A DNA stretch of 64,000 bases from the NCBI GenBank assembly GCA_000708835.1, contig DF237101.1, positions 1 to 64,000 on the forward strand. Direction: 5' to 3'. The notes under the pieces are model-generated. The model was given only the letters and a program-made list of their open reading frames with translations. It was not told where the DNA came from and made no database searches. The position numbers and the translations under genes are program-made. Numbering within the stretch: position 1 is the first letter of the stretch; the number at the start of each line of letters is the position of its first letter. Below, in pieces: positions 1 to 64,000 of this stretch. Source of the DNA: Klebsormidium nitens. Taxonomy: Eukaryota; Plantae; Klebsormidiophyceae.

Positions 1-197
1 GCACAGAGCGGTACATGGATTTGTTTGTTGGCCAGTCCGCATTTAGTCTGCGTCATTTTATAGGTCAGGAGAACCAACAGAGGGTTGCTAGCTTTGTTAG
101 AGAGGCGTTTAGGACTCGAGACTACATTCAGACCTTGTCTCATGAGCCACCCATGGCTCCTACGGGACTAAAAAATAAATTGAATTGAATTGAATAT
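1..197 (+). mobile_element. Probable 3' end of a non-LTR retrotransposon (LINE) with (TTGAA)n tail
   Basis: Frame 3 reads TERYMDLFVGQSAFSLRHFIGQENQQRVASFVREAFRTR, which resembles the C-terminal tail of algal LINE ORF2 proteins. It runs into AAAAAATAAATTGAATTGAATTGAA, a simple-repeat tail. The family resemblance is from memory, not a search. Confidence 0.4.
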
Positions 198-810
198 GAT
201 TATCATCTCGAGAGATCTCTGCTGACGTTCTGCCCTGTCACTTCGGCCACTTTGTCCTTGCAGGTTGTGTACCGTACGGTATTATCGAGCCCTGACTTTG
301 AGCCTGGGGCGCTGGCGCTCACTGAAGGCAGTACCAACATTGGGTTTGTGCTGGCTTTTGAGGGCAGAGGGCGGATCCGAAGACCTTGAGCTTGTGGTAT
401 ATTGAAGGAAGCAAAAGGCTTTGTCCCAGGTCGCAATCTAGCTGCATCAAGCCAAACATTTGCCCCCTGATTGACTCAGAGATCCGTTCTACAACCTGAA
501 CCTATACTTTAAGTGACAGATAGATGAGCTATTGTCGGGAGCTGAAGTGCCACTGCAAAAAATAAAATCTCTGTTGATCAGCTGATTGTAAGCGCTCTGC
601 GCTTCTATTGAGGAACATATTTCAGATCTAATCTGGACCAGCCGTCTGGAATTCAACCCACTTCATACCACCAGTCATCAAAGCAGGTCATTTTGCATGT
701 TTTCAGCTCAGAAAGTCCGGTGAACACTGGAAACTTTATCAAAGCAGCTGCAGAGTCTGCTGTGAGCACTCACAAACGCGCCATAAGAACAGCTCATCAC
801 ACAAGCAGTG

Positions 811-3800
811 ATGTCAGCCCCCCCAGCCGCCATGGCCGAAGATGTTCGGGACATGGCCCTGCCAAACGCAGAGATAGATTGGGAACGCCTCGACAAAACC
901 AAGTTCTTCTTGTGGGGGGCGGGGCTCTTCTCTGGCCTCTCCTGCTGCCTCTACCCCCTGACGGTGGTCAAAACAAGAGTCCAGGTGCAGGACAGAGCGT
1001 CAGCCACTGCTTACAAGAGTATGGCAGACGCGTATAGGCAGATCTTCCGGCACGAGGGCATCCGTGGCTTCTACAAGGTGCGCACATCAACTGTGACCCG
1101 GAATCGTCGTTTTGCTGAGCGTACTTTGCAGTGGAAGTAGGTTGTTTGATCGATGCAGGGGTGGTCGCTATCTTTTTCGGTAGATGAGGAGTATGTGACG
1201 AGCAAGATGGGCTTGTTGACTACAAGTTGTGTTCAGAGTCAAAAGTGCCTGGTATATCAGGTGTGAACTAAAGCAAGTTTGTGGAGGCTGAATCCTCACA
1301 CCGTTTGATAAGGGACACCAATGTTTGAAGCCTCTTAGAAGCGGGGGGGGGCAATAAAAGCATCCCGCGGGTTGCCTGCAACCGGTTAGAACCCGCTCCT
1401 TGTTTCCTTAGAATTTGAAAGTTTCCACCCTTTGACAAACCTGCAGACTCTCTTAGCCTCTTCTCTTTTCAAAATTTTAGAAAAAGTCTTTTCAATCGAT
1501 CTTCTTGTGAGCCATTGACTACCCCCACCTTTTTTTTTAGTGACTGAACTTATTCACACCGCGCCCAGGGCTTTGGCACCACCATTCTCGGCAGTCTTCC
1601 CGCTCGTATGGTGTACATGAGCACGCTCGAGCGGACCAAGAGTTTTGTGGCCAGCGAGACGCGGCGGCTGGGCATCCCGGAGTCGACTGCCGCCGGAATA
1701 ACCAGCGGAGTAGCAGGGCTGACAGCAAGCGTTGTCACACAGACAGTCGTTGTGCCGGTTGATGTGGTAAGTGGTGGAATTACTTGTGCAAGTCTCTGGT
1801 GCCTTTGAGACTCGCGTCTGAAGTCCTCAATGTCAGAAGCCCAACCCCACCTGGCACCGCTTCCTTATTAAGGAGATTATAAAGTAACAGTGTGTTGCGT
1901 TCCTGTTTAATTTGCATAACTTGTTTCTATCTCCAAGCCCCAAACCACACCTTCTTGCTGGTGACTCTTAGAATTGAAGTCGACTTTTAGTACTTGACCT
2001 GATAGTAGCAAGGGTCGGAACTCCCGAAATTCAATTAGAATACCCATTAGCCCTTCTTCCCTGCAGGTTACACAACGACTGATGGTTCAACGAGGCCAAG
2101 CGGGCGTCGGTGTTGCGGTGGCAAATCTGGGGGGCGGAGCCATGATCCGGCAGATAGTTGCGCAGGAGGGTTTGCGGGGTTTGTACCGGGGTTTCGGGAT
2201 GTCGATCATAACCTATGGGCCGTCAAGTGGAGTTTGGTGGGCGACCTATGGGGCTAGTCAACGAGCGATTTGGAGGTGAGCTGTCACATGCAGAAGTCTT
2301 GAGATAGTAGATGACGAGGTTACCAGAACTTTGAGCAAGCAGAAGCGATGAGCTGAAGTTGAAAATGGGACCACATCGTCAATCTTTTCGTCAAGGTACG
2401 CAAAGAAAGCCTTTAGAATTGATTCCTTCACGTAGACAAAGCTTGAACGCATGGACAGTGAAGGACTCGGAAGCGAGGGTCTAGAGGAGTCAGGACAAAC
2501 AGAGTGTCTGAGAAAGCGCTCTCCAGCTCTCCTTCTGGTCTTTAGTCCACCAGTTTCACTTTTCTGGCCTTTTCAGGGGCCGGCTTCACAATGACTATCT
2601 GCGAATCAAATGCAGACAGCTGCCCTACTCAACTGAGAGAGACTGGTCTGACATTGCTGAGCTCGTTCTCAAACAGTGCTTCCTGCCATGCAGGAATCTG
2701 GGCTACCGGGCGAACTCGGACCGTCCGTCACAAACTCAGATCGTGGGGGTCCAAATCGCGTCCGGGCTGTGTGCGGGGGCCGTCGGGGCGCTGGTCACCA
2801 CACCGCTAGACACGGTCAAGACACGGCTACAAGTGAGGCTCTCGAACTTTCCGGGTCAACTTACAGACTTGTAACCTTCGTTTTTATACATCTGTTGCTT
2901 TCACATTAGCGGTCGTTGTCAATGTTGGTTTCCACAATAACAGCCGGAACGGTCTCAAAGACCGAGTCCGATGGGTCAAGAGCTTTCAAGTTAGTGAACT
3001 CAGCACTGACGCGTCAAGCAATGTGGCGCTTCATGAATCCTGAGACTGTGAGGGGCCCAACTGACCAAAATCTTTCGTCAATTTAAAAGGGAAGCGCCTT
3101 CAAGGTGCGGTCCCTTCAGGTCTGATCTGTTTCGATCGATGCGCTCCTGCTTCAAAGCAACGATCACTCTTATGCTGCGAACTCAAGCAGCCATTTAACC
3201 GTTACAACTGGTGTTGCGAACGGGTGCCAGTGCTTAAGCCGTTGCACGGTTCGCTCCGAATAAGCTTACCTCATTTCCTTACCTATCCTTGCACGTTACT
3301 CTGGCTGTTGGACGGGTTCAATAGGACGATGCCCCACCCACGAGCTCAAGACAAGCGTCGACTCGAGGCGCATAGATGGGGCACCAGTTTTGTCCAGGAC
3401 CCGCTTCTTTGGTTTGACCTAACCCGGTTCGTCAAATCCGTGTCAGGTCTACGAAAAGCGAGACTGACATGCGCGCAATGCTCGCAAGCACGCTGCGAAC
3501 GGTAGTGATGTCACGTTGGGGCCCGTAGGCGCGACCCTCCTCTTTCTGACACCGTGTTTGAACGTACGACCTCACCGGGATCCTTAAACGCTGCAAGGTT
3601 TCAAACGCTGCCAGGTTTTGCGAAGCGAGACCGGCGCGCGCCCGACGCTCGCGAGCGTGCTGCGGACGCTCGTCGCAGAAGGCCTCCTTTTCCCAGACCC
3701 CCTTCGCGGTTTGACCTAACCCAAATCCTAAACCCGCCAGGTTTTGAGGGTTAAACCGGCCCTCTTCAACATACCAGGTTTTCAATCTGAGCTAACCCGG

Positions 3801-5620
3801 ATCCAAACCCTGCCAGGTTTTCAGAAGCGAGACAGGCGCGCGCCCAACGCTCGCGAGCACACTGCGGACGCTCGTTGCGGAAATCTTCTATTTTCCAGAC
3901 CCCGTTCGTATGTCTTCACCCGGATCCTAACCCTGGCAGGCTTGAAAAGTTATAGACGGGCTCTTTTCCCCAGACCAGGTCTCCTAGTCTGAGCTAACCC
4001 GGATCCAACCAGGTTTTGAGAAGCGAGACCGGCGCGCGCCAAAGGTCGCGAGCACGCTGCGGACGCTGGTGGCAAAAGGCTGCTTTTCCAGGCTCCATTC
4101 CCGGTTTTACCTAACCCGATCCGAATTCGAAAAGCAAGACTGAAGCGCGCTCCACGCTCGCGTCCCCAGTTTCAGTTCGACTAACCCAGATCCTCAAATC
4201 GTGCCAGGTTTTGAGAAGCGAGACCGGCGCGCGTCCGACGCTCGCGAGCACGCTGCGGACGCTTGTCGCGGAGGACGGCTTCAAGGGCTTCTACCGGGGG
4301 CTTGGGCCGCGGTGGGCCAGCATGTCGCTCTGGGGCACGTGCATGGTTACCACCTACGAGTTCCTCAGTGAGCACTTTTCTCCCGGTTCTAGATCTGCTC
4401 CTTTCCTGATTTGGTAATGGCGGCTCGGGCCACAGTGGGCCAGCATGTCGCTCTGGGGCACGTGCATGGTCACCACTTACGAGTTTCTCAGTGAGCAGAT
4501 TTGAGCCCAACCTAGTTTCTGGTCTTTTTCTCTGTTGGTCATGGGGCTTGGGCCGCGGTGGGCCAGCATGTCGCTCTGGGGCACGTGCATGGTTACCACT
4601 TACGAGTTCATCAGTGAGAAGTTTGTCCCCGTTCTAGTTCCGCCCTTGTTTCTTTATGTGGCGGTGTGTGCGTCCAGCAGTCACTCTGGGGCACGTGCAT
4701 GGTTACCACTTACGAGTTCCTCAGTAAGCAGATTTGAGCCCATTCTAGTTTCTGCTCTTTGTTTCTATTGGCAATGGGGGCTCGGGCCGCGGTGGGCCAG
4801 CACGTCGCACTGGGGCACGTGCATGTTGACCACCTAGGAGTGAGAATGTTGTCCCCGTTCCAATTCCGCTCCTGTTTCTTTATGTGGCGGTGTGTGCGTC
4901 CCACATGTCGCTTTTGGGCAAGTGCATTGTAACCACGTACGAGGTACTCAGTGAACTTTTGTCCGGTTCGAATTCCGCTCTTCCTGGTGTACGGGCGTTT
5001 TCGTCACTGTTCCTTGCTTTCGTTCTGGGGGCACGTGCATGTCACCTTTGAGTCCCTCAGTAAGAACGTTTTCCCCGTCCTAGTTTCGCTCTACATCTGC
5101 TATTTGGTGCGTGGGCGCTTCGTACCTTTCATTTTGGTTCTTAACTCAGAAGTACGACTCCCCTGAAGTGCGAGCGCTTACTTGGTTCATCCCCGTTCTG
5201 ATTGGCTCTTAGATACCAGCCTGAATAGCAAGTACGCTTTTCTTAGTCAGTGACAGATGCGACTGGCCATTGCTCGAAATCTTTGTATGTACCGTTCTGT
5301 CTTTCTCCATTTCGTCATCGCCTTGCTTTGCTTGAACTGTGATCAATAAGTAGCCACCGGTGCTTGTCTTGTATGAATCCACGGTTCTCTTAATAGCTTA
5401 CAGCAAGCAGTCAATATAGTATTGCAGTGCCCTAATGAGATTCTTCAGCTGGGAAGCATCTATTCGATCTGACGAGGTCGACAGACTGCGCCAAGTCCGA
5501 TAGCCCTCATCTGAGGCTATCGCTGGTGAACTCTGGGTTGTGAGTATCTCTGAATACACGTTACTGGCATTGATTCCGCTCCTCATATTTGCAGAACGCC
5601 TTTCAGCCAAACCGCTCTGA
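811..5620 (+). CDS. SLC25A44: Mitochondrial carrier protein, SLC25A44-like (6 exons, about 332 aa)
   Basis: Exons 811-1077, 1569-1766, 2067-2275, 2694-2832, 4208-4367, 5595-5620; all GT-AG and phases close. Three carrier signatures (YPLTVVKTR, VPVDVVTQR, TPLDTVKTR) and the N-terminal EIDWERLDKTKFF typical of this subfamily. The start could alternatively be ATG 832. Confidence 0.92.
3413..4207 (+). repeat. Degenerate tandem copies of the exon-5 acceptor plus exon 5' part (acceptor echo array)
   Basis: CCAG|GTTTTGAGAAGCGAGACCGGCGCGCG...CGCGAGCACGCTGCGGACGCT-like units near 3445, 3612, 3735 (partial), 3812, 4008 and 4128 (partial), upstream of the real acceptor at 4207/4208. Confidence 0.92.
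4368..5070 (+). repeat. Degenerate tandem copies of the exon-5 3' part plus donor (donor echo array)
   Basis: GGGCCGCGGTGGGCCAGCATGTCGCTCTGGGGCACGTGCATGGTTACCACYTACGAGTTCCTCA|GTRAG units near 4421, 4544, 4672, 4777, 4900 and 5023; period about 120 bp. Confidence 0.93.
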
Positions 5621-6848
5621 GATTGGGCGAGAGTAGGCGGAGGGTGCATTGAAGAGGCCAGGCTAATACGTTGTTGCGGAGCTGGAAGCGATGAAATGCG
5701 AGCGCACCTATGATTGAAATTATGATGCGGTCAAGCTAGTGACAAGAGATATATATCAGGCAGATTCCCGTTCGTTTTCGCTCCCTCAGTACTTTGCGAG
5801 ACATTGCAGCAGTTTGGTTGCAAGCGATTGGTTTTGACCCGGCATGGTTGCTTGTCGAGTGATTCTGAAAGTAGACACGAGGAAAATTTAATCGATTCAG
5901 GGGCACCACCATAAGCACGCTATATTGAAGTCAAGCTAAGGTCTTTTGATGGACATCACAAGTCTCGGAAATATATTTGTAGGCTTGTCCAACAAGTGAA
6001 GGTTTCTGACAAGCCGTGTCTATTCAGACGAGATGATTTCGCATGCATGTCGTTGGTAGGATTTCAACCCCTTCAAATTCAGGTAGAGCGGAAATTGTCA
6101 AGTGGACTTTGTTTTCAACCGCAGCCCTTTCGATGTAGCGTTGCAAATGCATTCATTGACGTCGAGTATTATGCATCAGATAGTGCCTTTCATTCCCGAA
6201 TGTTGTCGCAGTCACGTGTAAGCCCACCATGCACCCACCCACGTCTCACACCCACTCCCACGTGCCAAGCTGCATCCTATAGAAAATTTGGAAAAATGTG
6301 CCGCAATTTGCAGATTGATTTTGCGCGCTAGTGCGTTTCATGCACTACATGTCTTGTTCGCGCGCGGTAATCGCCCGCTGAAAGCAGATTCTTTCATCTT
6401 GCGCAGCATCTAAAATCCACCCAAAAATCGACCTGATATGCCGTCCGATATAGGCCGGCTGTTATTGAAAGTTCCCGGAGGATAACACCGGGTTTAGCAC
6501 AAAGACCGAGCCCCATGATAGGCTAGGCACCCGGGTGGCGGTTTGTCCTGGGCAGGGCATCGAACCCATGATTGAACCCGTACTAGGCGGTGTCCCTCCA
6601 AGGGAGTCCAAGCCCATTTTGCTTCCTGCTGGCCTGGCGCCACTCCGATTCCAGGTATCCTACACAGGCTACATTCAACACAGTTCTGAGACTGCAAGGT
6701 TTCCGGTCATACCTGCCTGAACAAGGAAGAAGGAAGACGGCGGCATGGCAGTCTGCTGAACAGGAAGGCCTTAATCTGGACGCCCTCAGCAGCGACTCCG
6801 GTTATGGAGGGGTGTCGCATCGGTTGTATCCCGGAGAGGGGCCTCACT

Positions 6849-9800
6849 ATGCAGTCCCTGGGGACTCTTGCCCGCATTGGCTTGGGCCGTTCGTCCAATG
6901 CAGCGCGCGGAGCCGTGCTAACGACGCTGCCAAGCACAAACGGAAGGAGGTTTCAGGGCATGTTTGCGACCATGAAGCATTCTAGAACTGCACCACGTTC
7001 TGAGAGAGTTGGAAATTCAAGCGTACCCCTTTCCAAAGCCCATTTCGAGCAGAAACAATTGCTTGCCGCAGCCAATCGCACGCCAGGGATGCGGTCAACT
7101 GCGACAAGCCTCCGAAGCCAGTTTCTCTCCTCTTCGAAGTCCACAATCATCCAGGGTCCGACGTTTCTCATGGGGAATCAAAATTGGGGCCGCTCTCTTG
7201 CATTCCATTCTAGGGTTTCGGCGACGGCGGACGTTGTCAAGGAAACCCGCGAGGCGCCCGCCCCGGAAGAACTAGAGCGCGAGGAACGCCGACCGTTACC
7301 AAGGTCATTACCAGTGCGGCCATCGAAGGACGTCTGGGTGCGGCCGGGGGTGACCCCTCCTCCCGGCACTTCTGCTTCGGACGAACCCCCCCGAAAAAGC
7401 TTTGCACGGCCCCCGAGGGCTTATCCTCAAAAAGTGGGTGTGAGCCGTCAACCATGGGAGGGGCACTTTGCGCGAACCGAGGAGAACCGGCTTCGAGCGG
7501 ACAAAGTGCGGACTGCCGGAGTGGAGGGCGATAAGCAGGCGGCGGAGGATGATAAGCCGGCGAAAGCGGTGGTGAAAAAGAAGGTGGCAATGTGGCTTGG
7601 GTATGTGGGCACCGACTTCAAAGGTGGGACGCAGACTCCACCGTGCATTTGGGCGCACTTGCAACTGCCTTTTTGTGCTACGAATTCTCGGTTGTCTCGC
7701 GCTTGTAAAGTGTAATGCCGGAAGGGCTTACAAACGAGAATACGACGCTCGATAGGTGGTGGTGCACTACTAAAGCGCGTGTCTGTCGTGGCTGCCCTTA
7801 CGTTCAGAAATGCTGGAAATGCGCGACAGGATCCAAAAATTCAGGGACATACAAAAGAGGTGACCAGCGTTTGCTGTACGTGAATAGCACCGCTCTGATG
7901 GGCTTCACCGGAACAAACGGGGCTTAAAGAGGAACTGGAAGCAAGGAGGTGGCGAGCAATTTTTGCTTTGCGGCACAATCGTGATTGATTTCAGAGACCA
8001 TGCGTAACATGCCTTCCGTGCCGTCCTGTGCAGGTTCAATGATGCAGCGGAACCAGCCGGGCGCGAGTAAGTACTCTCGTGATGTTCCTGCAAAAGCAGA
8101 CAGATTAGCAGAGACTTAGGTCTATTGGAACATCAAAACTGAGTATACCCTGAAGGACGCTCCCAGGTTCACAGTTTGGCGGGCCTGCTTGTGTGTCCCC
8201 TCCCTGAAGACCTTAGGAGGGCCACTGTCAAGGTCTCACAAGGCTGTCAGATGTCACGTCGCTGCTTCCATCATTGTTAGTGTCTCAACGATCCCCCACA
8301 ACACCCATTTGCTGCCCAGCTTGACGTCTATATGACTTATCTGATTATGGATCGAGCTGGCTCATCGGTCAGATCAAACGGAGGGCTTTGGTCGTGCATC
8401 CTTAGAGAGCGGCTCCTTCTACACGTTCCTGTTTCCCGATTCTTACAAGGGCTTACTTCTTAAGGACTTGGCTCTAATTCCATTGCGATCTGTGCTCAGC
8501 TGTGGAGGCAGCGCTGGAAAAGGCAATCTTTGATGCGGGCGGCATGAAGGAGTCCAACTTCGGCGACTTCAAAAAGATTGGCTGGAACAGGAGCAGCCGG
8601 ACGGATAAGGGGGTGAGCTTACGACCTAGCTTATGCCCAATGCCCAAAGCGACCGACGCACTTTCTCTTGCTATGCAGTCTTCTACTTCCTTTGATGATG
8701 AAGTGGTGTTGGTCAGGAGGATTCGGTGCTTGCTTCTTCTGTGGGACAACTTAAGTCCGCGATCAAGTACCTTCTGTTGCTTTGAGAGCCCGTAGCGCTT
8801 GTGCAACCCTTGTGCTGGCGCGCTTTCTTTCTCTAGCACCGAAGTTTGCGGTCAACTTCAGAGCACTTGTGTCGTTGCTGGACATAAGAGCCTTCCAAGA
8901 CTCTCACCTGCGTGCTGTCTTGTGCACTGGCCCACCGCGTTTCTGCCTTAAAAAGCAGATCAGTGTTGCAAGCGTCGTTTTATTGAAGATGGATGCCTGT
9001 GCATTTTTCAAAGTGCCCGTATCTGGATTCCAGTCGTCTCAGCTGCATTTCGATTTCGATTTCGATTTCGTGTTCTTTTGAGACTGCACGCACGTGGCAG
9101 CGGTGTTCTGCCAAGATGGGGAGCAGATCCTTTTTCCGATTCGAACGTAGCTCCGCAGAACTCAAAGCTGCATCCCTAGATGGCCGTTTCGTTTCTGATT
9201 GACTACCCAAACAGCGCATTCCCGCCCTCCCCCGAGGTGCTTGTCCGTGTCGTTTATGTCAAATCTTCTATTCAGAAGCGTCCCGAACGTCACTTAAACG
9301 CTGCAAGTCAAGGAAGTTCGTTCCGCTCCTGAACGACTATCCCTTCCCGGTCAGGTGCACGCGCTTGCGAGTGTCGTCTCCTTCAAAATGGAAGTGCCTG
9401 CCGAGGTGTTTGCCCACGATCCGGACGGCCTGTCCCTCGCGGACCGAGTCAACGCCCACCTGCCGCCCAGCATACGAGTGTACGGCGTGCAGCCGGTCAC
9501 CAAGTGAGCCGTCCGTACATGACGTCCACTTCTCTGCAGTACCGCGACGCTTATCTTGGATCAGTCAAACTTAAGCCGGCATCTAAGCTAGCTGTCCAGA
9601 AACACTGTCCGCTCTTAAGTTTTCTTTCGTTCTTGCACCTGGTTATTTGAGTTTTGTTTTGAAGTCGAGAGCGCTTTCCTTCCGCAAAGACGAGATCGCT
9701 TCCCGTCCTCCTAGTTGCTCCTAGAAATCTGAGTATGTGGCGTGCAGCCGGTGGAGTTGGTATTGTTCGTCGCAATTGCCTGGAATTGATCCTTCCGAGG

Positions 9801-12800
9801 GTTTTATTGAAGCTGGCACCCGCCTTTCCGGAGTGTTCCGAACCCCTTTCTCCCACACTTTATCTACTGCACATCTCATTTGGCGGGCATTCAGGAGTCT
9901 GTCACACCTGTTTGATTGGACCCTTCCCGTTCTGTTTTGTTCATCATATCGTCAGACTCCTCCTCTTTGGCATCATTCGTTTCTGACTTCCCAAACCCTT
10001 GCGCAGGTCCTTCAACTCGTACCACAACTGCCGGGCCCGCACTTACGAGTACGTGCTCCCTGCCTCAATCATTGGCATCACTGACGATATGGATGAAGTG
10101 GCAGCACACGACACCCTGGAACAGCTGCGGGCGATTTTGAGGAAGTACGAGGTAAGGCGCAGCGCCACTTTCTGGGGGAAGAGCACTTTTCTGCGATCTT
10201 TTGAGGGCTTCGGTTGGTCAGGTCACCGGTGTTGGTACTCTACTGAATGGGTTCATTTTTGAGACTAATGTGAGGCCTCTGGGGTTCCAGTTAGTGTCGA
10301 TCCAGGGAAGTCTTGCACAGCTTCGAAGGGCGTATGCGCTTCAGGAGTGTTGATGACGACGAGAGGGCATTGCTTTGAATACAAGGTCAGGGCGTTTGAC
10401 GAGCTCAAAAATTCCACCCAGAAAGTGCGGACCTCTCAGAAGTAGAGGCTTTCGTGCTGAAATGGTCGAAGAATGGTGGTTATCTTGAAAGATGCTGAAC
10501 CTGTAACAGCGCAGAGTCCTTCCACCGAGCCTTCCTTCGAAATTTGTGTCTGTGCACTAGCTGACTGATGAATGTGAGAACTTATTTTTGAAAAGTAGGC
10601 TTCCTGTAACATAAAAGTTCAGTCCTGTGGAGGTTCCTGCAAAGAGCCGTGAATTGTTGTCCGCGTAGGTAGTGTCCTGATTCGAAGAGCACCGCTTTGA
10701 AGCCTTCATCGTATATCAAGAAAGCAGTCGACGACTCCTTTTTTCTCTTGAAAAGGAGATGTGAAAAGATGGTGAACATTGACTTACTTGGAGGTCAATT
10801 CGCTTTCGGCGATTTGTTGAGAGCAGAAGCTTTTCCTCAGCCTGTACGACAGAGAGCCCGTCCCCAGGCATATCTGATGATTGTGCACCTCCGCTCTCTT
10901 CAGGGGCGGCAGCCATTCCACAACTTCACTGTCCGACGGCTGTACCGATCCGGGAAGAAGGGTTCCAAGCGGAAGGTTACCCGGCTAACCCAAGAGACAG
11001 AAACGCTACTAGACCTCGAGGGAAACAGCGACGACTTCCTCCCAACCCCTCCTTCCGAGAGCGCAAATGACGGCACAGTAGGCTTGGAAATGGCAGCGGA
11101 TTTGGGCACTTCCGATTCGGACATGGGCGATCGTCATTCGGACGTGGGCGATAATAGTTTGGACGTGGGCGACAACGATTCGGACGTGGGCAGCTCCACA
11201 TTGGAAGCTCTCCGGGGGCGGTCGGACGACGGTGCGGACACCGACGGAAACCAATCGGACGCCGCCGGACGTCATCCCGACACTGTCGAGAATGATTCGG
11301 ACGCATCCGGACGCTCCGATGAGTTCCAACCGTCCGATGAGTTTGGACGCGCAGAGGACGCGTACGGCCAGCCGTCCCCGGCGGACGAGTTCTTCGCGAA
11401 CCGACGGGAGAGCGAGGAGTTTGAGCTTGAGTACGACGAAGAAGAAGAAGACGACGAGGGGAGCTGGGTCGAACGGCGGGGGCCGACCGCGCAGTGGCTT
11501 TTGGAGACCCCTCCGGAGGACAAGATCGGACCGTCGCACTACCGGCGCATCCTGAACGCCACGTGTACGGACCTGGAGCCGCTCGGGCGGTCGCGGGTGG
11601 TGCGGATACACATCGAGGGGGAGTCGTTCATGCTGCATCAGGTGAGGGCTCGTTTTGGATTCGAAGTTTCAGGGACGTTTTTGCCCTGAAGATTGCGAGA
11701 TTCCGACTTTCTTTTAAAGCTTGGCTTTTGACGCTTGCCGTCTGCAGAGGAAAGTCGTTGGTGGTACCTTTTCCTTTTTCTTTTCCTCTGTGCTTCCGGA
11801 ATTTTGCGGTGTTGAGGAGAAGGTGCCTACCTAAGCGTTGATCTTGCATCATTCCGTTTCCCCTCAGGCTCCTTCAACGGCGGATCATATGTTGCGTCTG
11901 AAAAAGTGCTGTAAACCACCCATCTCGTCACCATCCGCAAACTTGGCAGCCAAGCAAGAACTAGACTGGCGCTGCTACATCCTGTCCCTCCGTTTGAGGG
12001 GCCCGAGCCTCCTTTTGTGCTTTCGGAAGTTTCTTGTGTCTAAAGTTGTCCTCCACTGAGCTCGACAGCTGGCATGGTTTTCTTTCTGCGCTCCTTGAAC
12101 TCTTGTTGCATCTGAGTTCCGTCCTTGGGTATACACTCTCTACTCACAGATTGGGAAGATGGTGTGTGCTGCCTTGCTCATCACAACCCGTTCAATGAAT
12201 AGGTTCCGATGCTCGCATCTCCAGACTCTTTCCAGTGACTAGGTTCTTGACTAGAAGCAGAATCGTCAGTCATTCGTCTGACAAAATGTTCCTCTTTTCA
12301 CGAAGTCGGAAGATGGTCGGCGCTGCAGTAGCGGTTTTGCGGGCGACTTTCCGTTCGAGCTCCTCGACCCGGTGCTCGCTTATGCCACTCTTACGAACTC
12401 CTTTTTATGAAATTATGCTCTCTTTTTCACAGTTTCGGAAGATGGTTGGAGCCGCCGTGTTGGCGTTTCTGCGCGGCGACTTCTCGTTCATGTTACTCGA
12501 CCCAATGCTCGCTTGTGCCACTCAATACAAATCCCTTTTCTTGAAATCATGGCTCTCTTTCCACAGATTCGGAAGATGGTAGGGGCCGCCGTGGCGATTC
12601 TGCGCGGCGATTTCCCGTTCGAGCTGCTCGACCCCATGCTCGCGTGCCACTCGCGCGTGATCGTCCCCATGGCGCCTGCGGAGGGGCTCTTCCTCTCGCG
12701 CACGCGCTTCTTCCCTTTCCGGACGTCGTTCAACCGGGACTTCGTGGTGAGCGGGTTTGGCCTTAACCGGGCGCGGTCAAGGGGTTTGGCGTAGATCGGG

Positions 12801-14717
12801 CCTGGTTACGGAGTTGTCTAGCTTCCTAGCCAATGCTTGACGATTGAGTCCGCTTTTCTGTTATCAAGATGAAGGTAGGATCCTTCAAGAAGGCTCTTTT
12901 TGTGTCCTTCAACAGAGACGTCGTAGGGACTAGGTTCGGTGGCAGCGAGCTTGGTACGAACTTTTTCAGCTGACGGCGAATCCCAAACCTGAGAAAGTGA
13001 TTCCTGCTGTTATTTAAGCAAAAGTAGTTTTGGGATAACCTGCCTGGTTAATGATTTTGCGAAGTTGATTGGTGCGTGCTGGAGGGGTCATTTCACGAGT
13101 CGCCAAGGTTGAAAGGCCCGCAGTCCTTTACAAGTCTGCTTCTGAATGTCTGTGGGTGGGTCACGGTTACGGTTAAGGATGCGTCACCACAAGTTATGAA
13201 GGTTCTGCTGACAGGAGGTCAGGATGGTCACATGACAGCCTTGCGTCATCATTCCGGCAGTCAATAGGAGAGCGACACGTGGCCAGCCCGAAACCCTACA
13301 AAGCGATTAGCAGACGGTACCGCTTCAAAGACAAAGTCTTACCTCGTGCCGGTTAGCTGGTTTTGATTTCCGTTCATGTAAACGGCATTTTTACTTCAGC
13401 GCATCCCTCTGACGTTGCGTTCCTGAAGTCGACCTCCTTGAGGTAGCCTGCGTGGAAATCAAGAGCTGTTCCATCTGTCTACATTTCGAGTTACTCATTT
13501 CCGTCCGCCCCAGCAAGATGGCTCAGCGTCGGAGTCGACCATCGCCTGGGGACGGCTCACGAATAGTTTCTCCTGCGCTCATCCCTGTACAGCCCCTAAT
13601 TTCTCAATCACCGTTTGCCCAGGAATGACTGTCCACTGCTGAAGTTAATCGGGCCATTCGGGCCATTCGGAACCCCTTAAGTTCTCAGTCCTCCCGGTCC
13701 TAATCTCCCCGATCCCCCCCCCTGCAGAGTGACGGCCCGGCCCTGGAGCTGACCCCCCCCCTGGAGGCGGCTCGCGAGGAGTTCCGGGTGACTCAGCTAC
13801 TACCGGCGATGGCCCCTCTTCTAAACGCGGAGCGGGATCCCTGGAGAGGTTGGATCGAACGGCTCGATCTAATTGGTCCAGTCCCGCAGGAGGAGGTGAC
13901 GCAGGTGAGAGGCGCTTGGCAGTGCAGGATTTTGTTCACTCCTCGGTGTTCAAATAGTGTGTCTTGTACTCGAAGTTGAATTGAAGCCGCCCACGATCCC
14001 CAGCATCCCCTCAAAAGAGAAGAGCGATTTCATTGGTTGGTTCTTTCCCGCCTCTTCGTGTCTGCTCGTATGTTGTCGCCAAGAACTTTCGGAAATCCTG
14101 CTAGAAAGAAGTCGATCTGATTGGTCACTGTTGCGACAGGAGGGCACTCAGTGAAGCTGGGAGATGCGGGTCGTGGGTTGTGGGTCTCGAGGTTCTTGGA
14201 TCCATAAGATCTCCTCATCGACTCTAGATCTGTGAACCCATAAGTAAGTAAGGAAGTACCGGAGTTCTTCGGTGCCCAGAGAAATTCACTCATCGGCAGC
14301 CAGGGTAAAACGTTCAGCACACAGGCACGGGCCTACTGGGCTAGTCTGCCCAAAGCGGGAGAAACAGTGGACGGAAAGAGCCTACGTGGCCAGACACTCG
14401 TGCTTTGGCGCATTCTTTCCCTGCTTCATTACCAAGCAAGAAGTACTGGCAGCCCATGCTGCTCTTTCCAGTCATAGCGCTTCTCCGCACGCCCATTGCA
14501 ATCTCTTCTTGCCTCTGATCTTGACACGTGTCCTCGGCAGGTACTGAGCTGCTTCGAAGAGTGGCGGAGCAACCAACCGGAGCGAGGTACCGAAACGCGA
14601 GAGCGCCCCCCCTGGTTCCAAATCGCGCGGCAGCCCCGGCCGACGGGCCCCCGGCAATGGGCCTCCCGAGGAGGAATGCAGACTGGAGGGGGGGGGAGTC
14701 GTTGGGGTAGGCGATAA
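6849..14717 (+). CDS. truA: tRNA pseudouridine synthase, TruA/PUS1 family, long N-terminal extension, possibly organellar (9 exons, about 828 aa)
   Basis: Exons 6849-7623, 8034-8066, 8500-8612, 9355-9503, 10007-10151, 10904-11641, 12567-12746, 13728-13904, 14541-14717; phases close. Motifs [19 protein letters not shown] (catalytic Asp), [28 protein letters not shown] and MAPAEGLFL. Confidence 0.9.
8950..9354 (+). repeat. Heavily decayed acceptor echo copies of TruA exon 4
   Basis: The copy near 8955 translates CAG|[12 protein letters not shown] versus the real CAG|[13 protein letters not shown]. Weaker copies near 9085 (TGCACGC...AAGATGG) and 9235 (GGTGC..TTG..GTGTCGT...TCAAA). Confidence 0.5.
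9731..9752 (+). repeat. Short donor-side echo of the TruA exon 4 end
   Basis: GAGTATGTGGCGTGCAGCCGGT versus exon GAGTGTACGGCGTGCAGCCGGT (14-nt exact core). Confidence 0.45.
11114..11197 (+). repeat. In-frame 21-nt coding tandem repeat (DSDVGDN-like x4) within an acidic insertion of TruA
   Basis: GATTCGGACATGGGCGATCGT / CATTCGGACGTGGGCGATAAT / AGTTTGGACGTGGGCGACAAC / GATTCGGACGTGGGCAGCTCC. Confidence 0.85.
12140..12566 (+). repeat. Acceptor echo array of TruA exon 7 (3 copies)
   Basis: CACAG|ATTCGGAAGATGGTAGGGGCCGCC...CTCGACCCCATGCTCGC-like units near 12145, 12295 and 12427; real acceptor at 12566. Confidence 0.92.
13395..13727 (+). repeat. Decayed acceptor echo copies of TruA exon 8
   Basis: Near 13511 CAGCAAGATGGCTCAGCGTCGGAGTCGACCATCGCCTGGGGACGGCTCACGAATAGTTT aligns to the real CAGAGTGACGGCCCGGCCCTGGAGCTGACCCCCCCCCTGGAGGCGGCTCGCGAGGAGTTC. 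Weaker copies near 13410 and 13620; period about 105-110 bp. Confidence 0.55.
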
Positions 14718-16254
14718 CCGGGCGTTTTGTGGGTTAGGACGAACTCGGCAATTGGCGGGAAAGAGTTAACGGAGTTTCGTCTTTGACTTCTCCCGACCGA
14801 GTTGCAGGTAGAGGATCATGTTGATCAGGCATTTAGAAGAGACGTCAAGCCTGCGCTGCTTATTTGGGAAGCGAAAACTTGCAAACATGGGGACGGTTTG
14901 CCGCAAACTTTCATGTGACTGGAGGCGGACGTGGTCAGCATCGCAGGTTTGAATGACCCGATGGGGTTTTGGAAGAGCAACTGTGGGACACAGACTCTGA
15001 CGATGCATTTAGCGCCTCACAGGCACATGTGCATGGGGAATTGTAGACACCTGCAACATGATCGAAGCACAGACTTGCGGATTCGTGGATCTCGGAATCA
15101 AGCTAGCAAGATTTGGGGGGTCTTGTTATCGCCAGGGCGATGACCCCAATTTCACTATGCTGTTGGCCCCAACCCTATATTCCAGACTGCCGTCAGCCTT
15201 TTTCAGAACACTGTCACAGTTGATGCTGGTCTTTGATTTCATAATCTCAGTGCCACTCCCTCTGACCAAGATTCAGAAGTCGGGCACATGCACGAAAGGA
15301 GTACTGAATTGCTTGAACATGTTGAAAGATCCCTGCATACTTGAGTTCGTGCGAGGCCCGTCCGAACTTGCTTGTGCAATCGTGGGAATGCATGCCAGTG
15401 AGGTAGTGCACAATGCAGCCGCATGCACGCTTGTAGCTTTGTCCGAGTGAGCAATGCCAAGGTCGGAGCCTGGGGGGAACATGACGCATGCATCGACTGC
15501 ATGACGCGTCTGACTCATCCGCAGGCTCGCATGCAAGGTCTCGGCAATGAGCCTGCAGTGCCGGTCAGACAGCGCGCGCGGATGGAGCGGTGTCTTTGAA
15601 TCATGCTGCAATGCATTGAAGGACTGCCGCCACGGCAGGGGCGAACGCCCCAGAGGTAACGAAGTGTGGGCTGACTCGGCTGGTTCTGCATTTTGGATTC
15701 ATGGCAATTGACCGCATATGCTGTATGCATACTATAAGGTTGCTGTGCATGTGTAGCTAAGTCGTAAGAAGGAGCTGCATGCAATTATATAATGCGATAG
15801 GTCTGCTTAGCAATGTTCTCAAGCGATAGGTTTACCATGCTGCTCACGACACTGGATGCACATGGTTACTTCATCAAGTCCGATCCACTGGCATGCCAAT
15901 CGGTTGTTACCGTTCCTTTAAGGCAGTGTTATTGGGTGCTGTCATACATGCATGTTGCTAAAAAGGTACTTCTACCAATAAAACATCAATGCCGCTGGCT
16001 TCATATCTATCGTTTACATGTGCAACACGAAACAGAGCTGATCATGCTGAGCTGATGCACAGCTTCAGACTTTCAGCCTTCAAATAGTTTCATCAGGCAT
16101 ATTTCACAGCGGCAAGCACAAATGGGAGAAGCGTTCAGCAAGCAGGAATGGAATCAGTATTTGGTATTCAGCGATGGACCATCTCTTGATGATACAGCCC
16201 TTCGATCGTGTACCCTAAAGAATTTATCCTGACAGGAGAACATCACCATGCCAT

Positions 16255-16302
16255 CATTGCATTCACCTCAAACCCATTCATTGCATTCACCTCAAACCCA
16301 TA
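16255..16302. repeat. 24-bp tandem duplication
   Basis: CATTGCATTCACCTCAAACCCATT / CATTGCATTCACCTCAAACCCATA. Confidence 0.9.
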
Positions 16303-16951
16303 TAAATTGTAAGGATAAGGATTGGAGTGAGAGAAAACAGCAACTTGGAGTTGTCAAAAACCTATATGTTGTTTCCTTCAAAAAGTGACAGGACATTATG
16401 ACTACCAATCAATGCCCCAAGGCCTAGACTCGGCTATGGGCTGTGGCAATTGTTTTGATCAAGACTTGCTTATCTGTTCGTAATCTGCGTAAAAGCACTT
16501 GAAGCCTACTGATCAGCGCCGGGTGCCGAAGCACTTTGTGTCTACCTAGTCTCATAGTAAAGTACCATTAGATGCCGAGCTCCGTTTGACTTACTAGTAG
16601 CGCTACTCTGCCTTATTATATACAAATGAATACCTCAACCTGCCAATGTCAATGGTGGACCTCTGCGACTCTGAGCGCGCGACCCCTAAGAACTTCCGTG
16701 TACGATCAATCGACCCAACGTTTTTCCGCAGTTGCCCCTGACCTGACGGGGTAATAACCACCTATAGCTCTGTGAATACAGTCTCTGTCGTCCTGCCCCT
16801 ACCTCCCTCTCTGCATCCTACGACGCACTCTATAGCATCCCAGCCTTGGGAGCCCCAACTTACAGACCGCATTCTGTAAGGAAACTCTGCATCGCCTACT
16901 CTCTCTCCCCACACACTACACGCCCCATACCAAGTTCCGATCTACCAGATG

Positions 16952-18203
16952 TCACCGAGAGTAAGGGTACGCGCCGCAGACCGCAATGGCATTGGACGCA
17001 AAGGCACTGGAGGGGCTGAGGGCGAGCTTTTGCTTGTTGTACGCAGCTTCCGTGGAGCACGTGACGATGTCGCAAATGGGAGGGGTCCTGGGAGTGAGGG
17101 GCCGCTCGATCTGGTACCCCCCGCTGCGGATCAGCTCCTTCTCCAGGTGGCAGGTGTAGGCGTCGAATGTGGCAGTGGTCACATTCAGCCGGAAGTCCAG
17201 CCGGAACAGAAACTCGAGCTCGAGCCGGTTCATCTCTGCCGTGGTCACGCCGCCGACTTTGCCATAGAAGGAGTTGCAGTAAAAGCTGCAGGATGGGGTA
17301 GATAGGGTAAGGACTTCTGATGCACTGGGTGGCTTGATGTAAATAGCAAACTTACAAAACTCTATGTGAAACTCTATGTGTTATCTTGATAGATCGACCA
17401 GGTGATCCAAAACTTTGGAATCAATGAACTCGAGCTGGTCTCCAAACAGCAACCGCAAAGGCAATGCACATTCAAAACACACGAAACAATCTGTACAGAG
17501 CCCCTTTGGCAGGTTATGCAAATCTACCTGTCCTGACCAGATTCAAAAAATAGCATAACAGCTGATATCCAAGAAGGCTCCTTCTACATACAAACCCGAA
17601 GGCAGCTCAACAACCCCTGCAGAAGCTAGCACCCAGCTTGAAAAAACCCTATCCAAACTCGAATCTTGACAAAGAAACCCTGAAACCCCAAATAAGGGGG
17701 CACTTTGTGAACACTCACGCGTCGTCCAGGAACTTGGCCGCAGTCATGACGCTTGTGATGAGGAGTCTGTGGACGTTGAGAGAGGTGATGGGGAGGTCTG
17801 GCTGCCGCTGCATGAGCCGGTCGATGTACACATACGCGACCACAAAGCAAGCGGGGCTGCAGTTGGCATACTTAAATATCCTCTCAAGATACTTCTCAAT
17901 AGAGATCGTGGGTGCCCTAAGGCCGTGGAAGACCGTGAGCTTGCTGCTGTACGGCCTGCCGCTGGAACCCCCCGCAAGTGCCCGTGCTTCGTTCCTCGAC
18001 ACTAGCTTCTCCAGCAGGTTTGAGAGCACGCTCAGGACTCTTGGACGCTCCACAGAAAACCCTGGCTCTGCCTCGATCTCAAGCGCTGTATAGGGGTCTG
18101 AAACAAACTCAGGCTCTGCTCTGTGCACCTTGCGCGGACCCATGACAAAGTCCATGTCCTCGCAATCCGAGGGGGGAGGGGGGGGGAGCATGTGGAGCCC
18201 CAT
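16952..18203 (-). CDS. CYCU: U/P-type (PHO80-like) cyclin (2 exons, about 272 aa)
   Basis: Exons 18203-17719 and 17285-16952; phases close. Motifs FHGLRAPTISIEKYLERIFKYANCSPACFVVAYVYIDR, NVHRLLITSVMTAAKFLDDA and FYCNSFYGKVGGVTTAEMNRLELEFLFRLDFRL. The start codon is uncertain (upstream in-frame starts exist). Confidence 0.9.
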
Positions 18204-21200
18204 GACTGGCACTTGCAAACTTTTGTTTGAGCGACACGGCTTGGATCTTGTTCCCGTGTGGACAGCCCCAAAGCATCTCCTGGCATGTGCTTGCGAGAAT
18301 GATGCAGCGAAAGGGGACGCTTTGGGCTTTTGTAGGAGGACGCTTTTCCAGAGGCGCTCAAGCGTCCAGGGACTCGCTAGCCTAGACGCGGACTGACGTC
18401 TTGCCAGCCACAATCGCTCCTTCGAGTCGAGACTGGCTGCAAGAGGCAGGAGACTTCGCAACTTGAGCTGGCAGGACTGGTTCTGCGCGATTTGGGATCA
18501 GACTGAAATTTGCAGTGCAGCAGGCGGTGTGCACCTGAGCCCTGTAGGGAAATCCGATCGAGAAGATTAGCGTACTCAATTCGATGCGAACAGTGCTCAC
18601 TCCCAGTCTGCGTCCTCTGGGCGAGCTCCAGTTGCACTGCTGTTCGGTCTCCTGACAAACTGCATCGAAACTGTCGCGCCAACTGGGCGCAGCCTGACGG
18701 TACGGTGCGGTACTGGTAACGCTCAAATCAGTACCGGATCAGTACCAACTGAGACTGGCCGGTGGTGCTGTTGGCGCGCTCAACCTCACAAACTCCACAT
18801 CAAACTGCACTTTTTCAGAGACACCAGTACGGTAGGATTAGCTGGCACTGCCAGACTGCAGTACGACCAGAAGACGGAATCCGATATTTGAGACTCACCA
18901 GATTTTTTTTGGTCGATTGAGCGCTTTTTTTGTACCACGTGGATTAGACCGAGTCGACTCATTGGACGTTTGCGCGTCCAATCAGAAAGGTGTGAAGTAA
19001 GTTCTGACATCATCAAACGCTATCGACCGATAATCGCACGTTTGTCGCATTGCTCCCGATTGTACGGAAAGTAGCAATACCTATGCGGAACAGATCGGAT
19101 GTACCCCCGGCGGCTGGACGTCCTAGTACGGTACGCCGGACGGGCATCCTACCGATTCCTACGATCAGGATTCAGGAACACCGTACACCGTACCTTCCAC
19201 CTAACAAAGATACCACGGAGATGTGCCAAGTCACTTGTGCGAACTACCGGTAGGTACCGGAATTTGTACCATGGTATAATAGCTTTCCGATAGGTACTTC
19301 AGAGTGCAGGGCCCAGGCAGTAGGTACCATTCCCCTTGCGGGTATTGCAGGTAGGTTTGCAAACCATGGACCCGGCAGCTCACGTCTCTGGAAACGGCAA
19401 TATGGGCACCGCTTCAGCAGCCGCAAATTTACCTCTACGCGGGGCGGCTCGGCCGCCTGACGGCTTCCAGTGCGTTCGTTAGCCTGTACCCAACTTCCAA
19501 GCCTAGTGGGCCGGGGTGGCTAGCTAGGTACCGCTGCCCGCAGTGCGCACCCGATCCGTGCTCAACTGCTGATGTCACAGTAGGATACGCCGTACGGAAT
19601 CATGCCGTCTATCGCGGCCGTTTGCCGGGCGCGGCGGGCAAGAGCAGAAATTCTTGGTTTCTTGTTTCTTTGAGATTTCTCGGATTGAGAAGGTCATGGT
19701 CCCCGTCCGGCCCAGTAGGACTACCCCGTTGGCGCACCGCGGGCCGGCCATCTCGATGCTAGTAGTAGCCTGTAGGTATACCGTAGGTAGATGATAGATT
19801 GTATGACGGCGAGACCCTCAGGCTGGCCGGGGCCCCGCGGCCGCCCCCGGCGCCCCGCAGATCCTCGCAATGGCCGGGCCCCGCGGACAACTTGAAATAT
19901 GGCATGGGGCCATTTCTGCAATCATTGTCCCTCGAGTCCTGAGTTGTACCTACCGGTTTTGCCTGACGGGTACGGTGTACCCCCAGTAATTTGGGGCCCC
20001 GGCACACCATTGAACTCGACGCCGTCGACGGACGGTTCAAGTCAAACGTGCCTAGCTGGCACTGCTGGCGTAAGCAACGCCGCCGTCTAGCAATGGCTGC
20101 AAATTGAGTTGAGACGACCGGCCAGCAATTGTCCGACGAGTCCGCTCCTTATCCAGTTTGATTAGGCCGGTGACAAGCTCCTGATGAAACAGTCTTTGAC
20201 ACTGGCAGTGAATCAGCAACACTCTGTAGATTAAATCAGTGCAAATAGTGTAAGCTTTAATAGCCCCTGGGAATGCATCGTATCAAAATGCTTGGTCGAC
20301 GCCGACAGCCGTGCATGGCCGCAGGACCCCGATAATCGGGCCCGATTAAATAATAACCGAGTCCATTTGTCAACCAGCTGGCAGCCGCCCGTGCCAGTCA
20401 CCACTTGCAAATTGCAGTACCGGTACTGGTAATCAGCACCGCAGGCAAGGTGTACCGGTCCTTCCCCTACGACGTAGGCACTAGTACACCGTCGTAGGCA
20501 GGTTCCGTAGGTAGTTGCGAAGAAACTTACCGTAGGTACGTAGTACCTAAACCGTACGAAAGGTACCTCAAGTGAGACCAATAATGAAATCGTCACCAAC
20601 ACGGCTTGCCAATAAAGGTGCTATCCGTTCCGGTAGATACGCGTCATTGGCCGCCCGAGTCGCGAGATGCGCTCGACCGTTCCTGTAGAGCCAAGCTCAC
20701 AATATCGACGGCTGAAAACGGACAACGTAGATAGGTGCCTGATCGTTAGGGGCTTGTGCGATTTATACGGTCCTCTACAGTACCTAGGTAGTGTAGCAAG
20801 GCGTCGGTACCTATCCACTTACGGTACTTTCATCAGTACCTACCCAGGGCTGGGTCCGCCTAGCAGGACCCAGGTACGACCGGAAAAGTTGGAAACTAGG
20901 TACCGTAGCTTGTAGGTAACCGTGACGTACGGTACTGGGTATACCTATACCTATCCGTGTGGATCTTATGGAGTCTTTGAAAGCAGTTCGTATAAAAACG
21001 GACTTCTGCTTATATGGTTAGATCGAATCGCAACATATCGTACCAATCGCGTGCTCGATACCAGCTGTGACCGGAGGGCCCCTTCACCGGGTGGGGCAAG
21101 TGAATAGTACGCCTGGTGGGAGTACCACCGGTAGTTTACCATAGCCACTGGCATGGGCCGCTCAGGTAGGTACGTACTTTGAATTGAAGCCGGTGCAAGC

Positions 21201-21791
21201 CCTGATTTGATCGTGCAGATCTGCCGAACCCGCTGGACCCTTCCACCTAGGTACCTCTAGGCTACCTATACGCGCCCTGATTTCATGCAATCCAAGAATT
21301 TGGTATGAAGGCCGTCGACCGTATCTTATCATCGTAGAGACGTCCGGTACCTACCTAGGCACCGTAGTTGGGTCCGGTAGTATACCTACCGTACCTAGTA
21401 CCGGTAGGTACTGTCCGGTTCTTGATACAAAACCAGAGTTCCAGACTTACCTACTGTACCGGCAAACCTACGGTACCTACGGTACCTAGTAGGTACGGCT
21501 GCTGGCACACTAGGTACCTAGGTGACTAGCCTCTAGCTTGCGTGCTAGGTACCGTACAATGCCCAAGGAAGTACGGTGCCTACCTAGCGGTACCTACCAT
21601 ACCTAGTATTCTTCGTGCGGTACGTGTTTAGATGTACGGTAGGTATGATAAGGTCGGGAGTCGGGACTCGGCACTCGGGAGTCGGGACTCAGGAGTCATG
21701 ACTCATCCAGTCGACTCACCAAGGTGCAAAGCGGCCGGGCCAGAAGCCACCATGCATGCAGATTGCAGGACTTAAAATTCCCCCAGACTCA

Positions 21792-21811
21792 NNNNNNNNN
21801 NNNNNNNNNNN
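21792..21811. other. Assembly gap (20 N)
   Basis: Run of N. Confidence 1.
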
Positions 21812-21875
21812 CGGTACACGACAAAAGCAGGACCTAAAATTCTGACAGTTGTCGAGTTCCAACCGTCTCGCCAAG

Positions 21876-21970
21876 TTGCAAGTCTGACACCAACGGATGT
21901 CAGTTTGGCGAAGCACTCCATCTGGAGTCAGCCTGAGTCTGGATGACATCCGTTGGTGTCAGACTTGCAA
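21876..21970. repeat. Perfect 27-bp inverted repeat with a 41-nt spacer
   Basis: TTGCAAGTCTGACACCAACGGATGTCA (21876-21902) is the reverse complement of TGACATCCGTTGGTGTCAGACTTGCAA (21944-21970). Confidence 0.95.
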
Positions 21971-23613
21971 GTTGCACAAACCAGTGGAGGAGTCTAGCTA
22001 TTACGTACGGGACCTACGGAGTCCTGAGTCCCGACCAGGTACCTACGGTAATATCGACGTACCGGTAACCTCTTGAGTTGGTGGACCGTGGGGTCCGGGC
22101 CCCGGGGGCCGTTGTCGTCGTGATGACATCATCAAATCCGATCTGATTTTGTACGGCACTCTGTCTCGCTCAGAACTCAAACCACAGGAGATAACATGCT
22201 ACCGAGAGTCTCTAGGTACATGCAAAGCACCTGTACACTACGGTACCTAGATGGTGCTGATATTGGTACCTAGGACCTAACGTACCAGATTGTCATACCG
22301 GAAAATAATAAAGTCGAGACTTGTGTACACTTTCTGGTCCGGTACCATCAGTACTTGAATTAGTACGCGGCCATGGCCCGCGCGATAACCATAAACTTTA
22401 ATAGTACCGTAATATGGATCTTAAGGTACTGAAAGTACTGGATTTCCGACTTAACCAACACTAAAACCCTAAGGACAAAATGACCTGCTCCGCACCCGAA
22501 CCCACCCTAACCACCAAACTAACCCCACCCGTACTCGTGTACCTTAAGTTCCTTATTACTATTAAAGTTTATCCCTATCCCGCGGGGAGGACCCCGCCTG
22601 GGAGGGCGGGTGTGCACTGTGGACTCTGGACAACTTTGATCTCGATTCTCAGGACATTCCGGATGTGAGGAAACGACCGCCAGGGGTTCAGTTCTCCCCT
22701 ATTGTGGAACCCCTCTTACAATGTCTACGAGATTTCACGCGGGGCCGCCTGGTGACAGTCCAATCAGAGCCGTTCGATGCAAATTCAATGTCAACCTAAG
22801 GGCCTAGATTCTTTGTTCCGGCACCGACGGAGTCGTACGTTACATACCACAGGTGTCGCCGGTCCCGAGATCGGGAAAGTTTCCTGAATCCTGATCGAGA
22901 TTGGGAATTTTGTACGCTACCAGTATTCTCTACACCGGCCCTCCCTGGCAGCCACGGTCACGGTTTAATGGGCCCGGGGCCCCCGTCACATGTATGGCCT
23001 GTCAGTCTCAAACTTCCAAAGGCCCCGGGCACAGAAAACCGGAAAACCTAACCCAAAAAATAACACGCTTCCGCACGCATAGGTACCCACCCGGTACAAA
23101 CACCAAATAGACCCTGCCTAATACCTAGCTGTAGTAGCCGTGCCTCGGGCAATGAATCTCAGGAACTCACGCTCGACTGTGAAGCGTTGAGCCAAAAGTG
23201 AGAGCCAAGTTTTGGTGATCATGGTCTCGCTGTATGCAAACCAGTCTTGACCCCACTGATTTGCGACATTATTCAACTTTTTAAAAAGTCATATCATGAT
23301 TCATGCAGCCTGACCAATGTGGCGGATTGTGGCATTGCACTACTGAAAGATGTTCTTTGGTTGATATCCAATATCACCATGCCGGGACCATGTTCATGTC
23401 CCGATAGTCGCAACCGTACTTACATGATGCACAAATCACAATCCAATGGGTTCGACATCCACGTTATTGGACAACTAGTAAGCTGCTAATAGTTGGGGAA
23501 GTCGTGTAGTAGCCTGATAGGGGCTCCTCTGTTGACGTCCAAAGATACCCACATCGAAGGGACTTCTGCTGCAAGTTTCACAAACTCAAAGTCTTGTTGT
23601 CGAGGTCACGCGG

Positions 23614-26600
23614 TTACCAAGCATCTATGGGCGGTAGCTCAAACACCGACCGGTACGCCAGGTGCCCCAACGGATTCTCTAATTCCCCCGCCCAATCAAA
23701 GAGGGCGGCCCAAATGGGGTCGGCTCCCAGCGTGGCTGAGTCACCGATAATGATCAATTTCCGACGCGCCCGGGTGATGGCCACGTTAAGGCGCCGTTGA
23801 TCCGCCAGAAACCCGACGGAGCCGGAGTCGTTGCTCCGGACACAGTCGAAAACGATGACGGCTTTTTCGCGGCCCTGGAGGTTAAGAAAGCTAGGATGTC
23901 ACGTCACCCCCTCCTACCTTTGTGTAGCATCTTGATTTGTGCACTCTTTGCGTTCGAGCGCTTCGGTCACGTCTGAAACCGTTACGAAGGAGGAGCAAAA
24001 TCAGACGAGATGTAAGGCCTGAATTGACACAAATTCTGGATTAGGAGTGTTCGATGGAGGAAGGAGGAAGCTACAAGAGCACGGCTTACGAAGCAAGACA
24101 CCAATCATCATTTTGGTATCTAAAGTGCTCAACTCTGAAGAAATCCTGCTGAAAGCAAAGCTGGCTCTTTCCATCTGACGCACAGGACGCCCAACAAAAG
24201 GTCTCCAAGATCCGAATGCAGTCGACTTCGAAGAACTCAACGGATCGACAATCTGGTCAATGGAGATCCGACGGAAGGTAACTGGCTTCACACGCCGCGG
24301 CCTCAAAGATCACTCAGCTTCTGCATTCAACGGTTGCCATTCGACATTCAAAAGGAACGCGACATACCCCCGTAGAACCGACACGCCGAACTTGACCCCG
24401 TTCCTCATAAGTATTGAAGCACTTCTCAAGAAGGGCAAACAACCGCTGCCTCCTAGGGTGCGCTTAACCGCGAGCAATCGGCGCAGTCCACGCCGTGTGC
24501 ACGAAGCTTCGGTCGGATTCGCAGCTAATGTTCGAGCGAAGACGAGCAAATGGGCAGCGGCATGTGCCTGCTGCGGAAGCTGCCACGTGGCGCACCTGGA
24601 AGCCGTCCACGGAGTCCACCTCCACGCCCGCGGCCACCTCGCCCGCCAAAAGCTCCCGCAGCAGCGCAACTTGGGCCGCGTACGGGGTCACCACGCCCAC
24701 GTCAGCAGCGCCCAGGGATCCCCCTGGTAAATAAGGTCAGAATTCAACCCTCCTGGTTTGAGAAGACGGTTTGCTCGAAGTTTCCGCAGCAGCGTAACTT
24801 GAGCCGAGTAAGGGGTCACCACGCCAACGTCAGCAGGGCCCAGGGATCCCCCTGGAAAATAAGGTCAAGCACTTAACCCTCCTGGTTTGAGAAGACCGTT
24901 TGAATGAAGGCCCCGCAGGAGCATAACCCGGGCCGCGGAAGGAATCACGATGCCCACGTCAGCAAGGCCTGGGATCCCCCTGATATGTAAAAACGAAGAA
25001 GTCAGATCTCTGAAGTTTGATAACATCTGATTTAAAGATCGTGGATACTCGAACACCCGTCCTGCCGCGTTATCAAAAATGTGTCCAAGGAAACACATAA
25101 ATACAGATCAAGGCCTCGATCATTCTGAACAAAGCATATCGCTGTAGCACAAGTTCGAATCCCTTCAAGCAGCGCGACTTGGGTCGTACGGGGGCCGGCG
25201 CTTCATGACGAGTATCCCATCTTCCCTGCTGCAAAGACTCCTCAACAACTTTCTCGAAGCATGACAAGAAGGAGGACGATCGGCGAGGAGCGAGAAGCCG
25301 CGGACATCCGAAAGTCATAAAGAGGGTAGGAAGCACTTGAGAGGAGATAGAAACAGGTTGGAACGAGTACCAGGCGAAATCATCAAATATGTGCGACCTC
25401 AATCGAAAAACATAAGCACGGCTTTTCTTTGAGCAGCCCACCAACGCGGCAGACCAACGTCCGCTTACCGATCCCGACCAGTTCTCGGACGACGCGGGCG
25501 GTCAGCTCCGCCTGCCCGGGGTTCGACGTCGAAAAGTCGGAAGCAGTGGCTTCCCCCCGGGCGCTCTCCTCTCCCTTCTCCTCGTCGAAGCCGGCCCCGG
25601 CTGTGTCGATGACTTCGAGCCAGCAGCCGTCCCGAAGGGTCGCCAAAACCTGCGGAAGTGGGGGTAAGGTGCCCGGTTTAGGAGAGCTCTGGTTGTTGCA
25701 GGTTTGATCTCTTCGGCCGGTTTGGAAGCTGGAATGGCTGACGCTGTTGCGCAGGCAGGGAAAGCTTCTTAGAAGAGGCTGAAAGCATTTTAGAAGCTTC
25801 GTGAATCTTGAATCTGTTGCCGAGGACGAGAAGCCATCCAGAAGAGCGATGGGAGTGTTCCCGCATAACAGGCACCGTTGATGAAGCCATTGCCGAACGG
25901 ATTTCCGTATATGCAATCGAAGAAAAGCTTGCAAAGACGCTTGCTTCCACACAACCCGCTCTATATAAATCCGAGACTCGTACCATTCATTGCTCACGCC
26001 GCCCGTTGACGGCAGCCCAGAGCAAGACCGATTTTGGATCACAGTGCTGACCTGGCGTGCCCCAAGCTGACGTCACCCACCTCGCTGCTTCCGTTAAGAG
26101 GTTCCGTTTCTTCCGTTGGCGCTCCGGCCCGCAGCCCGCCGCCGTAGAACGCCGCCGACGGGAAGGCCATCAAGGCGCTCGGCATGCGGTACTGCGTGCG
26201 GAGCGCGGCGGAGTAGCGGCCTGGACAATCTTCCCTGTGACGGGAGTCGCGATCGTGGGCAAAGGAAGCTAGAAAAGCTGAGGCGGAGGATACTCGTGAT
26301 GTTGGAGGGTGTGGAAAACATCTTGGGTGTGCGGTATGCGAGAACTTGGACATGCGGTACTGTGTGCAAAGAGCAGCGGAGTAGCGCCCTAAACAAAACC
26401 CCTGTGAGACGGGTACTGAGACTTTGGGCAGAGAATGCTGGAATCTCAGGCGGTGTCTACTTAGTATGTTGAAGAGGATCGGAAATTCTCTTAAAAGGCT
26501 GGGTATGCGGTAATGGATGCGAAGAGCAGCGCAGTAAGGCCCCAAACAGTACTCTCTAAGAAGTTGGGCAGACAACAAGTTCATAAGCAGGCAAAGGTAA

Positions 26601-29600
26601 CCCACCGCTCGTGCTCCGTCTCTTCCTTCGCCAGCAGCGCTCCCCGGGCGGTTTCCAGCAGCCGCGTCTTTTCCTCGTCACCGCTGAATCGGTCAAAACT
26701 CGAGCCGAGCCCCCCGCCGTCCCGCTCCATCAGTTCCTCAAACAGAGTGGCGCTCAGACCGCCGCCCTTTTCGCTCGCGCCCTCTGTAAAAGAGGGCGTG
26801 ATTGAGGTTGGTGTTTCTTATCGCCCGGAAGACAGCCACGTGGCTCGGGAATGTGAGGGCACAGTAACTAGCTTCACGGCCGCCACCTTACTCGCCCGCG
26901 CCCTCTGTAAACGAGTGCGTGATATGCTCCGAGATTCCGCTGTCGCATGTTTTATGGAAAGGGGACACGTGACCTGGACAGTTGGCGCCCGATTACTGAT
27001 CCAAGATACAATGGATGCGTGCAGGGACGCAAAAAGCGGCCATGACCCATTTGCCTTGTCTCTTGGACTTTTCCGCAAACCGTGTCACCCGTGCACTGCA
27101 CTTTGCATCGGTCAATTTTTGAGCAACGCTTCAGAATGCGTCCCACAAGATTGAACGGCTATGCTGCGCTCTCAATATGAAAGTTCTACGCAGATTGCAG
27201 AGGCCCATCAGTAGCTGTTGGATGACGGGAGATTCTCCTTTCTCCTTCCCGCCGCCCTGAGATTCCGTCTCAACTAAGCCACGGCGTCAAAACCCTCATT
27301 GATAGACAGACACAACGGCTGCTGACGTCACCATGTACGTCAGCATCGCGTACCTGCGATGACTGTGGGCGGCAGCTGGCGATGGTCCCCCGCGAGCACC
27401 AGCACGGGCCCATTCACACCGAGGTCCGCCCCGGGGGGGTACTTGAGGAAGGGCAGCGCGAGCAGGAGCGCGGGGGTCACAGCCTGGCTCGCCTCGTCAA
27501 CGATCGCGCAGTCGAAGCGACGCAGATCGTCGTCGTTCACTTCCTGCAATAGAATAACAAAGGTTTTGAACCGTGCTCTCGTTACTTCCGTACCTTTGTC
27601 TTTGTTTGCTTCCTTCGCTTTTTGTGTCGTTTCCTTTGACCAGCAACCGCACTTGATGCATCCTCCTCTTGTCAAAGCGGCGCAAATCGTCGTCGTTTAT
27701 TTGCTACCGATAAGAGTGAGAGGCTTGTGTGTTCGTTTAATTTCCCCTTCTCCGTCATATTCGTGACCGTTACTTTGAGCGACAATGCAACGATGGCGTT
27801 CTTTTTGTCAGCTTCGCTGTCAAAGCGGCGCAGATCTTTGGATCTTTGTCGTTCACGTCCTGCGACTGGTATCTCAGAGCGTTTTGTCGGTTCTAGCATT
27901 TCTCTGGTTCCTCCTGCTCCCCTCGTGTGGTTTGTCCTTTCCTCTTGACCTTTTAGTTCTTCTTGCACTTTGCTCGCTGGCTTTTTCCTGCTCGTGTGTC
28001 CACTAAGCGGCGCACAGCAGAGCTTGATCGTTACGTACACCGCTCGCAAGATGGTCAGAACTCCTTCAAGCCTTCATTGGCTTGGTATGAATTCCCCCAT
28101 CCATCAACGTACCAATCCCTTGCAAATGCCTCAGGAAATCGTAATTTGCTCTGCCCTGAGAGAACAAATCTCGCTCTCAAACCTCCCGCAGCCTCATTAG
28201 TCATGCTTCTTCGTAGTTTGATATCTCTAAGAGCTCCCCGCCACAGCGCCCACCTGAAGCGACCCCGAGAACCCGGTTAGGGTTCCGCACAAGACCTTGA
28301 CGCTCCGCAGCACGCCCGTGACGGCCTGCCGCTCTAGTTTTCGCGCGTCCTTGAACAGCACGGCCGCCTCCTTGCGCGCCTCCCGCCGCCTCTGCCCGCC
28401 GTCTGCAGCTCGCACCCACCTGCGGAGAAATCCATAAGTCAGAAACAAACCGGAACAGAACCGGTTACGGCGCCGAACCAATATGAGGGATCATCCTTTC
28501 AGCATTCAATAACGTAGTGGCGGCTTCAGTGGAGTCGAGCAGCCATTGTGGGCGAGCCGAAAATCTAGCCCGTTGAGACTTGTGAAGTCATCAACGTTGA
28601 AGTCTTGAATTGGTGCTGACGTGCTTGACCTCGACCAAGAGGTCGTCCCTGATTTTTGGAAGTGCTTAAAAACGAAGACCAGCATTCTACCATCGGCACA
28701 AGTGAAAGAGATTCGTGAAAGTGGGTTACCACGTGAAGGGGTGCTGAAGGGAAAGATCTGCCTCCGCGGAATCGCTCGGGAAGTGACAGCGAAAATAGAA
28801 AAAGAATCTCGCAATGGCTTATGCGAAATCGCGACAACAGATTTGATTTGGGGTAAGCAAATCGTATAATCCTCTGCTATGTGTCTACTTCCTCATCCCC
28901 AAACGATAAGTGGGAAAAGAACGTCAGACCAAAAGTCGGACACAAACACCGAAGAGAGAGCCAAAAGCATGATAAAGAAGCTCGAATTGCGAGTCGCCTA
29001 GTGACGCAGAGCTTGCCGCATGGGAGAGCAAAAGAGTCCAAAAGAACAGGGAGAACATGTAACGTACGAGATTTTTTTTTGCCCAACATCTGGAGAACAA
29101 ACTTTGAAGAAAACTCGGAAAGAGTGTGGGGAAGCTGCGCGTACCTACTTGTGAGAAGCTGCGACGGCCGCAAAGGCGTCTCGTCGGAGGCGGGCCGCCA
29201 TAACGGATTCAGGGCGCTGCTCTTGGAGCGCCTCCAAAGTATGAGCCGCCAACGCGGGGCTAACGCGCTCTGCACGTCGGAGGACCTGGATTTTTAAACG
29301 ATTCCGAGATCCTTACATTCGGTTTTTTGAGAGACTCATGCAGAGGATTGATTCTCATAATGTCCGATTTGTAGTAATTCAGGATGTCGAGACTCGAAAT
29401 AAGGGTTCGATCGCCAGAGTGACTTCAAGCTCTTGACACCCCAGTCCGCGCCAGCTCTACCTTCTCATCCTAGTGTTTTCAGCAAATAGAACTCAGGGAG
29501 CTGAGGTTCATGCATGCGTTTCAGACGAGTTGGAAGAGTCTAGGAAGGCAACTATGACTTGAAGTGCAGGAAATGATGCCACACGCACCTGGCACCCCCG

Positions 29601-32600
29601 CACGAGCCACCTTTGATTTTGGCTCCGCAGCCAGCAGCGCAGTTGCCACATTGTCAACGGCGGCATTGGACGCAGCGGCAACCAGAACTCTTTGCCCTGC
29701 AGAACGGCAGGCGAACCAAGGCCTTTTAATAGTGAACGTGGCGTCTAAATGAGGCCGGGATAGAATGCGGGCTCGGGTTCCGGTTCCAAAATTTCGAATT
29801 TCGCAATGGTCTTGTGTACAAAATAATCTTAAGTCGACATCAGATCCTTGTTCGGCTTGGCAGAAACACCTTGGAACACGGCCTCTGAAGCGTGAGGCTA
29901 GCTCTCTTTGGACTTTCAAAGCGAACGGGTCTTGTCGCGCAAGTTGCAATGGCAGCGATACTTTTACGGCTCGTTTCTGAGCTCCTCTCATGCTTGCGCT
30001 CCCCTCTGATTCAGATGTTGACATCGATAAGCCACCCAAAACAACACTCGTAATCTCAGTTGTGAACAACAGAATGAAGCACGAGGCTAGCATTCCAGCA
30101 TTAGAAAGCCCAGAAGCCTGGCTCAAGCTCTGCATCCTGCCGCAATCTCCATTCCGCACTCAGATGAAGCTCTTCAACATTTTTGGGAATCTCTTGGTTC
30201 GTAGGGTGATAAGCAACTGCCAATATTTAAAAACCCTACTGTGATTTGCGGTGAAACGTAAACGTACCCGCCCCAACCCTCTGTCGGATAACCTCGACGA
30301 GCGTCCGCGTCTTGCCGGTTCCAAACGGCCCGTGCAGCAGCGCCACGGGGGATCCCCCGCCGTCCCCAAGCCCGTTCACACACAGCCGCACTGCCCGCCT
30401 CTGCTCCTCGTTCAACCCGGTGTCCAGACTTTTGAAGCTTTCCTCCTGAAATACCGCAGAACCCTGGCTCCGCTGATCCCTTTGTTTTCCGTTTCCGTTT
30501 CCGTTTCCGGTCGACTCACTCGGGCCGCTGGTGCTGGCGGAACTGTTGGACTCTTGCCGGGCCGCGAGAGTGTCGGGGAATTCGGTAGCGGTCTCGAGCG
30601 TCGCGCCCAGAAGCGACTCCAAGAAGCGCGCCATAGGCCCCTCGGCTCGAAGGCACTCTGCAGAGAAGAGGAGCGGAAGCGTTATTCTTCGCATCTCGCG
30701 CTTTCTTACATGTCATGTCATGCTTAGGAGACTATTAAGGGCTTGGTGGGCCCAGTCACAATGACCCGGTAGACGCTTAGACATGTCGTCTGTTTTACAT
30801 AGGCTCGTTCTCAACCAAGCGTCCTCGGAAGACCCTCCGTTTCTTTAAATGACCGACACGTGACCGGAGGCTGGAAGCCACGGGTGCCGTGATCCGAACA
30901 TCTCTGGCTACGGAGTCCAATGAAGTTCGCCGGATACAGCGCCAAGATGGTGAGACAGATTGACCTTATAACCCACAACTCTCAGCATCGTCTGTATTCT
31001 TCACGAGTCCGATCCAGGAATGTGACCTGCTGAAACCGCATCCTGAGCAGAAAACCTCAAACCCCACGCCCCAGGGACTTTCCGCCCGTCAGCCATACCA
31101 TATTTTCATTATCGTCCAATTTCGAAAGCCAAACGGCGGCCCCAGGAGTTGCCATGGAGCGGTTGTAGAACCAACTGATATCTGACATGTGCACTTTGCA
31201 AGCACAGTAAACAAGGCCTCACCATTAATGACTGAGCGCATTCTGTCGAAGGTGGCCCTGTCAGGGACCAGTAAAAAGTCGAGCCCGCCCGACTTGGTTG
31301 CCGGCCGTTCCGCGTCATTCTCCTCGTCCTGGCCCGGGGGACGGTCGAAGACGATGCTCATTCGACCGGAGCGACACCATGCCACGCGCCCTGTGAAAGG
31401 GACATGTGGTGAGAAGTTGAGGATTTTAGGCATATTTTATGTGTTCCTCGCCTCCTCTTCCTCTTGGTCAGATCTCCATTGCAAGATGATGTATCTCTCG
31501 TTTTCAGGAGAAGTGGAGGAGGTAGTAAAGCGGACGGATGAGACACGAGCCCCTCATCAGAGGCAGCCTGACCGTCGGGATTACTCCAAATGGTCGGAAG
31601 CGAGAGAGGGAGATCCCCTCGAACCACACCGCGTGTCAGAATCTGTCAACACAACTGTAAATGAGACGAAGTGGCGACATAAGGAGAGACGTGTCCAGCC
31701 TGTACTGTATTGCTCCAGAGGTAGCATGTATGTGGATCGATATATGAGGACTCGAAGAACGAGTCAGGCCTAGAAACGGGAAGATCTTCACGTGGGGCTT
31801 CGGCTGCTGCCAGTCTCACTTCTGAACCACTCCAACATTTGCTGAAATAAACTTTCACGAGTGGCAAAAGATACCCGATGTTTCTTCATGCAAACCCAGC
31901 TTCTGGCAACATTGATAACTTGAGAGAAGCCCCTTCTCGACGATCGGGAAGTGAACCCCTATTTCTTCAAACATCTCAGGTGTGTGCATGAAAATACTGG
32001 CAATCTGAAGCTTCTTAAGCTGAAGACGAAACTCGGTGTTTTATCCGGGTTGACTTGTTAGGACAGACTGTCAGCCTCACCGGGGGGCTCATTCTCTGCC
32101 ACAGCCCACCCCCCCGCCCCATCCTCTTTCCTGATCGCCAGCCGCACCGCCGCGCCCGGGCGCGCGCGCTGCCCGAACTTTGCCACGTGGCCCTTCTTGC
32201 TGACGTCAGCGTTTTCGCCGATGATCCACCGCTCCTTCCCGAAAGCTGCCGCGTCTCGTTCAAGCAGAACCGCTCCCCGCAGCAAAAGGCCTTGAGACTC
32301 GAGCTGGCGCCAAGAGGCGCCGGGGGGGGCAGATGCGGACGACGCTTCTTCTTCCAGGTCGACCAGCTTCGACAAAGAATCATCCGGGTATGAGAGAATT
32401 CTTGAGAGTAACTCATCTCTTCGGGGATAGATGGATGCGAGCACACCATGAAGGATCAGTATCAAAGCAGCAGAGGCTTCAAGATTACCTAGAGACACCC
32501 AGGGCTCCAGACTTAATTCAGTTTTTTAAAAGGGGGCGGGACAAGGGACAGCTTTTCTAGTTCTAAGAAGTCAGCCATGAGGGGATTGGGCCATGCGCAT

Positions 32601-33338
32601 CAGTTGTTAAACCCCCTGCAAATTGAGCTTACTGCAGTTCTTTTCTGACCATGTTGGAAGCTATCAGCCCATCGTCAAAGAAGCTCAAGAACGATGTAGA
32701 AAGGCAACCCTCACCCAAAACCCGTTGGCCATAGGGCGCCCCGTTGTGAGAGAAACTTCCTGGCGTTTTGTGGATGTTTTTGAACCTAATGCCCAGAAGT
32801 TCCAGGGCATAAAAGTTGTTCAAAGGCCCACCTCTTTGTACTTCTCAAGGCGCTCCTTCGCCCCAAGTCTGGTGGCGGTCATCCGCCGCTCCTTTCCCGT
32901 CCCCTGGCTCTCGTGGCCCAACCCGAGTTTCTCCGCCCACTCATGCGCCACCAGTCGGTCTTTCTTGCTCAGTGAAACTGGCAGCGCTATCTCTGCCTGA
33001 CCCCCAGTACCATTTCTCAGCTCCAGTAGCAAGCGCTTCACTTCAGCTGCACTGAATTCTACACTCCTCTCTGTCTGGACTGCAGTTGATGGTGCGCTGG
33101 AATCTAGACTGGTGGCAGTAGGGGTGGCACGGGCGATGGAAGTTGAGAGTTGGCGAAAGCTCTCCGTTTGCTCCTTTGCGAATCGTGGCAGCCTTGGAAT
33201 TTTTGAAAGAAAGAGTGGTGTGCGTGAAGATACAAAAAGAGCACGCCGACTGTGATCTAAGTCCCGAGAGTCGGCGCTTCTTGAAAGGCCCAAAAGCTGC
33301 TTCCAGGGGCTCAAGAAATGGCACGAAAGCGAGTCCAT
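23614..33338 (-). CDS. SF1 helicase, IGHMBP2/DNA2/NAM7-like, with N-terminal R3H domain (13 exons, about 945 aa)
   Basis: Exons 33338-32832, 32366-32081, 31390-31223, 30657-30268, 29696-29589, 29269-29149, 28419-28254, 27543-27354, 26783-26606, 26234-26081, 25649-25469, 24723-24596, 23874-23614; phases close. Motifs R3H (LSKKDRLVAHEWAEKLGLGHESQG), HGPFGTGKT, ASNAAVDN, IVDEASQ, GDHRQLPP, TLFEEL, QYRM, VTPYAAQV, VDGFQGREK and RRLNVAITRAR. Confidence 0.92.
24724..24995 (-). repeat. Acceptor echo array of helicase exon 12 (2 copies)
   Basis: Copies at about 24781-24850 (reads GGSLGPADVGVVTPYSAQVTLLR) and about 24911-24983, versus the real GGSLGAADVGVVTPYAAQVALLR. Confidence 0.92.
26235..26560 (-). 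repeat. Acceptor echo array of helicase exon 10 (2 copies)
   Basis: Copies at about 26348-26413 (GRYSAALCTQYRM) and 26501-26560 (GPYCAALRIHYRI), versus the real GRYSAALRTQYRM. Confidence 0.9.
26784..26920 (-). repeat. Single acceptor echo of helicase exon 9
   Basis: Plus strand CTTACTCGCCCGCGCCCTCTGTAAACGAGTGCGTGAT versus the real CTTTTCGCTCGCGCCCTCTGTAAAAGAGGGCGTGAT. Confidence 0.85.
27544..27870 (-). repeat. Acceptor echo copies of helicase exon 8 (2 copies)
   Basis: Plus strand GTCAAAGCGGCGCAAATCGTCGTCGTT (about 27671) and GTCAAAGCGGCGCAGATC...GTCGTTCACGTCCTGC (about 27819), versus the real GTCGAAGCGACGCAGATCGTCGTCGTTCACTTCCTGC. Confidence 0.8.
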
Positions 33339-33849
33339 TGTTGTTTGAGTAGCCTTTCCCTCCTTCGTCACTTGAAGTATCAAGCAGACTCCAGCCACTT
33401 TTCTTCACACACAAGCTTCCAATCTATGGCCCAGATAGCCTGGGCCCTAAGGGCCTTCCCCTCCTCCCCTCCTTCCCCTCGAGTGTCAACTGGTGTGTGT
33501 GTGTGTCAGGGGAACTTGGCGCCACCCTCTTCGGAGTCTTTGGTTGGCACTTGAAGTTGGGGAGCTTGGCGCCCCCCTCTCTAACTTTAAGCTGCCACTG
33601 CCAGATCGGACACTTCAGTTCAACTGCAAGTCCTGAGTTCAAAGTTTTAACTCTTGATGGCTGAGCATTCTCTAGAGTCCAGACTTCGAATCCGACGGCG
33701 ATGGACTTGAATATTTTCCCGCCTGCGTTGATTCCTGACCTCGATCTTTTAGACTAGGTACTCTCCTTGAGTTGAAGGCAATGCAGCAAACTCCTCGACA
33801 AGGAACTAATAGCTAGACGAAGCACACATCCATTCCCTTTGCCCCTTAT

Positions 33850-34890
33850 TATGTAGCTTTTGACCTCCTCCACAGCTATCAATGACCAGTATGGCGGCAA
33901 CTGGTGCGATCAGCTCATGTCACCTGAACCCCAGATGCTTTGCAGGCAGAGATACGACTGCGGCTCCGACAATATCTACTGCTGCGTTCCATCAATTACC
34001 GCCTCATGTATCAAAAGCGATCCACCCTCTCAGATTTGCAGAGTCTGTGTGCGATCATCGCGGTTTTCTTCTGCTGAGAAGTGGAGTACTTGCGGCAGCA
34101 TTGTGCAACGTGGGCGGAGGAAAAAGAACTAGAGAGGCGGGATGTCGGGCCGCAGACAGCGCAGGCGCAGGGGGGTGAGCACTTCTCCAGCATGTGCAGT
34201 TTTGTGAGACTCTTTGCAGCGTTCCAGAGGAATGCTCTGTAGGGGGATCAAGCAGGTATTATATCAGCTCTTGTCAGGAGCAGTATTACCCGCCAATGCA
34301 GGGGAGGATCTGTGCCTCTACTAATATACAGCGCTTTCATAGGGCCTCATGTGCAATCTAAAGTCGTTCTTAATGAAGCTCTTGGTGTTGAGAGCTGGTT
34401 TCCTTGCCACAATATACCAACCGCAGTCACGGGTCTAAATATATTTTGATTGAAATGGCCTGCAATCAAGCATCAGGCTGACTGTGTCCTTCCATAACGC
34501 CCTTTACAATCGGATCGGATCTTGTCCACTGGAGCAACCCACAATCAGGAACTTGGAGTACATTTTGACCCACGGAAAAGCACTGAAACTGGGGGCCCGC
34601 AAGTTGGTTATTTTCTGCTGACACTGTTGTAAATCAGGATTTTCAGTAACCGACCTCTCTTCTAATCCGGCAGTTGATCAAAGATGGTGTATCGGTGCTC
34701 GCTAATTGAGAACATGGGGTGGCCAGGAAGTCAATGCTCCTCTTGCCTCTGCTCCTTGAATTTCCCTCAGATTTCCTAAATCGCCGGTGCCCCAACTTAC
34801 CTCATCACCTGGCGCTTTCACTTGGTCAACACATGGTGCGACCACGTTCAGGTTCCATGCAAGTAATTTGAGCTGAGTTGGCGCCAACTA
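33850..34890 (-). mobile_element. Possible highly decayed LINE AP-endonuclease remnant
   Basis: Minus-strand fragments LKLLAWNLN (like the WNVxG motif) and LIAGHFN (like GDFN) in the expected order, with many stops and frame changes. No RT domain seen. Confidence 0.25.
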
Positions 34891-35179
34891 AATGACGCTG
34901 TTCGCACTCCCAGTTGATTCATCAGCAGTCCCTTACTTGATTCAGCACCATACATTGCTCGCTTGATCGTCATTGGCTCAAGGAACGCTGCTGATTCCCT
35001 TTGCTTTACAAATGCAAAATTTCATTCTTCAGTCGAGCCTTTCTTTCATGACAGTGATTCGAAGAACTGCATTTTCGCACTTGCACAGCCTACATTTGTT
35101 CGCCAGCACAGTGTTTCAGACAACTCTGCCGGTTCCCTTTCTCCACAAGCCAAAAGTTCCACTGCCCATCACCTTTCTT

Positions 35180-35564
35180 TCCCGTCAGTGACTTCAACCA
35201 CGTTGCGGGAGTCCTTAGTTTTACAGTTCAAAATTCATTACCATGCACCGCTCTCCTTCCTGTCAGTGCTTTCAAAAGCACGCCACCTCCCTCACTTTAA
35301 GAACCCACATTTATTGCCAATCACCGCTTTCTTTTGCCCCAGTGGTTCAAGAAACGGTGCTGGTTTCCTGACTTTCATAACCCATTGAAATTGCCTTTCT
35401 TTCCGACACTGGTTTAAGAACGCTGCTAATCTCCTCACTTTATCAGCCCACATTCTCATCAGCATCTACCACTTTCCTTTCCCCCAGCAATTCAAAGTTC
35501 GCTCCTAATGTCCTCACTTCATCAGCAACAAATTCATTGCCAGCTCCCGATTTCCTTTCCCCAG
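35180..35564 (+). repeat. Acceptor echo array of the first resolved PTST2 exon (about 5 copies, about 75-bp period)
   Basis: TTTCCCCAG|TGGTTCAAGGAACGGTGC-like units near 35190, 35262, 35338, 35405 and 35484; real acceptor at 35564. Confidence 0.75.
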
Positions 35565-38500
35565 TGGTTCAAGGAACGGTGCGGCGGCATTGCCGCGACG
35601 GCTGTCAAGCCGCCGCGAGGCGGAGCAGGACAGACAGTTTGTAATGGAGCTGCGGCGGGTTATGGACTCCAAAAACCTGCCCAAGCTCAACGTGCCTAGC
35701 CCCGCCCAGCTCTCCGACAGGTGCAGACCTTTTCCATACGTCCGAATCCTTTCAGATTCCTCAATTTAAGTTGTCAGAGGAGCCTCATTTTGTTCAAGAT
35801 TGTCCAACTTGTAGTTCCGGTCTGAGCAGAGTGTGAAATCGTCCAGACCTCTTCAAGATTGGCGCTCTGAGGAATGAGAGCTGTCAGGCTTGCCAGACTG
35901 CTCTGATCTGAGGTCACTCAAGTACGCTTCTTTCCGTCTGTTCTATGCGCGTGCGTTCTGCACCTGATTATCCAGCTGATTCTGTCTGTATGTTTGAACA
36001 CGCCAACGTCGTTGAACAACGTTTGCAAACCGCAAGCAATGGCCAATTATGTCAACAAATCGACTTTCTATGTTGTTGATGGTCACTTCATCTTCAAATC
36101 ACACCGGTGGGAACATATCGGAGAGATGTGAGTCGCCTTACTCGATTCACGTGACGAGATATACAGCCACATTGCTTCTCCCTTGGCGGCAGTGGAGATG
36201 GTGTGAACCTGGATAAATCTGCAGACCACTAATTATCATGCAAAATGCCACGACTCAATAACAAACTCTCTTTCATGCAGGCCAGATTTAGCCAAGGGCC
36301 TTCGAACTCGCGGTCAATTCCACGTTGCCCGTCTCCTTGGCCAATACGCTGCTTCCGAGAAGTCTTCGCCCCCCTCGTCCCGTCCCCCAGGCTTTCCAAC
36401 CCCCGCACCGATTATTTCCCCCTACGACGCCCAGATCTCCCCTCCTTCTAGTTTCCAGACACCGCCTCTTCCCCCCCAGGCCAATGTTGGTCTCGCCTCC
36501 ACCCGCCAAGCAAGGACACAACCCGAAAACCCCACGATTTTGGAGCCCGGCACTCCGTTGAGACCCTCGCAAGAAAGCACGGCATCCGTCCCGCCCCCGA
36601 GCGCAAACATGGACAGCCCACCAAAGATCCCGGCGTCGATTTTCGACCAACTAGAAGCGGACGCTCAGCGAGCTCCCGCTTCCGGGGGGGAGAAGAGCGT
36701 GCGATCTGGCGCCAAGGGGTTCCCCCTGCCGTCAAGGGACCCCCAGGCGACGACGAAGGCGGTCGAGCGGCTGAGGCAGCTGGGCAGTGCGCTTGGTGAG
36801 GAAATGAGCGGTCCTAGCACTTTTTTGGGTTGAGGTTTTTGGGTTGAGGTTTTCAAGTTTGTTGGGTATTTGGGTTTGCTTTGGATGGTGTGCTTGGTTT
36901 CTGCACAGAGGGTCTGGTCAACGATCTTGTCAAACTCTCACCAACCCGAGTCGGTAGGTTAGACTTTCCCTACGGGACGTCATGCAGACATACTTCGCGG
37001 TATGACGCTCTTGATTTGGAACCATCGTCAGTCATTTCCTCAAAGCTATGATATCAGATCCAAATGCTTTCTCAGAGTGGGTCATAAACCAATAGCACTC
37101 AAAAGTCGTTAAAGAATGTCAATGTGATATCTTCACAAAGTCTATCAGAGTCTGGTGTTGTCTCTGTCGTCACTACTCATTTTCAAAGCGGCACTATTGC
37201 CCAGATTGACACAGGAATAGCGAACGCACACTTCTGCCATCTACAGGAAGCCAGGCTCCGGCTGATCCAACGGCTCAGGCAGCCTCGCTGCTGTGGTCAT
37301 CCAGGCCTATGACGTCACCCCCGAAGGCCGTGACGGCACCGGTGCCGTCGGTGACGGAGCGGGCGGCGCGCTTCCTGAAGACCGGGAAGATGGATGCTGC
37401 CGCGGTGTCGGAAGGTGGGCATAAGCTATATGTTTACGGGCGATAAGCCAGACCCGGGGAGCAATTCGCTCTGGTCGAAGTAAGATTTAGCTTTCGTTGA
37501 GCATGTTTGCTTCACAGGGGGGCTTTCCAGTTCGGTTAAGGAAGTTGTTGGGGGGATTTGATTCCACTCTTAAGCAACTAGAGCAGGAGCCTCGTCGCCC
37601 GTTATGGCCATCTCGACCAGTGTCTGAGCACATTTGATCTTTGATTGCTGCACCATCAATGCTGACATCGTTCAAAAAGCGCCCTCTCAAAAGCACAACC
37701 ATGCTGAGGATCTGGTTCCGTTCAACCCTGGTTACGTTGACGGTTATCATTGACCACTTTGATATTCTGCCAAATCCGAGTTATCCTGCTGATAAAAATT
37801 GATTCCTCTGCTACAGCCATGTTTATGATTAACCGTCCGGCAATCGACAGCCAACCACTTACGCCTTAAACCTTAATCCTCTGACACCCTGGTGAAGACA
37901 TCACCCCTGAACCCCGAAAGACGATCACCCCCTGCCTGTTGACAGATCGCGACACCTCTTGAGATCCTCCCCCATCCCTCTCTCTTTCTTTCAAGGGTAT
38001 CGAGGTTTCCCGAAGATTTCAGCAGGGTTTGCCATGCTTTGAAACTGATGCCAGCAGCCTTGACGATCGCCCAAAGCGAAAGGCCCTTTATCCTGGCAAC
38101 TTCTTCTGCAGACCGCGAACAGACGCCGGAGCTGACCGAAGAAAGCCGACGTTGGACGCTCCAATCGCTTAGAATTGAACGCGTTCCAGAAAGCGTGATC
38201 CCCATATTCCAGTTCAGGAAACAGTCCAGTTCAGGAACCCGCTAATTTTTGACCAAGCGCAGTACTTAAAGTCACGTTCAAATTGCAGTCTCGACGGGCG
38301 TGCAAAGCGAAGACATTTCCGGCGAGGTGTCTTCAGACGCTCGAACTGCGAAGGCAATTGCGGCCCAAAAAGCGGCGCTGCTGAAGGCCAAGCTGCGTCA
38401 AAGGTAAGACCGTGGAAGTTACGAACGCTGTGTAATGCTTACCGCTAGATTTGGGTGTGATTAGTGGCTGAACGGAGGGTCTTATCTACAATCTGAAAGC

Positions 38501-41500
38501 AGTTTGCTGCTTGCTGTACTGGTGGGCAATGTTGCATTGCGATTTTCTGTGGAGTTTGCGGTGAGACACTGCTGCGAGTCGACGTAGGGACAAGACCTCC
38601 CTTCCGAAACGTACTCACTCGACGGATATGGAGCTGGCTGCCGAAGGGCCGATATTAGATCCAAACAAAAACTAAACAGAGTAACTTGAATAATTCCTCT
38701 TTTGGAAACCAAGGTCCGGAAATTGAAGCGGCTGGAAGCCTTTCGTCGGACAAGCCGGCTCAAGATCTTCGCCATACTAGATCCCTGGGCCAAGGCATTC
38801 AGTCGATCAACCGTCTCGAAAAGATCCCCCACGGTCAAACCGCAACCTGAACCTCAGAACCCGTCCTCTGATATCATCAGTCCTCCGACTGTGTACAGAG
38901 GCGGCAGTCCGAACGCCGCGCCTGCCGCGCCCGCCCCACCTGCCGCGCCCGTCGCGCCCGTCGTCGGTTCTCTGCAAAGCCACAACGAGCAACTCTATCG
39001 GGAGATCCTCAGCGAACAGCAGGAACTGCAGCAGATGAGCCTGGTATAGAACCCGAATCCCTCTGACCCAACTCCCTCTCTAACCCAACCCCCTTTCTAA
39101 CCTAGTTTCCTTTTTACCCAAGTCCCTTTCTGACCGGACTTCCTCATCAATCCATTTGGGCGCTCAAAGAAAGTAGGGAGTTGTGGGCTTAGGGATGGCA
39201 GACTTAGCAGGGTCCTCGCGTCTTAGCGCGTCAATCAGAAATCATGCTGGAGGCTGGCTACATTGATACATGCACGTGAACATGTGTCGAATAAGGTCGG
39301 CTTTCCCTCAAGAAGAAGACGCAAGGTACTGTGTTGACCTTTCGTAGACGAACCGGGAGCGAGCAGTTTCAGAGCAGCCCGCGTTCTCGTATCGGCTGGC
39401 TGCTGGTGCTATTCAATCGAACTTCTCATGCGTCTGCATCTTGCTTCTTATACTCACAAGGCTTGCTGTTGGGTGTTTGAGTTAACTGTCTACAATGTGA
39501 CTCTCCCTGAGCCCGGAAGAGATACGTTCCAACAGCCTGACAAAGTAGTTGGTTCGCTTCTTCCAGTCGGAGCGGCAAGTCGAAGACGACTTCAAGGCGC
39601 AGACGTTCCAGGAGTTGAACCGCATCAAGGAAGTGCTGGTGAGGGGCAGAATGGGAGGCTGACGAGGTTTCATGAGTTTGATAGGTTGCATTCTGAAGTC
39701 TGAGACGTGAGATGCTGACCGTGTTGCGTCTTGCAAAGCCTTGCTCTCTTTTTCGTACCGCTCCTCGGCATATTGATATGCTTGTGACCCAGCTCAGGGG
39801 CAGTATATGCGAACATATTTCTGACGCTTTGAAGATGAGGCGACACGGATACTGATCGATGAGGGACCTCGGGGTTGGAACGGCTGGAAGGTCTGAGAAA
39901 TTCACTTCAAAAGGTTTGCTTCAAGTTAAGCGAACGCTAAATTACCTTACCTTCCCGGGTATCGACGGTGCCATAGAATGTCGTCATTCTTGGCTACATT
40001 TTTGGACCGTACTCAAAGCGCGGATGCAAACATCCGCTTGGCCTATAGAGCAAGGTTAAATTGTTCAATTGAGCACAAGACGTGGCGAAACGTACTCTTC
40101 AGCTATCCGGTCATTGAGAAAGTCCTCGCTTTATTAAACGCCAAGTAATTGGTTTATCAAACGGCAAGTGATTGGTCTTCTCAAAGCCACCTGCTGCTCT
40201 GTGTATATGCCCTTGAAGATTGAACCGTATCGATCTCATCATTATCCTGCATAGCTCATAAATTGTGGCGTTAATGCAGGCGAGCCGGGAGTCGGAAGTC
40301 GCCAGCATGGGGGAGGCTCTCAAGGAGGCGCGGGTAAGCTCACCAGAAATCAGACATTGTCTCATTCGAATCTTGTTCAGCCTGACCAAAACTATGTCCG
40401 TTGGTTTGCTGAGCTACCTCCTCGGCAAATTCTCGTCTAGTGTCCTTCGACGAACAAGGTCAAAATTTGACACGTGTTCTTATAAGAAAAGTGTTCACAG
40501 TGTAGAAACGTACGCAGAGTCAAAACGCAAGCCATCAATGAGCTTGATCCGCGGCAGATGCTTGCTCGCTAAACGCCGCCTGTCTCGAGATCCTAAGGGT
40601 GCTACTAACTGGTTGTTGTTGTCGAAATTCGTCGATATCAAAGCGGCCGCTCTTTCCAATCTGCATACAGTTAGATAACAACTTTGGGCGAATGCTTGGT
40701 CCTGTTCATTCATGCGGCTTCTGGTACTACGTTATCTTGCCGTGCTTTCCATTTGGCAGCCCTCTACATATCCAGAAACAGTGGCCCCGGAGTCAAATGC
40801 TGTAAGGCAGCCTCACAATCTCCGTTCAAACCTGGCAAGAAACCCGATAATCATGTTCACTTCACTTGTACCACCACCCCAGTTTTGAACGCAGATTCGC
40901 CAACAGAGCCATCCATCCCCGCTGAAATCCTCCGTTTACGCAATATTTCAATAATATGTTGTATAATGATTATGATTTTGAGATAATGATTCTGATGATA
41001 TTTCGCAATAAGATCCTTCAACACTCTGGAGACCCTTCTTACAGGCCCAGTTGAATCTGCTGCGCGCCAAGTCTGCGGCCGAGCTCTCCCAGGCGCGCCA
41101 GGAGATGATCGAGCTGCAAACGCGGCTGCGCTCCACTGAGAAAGCGCTCGAGGGCCTCAAGCAGGTGAAGAACTCTTTGCTTTTGCGGTTTTAGTCTCCG
41201 GATATCGCGGGGCGAAGCTTGTGATTGTTGAAGAACGAAAGGGAAAACCTTTGAATGGCCTTAACGCGGCTGCGGTCCGCCGAGAAAGCGCTCGAGGGCC
41301 TCAGGCAGGTGAGAAACTTTGTGCTTTTGTGGTTTTGGTCTCCGGATCTCGCGGTTCGCAACCCTGTGATTGTTGAAAAAGAAAGGGGGAAACTTTAAGA
41401 CGCCTTTGATCCGTTGAAAAATGAAAGGGGGAAGCTTTAGCAGGCGTTGACACGGTTGCGGTCCGCTGAAAGCGCTCGAGGGTCTCAAACAGGTAAGTGC

Positions 41501-43049
41501 CTTTTACGTTTTCCCGCCCTTTCGAGGTTTTTGACCTCTGGGTTGTGCCGGTTGCGGCTTGAATCGTTGAGAATACAGAAGGGGAAAACTTCATGAGGTC
41601 CGTAGCGCGTCTGCCTTTCGCCAGATAAGCGTTAATGGTCCTTGTGAGGGCCGTGAAGGGTTTCCCCCTTGTAGCAACTTTTTAGTTCTCCGGTGTCTTT
41701 TTAAGGCGTCTGTTTGCCTGCCCGGACGGGTGGGTTACTTTGGGCGTAAAGGGCGGGTATGCGGTGCGGCGCGGGATTTCCAGAAAGTAAGGATTCTGAT
41801 GTTGGGTTACGAGCTTACTATTCCTAATGCTTTTCAAGCCAGAGTGAAGGTTCGTCACGAAAGGACCCAATTTCGCCACTCTTGATTCTTGACGCGCGGA
41901 CCGTTTGGTTGGATCTCCACGTCTAAAACTCTAAAATCGTAAACCCCTCAGATCCTAAACTCCTAAAATCCTGGATTCTTTACCGACACAGGTGCGAGTC
42001 GAGTACTGGGGCGTAGGGGACGTCGTCCAGCTGGCGGGCTCCTTCAACGGGTGGAACGAGCACTTTACACTGGAGCCGGACTTGAGCACCGAGATCCCTC
42101 CCCCAGGGGGCGGCCGCGGACCCATGGTCTTTGCGTGCGAGCTGCGGCTGTACCCGGGAGAATATGAGGTGGGGGGGAAAGATGTTTTCTTGAAGAACAT
42201 CAGGAAAGAGCGGTCCGCGCATTTTCTTTTTACCACCTTTGAGAAAAGTGTTATGGTTAGTTGAAGGCCTTGATGTTCTAGGGACTTAAGTACGGGGATC
42301 CCCAGGGGGGCGGCTGGGGACCCATGGTGATTGCGTGCGAGCTGCGGCCATACCCGGAAGCCCATGAGGTGGAAAATCCTGTTTTGGGGAGGAGTACATC
42401 CCTCTCTGCAGTATCCTTGCAAACCTGTGCGGGTCATCGTCAGGGGTTGAGAGAGCATCGGGCTGAATACACCTGGGGAAAACAGAGTACATTCTCCACA
42501 AAAGTCTGAGCTTCTTTGCACTTTTGACTGGGCGTCAGGGAGGGGCGGTGACGCCGTGTAGAACGTTGCCCTTTTGTCTAGGTCGGAAGATGGTTTCAGG
42601 GACGAAGAGCCGGTTAGGTCGCCGGAAGTTATCGAGAGAGCGTTCTGTTCTCAGCTCACGCTAGCTTACGCTACTCTACGAACCGGCATCCCTTACCAAT
42701 ACTGAAGTGGTGTCTGAGGGACACCTTCGCACCGCCGAGAGGTAGATCGTCGATTACTTGGCTTGGACCGTCTGATTCGTCTGGCTGTGAGAACGGCTCG
42801 AGATCGGGGCCATAATGGAGGATGCAGCTTGTCTGTGCGATCGGGTCAACTTGACATGCTGTGCGAACACGTGTTCAGACAAGCTTTGAAACATGGGAGA
42901 TTTTGTCTTTAACCGTTGGCCGTCCGTCTAACCGCTCGTCTTGTGTCTGCCAGGTCAAGTTCATTGTGGATGGCGTCTGGCAGATCGACTCACGACGAGA
43001 GATTGTCTTCAAAGGGATGAACCAGAACAACCTACTGAGAGTGGAGTAA
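35565..43049 (+). CDS. PTST2: PROTEIN TARGETING TO STARCH 2 / FLO6-like (coiled coil plus C-terminal CBM48); 5' exon(s) not resolved
   Basis: Exons 35565-35720, 36281-36795, 37247-37414, 38289-38403, 38899-39043, 39567-39638, 40280-40333, 41045-41164, 41992-42168, 42954-43049; phases close. Features: PTST2-type VPSPAQLSDRPDLAKGLRTRG, ERAARFLKTGKMD, a coiled coil, and CBM48 (VQLAGSFNGW, LYPGEYEVKFIVDGVW). Confidence 0.85.
39050..39145. repeat. Degenerate 17-18-bp minisatellite just downstream of a donor
   Basis: About 5 units of CYCTYTCTRACCCAACT. Confidence 0.6.
41165..41500 (+). repeat. Donor echo array of PTST2 coiled-coil exon (2 copies)
   Basis: ACGCGGCTGCGGTCCGCCGAGAAAGCGCTCGAGGGCCTCAGGCAG|GTGAG (about 41264) and ACACGGTTGCGGTCCGCTGAAAGCGCTCGAGGGTCTCAAACAG|GTAAG (about 41451), versus the real end at 41164. 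Confidence 0.92.
42169..42370 (+). repeat. Donor echo of PTST2 CBM48 exon (1 copy)
   Basis: CCCAGGGGGGCGGCTGGGGACCCATGGTGATTGCGTGCGAGCTGCGGCCATACCCGGAAGCCCATGAG|GTGG (about 42301-42368), versus the real exon end at 42168. Confidence 0.9.
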
Positions 43050-44562
43050 AGTGGGCTTCGCATATCAGTACCCTGCGGCGGTTAAACGTAAACCGTGCAG
43101 AGCGCCTTAGGAAGCAAGTGCTAAATCGGGGCCGTGTTAACTTCGAGGTTTGTCGTTGACCGGAAAGGATGAGAGCTCGTGTGCTCGAATCGACACAATG
43201 GGGTGGAGTCAATCTTTTACAAAATTCAAAGGTACACGTGTTAAGTTCTGCTTTAGCTGATGCAACAGTGTGCATTCGTGTACGTGGACCAATATGTAGA
43301 GGTCGGAGCTAGGTTTGAGCAGTCTTCGGTTTATGTTTGACTTCAGGACGCTGTTAAGGGGTTATTACGACAGCCGAAGGCCGTGTCTTTGATGAGCCGG
43401 AAGGGCAAGCAGGGTCGGTGTCGTTGCATTTGATAAATTACAGCAGTCATAAGTTTGCATTATCAAAGTATTTGATTGCCCTGGCGCGGCTGCACCGTTC
43501 AATGGTCAGCCCGCTAGGTTGGCCAAATCTATACGATCCGTAGCTATTATCTGCGAAAACCACTTTTCCGCCAGAGCCGTTTACGACCGGCGTGCGTGCG
43601 TGATGTGCGTAACATGGCTACTTTATGATGAAGCATATGTCAATTACAGATCCGACGGTCTCATCTGGCAACCATGGTGCAGGTCGACATGTAAGGTAGT
43701 AGATGGACTGAGCCGCAATCCGTGAACCACCGGCCTAGCGCCATTTTGAGTGGCAGACATAGTTACATATATGCTCGCAATGCATGAAGAAACGAACCAG
43801 CAGGAACCAATCAAATGGCCCTATTCTACAAGCTGGTATATATGGTATATTTGCTCGCTGCCATGGGTGCTTGCATGCAACGTCATGTATCATTACTTTT
43901 CCACATACGATCCTCCCGGTGCCCCTATAGTACTGATATCATATATGAAGTTGAATTCCAGAAGACGTGTACGTACTAACGCGTGAACACAGCTATCGTA
44001 CTCAGTGAGCATGCATGCAACCCATGTCCGTTAGTAATGAACCTTATCGAAGCGGCGAGTTCCATGCATGCATGATGCTTAGTGTGTGCATCAGGCTGGG
44101 ATGACGGTTGCATGGCCTGAATGACAAGTTGTGTTGCCGCATACATACATGATATGCATGAGCGATGGTCTGATAGAGGTTAGACGGTCACACTTAGGCA
44201 GATGTACTTGCAATATAAGCACCAATTCACTTGTTCACGGAGGAGCGGGCCCGGGAGCTCAAATCTTGCAAAGATCACCTCGCATGTAGTAACAAGTCCA
44301 CTTCGCAAAGGAGGTCAGGTTATGAATTGTGATTAGCACGCACCCGACACGTAAGTCAGCTTCCAAGCGTCAATCTAGAGTGCGCAACGAAGAATTTGCT
44401 ATTCTTTGAACATGCTTCAGTCAGCTGGCTAGTTAGCTGGCCAGTTTCTGTGCGTGTATCGAATCAAGTTTCTCAGAAGGTCAACTGCCTTCATTCAGAT
44501 CACGCGCAATGTAGCCTCAGTGCAGAGTTAAGAAACACACCAAGTCCCGCCGAGTCCCCTTC

Positions 44563-47500
44563 TCAGAGCTCCGCCGACTTGGCTTCATCCTTCTTACCCT
44601 GCAACGACGACACCCAATCACTGATATACTCCCCCACTTGACCCGCCTTCTCCCCAATCACTTCTGCTGCCTGGTGCGCCTGCTTCGTCAGCGCATCCGC
44701 TGCGCTTTTCCCGACTTCTACGGCAGAGTCAAGGGCCTCCTTGGCTTTCGACGACGCGGTATCGAACACCTCCTTCGCCGAGTCGGTCAGGTCCGCTAGC
44801 GTCGAACCGCTGGCCGCGTCCTTAGGTGCGCTTTTGGCGTCCTCGGCGCTCTTCTTGTCGAACTTCAAGCCGTTCTTTGCGTCGTCCTCGGCAAAGTGCT
44901 CCTTCATGGGCTGAAAAAAACAAATTGCAATGGCTCAGATTCTCCGGCACGACAGCTGGGCGGCTTAAAGCGGCTTAAAATCTGTAGACTTTTCAGATGC
45001 GTGTGGCCAGAAGACGCAGGTTCGTGCTTTTCCAGCGCTTTGATACAGGGTACTGAGCCCTGACGCTCAGCGACTGCAAAGCCCACACCGCAACCAGGTG
45101 GTCAAATCTGCGGCGACGGTGACGCTGCATTTGCTTATTTAGCGGACGCAAAGAAGCCACGTTAAGGTACGCCCTGTCACACTCTGTACCGTCGAAGAGC
45201 TGAAACTATCAGAATTCCGAACCACTTTCGGTCCAAGTCAGGAGGCTTGTTGTTTGGAATAAGGAAAGTCCACGGCTAGCCAAAACTGTAAACATGTGAT
45301 TCCTAAATGCTCAGCTTGATTAAGTTTGAATCATGTCAACATCGAGTTATCCCGGGTTGCTTCAAGGACTTCGTAGTACCCGACCTTCTTCTTGTGACCT
45401 GCCGAAAACTTACACTTCGGGAGGATATTGGAGAGCTGTACTAGCGCAACGTGCAAGTATCAGAATCAAGTAATACGCCAGAAATGAGAAGACTGTCCAA
45501 GTAATCCTGCAAATCGGTGAGCAGCCGAGAAAAAACGCTCACCGACGTGAAGTCTTCATCCTCGTCGTCATCCTCATCATCGTCGTCCCCGGCCCCCATG
45601 CCCATCTTCTTCATCATCTCGTCACGCTTAAACATCTCCATGCCGCCGCCCATGCCGCCCATGCCCTGCAGGGAAATAAAAACGCCGCTCTAGTTCTCCG
45701 AAAGCACGGTGTGGCCACGTTGGTCAAGCGCGAACAGCTGTTCCCGAGATGTCGGCCCAACTACTTTATTTGAGAACAATCTGAATCCGTTGCAGCGACC
45801 GATAATTGAACCGTTTGCAGAGCGTGCACGCGCTTTTGAAACGGTGACGAACAAATGACTTCTGAAACGGTTTGTCCTCTGCACCGTACACAACTCTTGA
45901 AGGTTGCGCCCCAGGAACCGACGGCTGGCCGCTTTTTAACGTACTCGGCAGATTATCCAAGCCCACATGCGTTGGGGCGCCAAGGACTGTCCTACAGCCC
46001 TTCCAAAAGACGAGGCACTTTCAGACCCGCAACTCAGAGCCCATAATAAAGATAAGGATCGAGGCATAGATACCGGCCTGCACCGAACCAGCCTAACGTC
46101 GCCCTATAAGTGAGATAAGAATGCAAGTTTCTCAACCACATATCTGATGGATAAAATCATGGACGGCCTTCCTTAAAGAGGGCGTCAGGGGACCGGTCCC
46201 CCCTCCGGCGACCAGATAGCGCGCCATATTGCACACTTGGTCGCTGAGGGGGACTTTCACGATTGGATCTGGGCCGTCAGATGAAATTTACCCTCAGGAC
46301 TCAGATGCACGAGTGTACTTTGAAATCTGACGCCCCCTTTAATTTTAGAGCACCTTTTCTTGCAGAGCAACAACCAGTATCCCACTCGGAACTGCTCGCA
46401 AAGTGTCCGTGCAGACCACTCGTCACGTTCGAGAGACGTTCGAGACACCCTCAGCACACGCGGATAAAAGTCTCAGTCAAAAGGATAATTGGAGTCTCAA
46501 AGGTGGAAGCAGGACAGGTTGACTAATAGAAATTGATGGACTCGAACAGGTTGATTCAGAAGTACGTTGCAGCGTACCTGCATTTCTTGCATCAGCCGCT
46601 CCACCTCCAAGTCTTTGGAGTCCTTCGGTTGGAACTCCTCCCCAGCTGGCCGGTCCTGCAAGAAGGAACGTTGATTTCAAGCAAGTTCTGGAGTATCTCC
46701 AAAAACTGTATCTCTCACTTCTCACCGAACTTTCCTGACCAAGGTAATTGCAAGTACAGGCTGTCAGGGTTTGCCGATGTCTTGTTCGTACGCACGCAGA
46801 CCTTTCTGATGCGCACCAATCTCGCGCAAGTGTAAATACCATCTCAACCACAACTGTCTTCGGGTGCGTCTTAATCGTCTTCGTTCGCGCACGATAGGAA
46901 CTCTCTGACTTGCAGACAACGTCGTAAAGGTGGACAATGCTTGCCTTCGGGACCGGCGGTGGTTTGCGTTTACAGGCCCCGCTGAGCTCGTAGCACAGCA
47001 GCTTAGAAAGCTGCGCCCGCTTTGTTGACTCCCTGAACAGGGCCTCCGCAACGTCCGTGTCTGAGTCTCCGATGACCTACAAATGAAGGTTCTTGCCTTT
47101 AGCTTTCACCATTAGGATGTGAATCAAACCCACACGATATGCTCGTCTGGCTTCACGGCCAAATGATCCACCTGATCGCTTAGCGCTGACTAAGCTCCTT
47201 TTCTCCAGTGCCCCCATTCACTTGTTTCAAAGCAGGTAATATAAAGAGTGGGTTCACCGGAAGGAATCTGCAAATCCAAGGTGAGCAAATTGAAAAGCCT
47301 AAATGCCACAGTAGCAGACCGTAAACAAACGGAATCGATCAGGGTCATGTGTACACCACCCGGGCCATAGTCGTAAGCTTCCCCTACTTGGATCTGCTAA
47401 TTTCGGCGCGACTTTTAGAACTCAACAGGCAATTGCGGGAGAATGCAGTCATTGGTAAGCCTCTCGACGTTATCCTGTGAGGTGGCCAACACAGACTCAT

Positions 47501-48784
47501 TTCTAATGGCATGCTGACTGGGGCAGATTGTCTGGTAGCATATTGGTGTGCAAACATTGCTAAAGAGGACTGAGCGCCGCCCTGATTGTACTCGTGCAAG
47601 AGCACTCCCTTGTAAAAATGGCCGGAGACCTCACCTCCTCGCAGGCCCTCGCTATCGTTCGACACTCCGTACCGCACTCGCCCACTGCTTCTTGCTCCAC
47701 TAACTGTTGCATCAAAGGTTATGCACAAGCATAAGAAGTCATGCAGTCAAGTGTTGAGCGCGCCTTGCGCACATACATACATCTCCGCTGCTTTGAAAGC
47801 GTGTTGACAGCATTTAATAACAGAGCCGATAATATGTAGGTCAAGATGCTTGACTGCTAAGTTCCAATCTCTTGTCCTTCAGCATTACTCCTTGCCATCA
47901 AGCAGACTTTTGATCAACGAAGGAGTGAGAAGCGGGCATTATAATACCTTTAAGTCAAGAGGCAACCAGGTGGAAAACTAGAATTCTTTCGTTTCTAAAC
48001 TCTTAAGCAGTAGCCACTTACTTTCAATTTCGTCCCGTCCTCCACAATGTCCTGCTTCGCAATCCACTCCCCTTCTAACCGGTCCGGGTTGCAGATCTTC
48101 TCAACAATCTCAATGATTGAGTACTCAGATAGTTTCTGCATCTCAGGTGCGAAGGCAGATTCAGGCACCACCAAAATAGCCGTTATGCTGATAATTGCTG
48201 AATCTCATGCGTGAATACAACTGCAGAAAAGCTCCGATCGGGGCTACTGAACAATGGCGAGGATCAGAGGATTCGAGGACCGTGATATAAAGAACAGATT
48301 CACACCAGGGAATGGTCTGATTTTGAAAGGTTTGTTGTACCACCAACAATCAACATCTGCACACTACTTTCGTGTGCTCCACAAAATCAACACAGACAGG
48401 TCTTTGCAGATACAATTTGGCGAGCTGGAAAGCAACACGCAGCTGACTTGTCCTTGTTGCGCACAGCCAATTTGTCTTTATTGCACAGCTCAAGTTGGTA
48501 AGCACGACAATACAATAATGTCCACTACTCCAACGAAGTGCATTGATGCAAACGAATGAGGCCACACGGGGATGTCAATTCACCTTTGGAGCAGTGGCCT
48601 CTCGTTGCTTCTTTACGTCCTTTAGAAGGTTCTTCGCCATGAGCTCACAGACATCACACCGGATATACTTAACATCGCTCTTGTTTGCCGGCGCTGTCTT
48701 CTTGGCAGATAAGACAACGAGCGGCGATGCACAGAGGAGGATATAAACGAGCACAGATGAAAGCAGGAGCCTTTTGGCCGCCAT
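44563..48784 (-). CDS. Canopy/MSAP (DUF3456, saposin-like) ER protein (7 exons, about 354 aa)
   Basis: Exons 48784-48584, 48135-48022, 47703-47635, 47076-46945 (GC donor), 46655-46578, 45665-45543, 44910-44563; all phase 0. Signal peptide, CDVC, ICNP, CGTECRTIARAC and LLC...AC cysteine pattern, acidic tract, and C-terminal KSAEL resembling an ER-retention signal. Confidence 0.85.
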
Positions 48785-49597
48785 TTTTACCATCTCACGC
48801 CCCGCAACTCAACTACTAGTAGGATACTCACAGACAAGATAGGACTTGGCTTCGTGAGAGTATATGCCGCATATGCGTTGGGTGTGCGAAATGCATGCAT
48901 GATGGAAGCAAGCAGCAGCGCTGAAGTTCTACTAGAACTTCTAGCACTTGGGAGAGATCCTATTTGCTGAAGTCATGCCTTTTACCGGAACTTTACACAG
49001 CTGTGCCAATCATAGCAAACGAAACTTGTCAATGAGCTATGGCGCAAGTTTGATAATGTTGGAAGTTTGCAATTGCGGTTGCAGAACTTCTTATTGGTTG
49101 TCGATGTATAAGAATACTTAGACGATTTTTGAACGGCTTGCAAAACGATTCATCCTAGTTGTGGATCATATTTGCACGCCGGCTGCATACCGTACCAGGT
49201 TCTCACAACCTGCCAGCAAGGCAAATGAACCTCGGACTAAAATTTGGGCCACTTGGAGGTCACCACGTCACTCCCCCTGTAAACCAACGAAGTGAAAGTA
49301 TGTAGAAGGTCGAACCTAGGGTCGAAAAGCGCTCTATTGACCCCGGGCACTCTTTTGGGACTTATCCAGACAGTCCATATACTGAGTCCCCCTTTACTCG
49401 GGAGTGTGCAGTGGTCAGGAAATCTGTTCTGTCCGCTGTCTGGTCGTTTGGACAGCGTGGGCAATAATTTTACGACCTCACAATTCAGCAGATTAGCAGC
49501 GGGCGCGAGACGTCAAACACCGCATGCCGCTGGGTTCGCAGTGGGCTGCAACTTGGTAGGGTCAGAGCAGAAACTCAATGCTGCTTGCTTGAGCAAC

Positions 49598-52500
49598 ATG
49601 GTGACCATTCGCCAGGCACTAGAGAGCGTCCTGGGTGCCACTTCGGCAGATGTGGGTTGCATCCTCTTGCACTTGGAAAAGGCAGGCTTCAGGAGCGATG
49701 AGGCTGCAGAGGGCGTTTTCAAGCATGTGAAAGCAGAAAACCTCCCACAACCTGCTGAAGCTGCGCCTCTTACTTTCAAGCAGAAACTGATTCTTGATGA
49801 GGCAGTCTCTTCTGCGACAGGTGGGTTTTCAGGATTAGGACGCGGCTCTTCAAAGTTTAGGATGTAGTTCCTTGGATGCTTGGGTGAGGATACGTGCACG
49901 CGCCACTTGGAACTTCAGGTAGCGCAAGCACACTTTAGCTGTCGGAGCAGCAGTCTTTCTCAAAAGTCAGATTTGTGCAATAGCATTGTGTGAATGACTG
50001 CTTTCTGCTTCATGGTGGACGCTGTGATTCACACCACCCCAGTCAGAGGTCTTTCATCCTTCAGAGAAACATCACTTGACAATCAAGGTGTGGAATAGCA
50101 TTCGTGCATGCTGCAATTGGCAGGGTGCCGGAGCTCTCTGGTTCATGGTAGACGCAGTGGTTCACACACCACCTCTCACACCACATCTCCAGGTGCCTGT
50201 TCAGAGTACTTCACTTTGCTTCCCGGGTTGTTTCACCTTCAGGCCGAATCGAGGTCACATGATTCCAGAGCTAGGTATTTGGTATGGAATTTGCTTGGCA
50301 GGAGCTTTTGTTACAGCAGCTGCTTGCTGCAAACCATCGCTTTTACAGGAATCACCTGCAGCTGCTGCGCTACACTCACAAACTTAAGCTATGTGACCAT
50401 CATACTATAGGGCATGTAACCTCTAGGAAGTCACCTGCTGAATCCTCTGGGGTTAAAAGCATCAAAGAATTTGGTTTATGGTAGACGCAGTGACTCACAC
50501 CCACCCCTCCATTGTGTTGGTTCCTGTTTGGAGCATGTCCTTCTGGTTCCCTGGTTTGGTTCGACCGTCAGGCTAGAATGACTTCACACGATCTTTGAGC
50601 TGGGTGTCTGTCATGTAACTTTCCTGGCCGCAGCCTTTTAAAACCAAGACTCATTCCCACGCCTAGGCCGTAAGTTGCTGTGCAATCAAAAGCAGCTGCA
50701 TGCTTTTCATGCAGAGTCCAGCAACAAACCACAAAGGAAGGTCAGTAGGACGGGTCTGCGCTCTAGACCCAGTGCAACCATGCCAGTCCAGGAGGTAGAC
50801 GAGAGGAAGTTGTGGGACCAGCACGTTGCAAGCAGACCAGTAAGTAGAGCTCCATGGCGCCCCTTCAGGAAGGAGCTGCAAGACGTGATGCTCTAATGTG
50901 CTCCTTTAGATCCTACAGATTGACAGTGCTTCATTCATTCTCGTCCTCTATGTAGCATGCACTGCTGCAGCAGCTTTTTGAGTTGTCTTTCACACTGCAG
51001 GTCAGAGCGCAGTGCCTTACATGGGATGCGGATGATCCTGCGACCACAAGCTGGCTGCCACTGGCTGACGACATTCTCGTGGAAGCCCGCTGGCTTCATC
51101 TGAGGCTCTTCGAGGGCCTGAATCGCGGCGACATTCAGGGGATCATCGAAGGAACTGGCTACGAACCAGTCTGGCATCCAGCCCTCCTCCGCTTTTTTCA
51201 GGTCAGCATCAGGCTTGCTTTCATGCATAAGCTGCGGTCTTCTCGGGTCGCGCAAAACCTGGAAATGCAAGCGAGATCCCGCTTGCTTCGTTCTTGCAAA
51301 ACCAGTCATCCCTTCCAACACGACACATGATTGGAGTTGGCATGCCTCTGAAATGATTTCATGCAAGCTCGTGGCAGAACTTGTTTTTCTAATGTCGCTT
51401 AGATGGACCTTGCTTTTGTCTAGATGGCCTGCAGGTCTATGCTGGCTTTCTTCCCAAGCGCGTACTCGAGGATAGACTACTTCAAAGCAAGAGACTGTCT
51501 GTCTTGGATCGTGATCAATTGCTCCTGGTTGTACTCAGGCCGCTGCAGGAGGGCAGCCTGGTGTCAAGTATGAGCGGGAGCTGGAGAGCCCCGGCGACTC
51601 CGCTCGAGAAGATATAAGGGGCTTGATAATGAGGCCAAGTGAAGGGCAGCCACCGCTAGCGCCTGGTGAATGTAAGACTGACTTCAAGCCGTCCACCTCT
51701 GATGCCATCTTCCACAACGGCCAACAGGATGGGATTGCTAAGGTAAGTCAGGCGACGAGACTGGTGACTGCTCTGCTTCTCACTGTCCCGTGCTCTTTGC
51801 TGCTCTGGACCGTGCTTGGGCGAAGGGCTTGAGGCAAGAATGGAGATTGGGCCTGCTCTTTTTGGGGAGGGAGGGCTGGGCAGGGAGCTCTCAACCTCCT
51901 TGCTTGACATCTCTGAAAAGCATGGCCCCAGCGCCAAAATCTGCATGTTGCAAGCGCGTGCACTCGCGATGCCTCACTTTGCGGACTAATAGTAAGTATG
52001 GAGTTGGCCTGGTTCCAGATTTCTGGCGTAGTATGTCAGCAGCTTGACAGGTTGGAAAATCTGTATCTGATATCTGGTATGTGTGAGTTTGTGGATCAGG
52101 AGTAATGAATTAACGGGGTGAACAAATAGCGGTCACTTTTCTGTTGTAGTAAGATGAAATCTCTCGCTTCGTTTCCTTTGAAGGGGTCGACCAGCTGTCC
52201 CTGTCCGTCTCGTTCCATTTAGATTGTCCAAGCATCAACGGAAGAGGTCATTCATGTTGATCCTGAGTGCTGCCAACTCCTCTATGCAGTTGTTCAAAGT
52301 GTGCTGGTCAAAGTACTGCGGGTACGGTCGCACGTTCATCTGCGCCTTCGCCGTGCTCTTCAAGGCCATCTGGATCGTCAGACTTCGCTTCGTGGGCACC
52401 CCGGACAAAGACCTGCCGACACCGTCCGCAGATTCGGATGAGTCTGTGCTGCTCGGATGTGACGTAGTCCCTCATTTCCCATCTTCCTTCGAAATTGACC

Positions 52501-53802
52501 AAAGCGACCCCTGCCTTCTCTGCCCCGACACACTCACTCTCCTCAAAACAGAGCCGTCCATCCACGACCTCTCAGAGCTTCTGCTAGAGAGTGGCTTTCG
52601 CAGGGGAAGCTTTCGTGCCACTCCTGGGTTTCACCTTCTCGTCCGGTCAGTTCTCGGGCAGTGCAAACTGTGGGGGCTGCAGGCGGTCGAAACGCTGGTG
52701 CTTAAGCTAGACACGGGAGCGAGCTGGGGGCTCAGGAAACCGGAGTGTGAGGTGGTGGCCATGGGGGCTCGGTCACTTGTCCTGCGGCGGCAAGCAGCGG
52801 ACAACTTTGTGATCAAGGTCGGAGCAAAGGAGACGATCGAGATGGAGGCCAAGATACACGACCGCGTGGACGGCAAGAGGTGCCCCCATATTCGGTCCTT
52901 GGAGCTAGATGAGCACGGGTGGGGTATGCGGGGCACAGTGCATGGAGCAGGTGAGCGCATCTGGGCTCTTCAGCAACCATATTTCCAAGCAGCTTGACAC
53001 CGAGTGCACTTGCAGCGAAGAACTTTCCTTATGTCTGGTTACTGAATGCCTTTGATTAGGCTTTCAGACCGCTCTGCAAATAAAGCTTGCATCTTTTTGC
53101 TGGGTCAGACTCCTAAACCTCCTGACTCAATGCAGGCGATGGTCTCGCTTTCATGTGCTTGGCGGAATTCTGCACCGGAAGCCTGGAACCACACCACGTT
53201 GCAAGTCCTGTGCGCTTCCAAGAGTTCTTCACCCAGGTTTGTGTCCAAATCCAGGGCTTAAGAAGCTCATTTAACAGTGTCAGGCTAATCCTCGAAATTA
53301 TCACGTCTGCAGCAGCGAATACGGTCAAGCATAACAATCTGAATCTTGTGCATGTTGAAGCGTGTATGCCCCCTATTCCGAATTTCCCGTGAAACCTGAA
53401 TCTGCATTGCTGCTCACACAGGCCCAACAGGCGCTGCACGTCCTTCATGAGAACGGCATTCTACATCGAGATCTGAAGGCGGACAACATGCTCCTGACGT
53501 CCAATGGGAAGCTCTTACTGAATGATTTCGACGTTTCCACGTTCAAGGACGATAAGAGGGGCCTGAAGGCCTTAGTTGGCAATGACTATTGTCGATCGCC
53601 TTTTTTTGAGCAGAACCACGTTTCAAACAAAACAGATTACACAATCCGGGATGATAGGATGGGGCTTGTTTTGGCTTTCCTGCAGCTGCGGGGGAGAACC
53701 GGGAGTAGTTTCAAAGACAAGTATGCGCTTCTAACGGCGGCTAAACGGGACAAAGACTGCCCGCCAGAAATGCAGCAATGGATCAAGGATGCAGGCTTGT
53801 AA
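49598..53802 (+). CDS. Protein kinase-like protein with helical N-terminal header and putative PD-(D/E)xK nuclease; Crinkler-like architecture (7 exons, about 631 aa)
   Basis: Exons 49598-49820, 50715-50839, 51001-51201, 51539-51742, 52290-52950, 53136-53236, 53422-53802; phases close. Kinase motifs MGARSLV...VIK, IEMEAK, LHRDLKADNMLL and NDFDVS (DFD instead of DFG). The central EDIRGL...PGECK resembles a restriction-endonuclease-like motif; that part is inference. Confidence 0.78.
50005..50640. repeat. Degenerate intronic tandem duplication (3 anchor copies)
   Basis: TTCATGGTGGACGCTGTGATTCACACC (about 50008), TTCATGGTAGACGCAGTGGTTCACACACC (about 50142) and TTTATGGTAGACGCAGTGACTCACACCC (about 50475). 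The sequence following the last two is also similar. Confidence 0.75.
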
Positions 53803-56158
53803 CTACTTCGATGAGGATGACTTTGGGTAACTTTGCATGAATTCACAGCAAAGGCCCGGTGAGTCATCAGTCTTTCGCAGGGAGGATATTAGAATATCCT
53901 TCAATCATACAGGAATAGAGGATCTAGAGGACGAGGATAATACGCTTTCAAGACATTCTGTCGGATGATTCTGGAGATTTCAAGGCAGAAAATTTTGTCA
54001 CTTTGTCACTTTGCATGAAATCTGCCAATTCAGTTGTAGACAATGTAGAATTGTACGTGGATCGTACATGACCAATCTGCATATGCTTGAAAGCCTATAG
54101 CATGACACCATTCATTAGTGCCTTCATAATTTCATGCAAGGGCGCTGCTGATCGCGTACAGAATACTTGTACGTGGCCATTGGGCAGATTAGCATACATG
54201 AATGATGGCGCGCGACTAACTATTCGCAACCGAGGCCAATAAATATTCTAACGTACTCTTGACCACGGGAATTTATGGTGCGACTTGCGGAGCTCGGTTC
54301 GACCGTACAGTTGCGCATAATATCAGCAAACCAAGTGAAGTTCGGACTAAAGTTCTGGCCAATCAGGGTGGGGCTTCTCAGCCCCCCCTCTAGCCCAAGG
54401 GGCTGCAATCAAGCGGACCGGTCGAAGGGCCTCTCCCCAGGGGCATAAGGCGGTCGACGCCAACCGGGGGGCGGCCGTTACCGCGCTCGCTCCAATCCGA
54501 TCAGCACGGTAATGATTTCGCCCTGAGAGCACACTAGCTAGTTACTGTCCGAGTGTCCAAGCTTCAGGCACAGCGGTCAGTCACACTAGGACTCGGACGT
54601 CAGCAGCGCCGTATACTACAATATTGCCAGCATTTTACATGGTATGGCCGGTATACCTCGAGCCTTCCAGAAGGCATGCGAAGGTCTGCCAGCTGTCCAG
54701 AAATCCAGCACATCCAGCGGAATATAACAGTCAGCAGCCTGGAATATCCGGACCGGACTTGCTGGGACCCAAGTCATACCGAGGTAGAGTCAGGACTCCT
54801 GCATGCTGCTCAGCAGACGCCAATGCGGAATGTACACAGGCTGAGCCTCGGGCGCCCCTCTCCTTGCTGCTTGTGGTCAGATGTTCAGGTGTGCTTGTAG
54901 CGCCATGGAGCTGATGCGCTGCTGCTGCCTGTTGTACAGCTGACATTGGGGCTAGTTTGCGCTTACTTAGTATAGGGAATGACTCGGTTCAGCCTGGTGG
55001 CGCAACTTGGTAGGAACTCGGACCAGAGCAGGGCAGGCTTTTGCCCTCAAGTTTCGAAGTGATCAAGACTATTGGGCAACAAGAGACCGTGTTTGGCTGC
55101 TCAGTGCAACGAAGAAGAGTGCATCAGGTACGCATCTGAAAAGACAATGAATCTGATGAAGCTCTAATATATGTTTCACCATCCAGTGAACGTATTCTTC
55201 TGATGCTGCTTCTGATCGTGAGGTCGACGAAGAGCTGCAAGTGAGAAGAGGTTCGACAGAGCTGCTATTGGCATGCATATAATACGAGGTTGCGCCTCTT
55301 CAACCTGGTGCAAGTGAGCCAAGACCAGGGGGTTGTACTATGGGATTCGTTAGAGTTCTCAGCAACCTGGCCGGGTCGATCGTGTTAAAAAAAGAGGCTA
55401 ACCTGTGACAGAAAGCAGAGGGGGGTCAGCTGCTCAACACATAAAAAAAAGCAGCTGCTGATTGGTTCTTTCCACAGAATCGTTCAAAAACTTATCAGCA
55501 ATCAGGTTTTAAAGAGTGGCTGTATGTCACGATTCTTCTCGGCCCAAGGCCAACTCGCCATCTGGACCCGAACTGCTTCATTCAGGCCGGTCTAGATCAG
55601 TTTCTCGAAGGTGAGCCAACCTCCCGCAATGGTGAGGAATGTCAGCCCTGCCTTGATGCGATGGGTAGCAGAAGCGACGGAATCTTTAGGCTTCTGCTAT
55701 CCTTCGCATCAGGGCCAGATTGTAATTTCAAAAATGCAGAAACAGGGGCGAAAAACCATTTGTTTCTATGGTAAGCTGCCGCGGGGGCCCCTCCGGGAGG
55801 CTGCTGCCTCGAGGCCTCCCTTCTCTCTACTTCAACTCTGTCTTTTGCTACATCAATGAGCGCTGTACACATGAAGATGCGCTTCATTAAGGTTAATTAC
55901 CTATCTACCCGAGTCAGCTGATGGCTGCTGACGCCTGTGCACAACGGTGCTTGTTTGCAGGCGTCAGTGATTGATGCACACTGTGAGTGTCTGCCAGCAA
56001 CGCCCGCAGTATCACAAGCAAACTGCAATGAAAAGCATTTTAAACTTACGGACCCAAGGGCGGCCATAGGCGTCAGTGTGTTTTGGGCTGCCCTCATGAT
56101 CTGGAAGTATCAGCGCAATACGAAAGGGGTCTCTCTCACAGTATTGTATCTTTTGCAG

Positions 56159-59100
56159 GCCATGGTGGGTGGGGATGGTCCAGCATCAGTTGGGGCTCCA
56201 GCTGACCCTCCCCTCTCAACTGGCCCGCCCCTTACAGCCAACCCGCACCTTGCGCCGATCAGCAACGGCGAGTCAAGCACACTGGCAGGTTCGAGAAGCG
56301 CGCAGTCGCTCGATGGCGCACAGGAAGGCTTCGCAGAAAAGGTACATGCCTCGAGCAGACCACAAATAATCAGCGTGGCATGCTCACAGAGTGCCTTGCC
56401 ATCGGCTTTGTTGGGTGAATCCGTGAGCAATTGGGCAAGGTGCGCATAGGGTTCAGACTCCTTTCAGCAGAAACAAGAAAGCGCCTTACTTGAGCGCCTC
56501 CTGGTCCTGCGTCGCTGTGCCTGATTCTCATAAGCTGTGCCCGCACTGAGGTGTGCCAGCACCGCTCACAGGCAAACGAGGTGTATCAGCCAACGAGCCC
56601 TAGATACTACAGCATGCGCACACCAGAGGAGATCAAGGCCACGCGAGCGGCGAGCGAGAAGCGGCGCCGCACCGGGGAACCCTTTCTGGAGGGCTTTTTC
56701 GAAGCTGGGCACCCAAGGGCACCCAAGAACGAGGTAGGAGTCAATGCTTGGAAAACAATCCTCTTGCACAGAAAGTGTGCCTTCTGAATAGTCGAGCCGA
56801 TCTTATGTGAAAAATGCTACACGCTGCACTTGTCAGTGCAGACGGCTGTCCAAGGTGTCCAAGCTCTTTTGGAAACTCTTCTGGTGTTCAATCCTGATGA
56901 CGCCAGCACCCGGCCATCCCACCCAGAATGCTTGCTGTAGTTGATCGCACAGACACCTGTCCAAGTGTCCGAGCTTTTNNNNNNNNNNNNNNNNNNNNNN
57001 NNNNNNNNNNNNNNNNNNNNNNNNNNNNNNNNNNNNNNNNNNNNNNNNNNNNNNNNNNNNNNNNNNNNAATTGATGGCGCAGACTCTGTCCGAGTGTCCG
57101 AGCTTTTGCGATGACTTTTCAGAGAGGTCGGTCCTGGTGACGTCAGCACTTATCAAAAACACCTAGAATGATTGCTATAGTTGACGGCACAAATCCTCCT
57201 TTAGGTTTAAACCAAAGTTGTATTGTCGTACAGGATGGCCGCCCGACCGAACCAGGCGGAAGCGCCCGTGCACTTCATCCAGAGGCGCCCTCTAGAAGCA
57301 CCCTTGTTGCGCGTACCAACCGCGCTGGCTCAACGGGTGTGGACAACCAGGCGCCTGCTTCCATCCCTGTTCTGCATGGCCTCTTTGACCCCAGCTACTT
57401 CCACGATTTTCAACGCAGGCTGAGAGAGGAAGTGGCAGCTTCGCAGGAGCTCGAAGCAGCCACCACCGACTCACAGGTTAGTGTTAAGATTGTTTAAACT
57501 TTATCGAACCCAACCACTGATTCTTGAGGCGCGCCTCAAGAATCATGCCGGTGTACCGGGGACAACTAGTGCTCTTGTGTTAACAGCTCGGCTTGTCATG
57601 ATAGATGCTGACGTCACGAATGAGGCCCGAGCCCAGAAGGTAGGTCACAAACTCGGACACTCGGACAGGGGTGCTCACCGGCCCACCGGCCAGTATTGAG
57701 GGCTGTTCTTGTGACCTTTCGCCTGGACTTTCGCCTATACGGCGGACTTCTGATACCTTCCGCTTTACGTGCAGGACAACGGCGACCCAGAGGGCAGGCC
57801 CCCGGGCCTTATAACGAAGATGACGAGCACCCCCTCCGGCCAGGGGGGCGCTGGCGCTCCTGGTGAATCCATGGACGTTGACAGTCGGCCACAGCCGTCC
57901 AGCGCCCATTGCAGCCAGGTGCGTCTCAAGTGCGAGTGCATGCGAACGCTGAAGAGAACCAAGCAAGCAGACCCATTCGCACACGCCCCCAGTTCCTTGC
58001 TTTTTGGGCAGTGCCGTAGACCGTCGCTTGGTTGTTGAAGAACCTCCCCGGCTGCCCAGAGATTTGTCCAAAGGTCCAAGATTCGGTCCGGCTGTCCTGA
58101 TCTCATCCCGGCTGAGGCTGCCCAACCTTCTTTGAGTTTTCAGAAACATGCCCAGGTCCCTGTCTGGCTGCCATAAACCCTCGCGTGTCTGCAAGTGTCT
58201 GACTCTCTCGAGTTCCGTCCGGATGCCGCCCAACAAATCTCTCCGGCTGTTCGAGATCATTCTCTGCTGACCGGAAAATTCGCCAGTCAATCTGCCGTTC
58301 CAAGAAACGAATGGTCATGTTACAGTCCCTTGCTAATCTCAAGTTTGAGTCTGATCTTTCTTCGCTTGAGGCTTCCGAATGAAACCAGCGTTCTACATCC
58401 GTCAAAGTACTGGAAGTTTCTGGTATCGGCTCGAGAGCTGTCTAGGATTCATCTGGTGCATACTCACGGTGTTCTTGAAACACCCTACGTATGCACCACA
58501 TAACTTGAGGAATCGAAGACCGTTCAGCTCTGCCGACGTCATTCCGGAGCTTCGCTCTCAGAAGGTGTGACAAGAACTCGGACACTTGGACGAATGTTGC
58601 CCCTGTTAACTTCAAAGTTTCTACCTTAGGATGTCTGCTGACGTCACTTAACAGGCCCGAGCTAAAAAGGCATGCTACAAAGTCGGACACTCAGACAGGC
58701 ATTGCTCCCATCACCATCAATCACAGAAGGATTCCACTCGGGTTGTCTGCTGACGTCACTTAACAGGCCTGAGCCCAAAAGGTTGGTCACAAACTCGGAC
58801 ACTCAGACAGGGGTGTTGGCATTGTCTCAACCCATCGCGCTGGCCATCTTGAGGTGATGGTTGCTGACGTCACGAAGCAGGCTCGAGCTCAAAAAGCATG
58901 TCACAAACTCGGACACTCGGACAGCGGTCTCTCAACAGCTGCAACGCTAGTCTTAGCCTCACATTGATTCATTAATTCTTCTTATGTCAAGCGGCACGCA
59001 TGGTTGTGCAGGCAAGCAGTGGCAGCAACCAGCAGCCGCCGCGCGCCTTCAGTGGAGAGGAGTCGCAGAAAACGGAGTCAGAAGGGGAGGGCGAGGACGT

Positions 59101-62100
59101 TGAGGGGGCGGGGTTTGAGAGCGTGCACGAATCCTCAGACGAAGAGACGTCCCAGGATCGTGCAATGATCGACGACGCGCCTCAGGAAGAGGAGAACGAA
59201 GTGGTGCAGTACGGCCGGATGATTGCGGCGATGGAGACAGATTCGGACGCAGAGGGCTTCTCCCAGGTGCTGGCGAAGCTCAAGCGCCGCGCGCCGAATG
59301 TGGAGACCAACCCGGCCCCAAGCAACCGCCGGCGCCGCGTGCTGCTCTCACCCTCCGACTCCTCGAGCGAGGATGAGGGCAGCTCGTCCCCTGTTCGCAG
59401 CCAGGCCCCGAGCGCCAAGCACCCCCCCTTGCCGGAGGAAGGGGAAGCGCTTGGGGCGGACTGCCCGATGCCGGACGACCCCTTGTGGGAGCCCGAGGAT
59501 GACGCCTGGTTGTACGACCTTTCGCCAGAGGACCTTGCCTGGTCGGACTATGTCGCGGACTTCGTCGACCTGAGCTTGGAGGACGACTTCGCCCAAGCGT
59601 GCGAGATCGTTCCACATTCGCGCGGAGGCAGCAGCCAGGTGAGCACCCTCCACCCCTCCCACGCGCTTCTTTTTGGGATAGGAAATTGGGGTTCAGCTTG
59701 TGTCGGCACTCAGCTGATTGCATCAAGGCCTTATTGCGTGCCCGGAAGAAGTGAGCGTGCAATTGCAACCAATAGTGCAGAAGACATAGGAATCTTTTGA
59801 GGAATTCCTGTACATCGCCGTTCAAATCCCCGACTTTGACAGGTAATGTTCGTGTACATTGCCGTTCATTTAATGTACATAGCCATTCCACCCCCAAGTT
59901 GAGAGCTCTTGTACACGAAAACCCAAGCGCATCCTATGCTTTGAAGCGACCAGATTATCGGACAGCTCTGGGCGGAGATTGCTCAAACAAACTTCCCCTT
60001 TTTGCTCAGCGGCCGGTGCACATAACTTCCCCTTTGAGGAATGCCCGCTGATGTACTCGAATCTCTGAAGCACATCTGAAGACTAGGAGGCATTCAGCGA
60101 ATTAGTGAAGACTTCATCTGATTGTGTACAGAATATTGGCATGGAACTTTTGGCCCCCCTTTTGTTGTTTGCAGTGCTTCTAGGGTGCCGAAAAGAGTGG
60201 TCTAAGTCTCTATTCCGCACTTCCTCGCAGGCCACAGCTGCCAAGGGTGCTCCGATCGCCCTCGATGCAGCCGAGCCATCCTCGCTGAGCAATTGGCTCA
60301 CTTCGCCCTCCGTCCCCGTCCCCGTCCCGAGCGCCGCGGCTGCCCAGAGCGCCATCGGGGCGGCCCAACAGGAGCAGACCCTACCTGCTGCGGCCCAGAG
60401 CTCAGGGGGCGCAACCAACGCCACCCAACCGCCCCCTGCTCCCCGCCTCGTACCCGAAGGCGTTGCAGTGCAGGAAACGATGCCCTTCCCCCAGGTAGGG
60501 TTCGTGCAAATTGTGATCACCCCCTTTCTTCGCTTGGTAAGCGGTCGGCTCAAAATGAAAGTCGCGTTGCTTGTTGACGTCATCACGGCATTTTGAGGTT
60601 GATGCCGCGTGCCTCACACATCGTAACCGATGGTGACTTTCTGCATCGCTTTGAAGCAACGGCCATGTGATGCTCTCTCACGATATTGGCTCATTCGATG
60701 GGTGCTCACTTCTCGCAGGTACCCAGCCTAGCTGACGTGGGGGGGGCGTCACGAGTCGACCCCATCGTGGCCGCCGCTCATCACTTGCACACGCATGGTG
60801 TGGCGGCGCTGACGTTCAACATGAAAGTCTCGCTGAACGACAAGGGAGAGGAGAAGAAAGCGCCGGCTGGCCTCATGCCAGAGTGGCAGAAGAAGTGCGA
60901 TCTCGGCAACTGTTTGCGCCAAGGAGTCCGGCCTGGCAGAGCCTGCCTTGCGATCGTGACCGAACCCTCGGACCTCATCGTCCTCGACGTCGATACGAAG
61001 GACGAAGGGGTGGAGACCTTCGAGGAAGTGCTAGCAGAACACGGCCCCTTGCCTGACGATACCCCTTGGGAGTGGTCCGGAACGAGGCCTGGGATGCACT
61101 TCTTCTTCTCCCTCTCGCAGTCCAAGGCCGCCGGGTTGCTGAGCGGCGCCAACAGGACTAAGCTGACGTACAAGGGCCAAAAAGTGGGGCTTGACACGCG
61201 CGGCGAGGGGGGGATGGTCTTCGTGGGCCCCAGCAGCTACAAGAGCCTGGATGGCACAGTGCGCTCGTATGAGTGGGTGCAGGAGATCGCCCAAGACCGC
61301 TCCAACCTCCGAGCTATGCCCGGGTGGTTGATCGGAATCCTCAACGACAGCAGCGCGCCCTCAGCAGCACCAGGGTTCATGCTCACTCCCAACACTGATC
61401 CTTTTCCGCCCAAAATGCATCGCCCAAAGCTCGCTCTGCTTCTTCACCCCACCGACCTTAATTGCCATTCGTCATTTTGTGATTTCCGAGAGCTTGTTCG
61501 TGGGTTGACAACACGAAGTTTGTTCGTGCATCCGTTTTTGCCGTTTACTTCCTTTCAATTGAGTTGACATCTCCAACATGAGCCTTTGTAGGTGATGAGG
61601 TGACCCTGTCCGAGTGTCTGAGTTTTCGTCACACCTTCCAAGAGCGGAAGTTCTGATGACGTCAGCAGCCATCCCCGATAGGATCCTCCGTAGTTGATGG
61701 AGCGGACTCTGTGCGAGTGTCTGAGTTTTGGCACACCTTCCGACAGCAAAGCTTCTGGACGACGTCAGCATTCTGCGCTTCAGCGGAATGCCGCTATGAT
61801 GGTGTGCAGACAGTGAACACCCGCCATTATGCCTTCCTTCAACAGTGGCTTCTCTATTACCGAAGGCCCAAAGCGTCGCACCCTAACGTCCATTGCAATC
61901 CTTTTTTGCAGGGCAGCGCCATTGGCCCCCGCTCGCTTCGCTGAGGGCCTCAATGCCGACGGAGTCGAGTTGCCCCCTCCGCCGGCGGTCCTGGAGCGCA
62001 TCAAGAAATGCCTTGCAGACGTAGGAGACACCTCTTCGCGCTTCGACAAGCTCAAGAGGTTCCCTGGGGGGCCGGACCTGTACGCCTATCGCGTTAGCGG

Positions 62101-64000
62101 CGCACGCGTGTGTCCGTATGGTGTGAGCCACAGCGGCTCGAACAACTTTTGTGTCCTGGTACGTGGTCGCGGTCTTTTCTACAAGTGCAACAGCTCCGAG
62201 TGCTGCGACGTTCATCCGCAGCGCAAGATCGGGGAGCTCACGGCACAGGAGAGCATGGTGTGGGGGGCGAGACGGCCTCGGTTGCTGAGGACGACCTGAC
62301 CGTGTACGACATGCTGACGAAGGCCTTTGTGGATTACTGGGCGTTTAAAGGAGACATGGGCGGCAGTCGGATTGTTGCGCAGATGTACTCCAGATGCCAC
62401 AGGTGAAGCTACCTTTCGTCGTTTCTCATTCAAGCTCCGCAATCTTGGGTGATTGTTTGAAGAGTTTCCAGGCTCTTTCAATACGTGACCTCAAATCCAA
62501 GATTGGTCGGGCTGTACTCCTCTCTTGTGAGCGAACTTCGACTTCTTGAGAGCCCTACCGAAATTGCAACTCGAATGGTGGCCGCTGATGCTGTGTCCGA
62601 ATGTCCAAGTTTTTGGAGTCAGCAACCTGAGATGACGTCAGCAGTCCCCCCTCGCTCCCTCGGCTCCAGTTGACAGCTTGCGTCGTGTCCGTGTGTCCTT
62701 TTGAGCCCGCAATCCCTTTGACGGCGGCAGCGATTGCGCCATAATCTCTTGCGGAACCAATCGTCTGCTTTGCATCTTGTGTCGGAGTGTCCCCATTTTG
62801 TGCACATCTCTTTCTTAGCAGCTCGGTGTGACAACCGCAGTCACCTCAACCGATGAGCCTTGCTTCGTTTGCACGTAGATCAATGGGCATCATGGCCCAG
62901 TTTTCCCACGATGGAGCTTGACTTTTCGAAGCGGCCAGAGAAGCGACACCTTTCCTCTTCCTTTTAACTGCAGGATCTGGTATGATTCGGAGGGCAAGAC
63001 TTGGTGGATATGGGATGGGAAGCGCTTCAAGCAGGCTGCAATCGAGACGGTCAAATATATCTGCATTCATCAGCTGAGCACCGTTTACGGTCGACTTCGA
63101 GCAGAATTGAAGGAGCAGATAGATGAGACCGTCGACGAGAATGAAAAAAAGTTGCTGAGCAAGCGTCTCGACAAAGTGAGACGCTACTACGACGCTGGTG
63201 AGATTGGCTCGACCTTGACGATCATGGCAGGGGAGATGGCCCTGGATTTGGTTGGGGAGCTGGACGCCAATCCGGACATCCTGAACGTTCAGAACGGGGT
63301 CATCAACCTGCGCACTGGCCAGCTCGACATTCACAGGCCGGAGTACTTGTGCACCAAGCTAGCTGACGTCAACTTCAAGGTGCGCTTCAAGGTTTTGGAT
63401 TGTGATGTCGTATTTGTGCAGCTGTAGAGACACATACCGCCAGAGTGTTGGTTGAATGAAGAGAAGAGGTCACCTCAGAGCTTCTTTGTGCTGATATCAA
63501 CCTCCATGAAACCCCTCGAAATCACATTTACAGATTGAGGGGTTTCTTGTATGAAACCTTGTGGCCTTTGTGAGATGTTGAAGTCTTGAGGCTGCCACCT
63601 CAGGAATTACTTGCACGTCCTAGCTTTGATCATGTCCAAGCAAGCCGAGATGCCATGCAAAGTAGTGTGCAGCAAGGACTTGATGCTTTCTGCGTTGTGG
63701 CCTTGCAAGTAAGCAGATCGTAAGAAGCTCCGGACGACCCGTTCCTTGCAGGGGCTCAGTCATCCGACCCCCACCATCCGCAATTTCCTGGACGACATCT
63801 TCAACGGCGACCAAGCACTCATTGAGTTCATGCGGAGGCTATGGGGGTACGCCATAAACGGGCGGATTAGCGAGGAGATCATTGTGTTCTTACTCGGGAG
63901 CGGCGGTAGGTCGCTCACACCAAAACCGCTCTGATTGCTCTTGTTTGGGCGTCTCTTGGGATCCCCGTTTTCGAAAGCAACCCAATGAGAGAGCAGTCTT
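56159..64000 (+). CDS. Spliced Prim-Pol/AEP + Zn-finger + D5_N + SF3 (P4/D5-like) primase-helicase with long low-complexity N-terminus; one frameshift; incomplete at the window end and 5' end uncertain
   Basis: Exons 56159-56341, 56572-56733, 57234-57476, 57775-57918, 59012-59638, 60231-60494, 60719-61374, 61912-62402, 62974-63379, 63752-63905. Motifs IVLDVD, GMHFFF, LDTRGEGGMVFVGPS (AEP); CPYGVSH...KCNSSEC (Zn finger); WWIWDGKRFK and LDANPDILNVQNGVINLRTG (D5_N); RLWGYAING...VFLLGSGG (start of Walker A). The core domains are well supported; joining the six N-terminal exons is less certain. Confidence 0.8.
56847..57148 (-). repeat. Bipartite intronic element, 3 reverse copies (one cut by a gap)
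   Basis: 56847-56908, 56958-gap and 57087-57148: TGTCCGAGTGTCCGAG ... TGACGTCAGCA. Confidence 0.9.
56979..57068. other. Assembly gap (90 N) inside the repeat cluster
   Basis: Run of N. Confidence 1.
57606..57667 (+). repeat. Bipartite intronic element, forward copy
   Basis: TGCTGACGTCACGAATGAGGCCCGAGCCCAGAAGGTAGGTCACAAACTCGGACACTCGGACA. Confidence 0.95.
58531..58923 (+). repeat. Bipartite intronic element, 4 forward copies (105-114 bp period)
   Basis: Starts at 58531, 58636, 58748 and 58862; each spans 62 bp from box A to the end of box B. Confidence 0.95.
61607..61770 (-). repeat. Bipartite intronic element, 2 reverse copies
   Basis: 61607-61667 and 61710-61770 (61 bp each). Confidence 0.92.
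62594..62643 (-). repeat. Bipartite intronic element, shortened reverse copy
   Basis: TGTCCGAATGTCCAAG...GATGACGTCAGCA, 50 bp. Confidence 0.8.

Follow-up and report, generated by a model that had tools for sequence, protein, structure and literature searches.

The closest described systems are the SaPI Rep and PriRep proteins, P4 alpha and pRN1 ORF904, and the D5-type primase-helicases of eukaryotic viruses. It has been reported, in the accessible part of the source, that the winged helix of PriRep5, the SaPI5 primase-helicase, binds iterons of 6-7 nt placed 2 nt apart (bioRxiv 10.64898/2026.10.17.759575); PDB entry 7OLA is PriRep5 (PMC9371898). According to the available portion of PMC4234260, a winged helix of P4 alpha binds origin repeats. 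The usual view of viral replication genes stranded in algal genomes is that they are decaying or domesticated. NCLDV core genes, D5 among them, have been listed for Klebsormidium flaccidum/nitens in a source available in part (PMC5294986), whose D5 entries may be the loci described here.

We analyzed a stretch of 64,000 nucleotides from K. nitens (hereafter, the window), in which a spliced gene for a viral-type primase-helicase carries a repeated two-box motif. Like SaPI Rep and PriRep, the encoded family joins a primase and an SF3 helicase in one chain, and short direct repeats 2-3 nt apart lie beside A-tracts, in both orientations, at the gene. However, a SaPI origin occupies ~300 bp immediately downstream of rep and has opposed iterons on either side of an AT-rich core, whereas the K. 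nitens modules are scattered through spliceosomal introns and DNA upstream of the gene over 8 kb, include a bZIP-like palindrome and have no AT-rich core. The family resembles P4 alpha and pRN1 ORF904 in matching the P4-family primase model TIGR01613 (137 bits, above cut-off) and in having the Prim-Pol plus SF3 architecture of pRN1. P4 alpha, in contrast, has a Toprim primase, pRN1 has a stem-loop origin whereas the K. nitens element lacks a stable fold, and both replicons are prokaryotic and intron-free. D5-type proteins (ASFV C962R, poxvirus D5, virophage and Polinton-like primase-S3H) and their endogenous copies are kin; unlike them, the K. nitens family is multi-copy, has many introns and bears an N-terminal extension that is acidic and disordered, and no capsid, packaging ATPase or integrase was seen among the selected ORFs scanned upstream of the locus.

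The motif itself also has known counterparts. Box A, which we take to resemble the bZIP C-box/CRE and the Maf-type TGCTGAC half-site, combines TGC with the TGACGTCA palindrome, whose CpG is kept; unlike a C-box/CRE, it is always paired, within the module, with box B at 33-35 nt. The units share with MITEs and intronic minisatellites their short length, dispersal, both orientations and ~105-114-bp tandem period, but they have no terminal inverted repeats, are modestly abundant and are conserved in the two boxes only. No description of the element or of the gene family was found in the open-licence literature, and the records listed there gave no binding data for K. nitens bZIP proteins.

The primase-helicase gene and its family

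The window gene (Table 1) belongs to a Prim-Pol/Zn-finger/D5_N/SF3-helicase family that has at least 13 loci in K. nitens and is akin to intronless viral-type proteins. Walker A/B, Prim-Pol and Cys/His motifs were found in paralogues, Walker A/B also in KFL_001520090, and members range from ~98% DNA identity down to ~41% protein identity. 7OLA/PriRep5 is a sequence relative (E 2.4e-9); a wider family profile had C962R as its top solved-structure match (E 1e-39), and D5 proteins of giant viruses, phages and virophages were among the fold matches, at 13-18% identity. No loci of the family were found in the viral or genome contigs scanned.

Table 1. Gene features and two-box copies in the window
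Feature	Position	Strand	Details
Primase-helicase gene, spliced	56161..63907	+	NCBI KFL_001520080 plus KFL_001520090; runs past window end
Introns 1-5	56342-56571, 56734-57233, 57477-57774, 57919-59011, 59639-60230	+	
Introns 6-9	60495-60718, 61375-61911, 62403-62973, 63380-63751	+	
Prim-Pol exon	60719..61374	+	PF09250, E 9e-18
Cys/His zinc-finger-like exon	61912..62402	+	2-nt frameshift relative to paralogues near 62259-62266
D5_N exon	62974..63379	+	PF08706, E 1e-17
Twelfth copy, intact, upstream of gene	54546..54605	-	60 bp; spacer 33 nt; score 42.3 (matrix built without this copy)
Intron-2 array	56847..57148	-	56847-56908, 56958-(cut by gap), 57087-57148; period 111
Intron-3 lone copy	57606..57667	+	
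Intron-4 array, four copies	58531..58923	+	Periods 105, 112, 114
Intron-7 array, two copies	61607..61770	-	Period 103
Intron-8 short copy	62594..62643	-	50 bp; spacer 23 nt
Two decayed copies extending intron-8 array	62686..62839	-	~93-bp period; weak

GT..AG joints surround introns 2, 3, 4 and 8 in contigs that we guessed to be of RNA type, a label backed by these joints alone. Intron 7 is supported by the NCBI gene model and by a paralogue joint. The gene copy in the window carries a frameshift and has probably ceased to yield the fused enzyme. The upstream neighbour is a protein kinase gene, and no integrase, transposase, recombinase, capsid, packaging ATPase or element end was seen among the selected ORFs scanned on the one flank within the window. 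In family trees (a quick method and FastTree, with 8 short rows omitted from one), deep paralogue lineages grouped with fragments from other samples.

Two-box copies in the window

The motif occurs with fixed spacing in at least 12 copies at this gene, 11 intronic and one upstream, which together contain 24 octamer half-sites in + and - orientations; the intronic copies occupy five of the nine coding-region introns visible in the window. A sequence-only reading had listed ten intact copies, all 61-62 bp long except for one of 50 bp, and an eleventh cut by a gap. All were recovered with the same coordinates and strands, box B of the truncated copy lying at 56958-56973 and the N run that cuts it at 56979-57068. 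That reading also placed the element only inside introns, which holds for these 11 but is wrong for the locus because an intact copy lies upstream of the gene; the same copy contradicts its statement that the first 56 kb has no complete copy. The first 54 kb, scanned with the box matrix, contained no complete copy.

Of the ten intact copies first reported, nine had joint box scores of 40.8-49.3. The copy at 56847 has a 1-nt insertion within box B and reached 20.9 in the ungapped scan. Best scores per simulated 64-kb sequence were 16.2-20.2 (n=10 sequences); the decayed copy at 62686-62729 scored 19.9, within this null range, and that at 62780-62839 scored 22.9, slightly above it. RNA-type contig cover begins within or downstream of the bin of the upstream copy, and the copy lies ahead of this cover. 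CCAAT words are present near this copy.

Constraint within the repeat unit

Most copies are parts of head-to-tail arrays of 103-114-bp units with weakly homologous linkers. The 61-62-bp element does recur where it had been described, but it is not an isolated 62-mer. The units are too diverged for TRF. Box B is an 8-bp direct repeat. Between spacer subfamilies, identity was 89% in the boxes and 42% in the spacers, compared with 35% after shuffling (35 pairs, not independent); the box value is inflated because copies were found via their boxes. Spacers are 72% identical inside the three subfamilies, so the spacer earlier called free does diverge but remains homologous. These values, with a spacer of 33-35 nt in 10 of the 11 complete window copies, uphold the proposal of two boxes at a fixed distance under position-specific constraint, and a freely varying spacer was not seen in the accessible data.

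A neutral minisatellite, whose box conservation would be an artefact of box-based finding, is in keeping with the two decayed copies and with the tandem arrays common in the window. It would predict uniform divergence along the unit, which is not what was observed, since adjacent segments of the same units differ as given above. In addition, the box-A CpG is retained in 11/11 copies, the spacer is fixed in length whereas linkers range over 41-52 nt, and spacer-only or linker-only profiles gave no clear box-less units. This explanation is already largely disfavoured, and we regard it as very unlikely. Other tandem arrays in the window have 110-200-bp units; tandem duplication is therefore common in the host. 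CpG transitions were present in 10 of 24 box-B half-sites, with the GACA core spared; gene-body methylation is present in K. nitens, as stated in the available part of PMC11244446.

Two further readings were rejected. A structured non-coding RNA was discarded on the basis of 0 Rfam matches and no stable conserved fold (10 copies folded on either strand, with z-scores between -1.5 and +2.4). Use of box A (TGCTGAC, later AAG|GT) as a branch point or micro-exon was dropped given that copies lie on both strands, have no pyrimidine tract and are used by no joint shown.

In the first 54 kb, the 8-mer GCTGACGT ranks 41 of 48,487, and the box-B word occurs once. Box A recurs often in other parts of the window, among them a further tandem array at 24650-24985. 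This commonness favours a composite enhancer or promoter for two host factors (a bZIP at box A and a different factor at box B), amplified by tandem duplication and driving a domesticated or decaying viral gene family whose protein does not bind it. Both orientations and the fixed spacing would suit such an enhancer, as would a spliced gene, a copy upstream of RNA cover near CCAAT words, and the pairing of deep paralogue lineages with other-sample fragments, as in a long-kept family. However, box B is infrequent in the first 54 kb, eleven intronic copies exceed the need of one enhancer, and proteins of the type encoded by the host gene are known to bind short direct repeats. To our knowledge, box B resembles no plant factor motif. 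We consider the enhancer somewhat unlikely. If host factors alone bind, the array would still be an unusually clear composite enhancer amplified within a horizontally acquired gene.

Copies at other loci

Genomic contigs contained additional element copies with new spacers, and the earlier claim that the element is confined to one gene therefore failed. In these contigs, the spacer was 34-35 nt in 5/5 copies in which it was readable, and the tandem period was 104. A second copy of the intron-4 array, ~98% identical, continues into exon 5. One contig links a paralogous Prim-Pol exon to box A in the intron that follows (joint 61255->61651, with just 26 letters on its shorter side), where box A has the intron position and orientation seen in intron 7 of the window gene; another paralogue contig crossing intron 7 (joint 61351->61909) had no element piece among the matches listed. 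The contigs thus point to the motif being present in two or more paralogues, and the suggested link to primase-helicase paralogues is supported by the exon 5 and Prim-Pol contigs.

The abundance of the motif bears on whether the units form a non-autonomous mobile unit or dispersed satellite of ~105-114 bp, which might also be present in unrelated genes, hop locally, and have boxes bound by the transposase of another element. Its appeal lies in the two orientations, in the subfamily that is + in intron 4 but - in intron 7 (58531 + versus 61607/61710 -), and in outside copies with unread neighbours, one of them in a well-covered RNA-type contig. However, none of the listed pairs placed terminal inverted repeats around a single copy or an array, the first 54 kb is without a complete copy, and both of the outside copies whose neighbour can be read adjoin paralogous exons. 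In one run, 181 contigs aligned over 9.8 kb. Summed contig depth relative to baseline, which is not copy number, was 2.4-8.1x in element bins and 3.3-7.4x in conserved exon bins. Motif abundance thus appears to be of the order of the family exons, and the very abundant, genome-wide MITE that would have argued against the earlier proposal was not seen in the accessible data. We judge a mobile unit to be unlikely.

The full-element pattern had 0 matches in viral contigs. Single matches in four metagenome contigs and one in genome contigs were attributed to chance, as the boxes alone match and tblastn found no primase-helicase there. The four-copy array had no blastn match to phages.

Predicted binding and possible functions

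The best reading of the two-box repeat is a constrained protein-binding module, with binding predicted. A candidate binder is encoded by the family itself. The predicted structure of P0003 ends in a strand-helix-helix-strand-strand domain (pLDDT about 85-95); read from this secondary structure, whose topology is compatible, a C-terminal winged helix is predicted. No Pox_D5 or HTH Pfam matches were found in 47 homologues, and an earlier low-confidence model (pLDDT 41) gave Z of only 3.7-4.4 for the C-terminal part in a fold search.

The conserved boxes, fixed spacer length, 103-114-bp tandem units, both orientations, upstream copy and copies elsewhere are observed. From these we infer, with a probability of roughly 0.4, a module in which box B is an iteron for the family's own predicted winged helix and box A a host bZIP site. 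Tandem duplication would have multiplied the module, and selection would have held the boxes and their distance while spacer and linker drifted. The family protein, supplied by intact paralogues, may load at the modules with assistance from a host factor, and loading could serve gene regulation, the start of local DNA synthesis, or both. The presence of at least 13 loci, the identity range from ~98% (DNA) to ~41% (protein), splicing and a constrained cis-module of its own suggest that the family may still copy itself.

With SaPI/P4-type origins the locus shares a cognate SF3-helicase protein (TIGR01613, D5_N, Walker A/B) and short direct repeats in both directions. Of the intragenic iteron origin proposed earlier, a compact version of SaPI/P4 type is not supported, because no AT-rich melting tract rises above background (best 40-mers 0.55-0.70; background median 0.65, 90th percentile 0.725) and opposed arrays have exons between them. 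In a bolder form, the locus would be a DNA element that replicates itself and has no capsid, equivalent in a eukaryote to the SaPI/P4 replicons. Its one spliced gene would encode primase, helicase and origin-binding domain, its bZIP-plus-iteron origin would be split among its own introns, and a host factor would license replication. This form seems to us decidedly unlikely.

A palindrome with direct repeats at a fixed distance resembles lambda-type att architecture, which favours sites at which a tyrosine recombinase of the element would act, the palindrome serving as core and the direct repeats as arms. In favour of the same idea, tyrosine recombinases are encoded by some Polinton-like viruses, according to the part of PMC4642659 available. 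However, the recombinase site suggested by the sequence-only reading gained no support: no recombinase was seen in the window, deletions and inversions would be expected from twelve sites in both orientations in one gene, and the palindrome has no asymmetric crossover spacer. We consider it highly improbable.

Octamer arrays at phage loci bear a weak resemblance to those of the K. nitens modules. Two of 85 viral loci with a doubled octamer looked like iteron arrays (all 85 counted, L005 and four others read, with no control pattern), and primases or helicases made up 3 of the 67 neighbouring ORFs scanned at such loci. The ORF at L005 was considered as a homologue of the primase-helicase family and rejected, no homology being detected. 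At the end of this ORF, which resembles the Cch winged helix, the box-B octamer forms an array of 12 (chance mean 1.5), and at L078, TGTCC repeats lie downstream of a phage Prim-Pol gene.

Two-box copies in the window

The two-box repeat, in which a bZIP-like palindrome (box A) and an 8-bp direct repeat (box B) flank a spacer, is a real, constrained cis-module linked to a primase-helicase family. All 11 copies reported by the sequence-only reading were found in the window. Its further statements, that the first 56 kb hold no complete copy and that copies lie only in introns, fail on an intact twelfth copy at 54546-54605 (-), 5′ of the gene; the observation is partly confirmed. With a matrix built from the 11 known copies, the twelfth scored 42.3 (null maxima 16.2-20.2). 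The same scan of the window detected two further decayed copies in intron 8 and no complete copy in the first 54 kb, where the best score was 21.3 (76-bp span), about the null maximum.

Contig depth was raised over 54200-54621, and single-copy contigs from two DNA runs both start at 54592, within the twelfth copy. Another locus seems to share this region, which could represent either the end of an element or a common promoter. A protein-kinase gene adjoins upstream (52182-53802; Pfam Pkinase E 8e-12, last exon), and a hairpin (26-nt arms, 14-nt loop) occupies 55650-55715 in the 5′ part of the primase-helicase gene.

Most copies occur in head-to-tail arrays with periods of 103, 105, 111, 112 and 114, so that the repeat unit comprises box A, spacer, box B and linker. 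TRF did not call the two-box arrays as tandem repeats. Unit lengths in 56847-61770 fall into two groups, 103-105 bp and 111-114 bp, which differ by roughly one turn of the helix; the copies are few and related. A perfect 28-bp palindrome lies in intron 3 (57518-57545), 60 bp 5′ of a two-box copy. Other arrays of 110-200 bp, some resembling duplicated exon ends, were also present in the window, suggesting frequent local duplication in the K. nitens genome. The tandem layout therefore requires no special mechanism; the boxes do.

Table. Other repeats in the window
Feature	Positions	Remarks
128-bp tandem array, 2.6 units	24650-24985	each unit with GCTGACGT (box-A-like), without box B
110-170-bp tandem arrays	4290-5100, 41110-41500, 26180-26560	in the first two, apparent repeats of exon ends that include 5′ splice donors, within introns
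Two- to four-copy repeats, 130-330 bp	3400-4290, 12280-12660, 42070-42380, 50139-50638	

Constraint on the boxes

Copies of box A shared a mean pairwise identity of 94%, and those of box B 87%. The spacers sort into three subfamilies, with that of the upstream copy standing apart; between these groups, boxes were 89% and spacers 42% identical, compared with 35% after shuffling (35 non-independent pairs). Ten of the 11 complete window copies had spacers of 33-35 nt, and linkers measured 42-52 nt (n=5). A neutral satellite is very unlikely. Spacer-only and linker-only profiles, which did recover known units, revealed no clear box-less units.

The box-A CpG was retained in 11/11 copies, and of the 24 half-sites in box B, 10 showed CpG transitions (TTGG or TCAG; Fisher p 0.015, with related copies treated as independent). 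PMC11244446 describes gene-body methylation in K. nitens. No stable fold was detected in the two-box copies tested, and these had zero matches to Rfam families.

Copies at other loci

Logan contigs contained more two-box copies carrying new spacers. Among the matches listed, the five readable spacers comprised one of 34 nt and four of 35 nt, and two linkers were each 41 nt long (letters between joints); two outside contigs had 104-bp tandem units. In one contig, whose record was assigned by depth, a diverged Prim-Pol exon is joined with box A of the following intron, oriented as in the window; the shorter side of this joint has 26 letters. A 641-nt contig with 13 differences from the window spans the entire intron-4 array into exon 5, and these differences recur in DNA runs alongside the window version. 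As a counter-case, a further paralogue contig spans intron 7, and the matches listed for it include no piece of the element.

Summed contig depth, which does not equal copy number, was 2.4-8.1x baseline in element bins and 3.3-7.4x in conserved exon bins, and argues against thousands of close two-box copies; we consider a dispersed mobile unit improbable. That the copies serve as recombination sites has only a very small chance of being correct.

The primase-helicase family

Relatives are encoded at at least 13 K. nitens loci, many annotated as fragments. Exon-sized fragments from JGI records group with several of these loci in trees, a pairing that suggests old lineages retained across related algae. 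The family clade had an SH-like support of 100 (FastTree); its closest outside sequences in that tree, P0065 and P0066, are intronless proteins of ~800 residues (Prim-Pol/Cys-His/D5_N/SF3) on 5-24-kb contigs. ASFV C962R was the best profile match, followed by poxvirus D5 and SaPI5 PriRep5, and fold-search matches included giant-virus, phage and virophage proteins side by side. The gene is of viral type, with no single donor group singled out. PMC5294986 places Klebsormidium among lineages with NCLDV-type D5, and PMC4642659 describes primase-S3H fusions in Polinton-like viruses. The main text of the host genome paper does not mention primase, and we found no prior account of the two-box element or the family in open-licence literature.

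In the AlphaFold model of the paralogue P0003, the N-terminal third is disordered and the C-terminal end is a small strand-helix-helix-strand-strand domain, which we read as a predicted winged helix; Pfam searches for HTH or Pox_D5 in 47 homologues gave no confirmation.

Possible function

SaPI Reps and P4 alpha are described, in PMC9371898 and PMC4234260 respectively, as binding short iterons via a C-terminal winged helix, and bioRxiv 10.64898/2026.10.17.759575 has PriRep5 recognising 6-7-nt iterons, 2 nt apart. Similarly, K. nitens box B consists of an 8-bp direct repeat preceded by an A-tract. Our preferred reading, held tentatively (probability roughly 0.4), is that box B would be a putative iteron for the predicted C-terminal winged helix of the family protein and box A a putative site of a host bZIP factor.

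Box B is rare in the rest of the window. Box A, which we take to be a bZIP C-box, is a frequent host word; a purely host enhancer module is conceivable, if rather unlikely. Unlike the SaPI origin, the K. nitens arrays have no AT-rich core and thus are not members of that class; by analogy, they may work like SaPI binding sites. A working self-replicating element is quite improbable, and the sequence-only interpretation is partly supported overall.

The box-B 18-mer had one match among viral loci, in the phage fragment L005. Here, 12 octamers of the TGTCCGAG type, pointing both ways, surround AT-rich tracts (1826-2107), at the end of an ORF resembling the Cch winged helix (Cch-HTH-like). In phage locus L078, TGTCC/GGACA repeats (~3890-4240) immediately follow, on the 3′ side, a Prim-Pol + DUF3987 gene. 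Both are likely iteron origins. These are 2 of 85 viral loci with a doubled octamer (counts without a control pattern); primases or helicases were only 3 of 67 neighbours scanned at doubled-octamer loci. The L005 protein showed no detectable relationship to the K. nitens family, and the octamer resemblance is a lead only.

Gene structure and splicing

Exon 60719-61374 is identical to part of KFL_001520080, and the helicase part carries on in KFL_001520090. Pfam matches to the window gene were Prim-Pol (E 9e-18) and D5_N (E 1e-17). Full-length paralogues match TIGR01613, the P4-family primase model. Contigs of two presumed-RNA runs had GT..AG exon joints for introns 1-6, 8 and 9 (15 of 69 joints listed). 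Intron 7 (61375-61911) has a weak donor, GTTCAT, and window-identical RNA-type contigs read through it; its retention is possible and, if true, would truncate the protein after the Prim-Pol domain.

Compared with paralogues, the window gene has a 2-nt frameshift near 62259-62266, where NCBI models split it. The frameshift is probably real, since window-type RNA contigs, distinguished by depth subtraction, also have it. The model of another paralogue, P0004 (KFL_006270020), changes frame too, at residues ~1033-1073 between the zinc finger and D5_N, owing either to an error in the gene model or to another frameshift.

Follow-up and report, generated by a model that had tools for sequence, protein, structure and literature searches.

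How a primase-helicase gene of viral type, interrupted by many introns, comes to reside in the genome of Klebsormidium nitens, a soil alga that is related to land plants and serves as a model for their early evolution, is the central question raised by this locus. The window considered here is a 64-kb stretch (positions 1 to 64,000 of DF237101.1), in which a sequence-only reading had placed such a gene at 60719..64000. The window holds one copy of what is a multicopy primase-helicase, and the evidence inclines us, somewhat past the point of balance, to regard that enzyme as the likely replicase of a mobile DNA element that is old, descends from eukaryotic viruses and has become suited to expression in the algal nucleus.

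The gene is longer than that span, starting about 4.5 kb further left, at 56162, with six extra coding exons; ten coding exons, all on the forward strand, lie inside the window and the end of the helicase lies past it. Non-coding 5' sequence (54835..55610, forward strand) has alternative donors at about 55127 and 55610 leading to an acceptor at 56158, the joints 55124>56156 and 55608>56157 being present in three of three RNA runs; its start near 54835 represents a single loose end in run X11, and RNA depth is about zero at 54000-54667. Exon 1 (56162..56341), which carries the ATG, is single-copy DNA unmatched in the other three copies tested, exons 2 (56572..56733) and 4 (57775..57918) are documented by RNA contigs, and similarity to a sister copy, KFL_009020050, begins at about exon 3 (57234..57476). 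Exon 5 (59012..59638) encodes an acidic low-complexity arm, common to other copies, with basic clusters that are likely to be nuclear import signals, and exon 6 (60231..60494) a Pro/Ala-rich linker. The Prim-Pol primase-polymerase domain occupies exon 7 (60719..61374; PF09250 in 60719-61372, E 9e-18), with AEP catalytic motifs I-III intact (DxD at 60983-60994, H at 61091-61099, D at 61193-61213). Exon 8 (61912..62402) encodes a zinc finger, C-x5-H-x18-C-x4-C (C at 62111, H at 62129, C..C at 62186-62203), and then a frameshift; exon 9 (62974..63379) encodes D5_N (PF08706 in 62975-63379, E 2e-17). Exon 10 (63752..63905) begins the SF3 ATPase and is interrupted within Walker A by a GT donor after 63905, from which RNA loose ends continue into GNGKG in all five RNA runs. 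The remaining helicase, in one or more exons past the window, is the annotated neighbour KFL_001520090; it carries the later motifs, completing an SF3 series of Walker A, Walker B, motif C and Arg finger after D5_N. Every domain and motif named from the letters alone is borne out by Pfam and motif positions. The chain runs from the acidic arm through Prim-Pol and the C-H-C-C zinc finger to D5_N and the first part of the SF3 helicase, and the TIGR01613 P4-primase cut-off is passed.

That these exons are spliced as predicted is supported by RNA contigs from five studies, in which GT-AG joints are visible (runs were classed as RNA by spliced joints absent from DNA runs). All nine introns between the ten exons are GT..AG; intron 7 (61375..61911, forward strand), which has a weak donor, GTTCAT, and contains repeat copies at 61607 and 61710, is mostly retained, being listed as spliced in one of five runs and bridged unspliced in all five. 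Retention of this intron yields an 822-codon frame terminating within it. A second departure from expectation concerns a break in exon 8 (62256..62299, forward strand), where the phases had been expected to close on restoring one base. The break is genuine: contigs of three RNA runs are identical to the window sequence over the site near 62258, which rules out an assembly or read error, and the intact sister copy is two bases shorter there. Since this two-base excess shifts the frame, with an early TGA at 62297, the primase, catalytic motifs and all, cannot be joined to the helicase, and the window copy is predicted to be able to make only the arm and primase, with or without the zinc finger. 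For the rest of the machinery such a copy would have to rely on sisters that are intact and transcribed, KFL_009020050 being one, and the proposal of long domestication does not fit it.

As to genomic paralogues, the family occupies at least 15 named K. nitens scaffolds, nine of 15 being shorter than 50 kb. Primase, zinc finger, D5_N and the full set of helicase motifs come together in a single annotated ORF at only three of the 15 loci, the majority of the annotated copies being incomplete or divided. The family does not belong with eukaryotic PrimPol, PriS or organellar Twinkle (Pfam finds Prim-Pol and D5_N only, in proteins P0001-P0004), and the possibility that it represents a conserved, single-copy core eukaryotic or organellar primase fails on the 15 loci and on the restriction of named eukaryotic matches in sequence searches to Klebsormidium. 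The sister KFL_009020050, intact and on another scaffold, is 97-98% identical, yet within the Prim-Pol exon the figure falls to 84%; so mosaic a pattern suggests that copies have exchanged sequence. Intron positions are common to copies down to about 40-60% identity, and ORFs from other records, at 38-64% identity, begin or break off where introns 8, 9 and 10 lie, which implies that copies spread as DNA with old introns. Cover of the window by related copies, introns included, climbs from about 56.7 kb. The earlier picture of one endogenized gene with acquired introns must accordingly give way to that of an old family whose introns are older than its spread; the supposed kinship with the replicases that mobile elements and DNA viruses of eukaryotes carry survives.

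An old family with shared introns could also be a host family, and it is possible, if on balance unlikely, that the Klebsormidium lineage captured a viral replicase on a single occasion, and that this gene acquired introns as well as a regulatory arm, took on a host role (repriming, repair or interference with DNA viruses) and underwent ordinary duplication and loss, its truncated primase-only products being tolerated or acting as decoys. Spliced transcripts in all five RNA runs, from five studies, in-frame sister copies among their sources, favor this, as do the common introns, the ordinary host genes to the left, and the position of a K. subtile transcript, which nests among the K. nitens copies in a tree. 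So does purifying selection on exons 8-9, where 13 of 15 listed DNA differences are synonymous, so that selection acted on the helicase until recently, which counts for the element reading as well. Domestication is harder to reconcile with the preponderance of partial or split copies, their dispersal, often on small scaffolds, the near-identical pair with common introns, a repeat confined to the locus, and the lack, in sequence searches, of a named relative in any other eukaryote. The mobile-element reading, for its part, is weakened by transcripts in every RNA run, unusual for a silenced element and expected of a host gene; by the single-copy nature of the transcript's initial 2.3 kb (54.6-56.9 kb), unlike a uniform element; and by the failure to find within the window any integrase, transposase, capsid or packaging gene or element end.

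With regard to ancestry, the closest relatives outside Klebsormidium are unnamed, compact, single-ORF metagenomic proteins of the same design, at 28-39% identity. No carrier of these was recovered from IMG/VR or GTDB, and IMG/VR scans with P0003, A1 and P0252 gave no match; the sole locus from the metagenome scan (L001) and the motif-pattern loci L082, L083 and L290-L292 were discarded as chance matches, other motif-pattern matches being phage or bacterial primases. Named matches are phage primases at 24-31% identity. Together with the TIGR01613 assignment and a Prim-Pol typical of phages, this might suggest direct transfer from a bacteriophage or bacterial plasmid (a P4/SaPI-type primase), followed by intronization and amplification, and an AU test does not reject a position beside the phage group (p 0.72; that tree is 29 log units better than the quick tree). 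We nevertheless consider such transfer very improbable. In the helicase tree, phage and bacterial sequences lie on one side of a branch that excludes Klebsormidium (SH-aLRT 100 with three long branches dropped), which groups instead with giant-virus-type D5 proteins, one of them on a GVMAG contig; in the Prim-Pol tree the metagenomic protein P0104 is sister (0.948), within a 52-member group lacking any fetched phage locus; and among 288 helicase ORFs, drawn from 283 fetched loci, not one has the zinc finger. From these trees the family appears to lie toward giant viruses and PLVs among D5 proteins and outside the phage P4 primases. The viral or mobile kinship first proposed is upheld, in a form that is no typical giant-virus D5 and appears not to nest in the P4 primases.

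This placement raises the further prospect that the gene belongs to an integrated Polinton-like or giant virus with capsid and integrase genes to the right of the window, or to a remnant of one. A PLV or Polinton replicase is either pPolB or a primase-helicase, and the primase-SF3 fusion is of the latter kind, a known PLV replicase type (PMC11161782, PMC4642659); the D5 grouping, the phycodnavirus-like inserts described for K. flaccidum in PMC5294986, and the spliceosomal introns of punuivirus latent genes all lend this some appeal. It is nonetheless improbable. The gene has 10 or more introns in a span exceeding 9 kb, as against 2.5 per gene for punuivirus, PMC10120064 regards PLV inserts as lacking introns, and the survey table of PMC5294986 has four marker entries for K. 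flaccidum rather than five, which we read as no D5. AEP_C962R and PriCT_2, both found in giant-virus-type proteins by the same search, are absent from P0001-P0004 at E 0.5. A PLV or Polinton, a unit of 15-30 kb with terminal inverted repeats, would also carry major and minor capsid proteins, an A32 ATPase and a tyrosine or RVE integrase, and an endogenous giant virus would set the gene among NCLDV core genes in an island dense in genes and poor in introns. In the 54 kb to the left Pfam showed no viral gene. Pfam found no integrase, transposase, capsid or packaging gene (a search weak for PLV capsids) and no NCLDV core gene in 207 window frames, where short exons can be missed and which hold ordinary host families. 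No element end, terminal repeat or target duplication was identified within the window, which covers the left side of the gene; the left limit of the element would lie between about 54.5 and 56.9 kb. Helitrons and Replitrons carry an HUH Rep endonuclease, with a PIF1 helicase in addition in Helitrons; neither has a Pfam match in the window or the full-length copies.

A possible clue to propagation is a two-part repeat, in which a tandem pair of 8-base boxes is followed, after a variable spacer, by a TGACGTCAGC box 49-51 bases on. Within the window it is restricted to 54.5-62.6 kb, with nine strict copies in 54546-61770, none in 1-54000 and none in 200 Markov controls. The leftmost copy (54546..54604, forward strand) lies upstream of the transcribed region and is a candidate left limit of the element; a cluster (56839..57149, forward strand) surrounds an assembly gap (N at 56979-57068), where cover by related copies starts; five copies, four of them in tandem at 105-114 bases, occupy introns 3 and 4 (57605..58936, reverse strand); and a shortened, rightmost copy lies in intron 8 (62594..62645, forward strand). 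The same contig depth figure was obtained for a repeat variant and a diverged D5_N exon. A context search with the pattern gave no match, and Rfam gave none at 44-64 kb; the repeat may be an unrelated small one, its copies being counted within the window only.

Under the mobile-element reading, host RNA polymerase II and the spliceosome would produce the protein, its basic motifs would carry it into the nucleus, and the winged helix at its C terminus would load onto the paired 8-base boxes, possibly assisted by a host bZIP factor bound at the TGACGTCA box, five helical turns away. An intact copy is predicted from its fold to assemble into a ring helicase, unwinding DNA as its Prim-Pol and zinc finger put down primers, in the manner of poxvirus D5, ASFV C962R and SaPI Rep. 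This prediction derives from a model of the relative P0104 (pLDDT 94), the AlphaFold model of P0003 being unusable (pLDDT 33). The P0104 model aligns with the pRN1 primase-polymerase (Z 13.4, rmsd 3.3, 168 aligned), vaccinia D5 (Z 26.7, rmsd 6.3, 409 aligned), the SaPI5 primase-helicase (Z 25.2, rmsd 4.6, 405 aligned) and an RFX-like winged helix (Z 7.7, rmsd 3.0, 69 aligned), its zinc-finger part being barely covered by the fold search and lacking a match in Pfam. The element would be copied as DNA, hence keeping its introns, and would land at new sites via an unseen recombinase or host repair. More tentatively, and with the chances against it, it could typify a class of eukaryotic DNA elements that is new, in which an element without a capsid copies itself, having one intron-rich primase-helicase gene and two-part origins (helicase boxes plus host bZIP site) in its own introns, and spreading in the nucleus with neither DNA polymerase B nor HUH nuclease nor a transposase of classical type.

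No account of the family was found in the literature outside subscription journals, Repbase and the supplements of PMC5294986 (its trees and figure S5 among them), and a mobile element carrying it is likely to be both undescribed and long resident in the nucleus. Phages, plasmids, giant viruses and PLVs are the known bearers of primase-SF3 replicases, whose genes nearly always lack introns and sit within virus-like blocks; in K. nitens the gene is intron-rich, transcribed and multicopy, with a candidate origin repeat and with intact and broken copies both expressed. If the element reading is true, a type of self-replicating DNA element has been missed by surveys based on capsids and transposases; alternatively, a host has adopted an entire viral priming-unwinding machine. 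Both are open to testing in the cultured alga, and the family also points to an unnamed metagenomic clade of zinc-finger primase-helicases.

Among known systems, the P4-family primases (SaPI Rep, pRN1 ORF904, actinophage Prim-Pol-D5) share with the K. nitens protein a TIGR01613 score above cut-off, the Prim-Pol fold and a winged helix, and bind iterons, to which the short direct repeats proposed here as a candidate origin may be likened; they differ in lacking the zinc finger, in their 24-32% identity and in falling on a different side in the helicase tree. The AEP-S3H replicases of PLVs and virophages, such as those reported from Guillardia theta PLVs, combine the same primase and SF3 domains in integrating algal elements, and the YSLV5 primase-helicase is among the BFVD matches. 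The K. nitens locus differs from PLVs in being intron-rich, and the window showed neither a capsid nor an A32 ATPase, a recombinase or terminal repeats; its likeness to named PLV proteins is one of design. Chlamydomonas punuivirus latent genes likewise have host-type introns and steady expression; unlike the K. nitens family, punuivirus is a single, complete giant provirus, and those of its genes that bear introns have about 2.5 each. The zinc finger of human PrimPol (C419, H426, C446, C451), required for priming (PMC4027207), has a C-H-C-C spacing of 6-19-4, versus 5-18-4 in K. nitens, and the herpes UL52 finger is comparable; homology to either lacks Pfam support, both belong to a different AEP clade, and PrimPol has no helicase. 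Baculovirus hr regions, dispersed tandem repeats with CRE-type bZIP sites that are proposed origins and enhancers (PMC3230853), resemble the two-part repeat by analogy only. In overall design there is a parallel with poxvirus D5 (mpox E5) and ASFV C962R, which likewise unite primase, zinc domain, D5_N, SF3 and winged helix in one chain and are the best structural matches of compact P0104; the K. nitens helicase shares its side of the tree with giant-virus-type D5. At 14-19% identity, the K. nitens protein differs from these in its pRN1-type Prim-Pol, without AEP_C962R or PriCT_2, and in its acidic arm of 450-700 residues, and its gene in having many introns and in residing as multiple copies in host chromosomes, with no viral neighbours seen on the left.

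The annotated Klebsormidium nitens protein GAQ83538.1 (KFL_001520080, on a scaffold of 170,893 bases) is 100% identical to the exon at 60719-61372, and its 887 residues are the exact product of ten exons that span 56162-63905 and were joined unaltered, with the stop at TGA 62297. The frame that follows a frameshift near 62258 in exon 8 stays open across exons 8-10, and its sequence is the same as the beginning of the neighbouring annotated gene KFL_001520090, the helicase half. Pfam matches (Prim-Pol and D5_N) and motif inspection confirm the AEP motifs, C-H-C-C finger, D5_N domain and SF3 start recognized in the sequence-only reading: primase motifs and the zinc finger C-x5-H-x18-C-x4-C are intact in the window copy, as are Walker A, Walker B, motif C and the Arg finger in the helicase half, and full-length copies pass the TIGR01613 P4-primase cut-off. 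Residues 1-540 form an arm of low complexity (16% D+E, 44% S/P/A/G) that includes basic clusters. The prediction for an intact copy is a single ring-shaped machine that both unwinds DNA and primes it.

Closure of the exon phases had earlier been obtained by restoring one base, as if correcting a read error. This is ruled out by exact contig matches in three RNA runs (X4, X8, X12), which span the break without a gap or differing letter; the break is therefore real and transcribed. At 80% likeness, an in-frame form shorter by 2 bases occurs in DNA run X1 and RNA runs X12 and X17. KFL_009020050, an intact copy on another scaffold, reads through at this position; intact sister copies are thus transcribed too.

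At least half of sampled words were present in 20 runs from seven studies, and contigs were compared for five of 16 presumed-RNA runs (five studies) and two of four DNA runs (one sample). All nine introns of the window copy have GT..AG borders, and their proposed splicing is borne out by joints in the RNA runs: introns 1-6 and 9 in all five, and intron 8 cleanly in four, with one letter between the joined ends in the fifth. No splice joints were found in the two DNA runs examined. Intron 7 is mostly retained, being spliced, among the joints listed, in RNA run X8 only and bridged by unspliced contigs in all five RNA runs; retention gives an 822-codon frame terminating past the primase. Intron 3 contains a perfect 28-base palindrome (57518-57545), at which another copy's DNA contig has small deletions.

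A paralogue count, suggested by the earlier reading, places named K. nitens members on 15 scaffolds, nine of them under 50 kb, under the database labels hypothetical, SF3 helicase or P4-like primase. Three copies (KFL_007640060, KFL_009020050, KFL_004930010) carry all parts in a single annotated ORF; the remainder are partial, split or without some part, perhaps in some cases through poor gene models. The window copy shares 97-98% identity with KFL_009020050 in the zinc finger and helicase and 84% in Prim-Pol; identities range down to 44% (GAQ92546). Exons 8-9 hold 15 of the 40 differences listed (98 more lie beyond these); 13 of the 15 are synonymous, and the two amino-acid replacements are those of KFL_009020050. 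A K. subtile transcript is nested among the K. nitens copies in the tree. Exon-sized ORFs from unnamed records comprise four proteins that stop exactly at intron 8 (55-64% identical), one that stops exactly at intron 9, and four that start just past intron 10 (38-42% identity). These limits argue that the introns predate the spread of the family, and that copies were made as DNA rather than via RNA.

A two-part repeat accompanies the locus. Each unit has two 8-base boxes in tandem, followed across a spacer that varies by a TGACGTCAGC box lying 49-51 bases from the unit's start. Nine strict copies lie within 54546-61770, with none in window positions 1-54000 or in 200 Markov controls; a profile built from them adds three weaker copies, reaching 62645, and its best match elsewhere has an E of 0.012. 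All copies are non-coding and occur in both orientations, some in tandem at 103-114 bases. Additional spacers are present in reads, and because one variant of the repeat and a D5_N exon that has diverged share a single depth figure (X1 39.8, X3 53.2), they probably belong to one contig of another copy. Summed DNA depth at 80% likeness, a hint only and not a copy number, is ~16-25 over most of 44-56.6 kb, with spikes near 46.3 and 50.3 kb that are short repeats, and 33-100 from 56.7 kb on. Since the copies are dispersed, often broken and intron-keeping, with a locus-confined repeat, we lean modestly toward a mobile element that makes its own copies as DNA. The alternative of a domesticated gene family fits the steady expression of spliced RNA and the 5' part being unique; we consider it rather unlikely.

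The left flank holds ordinary host genes, encoding a mitochondrial carrier, a pseudouridine synthase, a cyclin, an R3H/AAA helicase, a carbohydrate-binding protein and a kinase; no GC island occurs in the window. The spliced, transcribed, single-copy gene at 49577-53802 (+) ends in a protein kinase domain (PF00069), preceded by exons without a domain assignment, and may resemble Crinkler-like nuclease-kinase genes. Host genes, among them the mitochondrial carrier, pseudouridine synthase and helicase, show tandemly duplicated, decaying exon ends that include splice donors (3450-5120, 12260-12650, 24600-24980, 26180-26550, 41120-41500). An inverted repeat at 21872-21974 (31 bases, 97% complementary, 41 bases apart) adjoins a small assembly gap, and dispersed short repeats at 46200-46350 and 50000-50640 have many loose ends in DNA runs and no relation to the primase locus.

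Outside Klebsormidium, word-index searches returned only phage and plasmid primases (23-32%). Exhaustive search found nearer relatives among unnamed single-ORF proteins of ~800 residues (P0104 39%, P0105 33%, P0107 36%, P0109 31% identity), on contigs of 4-35 kb and one of 260 kb, with the same order of Prim-Pol, zinc finger, D5_N and SF3 and no long arm. Helicase trees of 190, 102 and 99 rows (the last without P0067, P0127 and P0145), taking in 31 of 50 dereplicated locus ORFs, unite the Klebsormidium copies (100) on the side of these relatives and of giant-virus-type D5 proteins (AEP_C962R/PriCT_2), one of which lies on a GVMAG contig; 38 phage and bacterial rows stand apart (SH-aLRT 100). 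Kinship with P0104 is supported by the Prim-Pol tree as well, and the P0104 model matches D5, C962R, SaPI5 Rep, pRN1 primase-polymerase and an RFX-type winged helix. None of the top 50 BFVD matches is a named viral protein above 23% identity. The side of the tree would fit the viral-type origin proposed earlier, but the test did not reject a constraint placing Klebsormidium beside the phage rows, and the constrained tree had a better score than the quick one. Direct transfer from phage is ranked as very improbable, and a Polinton-like virus (PLV) or giant-virus block extending rightward as improbable, if less so.

Within the same helicase clade, six proteins (P0124, P0126, P0139, P0142, P0177, P0190) combine a related zinc finger with a differing N-terminal primase that has no Pfam match, suggesting that primases were swapped. 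P0137 (unnamed, 1132 aa) has Rpb1/Rpb2-like RNA polymerase domains fused upstream of a same-clade Prim-Pol-D5 protein. One fetched locus, a 10.6 kb GVMAG contig (L002), carries a D5 helicase-primase beside ORFs that, on reading their translations, are SHMT-like (serine hydroxymethyltransferase-like), GMP reductase-like and TFIIS-like. In the K. nitens copy P0004 (KFL_006270020), residues 111-128 form a hydrophobic stretch with terminal VESNPGP behind a Cys-rich N-terminus, resembling a 2A ribosome-skipping peptide; this part may be a fused neighbouring gene.

No description of a Klebsormidium primase-helicase family was found in the literature searched. The literature covered (PMC5294986, PMC11244446, PMC11161782, PMC4642659, PMC10120064, PMC12220804, PMC3230853, PMC4027207; bioRxiv 10.64898/2026.06.19.733378, 10.64898/2026.10.09.758095) establishes primase-SF3 helicase fusion (AEP-S3H) replicases in PLVs (PMC11161782, PMC4642659), giant-virus inserts in Klebsormidium (PMC5294986) and latent giant-virus genes with introns. 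The gene is real, and is a known kind of replicase in an unusual host-adapted, multicopy state. Its finger has nearly the same spacing as that of PrimPol, in which the zinc finger is required for priming (PMC4027207).
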